The notes below the pieces were generated by a model. That model searched no databases, was not told the DNA's origin, and saw nothing but the letters and a program-made list of their open reading frames with translations. A stretch of DNA of 44,027 bases. It comes from an uncultured Spirochaetota bacterium (GTDB lineage Bacteria; Spirochaetota; Spirochaetia; SZUA-6; Fen-1364). The stretch lies in NCBI GenBank assembly GCA_963745235.1, contig CAVUXE010000083.1:1-44027 (forward strand). Reading direction: 5' to 3'. The translations under genes were made by a program, and so were the position numbers. Of the stretch, positions 1-44,027 are shown in pieces (position 1 is the first letter of the stretch; each line of letters opens with the position of its first letter).

Positions 1-73
1 TAACATTACACCAGGGAGCAGGAAACCGAAGGCGCCGCGGCCGTGCTCTTTTCTCCGGGGAACTCTGGCAGTC

Positions 74-1675
74 TTACTCCGTGAAGTGATAATAGGTGCC
101 CGCGGCAGCCGGGCTGCGCACCGTTGCCGAGCCGGCTTCGACGTACCAGACCTTGCTCCCCGTGGTCACCCCCGCCGCGGGGGTCCAATTGGCGGCTGTC
201 AGGCTGCCCGAAAAAGCCTCTAGGACAAACTGACCATTTGGATCGAGGTGTCCAAGGTAAGCGACGTACGGGGCTCCTCCACCAAAATCCCGCCACTGGA
301 AGGCCAGGCCCTTGCTGGATACTGTGGCGCCATCCGCCGGGATCACAGGACTGACCGTGAAGTCGAGCTCGTACGGGATGACTGACGTGTTTCCGGCAAG
401 GTCCATCTGCCAGATTTTCAGGGCGTAATCTCCATCGCTGGGAAGAGGAGACTGAGGGGTCCAGCTTCCCGGAGATTTGATACTAGGCACCGGAATAGTG
501 ATGGATTCCAGAACTGTTGACGCCTTGCTCAACTGAACGACGTAGCGGTCGTTCAGGTAGTCAGGGTTCTGGTCCGGAATCGGATACGGCCAGGTCGGAC
601 TAAGAGACAAAGTGGTTGTCTGATTGTTGAGAATCTGCTGCGCGACAGGCGTTCCAGGCGGAACGGTGTCTTTGACAATTGTAAACGATTGAGGCGAAGA
701 CACATTGCCGGCAGGATCGGTCACCACAAGCTGCACGGCATAGGTCCCATCTGCCCCCGAGATCGTGATTGCAGGTGAGGGCGAGCTGGCCGAGGGGGCA
801 AAAGCTACTGAGGGAGATGAGGTCCAGGAATAGCTGGCCACTGTTTTGTTGACGCTCACCGGCGGAGACGTGACAGGGGTCAGCGAGGCGTTGAAATACA
901 GGATGGACGAAGGGAACGGACTCAGCACGGGGGGAGTGACGTCACGGATCACCGTAGTGCTTCTCGGAATCGATCTTGGGCCTGACGGAGCGCCCTGGTA
1001 TTGCACCCAGACCGTCTGCGGGCCTTGCACGCTGGAATCGAGAGACCACGGCACCGTTGCCGTACTGGAGGCCCAGGCAGCTCCTGTGGCTGGAGAAGCT
1101 GAGGAGAGCCCTGCTTGCGTGCTGGCCAGGTAGATCGTGCCCGGTGACATGTTGCAGGGTATTTGCAGGCTCACCGTGTTGGCATTGGTGTATTCCTTCC
1201 CCTGGAAAAGGTTGGCGTTGACCTGAACGTCGGCGGCGGGCATGTTGCTCCCGGTTGTGAATGACCATTTATCAGGTGAGGCAAGCGTGCTCCCGGAAGC
1301 GGACTTCACGCCCCGTTGGATTTCAACCGAGTACTGCGTGGCACTTTTAAGGAAGGGATGGACGGTGATCGACAAGGTCCTGGAATCGCTCGAAAGAGAG
1401 AGATCCATCGATGGGGGCAACGGCGCAACCTGTACGAGATTCTGCTGCCCCATCAGGGTCGCGACGTCCACTGCCTCGCTGAAAACGACCGTAATTATGA
1501 CGCCGGGATCCACGTGAGAATCACCGTTTGCCGGCGTGGTCGACGCGACTGAGAGAGTATCCGTTGATGGAGGCTGGCCGGTTGATGGAGGCTGGCCGGC
1601 CTGGGGGAGGGTGCAGGTAAGCATCGAAAGGCCCAAAGAAACGAAAAGGATCAGGAGAGCACGATCGTACCGCAT
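74..1675 (-). CDS. Ig-like domain (Big_5/SbsA-type) surface lipoprotein, multi-domain, Ser/Thr/Pro-rich
   Basis: 533-aa ORF; hydrophobic signal ending LSMLTC (lipobox-like); 'VASTTPANG..V.P...ITVVFSEAVD...W.FTT' Big_5 pattern; repeated 'D.TPP' and 'D.AGN.S' Ig-fold motifs. Confidence 0.75.
   Translation of the reverse strand: MRYDRALLILFVSLGLSMLTCTLPQAGQPPSTGQPPSTDTLSVASTTPANGDSHVDPGVIITVVFSEAVDVATLMGQQNLVQVAPLPPSMDLSLSSDSRTLSITVHPFLKSATQYSVEIQRGVKSASGSTLASPDKWSFTTGSNMPAADVQVNANLFQGKEYTNANTVSLQIPCNMSPGTIYLASTQAGLSSASPATGAAWASSTATVPWSLDSSVQGPQTVWVQYQGAPSGPRSIPRSTTVIRDVTPPVLSPFPSSILYFNASLTPVTSPPVSVNKTVASYSWTSSPSVAFAPSASSPSPAITISGADGTYAVQLVVTDPAGNVSSPQSFTIVKDTVPPGTPVAQQILNNQTTTLSLSPTWPYPIPDQNPDYLNDRYVVQLSKASTVLESITIPVPSIKSPGSWTPQSPLPSDGDYALKIWQMDLAGNTSVIPYELDFTVSPVIPADGATVSSKGLAFQWRDFGGGAPYVAYLGHLDPNGQFVLEAFSGSLTAANWTPAAGVTTGSKVWYVEAGSATVRSPAAAGTYYHFTE
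1562..1599. repeat. 18-bp tandem duplication encoding GQPPST-GQPPST linker
   Basis: gttgatggaggctggccg occurs twice in tandem inside the lipoprotein tether region. Confidence 0.8.
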
Positions 1676-1794
1676 CCCATCATCCTTCAGTTCTGGAGTC
1701 TTTGGTCATAAGTGACAATTTAGTAATATCACATAAAACTTCTGCTTCGTCAAACAATTTCTTTGCAAGTATCTTTCAAGGCAAGGAGGACGCC

Positions 1795-2322
1795 ATGCCA
1801 CGACTAAATACGGGCCGCGCGGTCCAGTTCTACAAGGCGGTGTTCGACTGGGACATGGCAAGATTCTTCATCTTTGCGAATCTCCTTCTGATTTCCGTTG
1901 TTGGCTTCGCTCAAGAGACCTACATCCCAGCGGCAAACGAAGAACTTTACGGAACGTGGATCAAAGACGAAAGCGTCGTGATCAATTCACCCGCCGAGCA
2001 ATGGCAAAAGACCATCAGCTTTCAAGGGGGGTACAAGAACTACACGTTGAGGACCGACGCTCAACCATCGACCGAAGGGAAAGAGACAATCCAGTCCAAG
2101 TGGACTGACTCCGATGGAAGCGTCTGGTACAAAACTTTTGGAGAGATAACCGCAGGGTCATACGAAGGGCTGATGTTTGAAGAACTGACAAGACTCAGTA
2201 GGAACGCAACCGTCAAGGAATCCGTGTGGTTCCAAGTCTACAAGTACGACGAAAAGAGCTACCCGCAAAAGATTGATTCGCAAAGTGCTACATATGCCAT
2301 ATACAACCGTGCAGCAAACTAG
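1795..2322 (+). CDS. Hypothetical secreted protein with VOC-derived N-terminal 20 aa (alternative start 1855)
   Basis: SD aaggagg before ATG 1795; signal-peptide-like MARFFIFANLLLISVVGFA from ATG 1855; mature part ('NEELYGTW...') not recognised. Confidence 0.6.
   Translation: MPRLNTGRAVQFYKAVFDWDMARFFIFANLLLISVVGFAQETYIPAANEELYGTWIKDESVVINSPAEQWQKTISFQGGYKNYTLRTDAQPSTEGKETIQSKWTDSDGSVWYKTFGEITAGSYEGLMFEELTRLSRNATVKESVWFQVYKYDEKSYPQKIDSQSATYAIYNRAAN
1807..1856 (+). repeat. 50-bp direct repeat of the VOC gene 5' region (other copy 2561-2610)
   Basis: 47/50 identical by manual alignment; both copies encode NTGRAVQFYKAVFDWD. Confidence 0.9.
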
Positions 2323-2524
2323 GGCTCGCCTGGCCGCAGGTGATATGGAGACGCGGCGGAAGATCGATCGCTGGCTCGTTCCCCCGGAAAAAACGTGTGC
2401 CTATTCCGGATATCCTCGAGCCTTGCCTTCTCCCCTTAAGTCTATCGACCTTTCTCCTCATGCCCTGTTTTTATGTTGATTCACATCCCACCTTCCCCTA
2501 TTTTCTCTGAGAGAGGAGGATCAT

Positions 2525-2890
2525 ATGCCAAGAGTAGTCCACTTTGAGATTCCGGCGGACAACACAGGCCGCGCGGTCCAGTTCTACAAGGCGGTGTTCG
2601 ATTGGGACATCAAGAAGACGGAGATGCCCATGGAGTACTACCTCGCGACCACGGGGAAGGAAGGAACCATGGGCATCAACGGCGCCATCATGGAAAGGAA
2701 GGGCGCGACGGCGAAAAGCATTGTCAACACGATCGATGTTTCGGACGTTGACGAGTTCGTGGCGAAAATCACCAAGGCCGGCGGAAAGCAGGTGACGAAG
2801 AAGGACACCATCCCGGGAATCGGTGATTTCTGCTACTGCATGGACACGGAAGGCAACCTCTTCGGTATCCTGAAGCCCATGATGGGCTGA
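2525..2890 (+). CDS. VOC family (glyoxalase/bleomycin resistance) protein
   Basis: 'VVHFEIPAD...FY..VF.W' and 'DTEGNLFGI' motifs; SD gaggagga. Confidence 0.92.
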   Translation: MPRVVHFEIPADNTGRAVQFYKAVFDWDIKKTEMPMEYYLATTGKEGTMGINGAIMERKGATAKSIVNTIDVSDVDEFVAKITKAGGKQVTKKDTIPGIGDFCYCMDTEGNLFGILKPMMG

Positions 2891-2906
2891 GGCCCGAGAG
2901 AAAGCT

Positions 2907-3152
2907 TCAACTCAAGTTCTTCTTCATCTCCTCGTACTGCTCCCTGGTGATTTCACCGCGGGCGTAGCGCTTCTGCAGTATGTCCAGCGCTGACTCTTCG
3001 CGATGACCGCGCCACCCGCCCTGGCGAGCGAAGCCTCGGGCCACAAAGACCACGCCGACGACAATTGCCGCCAGGACCACCAGCCTGAACCCGCCGGCGA
3101 GCAACCAGAACGGGAAACCATACGCCCCGTGTCCCCAACCCCAACCCCACAT
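2907..3152 (-). CDS. SHOCT domain small membrane protein
   Basis: One TM helix followed by 'ALDILQKRYARGEITREQYEEMKK'. Confidence 0.9.
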   Translation of the reverse strand: MWGWGWGHGAYGFPFWLLAGGFRLVVLAAIVVGVVFVARGFARQGGWRGHREESALDILQKRYARGEITREQYEEMKKNLS

Positions 3153-3156
3153 GGTT

Positions 3157-3603
3157 TCAACCTCCTTCTCCGGCGACGATGTTCGGCTCCAGCGTCACCG
3201 CGGTTTTCATGGACTTCGAAATCAGGCAGTTCTGCTCTGCCTTCTCCACGATTCGCCGGGCCCGCTCCAGCAGGGAAGCGTCCTTGATCACCACCCGCGG
3301 GCGAAGGGTGATCCTCGTGATCATGAAGCCCTGGTCCGTCTTTTCCAGGAGACCTTCCGCCTCCGATGTGTAGGACAGGAACTCCAGCTTCGAGTTCTCC
3401 GCGATTGCCAGGAATGTCGTCATGAGACATGCCTCGGCCGCGGCGACAAACAAGTGCTCCGGCGACCATATTCCCGGATGCCCCCCGGGAAACTCAGGGG
3501 GCGTCGCCACGGCGAGGACCGGTAAGCCCGCCGGGGACAGTGTTCCGCGTCTCTGTGACTCCCATGAAAGGCTGGTCCTGTACAGGTGCTTTTCGTCCGG
3601 CAT
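3157..3603 (-). CDS. OsmC/Ohr family protein
   Basis: 'PPEFPGG...WSPEHLFVAAAEAC' and 'AEQNCLISKS' two-Cys pattern; SD ggagg. Confidence 0.9.
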   Translation of the reverse strand: MPDEKHLYRTSLSWESQRRGTLSPAGLPVLAVATPPEFPGGHPGIWSPEHLFVAAAEACLMTTFLAIAENSKLEFLSYTSEAEGLLEKTDQGFMITRITLRPRVVIKDASLLERARRIVEKAEQNCLISKSMKTAVTLEPNIVAGEGG

Positions 3604-3880
3604 GTCCGCCTCCCCTTCAAGAATACAACAAAAAGGGCCTGACGATCATCGGCGCTGCCATCGTGGCGGTCGGGGTGAGCTTTCACACGTGGTGGGGTCT
3701 GGTTGCAGCGCCCAGCGCGGCGCGGCCTGACCCTCCGCGCTTCGCCCCGTCGCGTGTCCCGCGACATGACGGGGAACGGCGGCGTTCGACGGTCAAGTTG
3801 CCCCCACCTCCCTTTCACAGTAACTTAGGTAACAACAACGTGACCGGTCCGCGAGTGAAACGTGCTGTGAGGAGGGTCCG

Positions 3881-4057
3881 ATGGATCAATTGTCCGCGCA
3901 GCTTCTTCCTGTCGTCAAGCACTTCACGTTCCTGATCTTCAACATCTCGGTTCCCAATCTCATCATAGGCGTGGTGCTCATCGCCATCCTCTTCCTTGGC
4001 GCGTGGGCCCGCCTGCCGCATTTCATCGAGCACGGGCCCGAAGGAAAGGGGAAGTGA
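3881..4057 (+). CDS. 58-aa single-TM membrane protein heading the cytochrome b module (not in ORF track)
   Basis: SD gaggagg, ATG 3881; MDQLSAQLLPVVKHFTFLIFNISVPNLIIGVVLIAILFLGAWARLPHFIEHGPEGKGK; stop 1 nt before the cyt b ATG. Confidence 0.75.
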   Translation: MDQLSAQLLPVVKHFTFLIFNISVPNLIIGVVLIAILFLGAWARLPHFIEHGPEGKGK

Positions 4058-4058
4058 G

Positions 4059-4655
4059 ATGAACCTTACGCGCAGACTGCAGGAGTACACGCAGCGCAAC
4101 ATGACGCTGGAAGACGCTCTGCCCACGAAGATGCCCGTCTACGTCAACTCGGTTGCGTACCTCTTCGGGGTTGCCACGCTTTCGTCCCTTGTCATGCTCA
4201 TTCTCACGGGGATGATTCTGGCCATCTTCGGTCCCAACTGGTACCACGTGTCAGGGCCGGGGCGGTTTTTCAACAGCCTACACTTCTGGAGCGCCCAGGC
4301 GTTCTTCGGATGCATGATCATCCACATGCTCACCAAGCTTCTCCTTGGCGCCTGGCGGGACGGGCGCTGGAAGACCTGGATGATCGGCGTCCTGACCCTC
4401 GGCATCGCGATCTTCGCCGGGTTCACCGGCTACCTCTCCGCCACGAGCTTCTCCTCCCAGTGGCACGCGGTGCAGGCCAAGGATGCCATGAACGCAATCG
4501 GGATAGGCGCATTCTTCAACACGACGAACTTCAGCCAGGTCCTCACGCTGCATGTCGCCTTCTTCCCGTTCCTGGTTATCGTCCTTGTCGTCGTCCATCT
4601 GACGTTCATCAGGCACGAAAGCCCGGTCAAGCCCTACCCGCAGGAGGAGAAGTAG
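4059..4655 (+). CDS. Cytochrome b/b6 N-terminal domain protein (4-TM, di-heme)
   Basis: Heme His pairs LHFWSAQAFFGCMIIH and LHVAFFPFLVIVLVVVH; 'TWMIGV', 'FTGYL' cyt b motifs. Confidence 0.88.
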   Translation: MNLTRRLQEYTQRNMTLEDALPTKMPVYVNSVAYLFGVATLSSLVMLILTGMILAIFGPNWYHVSGPGRFFNSLHFWSAQAFFGCMIIHMLTKLLLGAWRDGRWKTWMIGVLTLGIAIFAGFTGYLSATSFSSQWHAVQAKDAMNAIGIGAFFNTTNFSQVLTLHVAFFPFLVIVLVVVHLTFIRHESPVKPYPQEEK

Positions 4656-4659
4656 CGCC

Positions 4660-5622
4660 ATGAGCAGAACTTCCGACGAGAACCTTCGCGGGATACCCAC
4701 GAAGCCCTACGATCTGATCCGCGAGGGCCTTATCATCCTTGGCTTCATTGCAGTGGTCATCATCGTGCTCGCCATCTTCTGGCCGCCGCCCGATTACCCG
4801 ACGGTGCGCGGAGAAGAGGTGGCAACAAAACAGCCCGTCGCCTACGTCAAGACGGCGGCAGACATCCTGGCGGGGAACGCAAGCCTGGAGGACTACGGAC
4901 CGCCGTACAACGAGAACGTTGCAAGCTCCCAGAGGCTCCTCGGCGTTTCTCCCATCACCTGGTTCGGCGTCCGGCAGCCCCTCGAGCCCTCGAAGGACTT
5001 CGTCCTGACACCGCTTTCACGAGTGGCGGTCTTCAACAAGGACATAGCCGCGGCGCTCAAGGCATGGCAGACGGCCTCGGATGACGGAAGGGCAGCCTGG
5101 ACCAAGGCATATATCGCCGCGCTGGACAAGGCGACAGCCGTCAACGGAGAGGTCCAGGTTGCCGCGGGGGACTACGGGCCTGTTCCCGTCATGATGCAGG
5201 GCATGCTCGATCTCGGAAAGGCCGGCCTCCTGGAAGGGGCCCTGGAAAGCAATGACAGACAGCCGTACGCCCTGGACAACAGCCGCGCGATGCTCTTTTT
5301 CCAGGAAGACGTGGACGCGAGTGTCGCTGACACACTCGACATGACCGGCTCCGAGTGGGGAATCACCCACGAGGCGGGCAACCATCCAGGGCCGTGGTGG
5401 CTGTGGCCGTATGCGATCTGGTACCAGATCCCCGGGCTGAACACGAACCCGAACGCTGACCTCATAGCGATTGTGATCATGCTGGCGTTCTTCCTCATCC
5501 TGTTCTTCCTGCCCTTCATACCGGGTCTCAACAGGATTCCACGCTGGATAGGCTTCTACAAGCTTGTCTGGCGCGACTGGTATGCGCGGCAGCAGGGAGG
5601 GTCTGCGACCCGCAAGAAGTAG
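4660..5622 (+). CDS. Membrane protein, divergent cytochrome b6 subunit IV (PetD)-like, with large extracytoplasmic insert
   Basis: N-terminal 'YDLIRE'+TM+PPP, ~190-aa soluble region, 'PGPWWLWPY' at a PEWY-like position, C-terminal TM ending LPFI; 4 nt after cyt b. Confidence 0.6.
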   Translation: MSRTSDENLRGIPTKPYDLIREGLIILGFIAVVIIVLAIFWPPPDYPTVRGEEVATKQPVAYVKTAADILAGNASLEDYGPPYNENVASSQRLLGVSPITWFGVRQPLEPSKDFVLTPLSRVAVFNKDIAAALKAWQTASDDGRAAWTKAYIAALDKATAVNGEVQVAAGDYGPVPVMMQGMLDLGKAGLLEGALESNDRQPYALDNSRAMLFFQEDVDASVADTLDMTGSEWGITHEAGNHPGPWWLWPYAIWYQIPGLNTNPNADLIAIVIMLAFFLILFFLPFIPGLNRIPRWIGFYKLVWRDWYARQQGGSATRKK

Positions 5623-5724
5623 GGTTGACATCCGCGGGCTTGCGCGGTGTTGGCATCTTCGCGGCACCGTGTGAGGCCCGCGTGTTGTTTTCCGCGGCGT
5701 ATTTCCATATCTTCGATTGCATCC

Positions 5725-7514
5725 ATGAACGCAGGCAACAACGGTAAGAAACCGGCGGCCGGAGCCTGGCCAACCTGAGATCGCTGCTTCCCTACCTTGG
5801 CCAGCACTGGGTCGCGCTTGCCGTGGGCTTTGCTTTCATGCTCCTGCAGAACTACGGCGCCGTGCGCGTGCCGGCGTACTTTCAGAAGATCATTGACGAG
5901 CTCGGCGCCGCCAACCGGGTCGGAGTGATCGAGAACCTGGTTCTCACCGCCTGCCTGTACGCCGCGGTTTCCGTGGTCTCCATGTACCTGATGCGCAGGC
6001 TCATCATCGGAGCGTCGCGGGACATTGAGTACGGCCTCCGGGAGAAAATCTATGATCGGCTCCTCGAGCTGGACTACTCGTTCTTCCAGGCCCACGAGAC
6101 GGGGGACCTGGTCTCCCGGACCACCAACGACCTGGACAATGTGCGCACGCTTCTTGGTCCGGGAATCATGTATATTCCCAACTCCCTCAGCATGTTCGCG
6201 CTGTTCTTCCCGGCTCTTTTCCGTCTGAACGGGATGCTCATGCTCATCGTCTCGGCCGTCCTGGTGGCCGTGATCGCCTTCGTATTCACCGTTCTTCCCC
6301 GGCTGATGCCGTACTTTCGGGCAATCCAGGAGTCCACGGGAAAGATCAACAGCCGCGTGTGGCAGGTGGTTACCGGCATCACGACGGTGAAGCTTTTCGC
6401 AATGGAATCCGGAGAAGAGGCGAGGTTCGTGGAGCTGAACCGGGAGTTCCTGAAGCGCAACATGGCCCTGGCAAAAGCCCAGGAGTTCCTCTGGCCGACG
6501 TTCATTTTCGTCTTCTCCGCCACGCAGCTGGTGATCGTCCTGTACGGCGGACGCCTCGTGATCTCCGGGGCCATGAGCCTGGGACAGCTGCTCCAGTTCA
6601 GCGTGATGATCACGGCCCTTACCTTCCCCGTGCTCTCACTGGGCTGGATCATGTCGCTGATCCAGCAGGGGATCAGCGCAATGGGGAGGATCAACGTCAT
6701 CCTGGATGGACCGGTGGAGCGCCGTCTGGACTGGAGAAAGCTTTCCGACACCACGATATCCTTCGACGTGAGGAACCTCAGCTTCAGCTACGCGAACCAG
6801 GAAAGGAAAAGCCTCAAAGACGTGAGCCTGTCCGTTCGCGCGGGGGAGTTCATTGGCATCACCGGCACAATCGGCAGCGGGAAATCGACCCTCGTGAACA
6901 TACTGACGGGCCTCCTGAAGCCGGAGCGTGGGACGGTTTTCGTCAACGGCACGGACATCCGGGACATCGAGCCCGCCGCCCTCTTTCGCAGGATCGGGAT
7001 CGTGTCGCAGTCACCCTTCCTTTTTTCCCGCACGCTTGCGGACAACATCGCCATGGGAATGGATGGCTCGGCTGAAGACGCAAGGGTGAGGGAGGTGTCC
7101 CGGCTCGCGGGGCTAGCCGGAGACGTCGCCTCGTTCCCGGACGGCTACGGCCAGATGCTGGGGGAGCGCGGCATCACGCTCTCCGGCGGGCAGAAGCAGC
7201 GCACCGCCATTGCCCGGGCGCTGATGAAGGACAGCCCGGTGGTGATCCTTGACGACTCCCTCTCCAGCGTGGATGCGCGCACCGAATCCACGATCATCGA
7301 CAACCTCCGGCTGCTCAAGGGCGGCAAGACTCTGATCATGGTGTCCCACAGGATCTCCCCCTTGAAGGGAGCGGACCGCATCTACGTGATGGATGAGGGA
7401 AAGATCGTGGAGCACGGCACTCACGGGGAGCTCGTTTCGCGGGGCGGACTGTACGAGCGGCTGGTGAAGTACCAGCAGATGGAAAGAAGCCTGGTGCCGC
7501 CGGAAGGCGGATGA
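5725..7514 (+). CDS. Heterodimeric multidrug-type ABC exporter subunit A (TMD+NBD); frameshift near 5750
   Basis: Walker A GTIGSGKST, LSGGQKQR, degenerate Walker B ILDD; ATG 5725 is out of frame with 'SLANLRSLLPYL' by one base. Confidence 0.9.
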
Positions 7515-7517
7515 AGC

Positions 7518-9284
7518 ATGGCAGACGCAGAGCTGAGCAAGAAGCCACTGGAGACGATGCTCCTCAAGCGGCTCCTCCCCTACATCGGGAAGTATGCCTG
7601 GCTGGGGATCGGCGCCCTGGTGTGCCTCGTGATCGTTGACGCAGCCGGTGTGCTCCAGCCCTACCTCGTGAAGCACGCAATCGACGCGGACGTGGCACGG
7701 CGTGACCTCCCCGGGCTTGCCCGCACCGGCGTGCTGCTGGCCCTCGCCATGGTTGCCGGATATGTCTTCCAGGTCATCTCGGGATACGGCATCCAGTACC
7801 TCGGGCAAAGGCTGCTTCTGGACCTCAGGATGGACCTTTTCCGAAAGGTCCTCTCCCTGTCCAGCGACTACTTCGACCGGACGCCGGTGGGAAACACCCT
7901 GACGAACCTCTCCAACGACCTGGAAGCGCTGCGGGAGTTCATTGCAGAAGGCATTGTCAGTGTGGCGGGTGACCTGCTGCGGGTTTGCCTCATCCTGGTT
8001 GCCATGCTCCTGATCAACTTCACGCTTGCTCTGGTTGCGTTCATCACGATTCCCCTTTTCCTGACCGCGACGTTCCTGTTCCGCGCCGGCATCAGGTCGG
8101 GCTTCCGCCAGGTCAGGAAGGCAAACGGGGAGATCAACGTGGCCCTGAGCGAAACGATCTCCGGCGTTCGAGAGATCCACCAGTTCAGCTATGAGGATGA
8201 GGCGCGTTCCCACTTCGCGCGCAACAACAAGGCTTACCTGGCCGCGTACGTGAAAGTGGTGAATGCGTACGCCTTGTTCTTCCCCGCCATTGAGATCGTG
8301 ACGAACGCAAGCATGATCCTGGTCCTCCTGGCCGCGCATTTCTGGGTCGGCACCAGCCTGCACATCGGCGAGATCTTCGCTTTCTTCGCCTACATCAACA
8401 TGTTCTTCTGGCCGCTGCGACAGCTCGCGGAGAAGTTCAATCTCCTGCAGTCGGCCGTGGCGGCAACAGAGCGCATCTTCAAGCTCATGGACGAAAAGGT
8501 GAGCGTCGTCTCACCGACAGTCTCACCTGAGGGCGCCCTGGCCTCCCCCGCCGAGCTGGTTTTCGAAGCCGTGGGTTTCCACTACGCTCCCGAGGCGCCC
8601 GTTCTGCACGGGATCTCCTTCCGCGTTGCCCCGGGAGAGAAGGTTGCAATCGTCGGGCCCACGGGCTCCGGGAAGACAACCCTCATCAGCCTCGTCACGC
8701 GGCTCTACGATGTCCGCGAAGGGAGGATCCTGCTGGACGGCAGGGACATCAGGTCCTTCCCGCTTTCCACGCTTCGCAAGGCGGTAGCAACGGTGCCGCA
8801 GGATGTGTTTCTCTTCACGGGCACGGTGGCGGAGAACATCTCCCTCTACCAGGCATCCGTGGACTGGCGGACAGTCGAGCACGCGGCGCAGGAAGTGCGG
8901 GCCAACAGCTTCATCGGCGAGCTGCCCAAGGGGTACGGGGAGCAGGTGGGGGAGGAAGGGAAGCGGCTTTCAGAAGGGCAGCAGCAGCTGATCGGGCTTT
9001 CACGCGCCTTTGCCCGCAATCCCTCCCTGGTGATCCTGGATGAGGCGACCTCGAACATCGATTCAGAGACCGAGCACCTCATCAGCGACGGCATCCAGCG
9101 CCTGCTGCGAAACCGTACTGCCCTCATCATAGCCCACAGGCTTTCCACCATCCGGACGGTGGACCGCATTCTGGTCCTCCACAAGGGAAGGATCGTGCAG
9201 GAAGGAAACCACGAGGAGCTCGTCTCCCGTGACGGGCTCTACCGGCAGCTCTACGAGATGCAGAGCCTCATGCTGGCGAAGTAG
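7518..9284 (+). CDS. Heterodimeric ABC exporter subunit B (TMD+NBD)
   Basis: GPTGSGKT, degenerate signature LSEGQ, consensus ILDEATS, AHRLST; complementary degeneracy with the partner as in TmrAB/BmrCD-type pairs. Confidence 0.92.
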   Translation: MADAELSKKPLETMLLKRLLPYIGKYAWLGIGALVCLVIVDAAGVLQPYLVKHAIDADVARRDLPGLARTGVLLALAMVAGYVFQVISGYGIQYLGQRLLLDLRMDLFRKVLSLSSDYFDRTPVGNTLTNLSNDLEALREFIAEGIVSVAGDLLRVCLILVAMLLINFTLALVAFITIPLFLTATFLFRAGIRSGFRQVRKANGEINVALSETISGVREIHQFSYEDEARSHFARNNKAYLAAYVKVVNAYALFFPAIEIVTNASMILVLLAAHFWVGTSLHIGEIFAFFAYINMFFWPLRQLAEKFNLLQSAVAATERIFKLMDEKVSVVSPTVSPEGALASPAELVFEAVGFHYAPEAPVLHGISFRVAPGEKVAIVGPTGSGKTTLISLVTRLYDVREGRILLDGRDIRSFPLSTLRKAVATVPQDVFLFTGTVAENISLYQASVDWRTVEHAAQEVRANSFIGELPKGYGEQVGEEGKRLSEGQQQLIGLSRAFARNPSLVILDEATSNIDSETEHLISDGIQRLLRNRTALIIAHRLSTIRTVDRILVLHKGRIVQEGNHEELVSRDGLYRQLYEMQSLMLAK

Positions 9285-9290
9285 TGTGCC

Positions 9291-10484
9291 TCAGCGGAGC
9301 GCCCCCGCGCCAGCTCTGTCGCGCATCGTCGCCTTCCGGGTGAGCTGCCCGAGGCGGGCACCGGCCTCCCGCAGGGTGTCGACTTTCTTTGCGAAATGAA
9401 ACCGCACAAACCGGTGGACCTCCTCGTGGAAGAAGCTCGAACCGGGCACCCCTGCCACGCCGACCTCCCGCGCCATCCACTCGCAGAAGCCGACATCATC
9501 CCCGGCGCAGAGCCGCTCAACGTCCACCATGACATAGTAGGCGCCCTGCGGCGCCGTGTAGGCAAGCCCGGCATCATCAAGGGCCCTGAGGAACACGGCG
9601 CGCCGCTCGGCGTACCCCGCTGCGAGTGATTCATAGTACGAGTCGGGGAAGCGGAGCGCTGTCACCGCTGCCTCCTGGAGCGGAGCCGCGGCTCCGACGG
9701 TCAGGAAGTCATGGACTTTCCGCACATTGCCGATCACCCGTTCCGGGGCAATGACGTAGCCGATGCGCCAGCCCGTTATCGAGTAGGTCTTGGAAAGCGC
9801 GCTGCAGGAAATGGTCCGCTCGAGCATGCCCGGCAGGGCGCAGAAGTAGGTGTGGGTGTTCGGCGCGTAGACGATGTGCTCGTACACCTCGTCGGTGATC
9901 ACGAAAGCGTCGAACTCCTCCGCAAGGCCCGCGATGACCGTGAGCTCTTCGCGGGAAAACACCTTGCCGGTTGGATTGGCCGGGTTGCAGAGGATCAGGG
10001 CCTTGGGCCTGGTCTGGAATGCCCGCCGCAGCTCCTGCCGATCGAAGTCGAAGGACGGGGGATGCAGCGGCACATGGACCGGCACTGCCCCGCTGAGGAT
10101 GGCATCCGCCGCATAGTTCTCGTAGAAAGGCGAGAAGACGATCACCCGGTCCCCGGGCTCGCACACGGCCATCATTGCCGACATCATGGCCTCCGTCGCG
10201 CCGCAGGTGACGACAATGTGCCTGTCCGGATCAACGGGCAGGCCCGTGAACCGGGACTGCTTTCGGGCAAGGGCCTCCCGGAAGTTCGGCGCTCCCCACG
10301 TGATGGCATACTGGTGGGGACCCGCGAGAGAGACGGCGCGAAGCGCCTCCATCAGCTCGCGAGGGGGGTCGAAATCAGGAAACCCCTGGGACAGGTTGAT
10401 TGCCCCGTGCGCATTCGCCACCCGGGTCATCCGCCGGATGACGGATTCCGTGAAACCATCAAGACGCGTATTGAGTCCTGGCAT
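9291..10484 (-). CDS. PLP-dependent aminotransferase class I/II
   Basis: 'AINLSQGFPDF', 'NPANPTG', 'DEVY', 'SKTYSITGWRIG'. Confidence 0.93.
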   Translation of the reverse strand: MPGLNTRLDGFTESVIRRMTRVANAHGAINLSQGFPDFDPPRELMEALRAVSLAGPHQYAITWGAPNFREALARKQSRFTGLPVDPDRHIVVTCGATEAMMSAMMAVCEPGDRVIVFSPFYENYAADAILSGAVPVHVPLHPPSFDFDRQELRRAFQTRPKALILCNPANPTGKVFSREELTVIAGLAEEFDAFVITDEVYEHIVYAPNTHTYFCALPGMLERTISCSALSKTYSITGWRIGYVIAPERVIGNVRKVHDFLTVGAAAPLQEAAVTALRFPDSYYESLAAGYAERRAVFLRALDDAGLAYTAPQGAYYVMVDVERLCAGDDVGFCEWMAREVGVAGVPGSSFFHEEVHRFVRFHFAKKVDTLREAGARLGQLTRKATMRDRAGAGALR

Positions 10485-10504
10485 GAGTCGAAGGTACTGA
10501 AACC

Positions 10505-10532
10505 TTGACCCGGCCGTCCTGGTGTGTATGCT
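10505..10532 (+). promoter_or_regulatory. Sigma70-type promoter of SET gene
   Basis: TTGACC-16-TATGCT, ATG 8 nt downstream, no SD. Confidence 0.5.
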
Positions 10533-10540
10533 CCACACAT

Positions 10541-11008
10541 ATGAAGCTTGTTGTCAGGAGCGCCACCCATGGGCGGGGGGTGTTCACCGAGGAGCCCATA
10601 CCCACCGCCGCCCGGATCATCCGCTTCACGGGTCCCTTCCTTCGCTACGAGGAGACCAGCCCGACCACCTACGCGCTGCAGATAGGTCCCGACCTGTACA
10701 TCGGAGCGTCGGGCGGACCGGACGACTTCATCAACCACTCCTGCGAGCCGAATGCGGGGCTGCGCATACGCGGCACCACCGTGGACCTGTATGCAATTCG
10801 GGACATTGCGGAGGGGGAGGAGATACTCTTCGATTATTCCACCACGCTGGACGAGGATGACTTCACCATGAGCTGCCAGTGCGGCGCGCCGTCCTGCCGA
10901 AAGACCATCGGCGACGGAAAGTACCTGCCGGACGACGTATGGCAACGGTACGTCGGCCTGGGGATAATCCCCGAGTACGTGAAAAGGAGCCGGGCCGCGC
11001 GGAAGTGA
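10541..11008 (+). CDS. SET domain protein-lysine methyltransferase with post-SET Cys
   Basis: 'HGRGVF', 'FINHSCEPN', 'EEILFDY', 'CQCGAPSCR'. Confidence 0.93.
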   Translation: MKLVVRSATHGRGVFTEEPIPTAARIIRFTGPFLRYEETSPTTYALQIGPDLYIGASGGPDDFINHSCEPNAGLRIRGTTVDLYAIRDIAEGEEILFDYSTTLDEDDFTMSCQCGAPSCRKTIGDGKYLPDDVWQRYVGLGIIPEYVKRSRAARK

Positions 11009-11071
11009 ACCGCCGGCGCGGGCGGCCATAAAACCATGGCCGACGAACGGCGCACAGACTATTATCAAGAC

Positions 11072-13141
11072 ATGGACATGCAATACCTGCTCCTGGCCGT
11101 GCTCGCGGGAGGGGTCGTGGCGCTTCTCTATGCCCTTGTGCGGGCCCGGTGGATAGACCGCCAACCGGCCGGAGAGGAAGCCCTGCGCCGCATCAGCGGC
11201 TACATCTCCCAGGGCGCCATGACCTTCCTCGGTCGTGAGTACCGCGCCCTTGTGCCTTTCGTGATCGTGGCCGGCGGGTTCCTCGCTGCCGTGAACTGGG
11301 GACGCCTGAGCTTCCAGGGGTTGTCCTTTGCCGCGGGGCCGGCTGCTCCGCGCTTGCCGGCTTCATCGGGATGCGGGTCGCCACGGCGGCGAACGTTCGA
11401 ACGACGCACGCCGCCCAGTCGGGCATGCCGGGTGCGCTGCGGGTGGCGTTCGTCGGCGGGAGCGTGATGGGCATGTCCGTGGTCGGACTGGGGCTTGTCG
11501 GGGTAAGCGCTGTCATCCTCGTCACGATCTCGATCCTGGGAGCCCGGATGTCGATCCTCCTGGACGTGGTGACGCCCCTCCTGACGGGGTTCGCGCTGGG
11601 CGGCTCCTCCATAGCGCTGTTCATGCGGGTGGGAGGCGGGATCTACACGAAGGCGGCTGACATCGGAGCAGACCTGGTGGGAAAGCTGGAGGCCGGCATC
11701 CCGGAAGACGATCCTCGAAACCCGGCAACCATCGCGGACAACGTGGGAGACAACGTGGGCGATGTTGCGGGGATGGGCGCGGACCTCTTCGAGTCGTACG
11801 TCGGCGCCCTCGTGGGGAGCATGATCCTGGGCGTCGCAGCGGCGAGCTCCGACCTGATGCGCCTCCGGCTGGCGGGGCTGCCTCTCATCCTCTGCGCGCT
11901 CGGGATACTCGCCTCGATTGCCGGGACGTTCCTCGTGCGCGTTCGAAAGGACGGGTCGCCTCAGCGGGCGCTCAACACGGGCACTTTTGGCGCCGCGGCG
12001 CTCGCCGCCGTCCTTGCCTATCCCGCCACGGTGCTCATGGTGGGACGGGACGGCGGGACGGGCGCACCGGAGGTCAACCAGATATTTCTTGCCTTCATCA
12101 CCGGACTTGCCGCAGGGGCGCTCATCGGCTTCATCACCGAGTTCTTCACGGGGACCGGCAGAAGCCCCGTCAAGGCCATCGTGAGGGCATCCGAAACAGG
12201 GCCTGCCACAACCATCATCACCGGCGTGGGAGTCGGGATGCTGTCCAGCATGCCCGGTGGTCCTGGTCCTGGGCGCCGCTCTCCTGGGAAGCTACGCGTT
12301 TGCAGGCCTCTACGGGGTGGGGATTGCGGCCCTCGGGATGCTTGGCACGCTGGGCATACAGCTCGCCGTGGATGCGTACGGCCCCATTGCCGACAACGCC
12401 GGGGGCATCGCGGAGATGGCGGAGCTGGCACCCGAGGTGCGCCACATCACCGACAGCCTCGACGCGGTGGGCAATACGACCGCGGCAATCGGCAAGGGCT
12501 TCGCGGTCGGATCCGCCACGCTGGCGGCCATCAGCCTGTTCTCCGCTTTCAAGGAGCAGGCCGGGGCGAAGGTAATAGACATCGCGGATATCCGCGTTCT
12601 TGCCGGGATCTTCCTTGGCGCTGGAATTCCGTTCCTTTTCTCTTCCCTGGCCATCGGCGCAATTGGCCGCGCGGCATTCGCCATGATCCAGGAGGTCCGA
12701 CGCCAGTTCCGCGAAAGGCCCGGGATCCTCACGGACTCGGAGAGCCCCGACTACAACAAGTGCATCGACATCAGCACGCGGTCCGCGCTGCGGGAGATGA
12801 TCCTTCCCGGGCTGACGGCTCTCGTTTCACCGCTCCTGGTCGGCTTCCTGGGCGGCATCGAGATGCTCATTGGCCTCCTTGCCGGGGTGACCTCCAGCGG
12901 GCTCATCCTGGACGTCTTCATGGCAAACTCGGGAGGGGCGTGGGACAACGCGAAGAAGATGATCGAGTCACGAGCCACGAGCGGAAAGGGATCAGAAGCC
13001 CACCGGGCGGCGGTTGTGGGAGACACCGTGGGGGACCCGTTCAAGGACACCGCGGGGCCATCCATCAACATCCTCATCAAGACCATGAGCGTCATTTCTC
13101 TGGTGATCGCCCCGATGCTCAGGCAATACTGGGGGAGGTAG
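11072..13141 (+). CDS. hppA: Membrane-bound ion-translocating pyrophosphatase, K+-dependent type (likely Na+-PPase); frameshifts ~11340 and ~12255
   Basis: [46 protein letters not shown] (Ala = K+-dependent), [14 protein letters not shown] spread over consecutive frames. Confidence 0.93.
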
Positions 13142-13142
13142 C

Positions 13143-13925
13143 ATGGAGTACCAGAACAGGCTCTACGTGATCCTGCATCCCACGACGGCCCTCATCGGGT
13201 CGCAGTACACACCCGAGCAGCTGGCCCGGCACTACACCGTCGGCCCCACGCGGCACTACCGGGGCAAGGTGCTCTTTGCGGAAGTGGACATCGCGTTTCG
13301 AAACCCGTACTTCCGCATAGATTCCGCCGTCGTGGAGCTGAAGCCGCACGAGGACGGACGGCCCAAGGCCACGAAGTTCATCTCCTGCTACCGGGTGCTG
13401 GAGCACATCGATCTTTCGGCTCTGAAGAACCTCTATCTCAGCTCGGAGGAGGGCCACTGCCTGGAGATCGAGGCACGGCCCTTTCCGGGCCAGGAGCCCG
13501 AGGGGGAAAACATCTACGCGGAGATTTCCCCGCTTCGCATGCTGGTGCTTTCCAAGCTGAACTTCGTGGATTTCGGACGATTCATCACCGACCCCGACAA
13601 CTCCATCGGCGCTCCCACGTTCCTCTACACCCAGCTGGACCTGAACGTGGCGGAGTTCATGGCCGAATACGAGCACAACCCTTTCATGCAGCCGCCAATC
13701 GTGAACCTGCATCCTTCCATCCTGCGGGATGCGGTCCAGGAGCTGCGCACGGTGGGGTACAAGAGCAACAAGGGGCTGAGCCTTCGCAGCAACCTCGACA
13801 ACGTGTCCTACAAGCTTATCAAGAAGGGTTTCATGATCTCTTCCGGGCGGGACCAGAAGTTCTACCCGATGCCTTCCCTGGCGGAGATAGAAAAGAGGAA
13901 CCTCAGGTTCTGGCGAAGCCTCTGA
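13143..13925 (+). CDS. Conserved hypothetical cytoplasmic protein, coupled to hppA
   Basis: 260-aa ORF with GC3-type codon bias, SD ggagg, starts 1 nt after hppA stop. Confidence 0.8.
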
Positions 13926-13970
13926 GCCTGGAGCCGCGGACAGCGTGCCCGCTGACCGGACCCGCGGCAC

Positions 13971-15350
13971 CTATGCCAGGGGGGCAAGCTCCCCGAGCAT
14001 CGTCGGAATCAGCTCTGACAGCGTCGGATGGATGTGCATGGCCCTCTGGAGCACCATGTATGGGACCCCCGCGTACATGACGTCCAGGATGCAGTGGATG
14101 GCCTCGTCCCCTCCGATCCCGAGCACCGACGCTCCCAGGATCCTCTTCGTCTCCGCGTTCACGAGGATCTTCATGAATCCCTGCGCCCTGCCCTTTTCAA
14201 CTGCCCGGCCCACGCGGGTCATTGGCCGCTTTGCCATGAGCGCCGGAATGCCCTGGCGGCGCACATCAGCCTCCGTGAGGCCGGCCCTGCCGAGTGGCGG
14301 GTCGATGTACATGGCGTATGCCTGGATACGGTCTGACACGCGTCGGTTCTGTCCGTCCAGGAGGTTCGCTGCCACGATCTCGAAGTCATTGTACGACGTG
14401 TGGGTGAAGGCGCCCATGCCGTTGCAGTCTCCCAGGGCCCAGATGCCGGGGACGCTCGTTCCAAGCGCGTCATCCACCTGGATGTAGCCAAGGGCGTCGA
14501 CGGCAACCCCGGCCTTGTCCAGCCCGAGATCGTCGGTGTTCGGCCGCCTGCCGACCGCAAGAAGCAGGTGAGAGGCGCGCACCTCCGGAGCGCCGTCGCT
14601 GCAGGAGACGCGGACCAGCACGTCCCCCCTGTCGCGCGCAACGCTCATGCATTCCGCACCCAGGCGCACGTTCACTCCTTCGGACAGAAGGATGTCCCTG
14701 ATGCCGTCCGAGATATCCTGGTCCTCCCGGCCGGCAAGCCGGGGTCCCTTTTCGATGACAGTCACTTCGCTTCCGAAGCGCCGGTACATCTGGGCGAACT
14801 CCAGGCTCACGTAGCTTCCGCCAATGATGGCCAGGTGCCGGGGGAGAAAATCCACCTCCATCATCGATGAGTTTGTCAGGTAATCCACGGTGTCCAGACC
14901 CGGCATGGCAGGGACAAGCGCCCGGCCGCCGGTGTTGAGGAAGATGCGCTCCGCGGTGAGCAGCTCATCTGCGACCCTCACCTGCCGGGAAGACTCCAGC
15001 CTGCCATGCCCTTCGTAGACAGTGCAGTTGTCCATGCTCTTCAGCCAGGTCTCGAGGCCTGTCCGTGACTGCCCCGACAGGTCGTCCTTGCGGGCCTTTA
15101 CTTTCTTCATGTCAACGCGGATGTCACCCGCCACGCTGATGCCGAAATCCGCGGCACGGCGGGCGACGTAGGCCGCCTCCGCGCTCGCCACCATCGTCTT
15201 CGTCGGGATGCAGCCGGTGTTGACGCACGTTCCGCCGAAGAGCTTCCGCTCGATGACCGCGACCTTCATCCCGGCGCCGGTGAGGCGTCCGGCGAGGGGG
15301 GGGCCTGCCTGGCCGGTGCCAATGATGATGGCATCAAATGTTTTCGCCAT
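13971..15350 (-). CDS. Flavoprotein disulfide oxidoreductase (MerA/RclA/LpdA-like)
   Basis: GTGQAG FAD loop, GGTCVNTGCIPTK redox disulfide, HIHPTLSE; no C-terminal Cys-Cys. Confidence 0.9.
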   Translation of the reverse strand: MAKTFDAIIIGTGQAGPPLAGRLTGAGMKVAVIERKLFGGTCVNTGCIPTKTMVASAEAAYVARRAADFGISVAGDIRVDMKKVKARKDDLSGQSRTGLETWLKSMDNCTVYEGHGRLESSRQVRVADELLTAERIFLNTGGRALVPAMPGLDTVDYLTNSSMMEVDFLPRHLAIIGGSYVSLEFAQMYRRFGSEVTVIEKGPRLAGREDQDISDGIRDILLSEGVNVRLGAECMSVARDRGDVLVRVSCSDGAPEVRASHLLLAVGRRPNTDDLGLDKAGVAVDALGYIQVDDALGTSVPGIWALGDCNGMGAFTHTSYNDFEIVAANLLDGQNRRVSDRIQAYAMYIDPPLGRAGLTEADVRRQGIPALMAKRPMTRVGRAVEKGRAQGFMKILVNAETKRILGASVLGIGGDEAIHCILDVMYAGVPYMVLQRAMHIHPTLSELIPTMLGELAPLA

Positions 15351-15408
15351 GACACGATAATAGCGAATCCCCCACCCCGCCGAACATCACATTCTGGAAT
15401 GCGGGAAA

Positions 15409-16110
15409 TCAGCGGTCGTGATAGAGGACCCGAACCGATGCAAGGATCTCACGCGCTGTTGTGATTCCTTCGAGGCCGGGCGTGATGTTTCCGTCACGCC
15501 CGTCCACGGACCCCGTCCCAATGGGCGCAAGGTCAGCGGCCGACTCCCCCGTGCCGATGTCGATGGGGCCGGCGTAGACCACGGACGGCTGGCCGTTGAC
15601 GCCTGAGTTTGCCCTCGTGTAGCGCTCGTTGTAATCAAAGCTGTTGTTGACTTCGAGCTTGACGACATACGCGCCCGCCTGGAGTCCGGCGCCCAGCGGA
15701 GACTGGACCCGCAGCGTGCCGGCAGGCGTCGCACCGGTGACAGCGTCAGCGGACAAGGAAGCCTGCGCCCGGGCATGCGACCACACGGGCAGCGCTTCCG
15801 GCCTCCCGGATGAAGGAGCGCCGAACCATTTCCTGGTCACGACCTTTGCCGTGACATAGATGGTGCCCAGGTACTTCCCGTCCGGCGCCTCTATCCAGCA
15901 GGCGATCTGTGGGGACGTCGTGATGCTGAAAATCAGGAAGCGCCCGGAATGGCGAAAATAGGGTCCCGGAACCAGGTCCAGCTCGAGTCTCTGGCCGTTG
16001 ACGTCGACGGCGGAGGCCTGCGGTCGACGCGGCGAGCAGGAGGTGAGCATCAGGACCGCGGCCAGCGAGCACAGGAACAGCGCGAGCGCCGTGCGCAGGG
16101 GATGTTTCAT
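15409..16110 (-). CDS. DUF2271-type lipoprotein
   Basis: Signal ending LMLTSC; 'PQIACWIE..DGKYLGTIYVT', 'RPEALPVW', 'DAVTGAT', 'NGQPSVVY'. Confidence 0.75.
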   Translation of the reverse strand: MKHPLRTALALFLCSLAAVLMLTSCSPRRPQASAVDVNGQRLELDLVPGPYFRHSGRFLIFSITTSPQIACWIEAPDGKYLGTIYVTAKVVTRKWFGAPSSGRPEALPVWSHARAQASLSADAVTGATPAGTLRVQSPLGAGLQAGAYVVKLEVNNSFDYNERYTRANSGVNGQPSVVYAGPIDIGTGESAADLAPIGTGSVDGRDGNITPGLEGITTAREILASVRVLYHDR

Positions 16111-16258
16111 GGCAGCTTCTCCTTGGTTTGATCCCATTCTACCCTACGGCCTGCGTGAGGGCAAGGACGCGGGAGCAAGGAAGCGCGGCGCTTGGCGCGG
16201 AGGACTGAAGGCTGTCATCCAGCTGTTCACGTGCCGCGAAATTTCCTATCCTGTCGCC

Positions 16259-16765
16259 GTGGAATATGAAGGTGCGTTCAGCGGCAATCGCCTTGAGGAC
16301 TTCACGCTGGCGACCCGCCTGGTAACGGAGCTCTGGGAGCCTGAGCTTCCCCTGGCCTCCAACCTGGCAAACGTGTCAGCGCTCCTCAAACAGTGCCTTG
16401 GCCGCACGAACTGGGTCGGTTTCTACCTCATGAACGGACAGGGCTCGCAGCTGGTCCTCGGACCTTTCCAGGGACTTCCGGCCTGCACCAGGATCCTCGT
16501 CGGAAAAGGCGTGTGCGGGACCGCCGCGGCCACGCGAAAGACCCAGCTCGTTCCCGATGTCCACGAGTTTCCGGGCCACATCTCGTGTGACGGCGCAAGC
16601 CTTTCGGAAATGGTGGTTCCCATCATCCGCAGGGATTCAGTGCTCGGGGTCCTGGACATTGACAGCCCGGAGAAAGCGCGGTTCGACACGGTGGACCAGG
16701 AATGGCTCGAAAGGGTGGTCCAGGAGCTGGTCAAGCTCTGGCCTGTCGCCTGGCCGGGGTGGTGA
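16259..16765 (+). CDS. msrC: GAF-domain free methionine-(R)-sulfoxide reductase
   Basis: 'NWVGFYL', 'LGPFQGLPACTRI..GKGVCG', 'FPGHISCD.AS.SE', 'VLDIDSP'; GTG start. Confidence 0.88.
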   Translation: MEYEGAFSGNRLEDFTLATRLVTELWEPELPLASNLANVSALLKQCLGRTNWVGFYLMNGQGSQLVLGPFQGLPACTRILVGKGVCGTAAATRKTQLVPDVHEFPGHISCDGASLSEMVVPIIRRDSVLGVLDIDSPEKARFDTVDQEWLERVVQELVKLWPVAWPGW

Positions 16766-16779
16766 TTCCGTTCCGTCAG

Positions 16780-17406
16780 TCAATTCGAAAAGGAGGGCGG
16801 GAACCGCATGCCGCCCTCAGCAAGGTGCGCCAGCATGATCCCGGCGGCCTCGTCCGGGGAGAGGGACTTGGGCTTTGAAGTCTTCCACGGCACGGGCAGC
16901 TTCTTCGCCAGGGAAGGGACCAGCCCGATGCGGTTGAACCGGACGACCGTGCAGTCCAGGTTGCTCTCCATGATGACGCGCAGCGCCTCGTCCACTTTCT
17001 CCAGGGCCGACTGCCCGATCAACTCCAGGGCTCTCCGCATGACCCGGCGCGAGCCGAAGAGTGTCTCTCCCATGTAGGGGACACCGGAGCCGGTCTGCCA
17101 CACGAGGCGCTTCACTCCCACCCGCTTCATGGCCGTCACCACCGCGGAGGCGGCCCGCTTGGTGGAGTCCGGGGAAATACCCGCATCCGGCCCGAGCACG
17201 GTCAGGACGACTTCCACGTCCTTGAGGGCGCGCTCCAGTGCGGCTTCGTCCTTGGCATCCCCCCTGATGATCGTGAGAGCCTTGTCCGAAAGCCGAAGGA
17301 ATACGGGAAAACGCACGAAGGCAACGACGCGATGCCCCGCTTCGAGCGCCTTGCGGACGAGGCGCCGCCCCAGACGTCCTGACGCTCCCAGAACTGCAAT
17401 GATCAC
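16780..17406 (-). CDS. NAD(P)H-binding oxidoreductase (atypical SDR / flavin reductase-like)
   Basis: N-terminal 'IAVLGASGRLG', 'GHRVVAFVR', 'LDCTVVR'. Confidence 0.85.
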   Translation of the reverse strand: MIIAVLGASGRLGRRLVRKALEAGHRVVAFVRFPVFLRLSDKALTIIRGDAKDEAALERALKDVEVVLTVLGPDAGISPDSTKRAASAVVTAMKRVGVKRLVWQTGSGVPYMGETLFGSRRVMRRALELIGQSALEKVDEALRVIMESNLDCTVVRFNRIGLVPSLAKKLPVPWKTSKPKSLSPDEAAGIMLAHLAEGGMRFPPSFSN

Positions 17407-17514
17407 GACTAAAGTATATCAAGTTCCCCGACGCAAGGGAACGGCCATTTCCGACAGGCTGGACCGCCCCGCCGAACGGCACCGCGGTGACACGATCCGG
17501 CCGGTTGGGTGTTC

Positions 17515-17786
17515 ATGAATACCCTTCTGCTCTGGCGGCAGCACACGCAGGGGGTGATCCTGGAAAGATGGGCTGACATCCTGTGGGCCGCCGACATCTC
17601 TCTGGGAGCGCAGATAGTCGGCAACCTGCTCCTGTGCTTTTGTCGGCCACTCCTGTTCACCGCGTTCATGCCACGCTGGTAAAGGTGCTGACCATCATCG
17701 GGATTGGCGGCGCGCTGATCGGGCTCGTGGTCGAGCTGGCGCGGCTCATCCGCGGGGCCAGCCGACTTACAGAAAACGCTCCATGA
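17515..17786 (+). CDS. Small hypothetical membrane protein, frameshifted or degraded
   Basis: ATG 17515 frame gives '...ISLGAQIVGNLLL'; another frame gives TM 'VLTIIGIGGALIGLVVELARLI'. Confidence 0.35.
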
Positions 17787-19202
17787 GCTGCGGCACCGTC
17801 AGGCTCTCCAATCGCCTGCGGTCTTTGAAGAGCGTGAGGATCTCGTCGACCCGGTCCGCGCGCAGCTCTCCGGAGAGGTTTTCCCGCAGCTTGTCGAACA
17901 GCAGCGGCAGACCCTCGGCGCGTCGACGCCTGTGGCCAATGGGGTACTCCACCGCGACCTCTCTCCGTGCAGCTCCCGTCATCGAAGAAGATCTGCAGGG
18001 AGTTTGCAATGGAGCGCTTCTCCGGATCCAGGTAGTCGGCGGTGTAGCGGGGGTCTTCTTCCATCTCCATGCGCTCCCGCAGCCGGTCGATGCGGGGGTC
18101 GCGCGCCGTTTCTTCCTCGTAGTGCTCGGCGCGCAGGTCGCCGTGGATCAGCGCGACGGCAACCGCGTACTGGAGGCAGTGGTCGCGGTCCGCCGGGTTG
18201 GCAGAGCGGGCCGCGCTTGTCGATGATGCGAAGCGCCGACTCCTGCGTGTCGGATGTGGATGCGCCTGATGCGGTCCAGGCGATCCTTCACCCGGGCGTG
18301 GAGGGCAAGGGCGGCCTCGACGGCGGTCTGCGCGTGGAACTCGGCGGGGAAGGAGATCTTGAAGAGGATGTTCTCCGCGACGTAGGAGCCGAAGGGCCGG
18401 CCCACGCGCAGGGGCTGCCCCTTCATGACAGCGTCCTGGAATCCCCACCGCGGGGCGGAGAGCGCCGTGGCGTAGCCCGGCTCTCCCGCCATCCCCATGA
18501 GGGCCAGGCGCACGCCCCGGGCCGTCGCGTCCCCCGCGGCCCAGGACTTGCGAGCGCCCGTGTTCGGCGCGTGGCGGTAGGTCCGAAGCGGACCCAGGTC
18601 GATCCACGCGTTGGAGAGGACATCCGCGATCCGCTGCGCGTCGCCGCCCAGCAGCCACGTGGCCGTGGCGGCAGTGGCCACCTTGACCAGGATGACGTGA
18701 TCCAGGCCCACGCGGTTGAACGAGTTCTCCAGGGCCAGGATGCCCTGGATCTCGTACGCCTTGATCTGGGCTTCCAGCAGCTGCCGCACGGTCACGGGCC
18801 GCCGGCCCCGGCTTTCTCCTGCGGCTCACCCAGTCGGCGACTGCCAGCAGGCCGCCGAGATTGTCCGAGGGGTGGCCCCATTCCGCGGCAAGCCAGGTGT
18901 CGTTGTAGTCCAGCCAGCGGATCATGGAGCCGATGTTGAACGCGGCCTGCACGGGGTCCAGCTCGAAGGCCGGTCCCCGGCACCCTGGCTCCCGGCGACA
19001 TCACCGCGCCCGTCCACGACGGGTCCCAGCCTGCGTCGGCATTCCGGGAACTGCAGCGCAAGCATGGCGCAGCCCAGGCTGTCCGCGAGGCTCCAGGACG
19101 CCGCGTCCAAGGCCGCGTCGCTCTCGATCGGGCGCTCGCACGACGTAGTCGGCAATGTCGGCGAGAAGCCGTCGGTGCCGCGTCCGCCCGGCGTGCGCTC
19201 AT
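17767..19202 (-). CDS. prpD: 2-methylcitrate dehydratase (multiple frameshifts)
   Basis: '[10 protein letters not shown]', '[21 protein letters not shown]', 'RKSWAAGDA', '[16 protein letters not shown]', '[11 protein letters not shown]', '[11 protein letters not shown]' in successive frames. Confidence 0.92.
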
Positions 19203-20332
19203 TCCGCTTCGTCCGCCACCAGCGGGACATACACCCGGGGCTCGGGGCCGGTGTATCGGCTGATGGGACGGATCAGCTTGTTGTTGGAGCGCTGCTCGAT
19301 GATGTGCGCCATCCAGCCGCTGATGCGCGCCAGGACGAACATGGGCGTGTACAGCTCGGTCGGGATGCCGCAGAACCGGTAGGCAAGGGCGCTGTAGAAG
19401 TCCAGGTTGGGGAACAGCTTCTTTGCATCCCACATCACGCTGCTCGATCCGCTCGGCGACGTCGAACAGGCGTTTCTGCTCGGGATCCGACGGCCAGCCT
19501 GCCCGCCCACTCCTTGATGACCGGTGGAGCGGGGATCGGAGACCGTGTAGATGCGGTGTCCGAAGCCCATGATCTTTTCCTTGCGCTCCAGCCGTCCAAG
19601 GATCCCCCTCTCGGCTTCATCGGGGTCCGCGGTACGCCTCGATCAGCTTCATGGCCTCCTCGTTCGCGCCGCCGTGCAGCGGTCCCGCAAGGGCGCCGAT
19701 GGCCCCGGCCACGGCGGAGTGAACGTCTGACATCGTGCTGATGATGACGCGCGCCGCGAACGTGGACGCGTTGAACTCGTGCTCCGCGTACAGGATGAGC
19801 GACACATCCAGGCACCTGCGCAGGTCTTCCGCGGGCAGGCTGTCCGTGCAGCCCGTGGAGGAAGTAGCCGGCCAGCGTATCCTCGTTCTCGGGCAGGTCC
19901 CTGCCAAGGCGCTGCAGGACAACGGATGGAAGCACGGCCAGCAGCCTGTCCGCCGTTCGCCAGCACGTCCCTGCCTGCTCCGGCTCGAGGTTGCCCAGCA
20001 GGGAGACGGCAGTTCGCAGGATGCCCATCATGCTGTCCCCGGGAGGGATCTCTCTCAGCACCCGGGAGAGAACAGGCGGCAGCTGCCGCAGCTTTCTGCA
20101 GCTTCTGGCGGTACTCGGCAAGCTCTGCGGGCGCGGGAAGCTCGCCCCGCAAGAGGAGCCATGCCACCTCTTCGAAGCCCGCATGCGCGGCCAGGTCCTC
20201 GATGGAGTATCCGCGGTAGCTCAAGCCCCGGCCCTCGATCCCGACAGTGCAGATGGCGGAGTCTGCGGCCACGATGCCCGCAAGGCCGCCAACCTTCTTC
20301 ACGTCGGCGAACTTGCGTTCGTACTCAGCCAT
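19199..20332 (-). CDS. prpC: 2-methylcitrate synthase (multiple frameshifts)
   Basis: 'GLAGIVA..SAICTV...LSYRGY', '[17 protein letters not shown]', 'GPLHGGANE', 'MGFGHRIY...DPR', 'FPNLDF', 'NNKLIRP'. Confidence 0.92.
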
Positions 20333-21196
20333 GTCTCTGCTTCCGTTCCTGCGCTTCGTAGCCCAGAAGATCGTAGAGCTCCACCCTGTCATGCATCTGC
20401 CGCCACCACCTCCGCCTGCGTCCCCTGCTCGCGTATTGCGCTCAAGCACCGCCGTGGCGGCGCTGTTCATGGCGCGGCTCGCCGAGAGCGGGTACAGGGC
20501 CATGTCCACGCCCGCTCCGGCAAGCTCCGAACGCGTGAAAAGAGGGGTCAGCCCGAACTCCGTCAGGTTGGCAAGCACGGGCAGCCCTGTCGCCTCTTTG
20601 AACAACCGGTACTGCTCGAGCTTTCCCAGGGCCTCGGGGAAGATCATGTCCGCCCCCGCTTGAGCATAGGCGGCTGCACGCTCCAGCGCCCGGTCGAGCC
20701 CCTCCACCGCCACGGCGTCCGTGCGGGCCATGATGACAAACCCGCGCTCTGTGCGCGCATCGACGGCTGCCCTGATCCGGGCCACCATCTCCTGCTCGCT
20801 GACCAGAGCCTTGCCGGGCCTGTGACCGCAGCGCTTGTCCCCTACCTGGTCTTCCATGTGAATGGCGGCAACCCCGGCCCGCATCATCTCCCGCACCGTG
20901 CGCGCGATCATGAGCTCGGCGCCGAAACCGGTGTCCACGTCGACCAGCAGCGGCAGGTCCACTGTGCCCGTGATGCGCCGGGCGTCCTCCAGCACGTTGT
21001 CCAGGGTAGTCACGCCAAGGTCAGGCAATCCGAAAGAGAGGTTCGCCACTCCGGCGCCCGAGAGGTAGATGGCCCGGAAGCCGATCTGCCGGGCCATGAG
21101 CGCCACCAGCGCGTTCGACGTTCCTGCTATTTGCAGCGGTCTCTCTTCTGTCAGCGCTTTGCGGAAGCGGTCACCTGCACTGCCACTCTCCGGCAT
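20325..21196 (-). CDS. prpB: Methylisocitrate lyase (frameshift near C-terminus)
   Basis: 'YLSGAG', 'LPDLG', '[15 protein letters not shown]', '[10 protein letters not shown]'; C-terminus '[10 protein letters not shown]' in shifted frame, stop at 20325. Confidence 0.94.
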
Positions 21197-21202
21197 ACCT
21201 TC

Positions 21203-21231
21203 AGGATAGTAATTTGCCGGGGGGATTCCAA
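21203..21231 (-). promoter_or_regulatory. Promoter of prpBCD (leaderless)
   Basis: TTGGAA-17-TATCCT-6-ATG. Confidence 0.55.
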
Positions 21232-21316
21232 CAGAAATTGCGCGCTGGCGATCCCGGAGACGACAGCCGGCGCTGGCGGCCCGGGGCGCTGGCGACCCTC
21301 GCGCGCCGGCTGAGGC

Positions 21317-22537
21317 TCAGGAGGCCGGCGTGCGAGCAAGCATGCGGGCCCCCGGCGGGCGAATTCCGAAAAGGTCACGTACCAGCGGGACGAACCGCGC
21401 GAGATACGTGAAAAGCGCCACTGTCGCCCAGGAGGCCAGGACGGCAATCATCCAACGCGCCAGGACCGAAAGCCCCGTTCCCAGGAGCAGGTACGTGGCC
21501 GCCGAAAGCGGCGCAAAATGCAGGACATAGAGGGGAAACGCGAGGTCCCGAGCCATGTCCAGCGCCCTGCTCTCGTGATTGAGAAACCGGCGGCCGTAGC
21601 CCAGGGCAGCGGAAACGAGCCCGTATGCCGCCGCTCCGCGCAGGGCCTGTGCGGCGATGTTAGCGACGCTGTACCCGGCAGGCACCGGGGTCAGCCGATA
21701 GACGGCCAGCCGGGCGGCGAATGCGAGCACACCCAGGGCAAGGGCGGGCAGCCTGTTTCGCTCCAGCGCTTCCAGGAGCTCCCGCGCGCTCGCTGCAATG
21801 AATCCGAAAAGGAAGAACGAGAGGTAGACGCTGAAGTTCGCCCAGTCGTTCACGAGGTTCTGGAAACCGGGCCACCCGGGACGGAACAGGGCCTCCAGGA
21901 GCGCAATCCAGACCGCGGGGAGGAGGACCATTGCGCCCTGCGACAACCGACGCGCTCCGGCCAGGAGCCGCGAGGAGTCTCCGCGCCGTTTCACGGAGCT
22001 GAGCAGGGGCAGAGTGAGAGCCGAGAAGACGAACAGGTAGAGCAGGAACCAGAGCTGGCCGTAGTCGAAATTGCCCTTGCCCGTTGGGCCGGCGTTGATT
22101 CCGTTGAAGAAATGAGGATAGAAAGAAATGAAGCTGCCGGAAAACCTGCCGAAGGAAAGCGCCCGCAGCCATGCTTGAATGGAAATGACAAAAAGCGTGC
22201 CCAGGAGCAGGGGAAGAAGCAGCCGATTGGCCCGTTCTCCAAGGAACTGCCGGCTGTCCCTCTTGCGAAGAGACGATGCGGCGGCAATGCCGGAGACGAG
22301 GAAAAGCAGGTGCATGAACCAATTGTCCATGAAGACGGTGAACAGCCGGAATGCCGCGGGCCCCCCCGTGGCGGCGAGGCCGGCGAGCAGGAGATCCCGG
22401 ATGGGAGTGTCGTAGACGTAGACGACGCCCATGCCGGTGAAGCTGAGAGCGGCGTGGAACGGCGCCAGGGAAAGAACAACGAGGAACCGCAACCAGTCAA
22501 GGTACGCAAGTCGACCACTGGAAGAAGCCAATCTCAT
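21317..22537 (-). CDS. Acyltransferase family 3 (OpgC/MdoC-like) membrane protein
   Basis: 'RLAYLDWLR', 'H', 'MHLLFLVSG', 'R..RLLLP', 'LWFLLYLF', 'FPLYVLH'; about 10 TM segments. Confidence 0.88.
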   Translation of the reverse strand: MRLASSSGRLAYLDWLRFLVVLSLAPFHAALSFTGMGVVYVYDTPIRDLLLAGLAATGGPAAFRLFTVFMDNWFMHLLFLVSGIAAASSLRKRDSRQFLGERANRLLLPLLLGTLFVISIQAWLRALSFGRFSGSFISFYPHFFNGINAGPTGKGNFDYGQLWFLLYLFVFSALTLPLLSSVKRRGDSSRLLAGARRLSQGAMVLLPAVWIALLEALFRPGWPGFQNLVNDWANFSVYLSFFLFGFIAASARELLEALERNRLPALALGVLAFAARLAVYRLTPVPAGYSVANIAAQALRGAAAYGLVSAALGYGRRFLNHESRALDMARDLAFPLYVLHFAPLSAATYLLLGTGLSVLARWMIAVLASWATVALFTYLARFVPLVRDLFGIRPPGARMLARTPAS

Positions 22538-22592
22538 GCCCTCCTGTTGCTTTGCTCAACACCGCTGAGCCGAAATCCGGTCCCTCTCGAGG

Positions 22593-23438
22593 TCACCCGA
22601 TGGGTCTTCGCGGATCCGTGATCCATTCGCTCCATGAGCCCGGGTACAGGAGCGGGATTCCCCTGCCGGCGTGGGCGAAGGAGAGGACGTTGTGCGCGGC
22701 AGTGACGCCGGATCCACAGTAGAAAATGGTATGGCTCGCGTCCCGGGCGCCCGCAAGAGAATCGAAGCGGCTTCCCAGCTCCGCCCGTGATTTGAACAGG
22801 CCATCCCCCCTGAGGTTCTCTTCATAAGGGGCGGAGAAAGCCCCCTGAATGTGGCCCGCCACGGGGTCTATGGTCTCGTTCAGGCCCTGGTACCTCTCCG
22901 CGGCGCGGGAGTCCAGAACCATGTACGCAGGATCTGCTATGGCGGCGAGAACCTGCGCCGCATCGCAAGCCATGGCAGGTCTGAACCGGGCATCGAACAC
23001 GGTGGCTGGTCGATGCTCCGCGCCGCTTGCGCAGGGGAACCCGAGGGACCGCCACCTGGCGAGCCCCCCGTTGAGCACTGCCACGGCGTCGTGGCCGGCC
23101 CACTTCAGCAGCCACCAGAGCCTCGCCGCGGCCATGGCCCCGGTCGACTCATCATAGGCAACCACCTGGGTCCTCCCATCGATGCCGAGCCCGCCCAGCG
23201 CGCTGACCAGGGCCTCCGGGTGCGGCAGAGGATGTCTGCCCGTGGCTCCTGTGATCACCGGCCCCGAGAGGTCGCGGTCCAGGTGCGCATACACCGCGCC
23301 GACAACGTGGGATTTACCGTATTCCCGCTCTCCGCGGTCAGGCTCCCGGATTGTGAACCGACAGTCCACGAATACCCAGTCCCGGCTCTCACGATGGTCG
23401 AACGCATCCGTCGGCTCGATGATGGTCTCGAATTTCAT
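22593..23438 (-). CDS. sseA: Two-domain rhodanese / 3-mercaptopyruvate sulfurtransferase
   Basis: 'GRHPLP', 'AARLWW', 'LDSRA..RY.G..E..DPVAGHI', active loop YCGSGVTA, 'YPGSWSEW'. Confidence 0.92.
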   Translation of the reverse strand: MKFETIIEPTDAFDHRESRDWVFVDCRFTIREPDRGEREYGKSHVVGAVYAHLDRDLSGPVITGATGRHPLPHPEALVSALGGLGIDGRTQVVAYDESTGAMAAARLWWLLKWAGHDAVAVLNGGLARWRSLGFPCASGAEHRPATVFDARFRPAMACDAAQVLAAIADPAYMVLDSRAAERYQGLNETIDPVAGHIQGAFSAPYEENLRGDGLFKSRAELGSRFDSLAGARDASHTIFYCGSGVTAAHNVLSFAHAGRGIPLLYPGSWSEWITDPRRPIG

Positions 23439-23457
23439 AATCCTGTAGAATACATCC

Positions 23458-25991
23458 ATGGCAAAATCAGGCAAGGCGGGAGCATCAAAGAAGGCCAACG
23501 CAAAAAGCGGCGCCCCTCGGAAGGCCCCGAAAAGCAGGACAGCGGAGAAAGACCCCCAGGTGGAAGTCCTCAGGGAGGACTTTCTCCACAACAGGAGGTT
23601 CGCGCTCGCGAAGGACGAGTACAGCGCCACGGCTCGCGACAACTTCAACAGCCTTGCGCTCGCCGTGCGGGACAGGCTCATTGACCGCTGGCTTGCGACC
23701 CAGCAGAGCTACTACCGGCAGGACTGCAAGAGGGTGTACTACCTGTCCCTGGAGTTTCTCATAGGGCGGACCCTGGGGAACGCCCTCTTGAACCTGGGAT
23801 TGACCGGGAGCGCGGAAGCGGCCGTGCGGAAGCTGGGCTCGCGCCTGGAGGACCTCGAGGAGCTGGAGCACGACGCCGGGCTGGGAAACGGGGGGCTGGG
23901 ACGATTGGCCGCGTGCCTGCTGGACTCCATGGCCACGCTGGCCATCCCCGCGTACGGGTACGGCATCCGCTACGACTACGGGATATTCTTCCAGAGAATC
24001 CTCGGCGGGCGGCAGGTGGAGACACCCGACAACTGGCTCCGCCACGGGAACCCCTGGGAGATCGAGCGCCCCGAGCACCTGTACCCGGTCCATTTCTACG
24101 GCCGGGTTGCGCAGAAGACGGGCACTGAGGGGCGCACGGTTTTCGACTGGGTGGAGACCCAGACCGTCATGGCAATGGCCTATGACACGCCTGTGCCGGG
24201 ATACGGAAACGGCATGGTCAACAACCTTCGCCTGTGGTCGGCAAAGAGCACCCGTGAGTTCGATCTTGACTACTTCAATCACGGGGACTACGAGAAGAGC
24301 GGTCTCCGACAAGGACAGGTCAGAGACCATCACCAAGGTGCTCTACCCGAACGACAACGTGTTCGAAGGCCGCGAGCTGCGGTTGAAGCAGGAATACTTC
24401 CTGGTCTCGGCAACGCTCCAGGACATCATGCGTCGCTTCCGCAAGGGAGGCTCGTCGGCTCACGGGTCTCCCGGAAAAAGTGGCCGTTCAGCTCAACGAC
24501 ACGCACCCCTCGGTGGCCATCCTGGAGCTGATGCGCCTCCTCATGGATCGCGATGGCCTTGGATGGGACGAGGCCTGGGACATCACGGTGAGGACCTTCG
24601 GGTACACCAACCACACGGTCCTCCCGGAAGCGCTGGAGAAATGGCCGCTGGACCTCCTGTCCCGCCTGCTCCCGCGCCATGCCCAGATCCTCCTCGAGGT
24701 CAACCGCAGGTTCCTGGAAACCGTCTCGGCGCGATGGCCGGGGGACGCCGAGCGGCAGCGGCGCTTGTCCCTGATCGAGGAGGGAAGCGAGAAAAGGGTC
24801 CTCATGTCCCACCTCGCCATCGTGGGCAGCCATTCCGTCAATGGCGTCTCTTCCCTCCACACCGACATACTGAAAAAGGAGCTCTTCCCGGACTTCTTCG
24901 CTTTGTGGCCGGAGCGGTTCAACAACAAGACGAACGGGATCAGTCAGCGGCGGTGGCTGAAGCTGTGCAACCCGGGCCTTGCTGAGCTGTTGAACGAGTG
25001 GATCGGACACGGCTGGGACACGGACCTGGAGTGGCTGACCAAGCTGGCTCCGCTTGCGGATGAGGAAGGATTTCGACGGCGTTGGCGGGCAGTGAAGCAG
25101 CGGAACAAGAAGGAGCTGGCGGGCGTGATCCATCGGCTCACGGGCGTGACAGTGGACCCGGACTCTCTGTTCGACTGCCAGGTAAAGCGCATCCATGAGT
25201 ACAAGCGACAGCTCCTCAACGCGCTTCACGTCATTCACGTGTACCAGCGAATCAAGGCGGACCCGGGGGCTGACGTCGTGCCGCGGACGGTCATTTTTGC
25301 GGGCAAGGCCGCGCCCGGCTACGCGATGGCAAAGCTGATCATTCGCCTGATCCTGGCCGTAGCGGAGAAGGTGAACAGTGATCCGGACGTTGCCCGCCGG
25401 CTGAAGGTGGTGTTCCTCCCGAACTATGGAGTCAGCCTCGCGGAGAGCATCATTCCCGGCGCTGATCTCTCGGAGCAGATAGCGCTGGCAGGAACGGAGG
25501 CTTCGGGTACGGGGAACATGAAGCTTTCCCTGAACGGCGCGCTGACCATCGGAACTCTTGACGGCGCAAACGTGGAGATCAGGGCGGAGGTGGGGGCTGA
25601 GAACTTCTTCCTGTTCGGCCTGAGCGCGCAGGAGGTGGCAGAGAGAAAGCGCGCCGGCTACGATCCCCGCGCAATTCACGGGGCTGACCCCCGGCTTTCG
25701 CGGGCCCTTGAGCTCGTGTGGAGCGGCGCCTTGTGCCCCCAGGAGCCGGATGCGTTCAAGCCCGTTGTGCGAGCGCTCCTTGACGGCGGAGACCAGTACA
25801 TGCTGCTCGCGGACTTCGACTCTTACGCGGCATGCCAGGAGCGGGTTTCCGCGGCATTCAGGGACCAGGATAGCTGGTCCCGCATGTCCATTCTGAATGT
25901 CGCCCGCATGGGGAGATTTTCCAGCGACCGCACCGTGCGGGAGTACGCGGATGAGATCTGGGGAGCAAGGCCGGTTGCCGTGGATTCTTGA
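23458..25991 (+). CDS. glgP: Glycogen/starch phosphorylase (frameshifts ~24297 and ~24460)
   Basis: '[11 protein letters not shown]', '[13 protein letters not shown]', 'LRLKQEYF', 'QLNDTHP', 'KRIHEYKRQ', PLP site 'EASGTGNMK'. Confidence 0.96.
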
Positions 25992-26016
25992 CGGTTGGTG
26001 ATCCTCGAGGTATCCT
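25988..26016 (+). promoter_or_regulatory. Sigma70-type promoter upstream of structured leader and radical SAM gene
   Basis: TTGACG-17-TATCCT overlapping the glgP stop codon. Confidence 0.6.
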
Positions 26017-26100
26017 TGAAGGTGGACAGAGGACAATCCCTCCTCCACCATCCGGATCCGGGATCGACACTGCGGTTGCAGTCCCTCGACCGGATTTCTT

Positions 26101-26126
26101 AAAAGCCGGCGAAAGCCGGCTTTTTT
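26101..26126 (+). terminator. Rho-independent terminator
   Basis: aaaaGCCGGC-gaaa-GCCGGCtttttt perfect stem with U-tract. Confidence 0.88.
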
Positions 26127-26161
26127 CTGCGCAAGACACAGGAGCGAAAGGAGCGCACATC

Positions 26162-27430
26162 GTGGCTGATAGATACACCGACGCGCACGTTCCCGTGCGA
26201 GAGCGGACCTTCATCACTGCGCGCGCCGACGGCAGCCTCGTCATCCCCGCCGAGCTCGGCCGAAGGTACGGTGTGGCCCCTGGTGAGCTCTTGCGCATTG
26301 AAGCCCTCGAGAATGAGCTCCTCCTCCATCGGCCGGTCACACACCTCGCAAAGGTCCACGTGGAAACCACCAACGACTGCCCTTTTTCCTGCCGGACATG
26401 CATGCGCAACTCGTGGAATGAGACCAAGGGCTACATGGAGGAGAAGGTCTTCGCGCGCGTGGTGGAAGGGCTCGAGACTTTGCCTGTGACTCCATCCATC
26501 TTCTTCGGCGGAATTGGCGAGCCGCTCTCACACCCGGGGACGCTGACCATGATCCGACGCGTGAAGACGATTGGCGCGGAAGCCCGGATGATCACCAACG
26601 GGCTTGCGTTGGACGAGGCAACCATCGAGAGCCTCGTGGACATGGAGCTGGACACTCTGTGGGTATCGTTGGATGGGGCGACTCCGGAATGCTACGAAGA
26701 TGTGCGCCAGGCTTCGGCGCTCCCGGTGATCATCGAAAATCTCCGAGTCCTGAAGAAGGTGAAGTATCGACGGGACGCGCGAAAACCTGAGCTTGGGATT
26801 GCGTTCGTGGCGATGAAACGAAACCGGGCGGAGCTCTCGCGCGTGATCGACCTCGGCCTTCGCCTCGGCGCCTCGCAGTTTTCGATCAGCAACCTCCAGC
26901 CTCATACGGAAGCGCTTTGCGACGAGATCTTGTACGACCGGACCCTCGGTCAGTCCCCCGGCGCCTTCTCCCGGTTGGACCTTGCGCGCATGGACTCCGG
27001 CGGTGAGTGGGACCATGCGGTTGCGGCTGTCCTTTCCGATTGCGGAGTGAGGTACTCCGCCGGAAGGGCATCGACGAGGGAGGAAGATACGTGCCCGTTC
27101 GTGGACAACGGGAGCACGAGCGTCCGGTGGGACGGCAGGATCAGCCCCTGCCTGCCGCTTCTCCACTCGCACTTTGAATACCTGGGGGACCGGCGCAGAA
27201 CGATAGAGGAGTTTTCCTTCGGTTCAATTACGGAAAGAAGCCTCATCGACATATGGAATGACCCCGAATACGTGGCCTTCCGCCGTCGGTTGGAGCGCTT
27301 CGACTTCCCGCCCTGCCTGAGATGCAACGGCTGTGAAATGGCGGACGGCAACAAGGAAGACTGCTTTCACAGCGGCGCCCCCACATGCGGAGCGTGCGCA
27401 TGGGCTCAAGGCTTCATTGCGTGTCCGTGA
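26162..27430 (+). CDS. Radical SAM/SPASM protein with N-terminal AbrB-like domain, resembling tungsten-cofactor oxidoreductase radical SAM maturases
   Basis: CPFSCRTC; 'FGGIGEPL', 'ITNG', 'SLDGA'; Cys-rich SPASM tail ending 'CGACAWAQGFIACP'; N-terminal 'DGSLVIPAELGRRYGV.PGE'; SD aaggag before GTG. Confidence 0.85.
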   Translation: MADRYTDAHVPVRERTFITARADGSLVIPAELGRRYGVAPGELLRIEALENELLLHRPVTHLAKVHVETTNDCPFSCRTCMRNSWNETKGYMEEKVFARVVEGLETLPVTPSIFFGGIGEPLSHPGTLTMIRRVKTIGAEARMITNGLALDEATIESLVDMELDTLWVSLDGATPECYEDVRQASALPVIIENLRVLKKVKYRRDARKPELGIAFVAMKRNRAELSRVIDLGLRLGASQFSISNLQPHTEALCDEILYDRTLGQSPGAFSRLDLARMDSGGEWDHAVAAVLSDCGVRYSAGRASTREEDTCPFVDNGSTSVRWDGRISPCLPLLHSHFEYLGDRRRTIEEFSFGSITERSLIDIWNDPEYVAFRRRLERFDFPPCLRCNGCEMADGNKEDCFHSGAPTCGACAWAQGFIACP

Positions 27431-27442
27431 GCGCGACAGCGG

Positions 27443-28387
27443 TCATTTTCCGCGAGCGAAAAACGGCCACTGGCGTGAGCCTGGCAGCGCATACGTGTTC
27501 ACGAGGTTTATCAACTGGACGCGATTGCTCACGTCAGTCTTGCGATAAATGTTATAGACGTGATTCACCACGGTCCGGCGGGAAATGAACAGGAGGTCTC
27601 CGATGTGGGCCTCCGTGTTGCCCTCAAGGATGAGGCGGATGACCTCACGCTCGCGGTCGGAGATGCCAAATGTGTGCGCGAACAGATCCGGCACCTCCCA
27701 ACCGGTCCTGTCGTGCGGGGCAACGATGAAGCGGACGACGAGCACGATGCTGAGCGTGGAATAGGCTGACAGCCAGAGCAAAGACGCGGCGGGTACATGC
27801 CCCCAGGCGACGTTGTCGGGCAGGAGAAAAGAGGCCAGCTCGAAGAACAGCATGACGGGCAGGACGACAAGACCTGTTGCCAGGAATGCGCGAATGACCG
27901 CTCGCTGGTCCTTGTCCGTCACCGCGCGCGTGCCTGAGATCAGGATGGCGTACCCATACCCTATCCAGACGATCCTGAGGATTATGCGGACGGCGGCCAC
28001 CACCCGGTCCTGGGTCAACCCCTCGATTGCCACCAGAGCTCCGAGGGCTGCGACGACCAGACAGTACAGAGCGCCGCGACCCGCCGAGATTCGTACACCG
28101 GCTACTCCATGGGCAATCCGTGGCACGCCGTAGCCGAGCAGCATCTCCCCGGACAAGCCGAAAAACATGAATGACAGGACGAAGTAGAGATCGGTTCCGC
28201 TTGCTGTCGATCGCAGGTAGTGCGTTGCGGCGTTCGCCATGATCAACAGCGTACCGCCGAGCATGATCAAGCCCCAGTACAAGTACGCGGGGCTCGCGAA
28301 ACGCGCATGCAGCAACAGGCTGAGAGCGACGACCACGAATCCCGCGACAGTGGTAAGGAAGTAGGCAAGAGCGAGTGCATGAATCAT
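27443..28387 (-). CDS. Multi-TM membrane protein with C-terminal LuxR-type HTH regulator domain
   Basis: About 7 hydrophobic helices, then 'FGISDREREVIRLILEG.T...I.D.LFIS..TV.NHVYNIY.K..V.NRVQL'; alternative start 28393. Confidence 0.88.
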   Translation of the reverse strand: MIHALALAYFLTTVAGFVVVALSLLLHARFASPAYLYWGLIMLGGTLLIMANAATHYLRSTASGTDLYFVLSFMFFGLSGEMLLGYGVPRIAHGVAGVRISAGRGALYCLVVAALGALVAIEGLTQDRVVAAVRIILRIVWIGYGYAILISGTRAVTDKDQRAVIRAFLATGLVVLPVMLFFELASFLLPDNVAWGHVPAASLLWLSAYSTLSIVLVVRFIVAPHDRTGWEVPDLFAHTFGISDREREVIRLILEGNTEAHIGDLLFISRRTVVNHVYNIYRKTDVSNRVQLINLVNTYALPGSRQWPFFARGK

Positions 28388-28539
28388 GACCATCCCTGGA
28401 TCTCGACCAGCAGCCTGACGACTTTCAAGGGGGAGTCTGTCACAGCCGGCGCCGTGATCATGCACCGGCCCGTTTCTGCAACAACAAGGGCGGCGACGGA
28501 GACCAGGACTATGGCCGCAAGGAGGATACTTTTCTTCAT
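28384..28539 (-). CDS. 51-aa putative secreted peptide
   Basis: MKKSILLAAIVLVSVAALVVA-ETGRCMITAPAVTDSPLKVVRLLVEIQGWS; classic Sec signal; TGA overlaps the LuxR ATG (ATGA). Confidence 0.6.
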   Translation of the reverse strand: MKKSILLAAIVLVSVAALVVAETGRCMITAPAVTDSPLKVVRLLVEIQGWS

Positions 28540-28591
28540 GGCAGTCCGCCTCGGTTTACCTGGGGTTGGACTGATCCTTCTTCTTGAATCG

Positions 28592-28620
28592 ATTGTATAA
28601 TCTGATTTGCGAAATTGCAA
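28592..28620 (-). promoter_or_regulatory. Sigma70 promoter for the peptide-LuxR operon
   Basis: TTGCAA-17-TACAAT; TTGC-N6-GCAA inverted repeat overlaps the -35. Confidence 0.6.
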
Positions 28621-28658
28621 TCCTGCAGCTTCGCTGGCTCGCTCCTCGACTTCCCTCC

Positions 28659-29054
28659 CTATACGGCGACCAGGACCCACCCCGATTCGACTTTGGCCTT
28701 GTACGTGTGAATGGATTCGGTTCTGATCTGCTTCATGAGCATGTCGGCATTCCTGAGAAATGCATCGATCCGCGGAGGCGGAGGCTCGTTTCCCAGGAAA
28801 GGAGGGACCGGCCCCGAAAGGGCCTCTCCCGTGGTGACATCGAACTGGGCACAGTGCATGGCGCAGGTGAGTATGGTGCCCTCGAGCGTTCCTCTGTCCA
28901 GCGGCGCGTTCATGTGCCCGCAACGCCGATCTATCGCATAGAAGCTCCCGCCGCAATTGCAGATGACGAGCTCCCGACCGTTCAGCTCGACCGCCTTCAT
29001 TCCTCCGGCGGCAACCTCGTCGGTTTTCACGGCCCTGACGAAGGTATCACTCAA
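28659..29054 (-). CDS. Rieske [2Fe-2S] ferredoxin with C-terminal insertion
   Basis: CGH ... CAMH ligands; 'FDVTTGEALSGP'. Confidence 0.92.
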   Translation of the reverse strand: MSDTFVRAVKTDEVAAGGMKAVELNGRELVICNCGGSFYAIDRRCGHMNAPLDRGTLEGTILTCAMHCAQFDVTTGEALSGPVPPFLGNEPPPPRIDAFLRNADMLMKQIRTESIHTYKAKVESGWVLVAV

Positions 29055-29382
29055 GTCCCAATTCCTTCGCCGGCACCTGCGGCAGGCTGTCCGGGTCCGT
29101 GACGTCCTGGTGGACGAACAGCCCGCACCAGCAGCGCTTCATTGCGTCGAAATGCTTGCGATGGAACGGGATGCACGGGCAGACGATCTTCATGTCGCGA
29201 GAGCGGTCGTGACGGATCGGCTGGCAGGGACAGAAAGGAACACCGTGCCTGGTCTCCAGCGTCACCTCCTGCTCCAGGAGAAAGTCCGCCAGCTCGGCGT
29301 CCGGGGTGAACTTGTACCCCATGGGCCCGACGAGCTTGTCGAAGAACATGCGCAGCGCTCTCTTTCTGGATTCCGTGTTCAC
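29047..29382 (-). CDS. Ferredoxin:thioredoxin reductase catalytic subunit-like
   Basis: CPC ... CPC ... CWCGLF; 'GYKFTPD'. Confidence 0.9.
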   Translation of the reverse strand: MNTESRKRALRMFFDKLVGPMGYKFTPDAELADFLLEQEVTLETRHGVPFCPCQPIRHDRSRDMKIVCPCIPFHRKHFDAMKRCWCGLFVHQDVTDPDSLPQVPAKELGLE

Positions 29383-29636
29383 GTGGCGCCGCTCCCTATG
29401 CCGAGCAGCTCGGCGAACCGGTCTGGCCGGTAGCCTTCGACGACCTGGTCGCCAATGCGAACGTAGGGAAAGCCGCTGGCCCCGTTTGCATCGAGCTCAG
29501 ACATGATTCGTGCCTGGGTCGGCTCGTCGGCGAGGTCGTAATCAGTGAAGTCAAACTGGATATGATGTTCGGTGAAGAACTTCTTCGTCTTCCTGCACCA
29601 CGGGCAGGTGGACAGGGTGTACATGCTGACCTTCAT
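29379..29636 (-). CDS. Glutaredoxin (NrdH-like)
   Basis: 'MYTLSTCPWCRKTK', cis-Pro 'GFP', 'VEGY'; SD aggagg. Confidence 0.92.
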   Translation of the reverse strand: MKVSMYTLSTCPWCRKTKKFFTEHHIQFDFTDYDLADEPTQARIMSELDANGASGFPYVRIGDQVVEGYRPDRFAELLGIGSGAT

Positions 29637-29651
29637 CTATCTGCTCCTCCT

Positions 29652-29957
29652 CTATCCAACGCTGACATACACCTTGCCCGCCTCGACCTTCGCCGGGTAG
29701 ACAGCGATGCCGATCTCGGGGGCATCGAGGAACCGACCGGTCGTGATGTCAAAGCGCCAATCGTGACACGGGCAGGTGAGGGTATGGCCGTCCAGGGTGC
29801 CGCTGAAGAGCGCGCACGCCATGTGAGCGCACTTGCCCGCGACGGCGCGGATCTCTCCATCCACCCGCGCCACCACGACATTGACCCCCAGCGGGTACAC
29901 CGGCGCCATCTCGCCATCCCGGAGCGCCGAATCCTCCAACACGTATGTCCACGTCAC
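29652..29957 (-). CDS. Rieske [2Fe-2S] ferredoxin
   Basis: CAH ... CPCHDWRFDITTG; GTG start inferred 7 nt after TATACT. Confidence 0.9.
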   Translation of the reverse strand: MTWTYVLEDSALRDGEMAPVYPLGVNVVVARVDGEIRAVAGKCAHMACALFSGTLDGHTLTCPCHDWRFDITTGRFLDAPEIGIAVYPAKVEAGKVYVSVG

Positions 29958-30099
29958 AGATCCAAGTATACTGCCTGGGTCAAGAGCCGCAGATGCCGTC
30001 ACAGGCACACGTTGGCTTGCAGGGGGAGCTCCTTTGGGGGAGCTTGAGGCCACTCGGCTCGAAGCCGGATGGCGGAAAGCCAACACTCTTTGGGGGGGC

Positions 30100-30135
30100 T
30101 TGACAGACTTATCCCATTTAGCTAAATTGCTAAAT
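30100..30135 (+). promoter_or_regulatory. ars promoter with ArsR-type operator
   Basis: TTGACA-17-TAAATT; perfect inverted repeat ATTTAGC-TAAATT-GCTAAAT (30116-30135) centred on the -10. Confidence 0.8.
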
Positions 30136-30139
30136 AACC

Positions 30140-30458
30140 ATGGATACAAAGACATCGCAGAAGTACGAGCGCCGTTCAAGGGTTATCAAGGCCCTGGCAC
30201 ATCCCAGCCGGCTGTACATCGTAGACAGGCTTGCCGAGCACGAGCACTGCGTCAACGAGCTCACCACGCTCGATCGGCAGCGAGATGTCTACCGTCTCCA
30301 AGCACCTGAGCGTCCTGAAAAACGCCGGTGTCGTCCAGGACGAGAAGCGGGGGGCCTCCATCTACTACTCCCTGCGGATCCCCTGCATCCTGAACTTCTT
30401 CAAGTGCGCTGACGCTGTTCTCGAGGCCATCAAGAAAGAGCAGAACGCTCTCGCTTAA
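30140..30458 (+). CDS. arsR: ArsR/SmtB family repressor (frameshift ~30272)
   Basis: 'KALAHPSRL.I...L...EHCVNEL' joined to 'STVSKHLSVLKNAGVV...KRG..IYYSL'. Confidence 0.9.
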
Positions 30459-30501
30459 GGCTTGAAGGGCGGAAGGCCCAAATACCGATCTGGAGGACTC
30501 A

Positions 30502-31608
30502 GTGGAAACCAAAGTCATAGGCAGGCTTTCGTTCCTGGACCGCTTCCTCACGCTGTGGATCTTTCTGGCCATGGCAGTGGGGGTGGCGCTGGGCTATTTC
30601 ATCCCCGGCGTCGAGGGGTTCATCAACCGATTCCAGGTCGGGCACCACGAACATCCCCATCGCCATCGGGCTCATCCTGATGATGTACCCGCCGCTGGCC
30701 AAGGTGCGCTACGAGGAGCTTGGCGACGTGTTCAGGAACTGGAAGGTCCTCGGCCTGTCGCTGGTGCAGAACTGGGTGATCGGCCCGATCCTCATGTTCG
30801 CCCTGGCCCTCATCTTCCTCCACGGGTATCCCGCCTACATGACGGGGCTGATCATGATCGGCCTGGCGCGCTGCATCGCCATGGTGATCGTGTGGAACGA
30901 GCTGGCGAAAGGCGACTCGGAGTATGCCGCGGGGCTTGTGGCCTTCAACAGCATCTTCCAGGTGCTCCTTTACAGCGTTTACGCCTGGGTCTTCATCACC
31001 GTGCTGCCGCCCCTCTTCGGGCTTGCAGGGAACGGCCGTGCACGTCACCATCGGCCAGATCGCAAAGAGCGTCTTCATCTACCTCGGCATCCCCTTCATC
31101 GCGGGGTTCCTCACCCGCTTCATCCTCGTCCGGGTGAAGAACAAGGAGTGGTATCACAAGCGATTCATCCCCAAGATCAGCCCCATCACCCTGGTGGCAC
31201 TGCTGTTCACGATCATCGTGATGTTCAGCCTCAAGGGAAACCTCATCGTGCAGATTCCCCTCGACGTCGTGCGGATCGCCATCCCGCTGCTGATCTACTT
31301 TCTGGTGATGTTCCTTGCAAGCTTTTTCCTCAGCCGCGCAGTTGGGGCCGACTATCCCAAATCCGCCACTCTCTCCTTCACCGCGGCGAGCAACAATTTC
31401 GAGCTGGCCATCGCGGTGGCCGTGGCCGTCTTCGGAATCGGATCAGGGGTTGCTTTCGCCGCGGTCATCGGTCCCCTGGTGGAGGTGCCGGTGCTCATCG
31501 GTCTGGTGAACGTCGCGTCTGTGGTTCCGGAAGAAGCTTTTCGCGTCCGACGGTGCGCAACTGCAGGCCGCGTCGGCTTCGCGCAAAGGCAGCGGGCAGG
31601 TCCGTTGA
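30502..31608 (+). CDS. acr3: Acr3 arsenite efflux transporter (frameshifts ~30642, ~31030, ~31519)
   Basis: '[16 protein letters not shown]', '[14 protein letters not shown]', 'GLARCIAMV', '[15 protein letters not shown]', 'GPLVEVP'; restored C-terminus ends TGA 31606-31608. Confidence 0.93.
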
Positions 31609-32705
31609 TGAGACAGCGAATGCCGCCGAGGGCGGCGGCCGCGCTGCCGGCGGAGCGGAGCACTCCCGGACATTCCAAGGCCGGAAAGTGGGTGGCGTGG
31701 GCGGTCATCGCTCTTGCAGGCGCAGCCGCCTGGTGGCTTGCGTACACCAATCTCGAGCGCTTCGCCAATTGGCTGGTCTACGCCGCGCTTGGGATGACCG
31801 CCGGCAGCAGGCTTGCTTCGGCGATCGCGTTCTTCGTCTACGAGGCTCCCAAGGTCCTGATGCTCCTGCTTGTCGTGGTGTTCGGGGTGGGAATCGTGCG
31901 CTCCTTCTTCACCCCGGAGCGCACCCGACGGCTTCTTGCCGGCCGCAGGCAGACACTGGGAAACGTGCTGGGCTCGCTCCTGGGCGTGGTGACTCCCTTC
32001 TGCTCCTGCTCCGCGGTGCCGCTTGTTCATCGGCTTCGTCACCACGGGGGTCCCCCTCGGGGTCACCTTCTCCTTCCTCATCGCCGCTCCCATGATCAAC
32101 GAGGTCGCGCTCGTCCTTCTCTTCGGGCTTTTCGGCTGGAAGGTCGCGGCGTTGTACCTGGGCACGGGGCTGGTCATCGCCATGGTTGCAGGTTGGGTGA
32201 TCGGGAGGCTGCGCCTGGAGCGCTGGGTCGAAGGCTGGGTGTACGCGACGGTGCCCGCGGCTTCGCGGCCGGGAAGGAAGAGCGGCTGAGCTGGACGGAG
32301 CGTCTGGCACTTGGCCGCGATGCGGTGAAGGACATCGTCGGCAGGGTCTGGCCGTACGTGCTTGCGGGAATCGCGGTCGGCGCAGGCATCCACGGCTACG
32401 TCCCCGAGCAGCTCATGGCCTCGATCATGGGAAAGGGAGCCTGGTGGTCCGTGCCGCTGGCGGTGGTGATCGGGATCCCGATGTATTCCAACGCCGCAGG
32501 AATCATTCCCGTCGTGCAGGCGCTGCTGGAAAAGGGCGCCGCGCTGGGAACGGTGCTTGCATTCATGATGTCGGTGATCGGCCTGTCGCTGCCCGAGGTG
32601 GTGATTCTGCGCAAGGTGCTGAAGATGCCGCTGATCGCCACATTCGTCGGCGTTGTCGGTGTCGGCATCCTGATCGTCGGATATCTGTTCAACATCGTGC
32701 TGTAG
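31608..32705 (+). CDS. arsP: ArsP/DUF318 family permease (compensating frameshifts ~32025 and ~32265)
   Basis: '[10 protein letters not shown]', '[16 protein letters not shown]', 'HGYVP', 'PMYSNAAG', 'LSLPE'. Confidence 0.88.
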
Positions 32706-32744
32706 CCGCGGGCCCGGGCCCGCAATCAAGAGGAGGGAACGAAC

Positions 32745-32981
32745 ATGAAGATTGAAGTACTGGGAACGGGCTGCCCGAAGTGCATGAGCGTGGAGCAGAA
32801 CGTGAAGAAGGCTCTCGCGGAGCTCGCCGTTCAGGCGGATGTGGAGAAGGTGACCGACATCCAGCAGATCATCCAGAGGGGTGTCATGTCGACGCCGGCC
32901 CTGGTGATCGACGGCAAGGTGGTGCTCCAGGGGAAGAACCCCACGGTGGAACAGCTCAAACAGCTCATCACGGGGACATGA
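32745..32981 (+). CDS. Small redox-active disulfide protein (MTH895-like thioredoxin)
   Basis: 'IEVLGTGCPKC', 'GVMSTPALVIDG'; SD ggagg. Confidence 0.92.
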   Translation: MKIEVLGTGCPKCMSVEQNVKKALAELAVQADVEKVTDIQQIIQRGVMSTPALVIDGKVVLQGKNPTVEQLKQLITGT

Positions 32982-32984
32982 ATC

Positions 32985-33254
32985 ATGAAAAGCTATGGAA
33001 CATGGAAGGGAACGCCGCGGGAACAGATCCCCTGGTATCCGACAGTCGATCCCGCCAAGTGCGCGGGTTGTCGGAAATGCTTCGAGTTCTGCAGCCACGG
33101 CGTGTACGGCTGGGACGAGGCAGCGAATACTCCGAAGGTGCTCGAGCCTTTCCAGTGCGTGGTGGGGTGCAGCAGCTGCTCCCACGAGTGCGAAGAGGGA
33201 GCGATTACTTTCCCTCCTCTGACGATCCTGAAAGAGTTCGTGAGGAGCACATGA
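32985..33254 (+). CDS. 2x[4Fe-4S] ferredoxin
   Basis: CAGCRKCFEFC and CVVGCSSCSHEC. Confidence 0.9.
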   Translation: MKSYGTWKGTPREQIPWYPTVDPAKCAGCRKCFEFCSHGVYGWDEAANTPKVLEPFQCVVGCSSCSHECEEGAITFPPLTILKEFVRST

Positions 33255-33593
33255 TTCGCACAACGATCAACGCGGGAGTATGCGGGTTCCATACTACGGT
33301 GGCGGCCCGGTCTGACGACATGCAGATGGTGAGCCTGGAGATAGCGAGCGATTGCGAGAAGATCCGCGGCCTGGCAGAAGCACTGGCTGCGCCTGATCGA
33401 CGCCTACCAGGAGATCGGAGACGGGTTCGATGGAGTCGTCCTGAAAGCAGCTCGCGCTCACCTGGATGGCTGCTGTGCAGGCTGCGCCGTGCCCAGCGGC
33501 ATTTTCAAGTCCGTTCAGGTGGCGGGAGGCGTTGCGCTACCAGCCCCCGTCTCTTTCAGCATCGAGCGGGTAGAGGAATCCGCGCGAGCGTAA
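33251..33593 (+). CDS. Cys-rich hypothetical protein, DUF6951-like (frameshift ~33393)
   Basis: 'INAGVCGFHT...IASDCEKI' joined to 'IDAYQEI...GCCAGCAVPSGIFK.VQVAGG.ALP'; SD gagga. Confidence 0.7.
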
Positions 33594-33787
33594 GCGGCTC
33601 GTCAAGAATGTGAGACGTTACCGGTTGCTCGTTCTTGCCGTGGGGGCCGGCCTGACCCGTCTGGGTGCCGCGCGAACAGATGATCAAGCTCATGGGCGAG
33701 AAAAAAAGGCGCAAGCATGCGAAACGGAGGTGAGCTCTTGAGATCTATCCGAGCTATTCCGTCGACCTGGCCATGTGAGGTCCTGCG

Positions 33788-34543
33788 ATGTCTGTGATTG
33801 TCTACACCGTGAGCGCGGTTCTGGTGTTCGTGTTCTCCGGCCTTCTTGCGATGGCCGGGCTGGGTGCTGCGTTCCTCTTCGTGCCGCTCTTCTACTACCT
33901 GGGCGTGCCGCTCGCTGAAGCCACTCCGACCGCACTTCTTCTGAATGTGGTGAGCCTCCTGTTTGCCGCCATCAACTACTGGCGCGCAAAGCTCATCAAC
34001 TGGCCAGTCGGACTGCCCGTGCTTGTGACGGCTGTGATCCTGTCCCCGCTGGGCGCGCTGCTCACGCCACGGGTGAACAAGAGTGTGCTGCTGTGGATGT
34101 TCTCAGGCTTTCTGGTTTTCGCCGGAATCATGATGCTTTTCTTTCAGGCGCGAAGGCGGAAAAAGGAAATGGGCCGTGTGGTGGAAGCCGCTGCAGGTGT
34201 CGGCGTCGGGGGCGTGGCCGGTTTCCTGGGAGGGCTCCTGGGGGTGGGGGGCGGCAACTTCATCGTGCCTGTGCTGAACTGGCTGGGGCTCGACCCGAAG
34301 GTGGCAGCGGGAACCACCGCACTTGTGGTGGTGTTCTCTTCGCTTTCGGGCTTTCTGGGCCACGCCACCCTCGGTGGCCTTGACCCGTTGTTCCTCGGCA
34401 TTACCGCGTCAATGGCGGCGGCGGGCTCCATAGTTGGATCTCAGATTATGAAAACCAAGATATCCGCAAACCAACTGAAAAGGATGATTGGCATCCTTCT
34501 TTGGCTGATAGCAGCCAAGATGATCTGGGACCTGATCAAATAG
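33788..34543 (+). CDS. Sulfite exporter TauE/SafE family protein
   Basis: About 8 TM; 'AGLGAAFLFVP' and 'GLLGVGGGNFIVP...AAGT'. Confidence 0.9.
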   Translation: MSVIVYTVSAVLVFVFSGLLAMAGLGAAFLFVPLFYYLGVPLAEATPTALLLNVVSLLFAAINYWRAKLINWPVGLPVLVTAVILSPLGALLTPRVNKSVLLWMFSGFLVFAGIMMLFFQARRRKKEMGRVVEAAAGVGVGGVAGFLGGLLGVGGGNFIVPVLNWLGLDPKVAAGTTALVVVFSSLSGFLGHATLGGLDPLFLGITASMAAAGSIVGSQIMKTKISANQLKRMIGILLWLIAAKMIWDLIK

Positions 34544-34563
34544 CGCGGAGCAAGGAGGCCTTC

Positions 34564-35160
34564 ATGGCAAAGCGTTTCATCCCCCCCGATTGGGCATTCG
34601 AGTTTCACGCTCACGAGTGCCCCTTCATGCCCATTGGATATCGTATGGGCAGTCTGGCGCTGGAATACCTTGGCGTGGAAAAGGAAGCCGACCACGGGTT
34701 CTTCGTCTTTCCCGAGCTGGGTGAAGGCCACCCTCAGACCTGCATGATGGATGGGATGCAGGTGGCAACAGGAGCCACCTATGGCAAGGTGATGATCGCC
34801 AAGACCTTTTACGGAAAGCTCGCGGCGACTTTCTATCACCCGAAGAAGGGTGCGGTGCGCTACTCACTCTTGCCGGAGTTCAGCGACGCGATGGGCAAGT
34901 TCGAGTTCTTCGGCTATCGCAAGAAGGGCGTCGAGCCGTCGCAGATACCATTGGCGGTGCGTCGGGAGGTCATCCAGTGGGTCTATGACCAGCCGGATGA
35001 TGCAATCTTCAAGGTGGAAGCAAAGCCTGATTTCCGCTACACCCCGCCCAAGGGCTCGTTCAACAAGGCCAAATGCAGCGTGTGCGGCGAGTATGTGTTC
35101 GAACGATATGTGCGAACAAGAGATGGGAAGCCGATGTGCATCCCATGCTCAGGATATTGA
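34564..35160 (+). CDS. fmdE: FmdE family protein with C-terminal zinc finger
   Basis: 'FHAHECP...G.R', 'CMMDGMQVATGATYGK', CSVCGE...CIPC; SD aaggagg. Confidence 0.88.
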   Translation: MAKRFIPPDWAFEFHAHECPFMPIGYRMGSLALEYLGVEKEADHGFFVFPELGEGHPQTCMMDGMQVATGATYGKVMIAKTFYGKLAATFYHPKKGAVRYSLLPEFSDAMGKFEFFGYRKKGVEPSQIPLAVRREVIQWVYDQPDDAIFKVEAKPDFRYTPPKGSFNKAKCSVCGEYVFERYVRTRDGKPMCIPCSGY

Positions 35161-35181
35161 AGGATACGAAGGAGCAAAGAC

Positions 35182-35790
35182 ATGGACAGGAACGACGAAT
35201 TGTACAAGGTTGGACTGGCGCTTCACGGACACAAATGTCCTGCGATGCCTCTTGGTCTGCGCGCGGGCCTGGCTGCGATGGAAGCTTTGGGCGTGCGTCA
35301 CGCCGCCGACGGACAGCTGACCGCGCTCGTGGAGATCGACCGCAATCACTGCTCTACATGCTTCGCAGATGGCGTGCAGGTTGCGACGGGTTGTACCTTT
35401 GGAAAGGGTAATATTCGCAGCCTGGGGTACGGCAAGTTCGCACTGACGCTGATCGACACCAAGACGTCGCGGGGCGTTCGCGTTGTAGCGACCCCGAAGA
35501 CAATCCGCCAGAACCAGGACTCGGAGTTCCTGCACCAGCGCAGGCAGGGAGTCCCCGCCTCCCAGATCAACGCCACCCTGGCTGAGCCGCTGATCGATAG
35601 GGTACTGGCTGATCCGGTTGAGGCGCTCTTCAACGTCGAGCCGATCAAACAGCTGACGCTTCCCCCGGTGCCGCCGCATGCCTTCGACACCATCGTCTGT
35701 GCCGAATGCGGAGAGATGGCGGTGGAGCGCTACGCCCGTGTAAAGCAAGGCAAGATCGTGTGCATGCCCTGCGCGGAGAAGATTGGGTGA
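35182..35790 (+). CDS. fmdE: Second FmdE family protein with C-terminal zinc finger
   Basis: 'LHGHKCPAMPLGLR', 'CFADGVQVATGCTFGKGN', CAECGE...CMPC. Confidence 0.9.
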   Translation: MDRNDELYKVGLALHGHKCPAMPLGLRAGLAAMEALGVRHAADGQLTALVEIDRNHCSTCFADGVQVATGCTFGKGNIRSLGYGKFALTLIDTKTSRGVRVVATPKTIRQNQDSEFLHQRRQGVPASQINATLAEPLIDRVLADPVEALFNVEPIKQLTLPPVPPHAFDTIVCAECGEMAVERYARVKQGKIVCMPCAEKIG

Positions 35791-35793
35791 GCG

Positions 35794-35960
35794 ATGAAAA
35801 TTGCATGAGCCAGCACTTTGGTCGCGCCCCGTTCTAGGTTGTCCTCACCGTCGAGGATAACAAGGTCATTGTGCGCGAGAAACGCGACAGGATGTCCCAC
35901 GCCCAGTTTGCCGGCGAACCACATGGGCATGGCGCGCACGCCAGCAATGGACACGGTTCG
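35794..35960 (+). pseudogene. Remnant of a NifB/NifX (dinitrogenase FeMo-cofactor-binding) family gene
   Basis: MKIA, then 'SQHFGRAPF*VVLTVEDNKVIVREKR..MSHAQFAGEPHGHGAH'; deletion after MKIA, TAG at 35835, C-terminal half absent. Confidence 0.65.
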
Positions 35961-36029
35961 ATCTGGAGTCACAAAACCGGCATGCTCGCATGGCGGAAGG
36001 GGAAGGAACAAAAAGTGAAGGAGGGCACG

Positions 36030-36422
36030 GTGGGAAGGATGCTGCGCGGTGTGGCCGCGCTTATGGTGCTCACTGTCATTCTGGCTGCATGCCATAGAAC
36101 GCAAGGCTCAAGGGCACAGGGCCCGGAATCTGCGCCCGATGCGCTCGTTACTTTCGTAGAGCTTGGATCGGTCAGCTGCATCCCCTGCCGAATGATGCAG
36201 CCGATAATGCGAGACATCGAGAATACATACCAGGGACAGGTAAAGGTCGTTTTTCACGATGTCTGGACCGAGGAAGGGAAACCCTATGGAAAGACCTACC
36301 GGGTCCGTGTGATCCCTACGCAAGTGTTCCTTGACTCGAAGGGCATCGAATACTACCGCCACGAGGGGTTCTTCCCAAAGGACCAGCTTCTCACGGTTCT
36401 CAAGACAAAGGGAGTGAAATGA
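36030..36422 (+). CDS. Thioredoxin family lipoprotein
   Basis: Lipobox LAAC; 'ELGSVSCIPC', 'IPTQVF', 'RHEGF'; SD aaggagg before GTG. Confidence 0.88.
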   Translation: MGRMLRGVAALMVLTVILAACHRTQGSRAQGPESAPDALVTFVELGSVSCIPCRMMQPIMRDIENTYQGQVKVVFHDVWTEEGKPYGKTYRVRVIPTQVFLDSKGIEYYRHEGFFPKDQLLTVLKTKGVK

Positions 36423-37120
36423 GCCTGGTCGCGGCCGTATTCGCCGCGATCACAAGCTGGCTCGAGGCCTCGACCGGCATCGCGATCGGGGCTGCGTTCA
36501 TCTGGGGCGTCAGCTCCGTGGTCCTCTCTCCCTGTCACGTCGCGAGCGTCCCGTTGGCCATCGGGTACGTCAACGGCAAGGGCAGAACAATGCCGAAGAC
36601 AGCATTTCTGCTTTCCCTGGCGTTCGCTCTGGGAATCCTGGTCACCATCGTGGTGGTGGGCGGTGTCACCGCCGCTCTCGGCAGGATGCTCGGCGATGTC
36701 GGGGCGTTGAAGTACGTGGTGGCCGTCATATTCGCAGCGGTCGGGTTGTGGCTGATCGGCGTCATGCGGTTGCCGGACTTGAGCACGAAGAGTACCGCTG
36801 GGCTGCAGGGACGCGGTGCAACGGGAGCCTTCGCACTAGGTCTGCTCTTTGGCCTCGCTCTTGGTCCATGCTCATTCGGGTTCATGATGCCGCTGCTCGC
36901 AGTCGCTTTCCGACATGCCGCCACGCAACCTGTTGCCGCCGCCGGGCTCATTGGCGCATACGCCCTCGGCCACACGGCGGTGATCGTCGCAGCAGGGACT
37001 TTCGCAAACCTCGTTCAGCGTTGGCTGGATTGGAACGAGCAATCATCAGGCACAAAGATCATTCGCATAGTCTGCGGCGCGCTCGTCATCCTGGCGGGAA
37101 TTGCCATGGTCTTGTCTTGA
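36419..37120 (+). CDS. ccdA: CcdA/DsbD-beta transmembrane electron transporter
   Basis: Two PC motifs (LSPCH, LGPCS), about 6 TM; ATGA overlap with the thioredoxin gene. Confidence 0.88.
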   Translation: MSLVAAVFAAITSWLEASTGIAIGAAFIWGVSSVVLSPCHVASVPLAIGYVNGKGRTMPKTAFLLSLAFALGILVTIVVVGGVTAALGRMLGDVGALKYVVAVIFAAVGLWLIGVMRLPDLSTKSTAGLQGRGATGAFALGLLFGLALGPCSFGFMMPLLAVAFRHAATQPVAAAGLIGAYALGHTAVIVAAGTFANLVQRWLDWNEQSSGTKIIRIVCGALVILAGIAMVLS

Positions 37121-37176
37121 GAGCGGCATCTGCGGGGAAGCTGTTCGGCCGTAAATCCCTGGAGTAGCTTTGACCT

Positions 37177-37500
37177 ATGACCATTCGCATCATGACATTC
37201 GAGGGGTGCCCGAATTGCAGCGCGACCAGGAAACTCGTGCAAGAAACTGTCAGAGAGCTGAACTTAGACGCGGACATCGAAGCTGTCCAGGTGCGGGACG
37301 AGAATGAAGCTCAACGATACGGGTTCCTGGGCTCTCCTACCATCCAGGTGGACGGCCAAGACATCGAAACAAGCAGGCGGATGGAGAAGGCGACCTTTTC
37401 CTGCCGCGTGTATAGGACTCCTGAGGGCTTCACGGGAGTGCCACCAAAGAACCTGCTTGTGGACGCTCTGAGAAAAGCCAAACCGATTAGCCCCACATGA
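37177..37500 (+). CDS. Thioredoxin-like protein (DUF2703 / MerB-associated type)
   Basis: 'FEGCPNC', 'FLGSPTIQVDGQD', 'CRVY...G..G.P'. Confidence 0.8.
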   Translation: MTIRIMTFEGCPNCSATRKLVQETVRELNLDADIEAVQVRDENEAQRYGFLGSPTIQVDGQDIETSRRMEKATFSCRVYRTPEGFTGVPPKNLLVDALRKAKPISPT

Positions 37501-37862
37501 CTCACTGACGGTCCCCTTGCCCCTCCTCTCCGGGGCCGCGCCCGAAGCTTACGGCGGTCATCACAGCCAGGAGAACACCGTCACCAATGGCATAAACTTC
37601 CTCGACCTCGAAGCTCAACCAGTGTCTTCGCATCTTCTACTCAGAGTTCATCCGGGTCAGCCTCCTGTACCCGTCCCAGTCGCTGTTCTTCGCCTGAACT
37701 GTCTTCTGACAGGGCAGGGCCGCCCGCTGTCACGCGGCCGCGGCCCGAGAGGGCATCATCGTCCCCCCATCGCCATTTTCCGTATGACGAATGAGTGCAA
37801 CCCGCGGCAGACAGTCAGGTATTGACCCCTCGCCCCCTTCCGGGCACCATGTTGCCACTTCG

Positions 37863-38627
37863 ATGCAAAGCCCAGAGCCTTCCCTCGCTACTCATGACGC
37901 GGTCCCCGCCGCCGCCGCCCTCATTCGCGGCGCGAAGTACCTCACTGCCTTCACCGGCGCGGGGATCTCGGTGGAAAGCGGCATCCCGCCGTTCCGCGGA
38001 GACGACGGCTTGTGGAGTCAATACGACCCGCGAATGCTGGAGCTTGGCTTTTTCCTTGCCCACCCTGAGAAGGCGTGGCCCGTCATCAAGGAAATCTTCT
38101 ATGACCACTTCGGAAGGGCGAAGCCGAACAAGGCCCACTGTGTGCTTGCGCAGCTGGAGGCCGCGGGAAAACTGCGGGTCCTCATCACACAGAACATCGA
38201 CAATCTGCATTTTGCCGCAGGAAGCCGCAGTATCGTCGAGTTCCACGGCAATTCGCGGCTGCTTCTCTGCCTCCACTGCGGCACGCGCGTCGAAGCGCGC
38301 GCAGACCTGCTGACGGCGCTTCCCCCCCGCTGCCCGTGCGGGGGGCTGTACAAGCCTGATTTCGTTTTCTTCGGAGAAGAGATCCCGGCATCCGCGCACG
38401 AGCGCTCCCGGGAAGCGGCGCGCCAAACCGACGTCATGATCGTTGTCGGGTCCACCGGGGAAGTCTACCCGGCCGCGCTGGTTCCCCGATGGGCGAAGGA
38501 CGCGGGAGCGAAGATCATAGAGGTGAACCCGGGTGACTCCGAGTTCACGGGGTCCGTCACTGACATTCACATCCCCTGGAAAGCGGCGGAGGCATTCAGC
38601 CTCCTGGAAAAGGAGCTTGCGTCATGA
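37863..38627 (+). CDS. cobB: Sir2 family NAD-dependent deacylase
   Basis: [27 protein letters not shown], Zn ligands [26 protein letters not shown]. Confidence 0.95.
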
Positions 38628-39652
38628 AGGTCTTTGATTTGCGAAGCGACACGGTCACGCGGCCATCCGCGGCCATGAGAAAAGCCATGGCCGAGGCGGA
38701 GGTAGGTGATGACGTTTACGGAGAGGACCCCTCCGTCAACAAGCTGCAGGAGATGTCCGCTGCCGTGACCGGCAAGGAAGCGGCGCTTTTCGTTCCCTCA
38801 GGCTCAATGGGAAACCTCATCCCGATATTCCTCAACTGCGGGAAGGGAAACGAGGTGCTCTGCGACTCCCGCGCGCATATCGTCCAGCACGAGATGGCAT
38901 CTGCGGCTGCCATTGCCGGCAGCCTTCCCGTGCAGATCCCGACTGACAGAGGGATCCTGGAGGTCGAGCAGCTGGAGTCACGGATACAGCCTGACATCTA
39001 CTACTGCGCCCGTACCAGGATGATTGCTCTGGAGAACACCCACAACGCCTGCGGAGGGACTTTCTATCCCCTTGCCACCTTGAAGAGGATCGGTGTGTTT
39101 GCCAGACGGAAGAAGATGAGCGTCCACATGGACGGGGCAAGGCTCTTCAACGCTTCCATCGCCTGCGGGGAGTCGGTAAAAGCCCTGTGCACGGAAACCG
39201 ACACGGTGACATTCTGCATCTCCAAGGGACTGGGCGCACCGGTCGGGGCTCTCTTGTGCGGCACGAAAGAGCTCATCGCGGAAGCGAGGCGCGTACGCAA
39301 GCTGCTCGGCGGAGGGATGCGCCAGGCAGGAATCATCGCCGCCGCTGGCGTCTATGCGCTTTCCAACAATGTCGAGCGGCTGGCCGAAGACCACGAAAAC
39401 GCGAAGACCCTGGCGAACGCCCTGGCATGCACGTCGTGGGCCGCTCTGGTGCCGGAGGAGATCGTGACGAACATCATCTACTTCCGCACACCGGACAGGA
39501 ACGCGGAAGACGTGGTCCACGCGCTGGAGCAGAAGGGTGTCCTGTGCGGGCCCGCCGCCGGCCCTGATCGCATCCGGTTTGTCACGCACCTGGACGTCTC
39601 CCGCAAGGACACCGCGGAGATTGCCCGCATCCTGCAGGAGACAAAGGTGTAA
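38624..39652 (+). CDS. ltaE: Low-specificity L-threonine aldolase
   Basis: [49 protein letters not shown]. Confidence 0.95.
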
Positions 39653-39664
39653 GGCAGGGGGAAC

Positions 39665-40160
39665 ATGGAAGAGATCAGCCGGGCAGCTCACCAGCTTCAT
39701 TGACGAGTCACGAAGCGCGCTCCTGTCGATTTCCGAAGCGCGCGCCTCTGAGAAGCCATTCCCGGAAAAATGGTCCATCAAGGAAATCCTTGGACACCTG
39801 ATGGATTCCGCGGCGAACAATCTCCAGCGGATCGTCCGGATGCAGGAAAAGAGTGATATCGGCGCTTTCGGGTATTCCCAGGAACACTGGGTCCGAAGCC
39901 AGCAGTACCAGGGGAGGCCGTGGGTGGACCTCGTTGAGCTTTGGCACCGGTACAACGCGCATCTTGCCCACGTCATTGGGCGCGTCGACCCCGCATCCAT
40001 CTCGCACACCTGTGACATGGGCTATCCCTCGCCGGCACCATTGAAGTTCGTGATCGAGGACTATCTCAGGCACGTCCAGCACCATGTCAGCCAGATCCTG
40101 GGGGGCGCGGATCCGCGCGAGCGTACCAAGTGGGTGCCGCGGGATCCCGGCAAGGAATAG
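39665..40160 (+). CDS. DinB/YfiT family protein (frameshift ~39682)
   Basis: 'KWSIKEILGHLMDSAANN.QR', 'N.HLAHV', 'DYLRHVQHH'. Confidence 0.85.
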
Positions 40161-40166
40161 CCGCGG

Positions 40167-40691
40167 CTACGCGAAAAGCTCACCGCGCTCCAGGGCAAGC
40201 AGCCTGTCCTTGGTTGCAAGACCCCCGCCGTACCCGACCAGCGTGCCGTTGGAGCCAATGACGCGGTGACACGGGATGATGATGGAGATGGGATTGGCGT
40301 GGTTCGCCCCACCCACCGCGCGGACCGCCGCGGGGCGGCCGATACGCCGCGCAAGCTCGCCATAGGACATCGTTGTCCCGTAGGGAATCAAAGGGAGCGT
40401 GTTCCACACCGCGAGCTGGAACTCTGTTCCAACAAGATGCATCGGCACGTCGAAGGATCGAAGCTCGCGGCGAAAATAGGCGTTGAGCTGCCGAACCACG
40501 TCGCGAAACAGGCTGTCTGAAGCCTGCCATTCGTCGCCCAGGCTGGTTGCGGAACCCTCCGGCGCAAAGCTCAGGAGCCAGAGCCCGCGATCGTCCCCGG
40601 CAAGCAGCAGGCGCCCCACGGGGCTGCCAACGAAGGAGTATGCAAGACGCGCGGCCGCCGCTTGTGATCTCCGTGAACGTGTCGTTTCCAT
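40167..40691 (-). CDS. ogt: Methylated-DNA-[protein]-cysteine S-methyltransferase
   Basis: GTEFQ..VW, IPYG.T.SYGELA, RAVG.AN, IPCHRV. Confidence 0.95.
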   Translation of the reverse strand: METTRSRRSQAAAARLAYSFVGSPVGRLLLAGDDRGLWLLSFAPEGSATSLGDEWQASDSLFRDVVRQLNAYFRRELRSFDVPMHLVGTEFQLAVWNTLPLIPYGTTMSYGELARRIGRPAAVRAVGGANHANPISIIIPCHRVIGSNGTLVGYGGGLATKDRLLALERGELFA

Positions 40692-40692
40692 T

Positions 40693-41578
40693 TCAGCCTC
40701 CGGCTGACAGAGCCTTCCACAGGTATATTGCGGCATACCCGCGCCACGGGGCAAGCAGGCCGATGGCCCTCTTTCTCCTGGTCTTGTCCGCGGGGTATCC
40801 GAGCGCGTCAAGAGACTTCCGAATCACGAGATCTGATTCGGGGAAGGCGTCAGGCTCCCCCATCCCGCGAAGCGCAACATATTGAGCGCTCCACGGACCG
40901 ATGCCGGGGATCAGTTGGAAATCTTTCTCAAGCTGGTCCGCTGGCACCGAGCCGTCCAACCGCAGGGAGCCATCCAGAATGGCCCGGGAGACCGCGGAGA
41001 GAGTTCTCGCCCGCGACGCGGGTATGCCGAACGTGGAGAGATCCGCGTTCGCAAGGTCAGATGGCGCGGGGAATGCGCGCGTGATGGCTCCTTCGCCCTC
41101 CACAGGTTTTCCGTAGCGCTGCGCAATGCGGCAGACGATCGTGATTGCTCCCGCGACGCTTATCTGCTGCCCAAGGACGGCCCGGACAACCGCTTCGAAC
41201 GGGTCCCACGTGAGCGGGATCCTCATCCCCGGGAACGCATTCACCACCGGCTCGGAGCCGGGGGTCACGACCCAGGTGGGCACAGATTGCGCGGGGATCC
41301 GCGTCCAGGCCGAACATCCTTCGAATGCGGCTGACGGCATGGTCACGCATCGCCGCGGGTATCCCGTGCAGAGCGACATGCAGCCGGTGCCTGCCGTCTC
41401 GCGAAGGCCATGCCTCCAGGGTCCCCGTCGCCCTGCCAAGGGAAATCGATCTGCGATAGGAGATTTCGGCCACCTCTTCAACTCCCCTCACGGCCCTCTT
41501 TCGAAAGAAAGTCATGAGCTCCTCCCACCGCAAAGGCGGGCGGTACACGAGGGAAATGATGTGGCGATCCTTGGACAC
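40693..41578 (-). CDS. alkA: DNA-3-methyladenine glycosylase II with AlkA_N domain (frameshift ~41260)
   Basis: 'YRPP..W....F...RAV.GVE', 'DPFEAVVRAVLGQQISV', HhH 'IPGIGPWSA', 'PDAFP..D', 'PWRGYA'. Confidence 0.9.
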
Positions 41579-41643
41579 CCCACAAGTGTACTGCCCAAAC
41601 CCTGCATCGCCGGAGTATATTAGTGCTTCAGAGTGAGCGCGCA

Positions 41644-42999
41644 ATGAAATACTGCCTCCTGCACCTGGGGTGCCAGATGAACCGGTCGGATGCGGAAAGG
41701 GTCCGCACCGTGATCGAGGGGCTCGGGTACGATCGGACGGACGATGAGCGGGATGCCGACCTCCTGGGAATCGTCGCCTGCTCCGTGCGCCAGAGGGCCA
41801 TCGACAAGGCATACGCCCGCATCCGCCTGTGGAACTCGTGGAAGTCCGCGAAGAGCCTCCTCACGTTCGTCACCGGCTGCGTGCTTCCCGCGGACAGGGA
41901 GAAGTTCCTCACCCTGTTCGACCTCGTGTTCGACATAACGGAAGCTCCCCAGCTCCCCGACATGATCCGTCAGTACGGCGTCGTGACTGGCGTCGGAATG
42001 GATACCGTCATCCCGCGCGACAGTCTGCAGGACGCCGCAACGGGGTACTGGCGCATCAGGCCGAGTTACAGCTCGGGCTTCGAGGCGTACGTGCCCATCC
42101 AGAACGGATGCGACAAGTTCTGCACTTTCTGCGCGGTCCCGTACACGCGCGGACCGGAAGTCTCGCGCCCCTCGGAGGAAATCCTCCGGGAAGTGGCCGG
42201 CCTTGTGGAAAACGGCTACAAGTCAATCACGCTGCTCGGACAAAACGTCAACTCCTATGGCCTGGACAGGACGGGACAGGAAATCAGCTTCGCCGGCCTC
42301 CTGCGAATGATCGGCGAGATGGGGAACGCGTCGGGTCGGGACTTCTGGGTCTATTTCACCTCGCCGCATCCGCGCGACATGACCGAGGAGGTCATTCGCG
42401 TCATCGCCGCGTACCCGTGCCTTGCAAAACAGATCCACCTGCCGCTCCAGTCAGGTGATGACAGGATCCTGATCCGCATGAATCGCAACTACATGGTGGA
42501 CCAGTACCGGGAAACGGTGCGGATGGTCAGGTCAATCCTCCCGCAGGCAACGCTTTTCACTGACATCATCGTGGGATTCAGCGGTGAGACCGAGGCGGAG
42601 TTCGAGAACACCCGGAACGCCATGCGGGAGTTCCAGTACAACATGGCGTATGTGGCGATGTATTCTCCCCGCCCGGGCGCCGCGAGCTTCCGGTGGCCGG
42701 ACGATGTCCCGCACGATGAGAAAAACAGGCGCCTCCATGTGCTCAGCGCCGAGCTTGCCGGCACCTCCCGTGAGCACAACCGGAGCATGATCGGGCGGGA
42801 CTACCGCGTGCTGGTGGAGGGCTCCGACCGCAAGGAAGGATACCTGTCCGCGAAAACAGAGGGGAGAATCGTCGTGCGATTCCCCAGCGCTGACCGCTCC
42901 CTCGTGGGGCAGTTTGCCACCGTGCGCATCACCTCGGCGGCATCACTGTCCGTGGAGGGCGAGCTTGCAGGCGTCCCGGCCCCGGTCCTTGCCGAGTGA
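41644..42999 (+). CDS. miaB: tRNA methylthiotransferase MiaB
   Basis: GCQMN..D, CSVR, TGC; rSAM CDKFCTFC.VPYTRG; TSPHPRD; HLPLQSG; C-terminal TRAM domain. Confidence 0.9.
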   Translation: MKYCLLHLGCQMNRSDAERVRTVIEGLGYDRTDDERDADLLGIVACSVRQRAIDKAYARIRLWNSWKSAKSLLTFVTGCVLPADREKFLTLFDLVFDITEAPQLPDMIRQYGVVTGVGMDTVIPRDSLQDAATGYWRIRPSYSSGFEAYVPIQNGCDKFCTFCAVPYTRGPEVSRPSEEILREVAGLVENGYKSITLLGQNVNSYGLDRTGQEISFAGLLRMIGEMGNASGRDFWVYFTSPHPRDMTEEVIRVIAAYPCLAKQIHLPLQSGDDRILIRMNRNYMVDQYRETVRMVRSILPQATLFTDIIVGFSGETEAEFENTRNAMREFQYNMAYVAMYSPRPGAASFRWPDDVPHDEKNRRLHVLSAELAGTSREHNRSMIGRDYRVLVEGSDRKEGYLSAKTEGRIVVRFPSADRSLVGQFATVRITSAASLSVEGELAGVPAPVLAE

Positions 43000-43050
43000 C
43001 GGACAGAGGCGTGTGCATGAGGCCTGATTGCGCTGAACAGGGACGGAAGC

Positions 43051-43598
43051 CTACAGCCAGGAGGTGAGCACGGGAGCGAGTCCCAGAAGCCCGAGGGTCA
43101 GCAGCACGCCCAGAAGGACTCCGCCGACGACGTCGAAGACGTAGTGGATTCCGATGGCAATGCGGGACAGGACCATGAAGGGGCTCCAGATGGCTATCCC
43201 GAGCGCGGCTCCCCAGGGCCCGAACACGATGGAAAGGAAGATGAGCATTGTGGCGCGCGCGGCATGTCCGGACGGGAAGGAGAACGGGTCTGCCCGCCTG
43301 TAGATCCGGCCTGCCTCCCCGGGGGCCGGGGCCTGCGGATGCACATCTTGATGGCAATCACGGCGATCTCCGCTATGACAAGCCCCGCGAAAACGATGAC
43401 CGCCCGCGTCTTCCACTGCGCATTTCCCAGGAACCAAGCGAGCAGGCACAGGCCGGCCCAGATGAAGCTGTCCCCTGAGTGCGCAAGGCCAAGAGCGACG
43501 GTCTGTGCAAACCCGCGGCCTGGAGACAGCGTGAGCGGCATGGTGAGGGAGGCGTCAAGAGTCTGGATGCGGTCTTTGAGACCGGCGTGCCGCGTCAT
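43051..43598 (-). CDS. PAP2 family phosphatase (frameshift ~43320)
   Basis: K..IRRPRP, SFPSGHA, SRIAIGIHY..DV. Confidence 0.88.
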
Positions 43599-43621
43599 GG
43601 CGGATTGTGTAGCCGATTTGC

Positions 43622-43650
43622 TTGACTTTGCCTATCCCCGTGGTTAGCAT
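43622..43650 (+). promoter_or_regulatory. Sigma70-type promoter of recD2
   Basis: TTGACT-17-TAGCAT. Confidence 0.5.
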
Positions 43651-43677
43651 CGGGCCCACAAATGTTCGAGCCCGGGA

Positions 43678-44027
43678 ATGAAGCCACAGCCTGACCTGTT
43701 CGATTCATCAGACCTCGTCGTCATCGAAGCGACCCTGGCCCGCGTCCGCTACGCGAACGAAGAAGATGACTGGAGCGTCGTCGTCCTGGAGCTCCCGGGG
43801 GCAGGCGGGGAAGTGACGGCTGTCGGCAACCTGGGCGGCGTGCAGCCGGGGGAAAGCCTTCAGCTGAAAGGAAGATGGACGCAGCATCCGAAGTTCGGCC
43901 GCCAGCTCAAGGTGGAGTCCTTCACCGCTCTCCCCCCGGCAACCGCGGCGGGGATCGAACGGCTGCTCGGATCCGGTCTCATCGAGGGGATCGGCAAGGA
44001 GCTTGCTTCCCGGCTGGTCTCCCGGTT
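43678..44027 (+). CDS. recD2: RecD2-like ATP-dependent DNA helicase, N-terminus (runs off window)
   Basis: Manual translation: 'RVRYANEEDDWSV', 'VTAVGNL...PGESL.L.G.W..HPKFG.Q..V', 'GIERLLGSGLIEGIG'. Confidence 0.9.
   Translation, partial: MKPQPDLFDSSDLVVIEATLARVRYANEEDDWSVVVLELPGAGGEVTAVGNLGGVQPGESLQLKGRWTQHPKFGRQLKVESFTALPPATAAGIERLLGSGLIEGIGKELASRLVSR

Follow-up and report, generated by a model that had tools for sequence, protein, structure and literature searches.

The window, meaning the whole analysed stretch of 44,027 nucleotides from an uncultured Spirochaetota bacterium, carries a four-gene cassette that is best read as a disulfide-reductase system resembling FDR, in which Rieske proteins act as the one-electron partners, at a probability of roughly 0.55. 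According to ORF translations and Pfam, the cassette lies on the minus strand and encodes, in this order, a Rieske protein (RieskeB), a CPWC glutaredoxin-like protein (Grx), a protein resembling the FTR catalytic subunit with the motifs CPC/CPC/CWC, and a second Rieske protein (RieskeA).

Table 1. Genes of the cassette and their positions in the window
Gene	Position	Strand	Product	Start codon	Active site	Pfam family
RieskeB	29652..29957	-	101 aa	GTG at 29957		PF00355
Glutaredoxin-like (Grx)	29379..29636	-	85 aa		CPWC	PF00462
FTR-catalytic-like	29047..29382	-	111 aa	GTG		PF02943
RieskeA	28659..29054	-	131 aa	TTG		PF00355

The first-pass annotation had described four compact genes, two Rieske proteins flanking a glutaredoxin and an FTR protein, with the last three genes overlapping. 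ORFs and Pfam confirm this arrangement: the Grx gene overlaps FTR by 4 nt, FTR overlaps RieskeA by 8 nt, and RieskeB is spaced 15 nt from Grx. The end coordinate of 29970 given for the cassette lies about 13 nt too far. The ORF containing RieskeB extends from 29652 to 30179 and matches PF00355 (E 1.4e-19, 70.2 bits, cut-off 20.3) with a Rieske domain beginning at ORF residue 76; because homologues begin at the GTG at 29957 and the match to TodB starts at residue 1, the shorter gene of Table 1 is adopted. Intergenic gaps of about 190 nt and 180 nt flank the cassette, which leaves no space for a further gene beside it. A search for inverted repeats and promoters around the cassette found no promoter-like or terminator-like site belonging to the cassette itself. 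Frameshifts are present in the window. An FTR variable subunit and an oxygenase, both noted earlier as absent nearby, were indeed found neither among the window ORFs scanned nor in a scan of 150 immediate neighbours of related loci, for which ORFs outside the cassette were chosen with GC3 weighting. Likewise, no ferredoxin reductase gene occurs around the cassette in the window or among these 150 neighbours.

Judged by its gathering score and its three cysteine pairs, the FTR-like protein can be assigned to the FTR catalytic subunit family PF02943 (FeThRed_B; E 6e-24, 84.6 bits, cut-off 22, profile positions 5-98 of 106). Its cysteine motifs are spaced as CPC-x14-CPC-x13-CWC. In an alignment of 64 sequences, C51, P52, C53, C68, P69, C84, W85 and C86 do not vary, and at least 90% retain C70. 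Among solved structures it matches 4tpu_A (8e-09), 7pwe_A (2.6e-08) and the cyanobacterial FTR 1dj7_A (1.2e-03), and its cysteine pairs align with the cysteines of 1dj7_A and 4tpu_A. It is presumed to be a [4Fe-4S]/disulfide enzyme, its cofactor content being deduced from the sequence.

The third motif is CWC instead of CHC, as first reported, and its tryptophan is invariant in 64 of 64 homologues. Its status as a peculiarity of this protein does not hold, because CWC is common in prokaryotic FTR-like proteins. The full three-motif pattern occurs in 111 of the 150 best family representatives, and the middle residue of the third motif in these 111 is W in 28, Y in 27, H in 20 and F in 17, so that W, Y and F together account for 72. 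The two closest solved structures, 4TPU and 7PWE, have CYC in the column of the window's CWC. A search of the protein collection found 763 relatives of the FTR-like protein, the best 120 of which are 73-92% identical to it.

The Grx-like protein matches PF00462 (E 1.6e-10, 41.4 bits, cut-off 22.9), and its active site lies within a conserved LSTCPWC.K.K motif found in at least 90% of 80 Grx-like sequences. In NCBIfam it comes closest to the YruB family TIGR02196 (4.8e-15, 55.8 bits, below the cut-off of 88.55); the NrdH-type family TIGR02194 is also matched (4.9e-09, 36.3 bits, below the cut-off of 85.75). With both scores under the curated cut-offs, the protein is a member of neither family by NCBI's criteria, although it shares with YruB- and NrdH-type proteins a short thioredoxin fold with a CxxC site, which is CPWC in the window. 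Its best structural matches are the CVWC glutaredoxins 5cax_A (1.3e-10) and 3nzn_A (1.6e-09); a further match is to the N-terminal half of 7pwe_A (residues 5-85, 3.2e-03). A search of longer relatives for fusions to a target enzyme returned one match, which carries no second domain.

Both Rieske proteins can be placed in PF00355, since they score above the cut-off and all 64 aligned sequences of each family keep the CxH...CxxH ligands. RieskeA (E 4.5e-16, 59 bits, cut-off 20.3) has the motifs CGH...CAMH with C45, H47, C64 and H67 invariant. It also contains an insertion of about 30 aa ahead of the last strands and a further conserved cysteine, C32, present in at least 90% of the 64 aligned sequences. 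Its alignment to the best PDB matches, 5bok_A (2.6e-13) and 2qpz_A, ends at about residue 86-88 and picks up again weakly at 112-127. RieskeB has the motifs CAHMAC...CPCH, in which C43, H45, C48, C62, C64 and H65 are invariant in all 64 sequences. Beyond the cluster ligands these include a second cysteine pair, C48 and C64, in the pattern CxHxxC...CxCH known from bc1/b6f-type and sulredoxin-type Rieske proteins, a pattern that RieskeA lacks. The top PDB matches of RieskeB are TodB (4emj_B, 1.4e-14) and other oxygenase Rieske ferredoxins. Its match to the NCBIfam sulredoxin model is weak (4.6e-12, 46.1 bits against a cut-off of 170), which places it outside that equivalog.

By sequence, the two proteins are thus closest to the Rieske ferredoxins of oxygenases (TodB, the NDO ferredoxin 2qpz_A, 5bok_A, BphF, CarAc) and to archaeal sulredoxin, which are likewise small and soluble with CxH...CxxH ligands. 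They differ from the oxygenase ferredoxins in having no oxygenase or ferredoxin reductase gene beside them, in the extra cysteine pair of RieskeB, in the insertion and additional cysteine of RieskeA, and in NCBIfam oxygenase-ferredoxin equivalog scores of 45-55 bits, far below the cut-offs of 113-150.

The association of these genes was surveyed in the best 80 of 161 relatives of one FTR subfamily, all at 64% identity or more; being confined to close relatives, the survey is silent on more distant FTR-like proteins. The order RieskeB-Grx-FTR-RieskeA on one strand is found in 74 of these 80 loci, 73 of them compact and one with a 1.7-kb insertion. Conservation of the Rieske genes beside FTR and Grx homologues, the check proposed at first pass, is therefore borne out, and the recurrence of this four-gene order puts the arrangement far beyond chance. 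The remaining six loci comprise three truncated by contig ends and three without a gene: L076 and L078 are without RieskeA, and L070 is without Grx and RieskeB. In the 67 strictly scored loci, FTR and RieskeA are separated by a median of -8 nt and overlap in 40, whereas Grx and FTR are separated by a median of 2 nt and overlap in 29. The loci bear 18 phylum labels, among which Bathyarchaeota, Promethearchaeota, Nanobdellota and Thermoplasmatota are the four archaeal ones, and many carriers are, according to their record titles, MAGs from peat, fen, soil and groundwater. One carrier (locus L002) is the complete genome of "Candidatus Ferrigenium straubiae strain KS". FTR, RieskeA and RieskeB show correlated pairwise distance matrices (Spearman 0.51-0.67; none of 500 permutations reached the observed value), as would also be expected from shared ancestry alone. 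It is proposed that the cassette moves, and is inherited and transferred, as a unit.

Natural fusions link the same partners. Among 18 longer relatives, five combine Grx with FTR (PF00462 and PF02943) and eight combine FTR with Rieske (PF02943 and PF00355). Single-chain Grx-FTR examples include P0123-P0126, and Grx and FTR also read as one ORF in loci L003 and L007. All eight FTR-Rieske fusions carry the Rieske domain at the C-terminal end, with CWC and the four Rieske cluster ligands invariant; an extra cysteine pair of the RieskeB type is not kept. The fused Rieske domains score closely against RieskeA (61-75 bits) and RieskeB (61-70 bits), which favours neither as their origin. Since both kinds of fusion exist, the Rieske proteins belong to the thiol-redox module, as the first-pass annotation had suggested and as the conserved gene order also supports. 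The partners may also make physical contact. A complex prediction with FTR as partner of RieskeA and RieskeB scored 0.88, against 0.83 for a control with RieskeA replaced, and so speaks neither for binding nor against it. An AlphaFold2 model of the FTR-Rieske fusion, built from the eight sequences, has a mean pLDDT of 71.6, a pTM of 0.54 and values below 50 in the cluster-binding stretch, a confidence too low for the domain geometry to be derived from it.

Few routes are known for the reduction of thioredoxin- and glutaredoxin-type proteins, namely NADPH flavoenzymes, ferredoxin-dependent FTR, ferredoxin-dependent flavoenzymes, deazaflavin-dependent enzymes and FDR. The closest solved relative, 4tpu_A, is labelled "Rubredoxin" and is presumably the FDR of M. 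acetivorans; it joins an FTR-like domain to a rubredoxin domain on the C-terminal side. Like the window protein, this FDR has CPC/CPC/CxC motifs with an aromatic residue replacing the histidine, has no variable subunit, and is associated with an extra one-electron metal centre, which lies C-terminal of the FTR-like part. In PMC6262447, FDRs are described as archaeal and bacterial Fe-S enzymes with a relationship to FTRc, one of which reduces a Methanosarcina thioredoxin, so that a small thioredoxin-like protein as substrate is a further likeness. The Methanosarcina enzyme differs in its fused rubredoxin, in place of which the window has two separate Rieske [2Fe-2S] proteins, and in having CYC rather than CWC; the window protein is a single domain, and the gene of its Grx partner sits inside the cassette.

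Resemblance to other FTR-type enzymes is more partial. The catalytic chain of plant and cyanobacterial FTR (1dj7_A, 2pu9_A, 7bzk_A) shares PF02943 and three aligned cysteine pairs with the window protein, but the match is distant (E about 1e-03), CHC stands there for CWC here, and a variable subunit is needed there whereas none occurs in the window or among the 150 neighbours. Plant-type FTR works with plant-type ferredoxin and thioredoxins; the corresponding genes of the cassette encode Rieske proteins and a Grx-like protein. The 196-aa chain 7pwe_A ("Ferredoxin-thioredoxin reductase subunit B"), whose residues 97-173 match the FTR-like protein, combines the Grx-FTR pair in one chain and differs in having CYC and no Rieske domain. 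A literature search found no paper on this structure. It also found no open-access description of a Rieske-FTR cassette, which agrees with the initial view of the module as undescribed; earlier FTR/FDR papers might mention such neighbourhoods.

In the favoured reading, the products of the four genes would make up a single soluble and self-contained system for disulfide reduction, of the FTR/FDR type. RieskeA and RieskeB would be dedicated one-electron partners that deliver electrons to the FTR-like enzyme, replacing both the ferredoxin that serves FTR, be it plant-type or [4Fe-4S], and the fused rubredoxin of Methanosarcina-type FDR. With a [4Fe-4S] cluster beside a redox-active disulfide, the FTR-like protein would, like FTR, use two single electrons to make a dithiol and hand it to the CPWC Grx-like protein, which would then reduce target disulfides. 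The role of the system is probably to keep thiols reduced under oxidative or thiol stress in carriers living in anoxic or redox-fluctuating habitats. Counting against a reductive function is the cysteine pair of RieskeB, which is typical of higher-potential Rieske proteins. Moreover, Rieske ferredoxins have potentials of about -150 mV and reduce less strongly than the ferredoxins driving FTR, so the reduction of a Grx-type disulfide would be close to energetically neutral or slightly uphill.

If the favoured reading is true, an FTR-like enzyme wired to Rieske proteins would be a further input to thiol redox control, and two families of "orphan" soluble Rieske proteins would gain a function. 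As the cassette is found intact under 18 phylum labels and in many MAGs from wetlands, soil and groundwater, it may be important to anaerobes and microaerophiles in withstanding redox swings. A bolder and rather speculative proposal is a "Rieske:glutaredoxin reductase", a new class comparable to thioredoxin reductase, in which each Rieske protein serves one of two chemically different one-electron steps in the [4Fe-4S]/disulfide mechanism of the FTR-like enzyme, or the same enzyme reversed as a thiol:Rieske oxidoreductase. The two Rieske proteins would then be non-equivalent, one with a bc1-type disulfide and the other with an insertion and an extra cysteine. Disulfide reduction by such an enzyme would be independent of oxygen-labile low-potential ferredoxins.

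The Rieske proteins might instead not be donors at all. They could be a structural or protective subunit, a regulated client or a redox sensor, with an ordinary ferredoxin supplying the electrons. The FTR variable chain, whose job is that of a structural or protective subunit, is absent from the window ORFs and the 150 neighbours scanned; the invariant cysteine pair of RieskeB and the nearly invariant Cys32 of RieskeA lie outside the cluster ligands and could be reduced by Grx or FTR; and the loci lacking RieskeA (L076, L078) or RieskeB (L070) imply that neither protein is indispensable everywhere. This alternative is nevertheless unlikely. The cluster ligands are invariant in both Rieske families, and the eight fusions, which keep these ligands and not the cysteine pair, point to the cluster rather than the cysteines as the conserved function. 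In addition, the fused Rieske domain occupies the place of the rubredoxin electron-transfer domain in the closest solved relative.

The genes next to the cassette bear on its physiological role and on the direction of electron flow. In 16 loci the cassette is directly followed, on the same strand and after 21-107 nt, by a gene for an Fe/Mn superoxide dismutase (SOD), and in 17 a gene of the nitroreductase family lies immediately upstream on the same strand. Because SOD adjoins the cassette in these 16 loci, a link to oxidative or thiol stress is probable. All SOD and nitroreductase neighbours fall within Actinomycetota and, being confined to a single phylum, amount to roughly one evolutionary observation; outside this phylum stress genes recur in at most four loci each. 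An FMN reductase gene adjoins the cassette on the same strand in two loci, and further immediate neighbours are KatG (one locus), pirin (three), VIT1 (two) and glutamate-cysteine ligase (one). The nitroreductase (17 loci) or the FMN reductase (2 loci) could feed electrons from NAD(P)H into the system, which leaves the NADPH-independence claimed at first pass unsupported. Neither the 150 immediate neighbours nor the representatives of recurrent neighbours include a conserved reductase for the Rieske proteins.

A reversed flow, in which Grx dithiols are oxidised and the FTR-like protein passes single electrons to the two Rieske proteins and on to an acceptor, is improbable. It would account for the invariant CxHxxC...CxCH pattern of RieskeB, which marks the higher-potential Rieske class, and two separate one-electron acceptors would suit a two-electron thiol oxidation. 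The lack of a low-potential donor or reductase conserved with the cassette also fits. Yet the same neighbour scans of related loci revealed no conserved acceptor, be it an oxidase, a quinone-reactive protein or a membrane protein, and the SOD, KatG and nitroreductase neighbours suit a demand for reducing power. Serine and tyrosine raise the potential of bc1-type Rieske proteins, but box II reads CPCHDWRF in RieskeB and CAMHCAQF in RieskeA and thus lacks both residues. Oxygenase-type Rieske ferredoxins, to which both sequences are nearest, are a low-potential class. The characterised relatives (FDR) are described as reductases. The thiol-to-Rieske direction suggested as possible by the first-pass annotation therefore finds no support.

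Least probable, and very doubtful, is a dedicated supply of reductant to a single enzyme or pathway, either the adjacent arsenic and thiol-redox cluster or, by analogy with an FDR that is reported to deliver electrons to a class III ribonucleotide reductase, such a reductase. In the window, a divergently transcribed arsR-led cluster (arsR-ACR3-ArsP-thioredoxin-like and further genes) begins 180 nt from the cassette. By tblastn, ArsR, Trx_3, Fer4, TauE, FmdE, ArsP and the other neighbours in the window were matched in none of the 80 loci, and ACR3 in one (query ACR3_mid); three of the 18 neighbour queries (ArsP_C, DUF6951 and ACR3_C) were out of frame and contained stops, so that their zero matches carry no weight. 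With ars-type neighbours in at most one related locus, an arsenic-linked function was rejected as a general explanation. Neither a ribonucleotide reductase nor an arsenate reductase was found among the 150 immediate neighbours or the 14 representatives of recurrent neighbours, and the genes beside the cassette vary between phyla.

The cassette consists of four minus-strand genes encoding a Rieske protein (RieskeB), a glutaredoxin-like (Grx-like) protein, a protein of the ferredoxin:thioredoxin reductase (FTR) type and a second Rieske protein (RieskeA). Their translations carry the motifs CAHMAC...CPCH (RieskeB), CPWC (Grx-like), CPC...CPC...CWC (FTR-like) and CGH...CAMH (RieskeA). The FTR and RieskeA genes overlap by 8 nt, those for Grx and FTR by 4 nt, and a gap of 15 nt separates RieskeB from Grx. 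The description of four genes in the first-pass annotation is borne out by the ORFs, Pfam matches, overlaps and translated motifs. Its upper boundary of 29970 lies slightly too far out, since the homologues and the PDB match begin at the GTG at 29957, within a mechanical ORF that extends to 30179. No promoter-like site for the cassette itself was found in the window sequence around it.

Coordinates of the cassette, its local neighbours and SnoaL-like genes adjoining related cassettes
Sequence	Feature	Coordinates	Strand	Description
Window	LuxR/GerE protein	27443-28465	-	340 aa; hydrophobic N-terminal part, C-terminal LuxR/GerE DNA-binding domain
Window	RieskeA	28659-29054	-	131 aa; PF00355, E 4.5e-16, 59 bits (cut-off 20.3)
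Window	FTR-like	29047-29382	-	111 aa; PF02943, E 6e-24, 84.6 bits (cut-off 22)
Window	Grx-like	29379-29636	-	85 aa; PF00462, E 1.6e-10, 41.4 bits (cut-off 22.9)
Window	RieskeB	29652-29957	-	101 aa; PF00355, E 1.4e-19, 70.2 bits (cut-off 20.3)
Window	Promoter-like site upstream of arsR	30100-30128		TTGACA-17-TAAATT, 10/12 matches
Window	Palindrome	30116-30127		12 bp, perfect
Window	arsR-led cluster	30140-37120	+	Divergent from the cassette; begins 180 nt from RieskeB
L002	SnoaL-like gene	4731-5345
L011	SnoaL-like gene	308-823
L023	SnoaL-like gene	4819-5400
L047	SnoaL-like gene	4719-5342
L052	SnoaL-like gene	6758-7360
L024	SnoaL-like gene

The four-gene order is widely conserved. Of the 767 protein-collection candidates, 763 were relatives of the FTR-like protein, the best 120 of which share 73-92% identity and are nearly all 111 aa long. 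With one genome scanned per species, 161 relatives emerged, and the best 80 (64-86% identity) were retained as related loci (L numbers), whose classes were derived from tblastn coordinates and ORF extraction. The compact, same-strand order RieskeB-Grx-FTR-RieskeA is present in 73 of these 80 loci. A strict script test is passed by 67, and six compact loci fall outside it on technical grounds, either because Grx and FTR form one ORF (L003, L007) or because gene calls overlap (L033, L035, L048, L080). One further locus (L063) keeps the order around an insert of about 1.7 kb that separates Grx from FTR, three are truncated where the contig ends (L029, L036, L037), and three do without a gene (L070 without Grx and RieskeB; L076 and L078 without RieskeA). 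Across the 67 loci that pass the strict test, FTR and RieskeA are spaced by a median of -8 nt and overlap in 40, and Grx and FTR are spaced by a median of 2 nt and overlap in 29.

The 80 best loci carry 18 phylum labels, both bacterial (including Acidobacteriota, Actinomycetota, Chloroflexota, Myxococcota, Nitrospirota, Omnitrophota and Planctomycetota) and archaeal (Bathyarchaeota, Promethearchaeota, Nanobdellota and Thermoplasmatota). In the FTR tree, these labels require 25 changes against a minimum of 17, with archaeal rows falling inside bacterial groupings. This pattern would fit some horizontal transfer on top of vertical descent, although a tree of 111 columns is no proof. FTR, RieskeA and RieskeB have correlated distance matrices (Spearman 0.51-0.67; the observed value was reached in 0 of 500 permutations), which fits the expectation for genes that travel together.

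Eighteen relatives longer than the FTR-like protein itself (P numbers) include gene fusions: five combine PF00462 with PF02943 (Grx-FTR) and eight PF02943 with PF00355 (FTR-Rieske). P0121, P0128 and P0138 look like frameshifted read-throughs, while P0123 and P0130-P0137, the latter being the eight FTR-Rieske proteins, look like genuine fusions; P0132 represents 15 member sequences and has an NCBI name. All eight place an FTR part with invariant CWC at the N-terminus and a Rieske part with invariant CxH...CxxH and no extra Cys pair at the C-terminus. A structure model of an FTR-Rieske fusion was of low confidence and is given no weight here.

The closest solved relative of the FTR-like protein is 4tpu_A, an FTR-like protein with a rubredoxin domain (E 8e-09), followed by 7pwe_A (2.6e-08), the N-terminal half of which matches the Grx-like protein. 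Both have CYC in the column aligned to CWC, whereas cyanobacterial and plant FTR chains, which match at only about 1e-03, have CHC. A profile search of 1.84 billion representatives showed how widespread the CWC motif is. Among the best 150 of 359 family members (E <=1e-3), the complete set of three motifs is present in 111 and absent from 39, most of them fragments. In those 111, the central position of the third motif is occupied by W in 28, Y in 27, H in 20, F in 17 and another residue in 19, so that CWC is a common state of prokaryotic FTR-like proteins and no mark of the cassette. The sole NCBIfam match of the FTR-like protein is the "FtrB family double-selenoprotein" model NF041072, at 39.2 bits under a cut-off of 160, and models of glutaredoxin-like selenoproteins ("Uxx-star") are weak matches for the Grx-like protein, which implies that selenocysteine versions of both partners exist in related families. 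The Grx-like protein is otherwise nearest to the YruB and NrdH families, under their cut-offs, and to the structures of CVWC glutaredoxins (5cax_A, 3nzn_A).

Both Rieske proteins find their best matches in the Rieske ferredoxins of oxygenase systems, and every NCBIfam equivalog score is far under its cut-off. RieskeB has an invariant second Cys pair, C48/C64, corresponding to the pair that forms a disulfide in Rieske proteins of the bc1/b6f type. No such pair occurs in RieskeA; its Cys32, outside the cluster ligands, is present in 90% or more of 64 sequences, and roughly 30 residues inserted at about 84-112 are missing from solved Rieske ferredoxins. Either could be a docking or redox-active element.

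In the related loci, ORFs outside the cassette were chosen by a crude GC3-weighted rule, and a Pfam scan covered 150 of 151 immediate neighbours and 14 representatives of recurrent neighbour clusters. The neighbour theme is redox and oxidative stress, with the strongest signal from one phylum. In Actinomycetota, a same-strand nitroreductase-family gene lies upstream in 17 loci (gaps 55-268 nt), a same-strand Fe/Mn superoxide dismutase (SOD) gene downstream in 16 (gaps 21-107 nt), and in 19 loci a divergent gene still further upstream codes for an FAD-dependent protein. The full nitroreductase-cassette-SOD arrangement on one strand (Thermoleophilia and others) includes L040, L042, L043, L045, L049, L056-L059, L062, L072-L074 and L079. 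A highly conserved SnoaL-like protein, with stretches such as HWPDGHQT and FLFWDN, adjoins the cassette in six loci from several phyla, mostly directly upstream on the same strand; its signal- or lipoprotein-type N-terminus looks like that of an exported protein. Pirin recurs in four loci by neighbour clustering, in three as an immediate neighbour. Other cross-phylum neighbours are FMN reductase, VIT1 and a LigB-type dioxygenase (two loci each), and KatG and glutamate-cysteine ligase are single cases.

The cassette combines four families and their conserved cofactor and active-site residues with a fixed gene order, overlaps and fusions. The FTR-like protein would carry a redox-active disulfide next to a [4Fe-4S] cluster and would reduce the CPWC Grx-like protein. 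The Rieske proteins would be its one-electron partners, in the place of the rubredoxin domain in the closest solved relative and of the docked ferredoxin in plant FTR. We give this whole model, with electrons running from the Rieske proteins through the FTR-like enzyme to the Grx-like protein, a probability of about 55%. The reductive direction is favoured because characterised relatives of the ferredoxin:disulfide reductase (FDR) type are described as reductases (PMC6262447). It is also favoured because both Rieske proteins most resemble the ferredoxin class, and because genes for SOD, KatG and nitroreductase beside the cassette suggest that reducing power is called for during oxidant stress. 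The Rieske proteins might instead be subunits, clients or sensors, which we consider unlikely. The main weakness of the Rieske-driven model is that Grx reduction would presumably be roughly level or slightly uphill by potentials; FDR, with its fused rubredoxin, offers a precedent for an enzyme of this kind being served by a centre of rather high potential. Reverse electron flow appears slightly less probable still. Least probable is a dedicated supply line for one enzyme. No reductase, acceptor or target gene was kept throughout among the scanned neighbours of the related loci.

A link between Rieske proteins and an FTR-like enzyme in prokaryotes was not found in a full-text literature search, although an earlier mention is possible. 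Papers containing both "ferredoxin-thioredoxin reductase" and "Rieske" apparently concern other subjects, mostly in plants, algae and cyanobacteria, to judge by titles and abstract openings. The cassette would be a disulfide reductase of the known FTR/FDR type whose electron partner is of a new kind and whose four genes keep a fixed arrangement.

Many window genes are broken across two or three reading frames (11371-13170, 17666-21196, 23458-25991, 30140-32705, 40693-41812), among them H+-pyrophosphatase, the PrpD/citrate-synthase/PEP-mutase region, glycogen phosphorylase, arsR, ACR3, the ArsP permease and AlkA. The pattern resembles what indel errors in a long-read assembly would leave; the alternative is that pseudogenes are widespread. 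Unlike these split genes, all four cassette genes are intact.

The LuxR/GerE gene, on the same strand about 190 nt downstream of RieskeA, has no counterpart beside the cassette in any of the 80 related loci. The arsR-led cluster encodes an arsR-type regulator, ACR3, an ArsP-type permease, TauE, Thioredoxin_3, a small 4Fe-4S protein, a thioredoxin-like protein, DUF6951, two FmdE-like/zinc-finger proteins and a membrane protein of 233 aa that has no Pfam match; its make-up suggests resistance to metalloids or a thiol-redox resistance function. When translations of the window neighbours were compared with the 80 related loci by tblastn, 12 of 14 queries had no match (three of the 14 were out of frame and carry little weight), and two ACR3 pieces matched one locus each. 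The ars-type neighbourhood is therefore particular to the genome of the window. The -10 region of the promoter-like site upstream of arsR overlaps the palindrome ATTTAGCTAAAT, which could be an ArsR-type operator.
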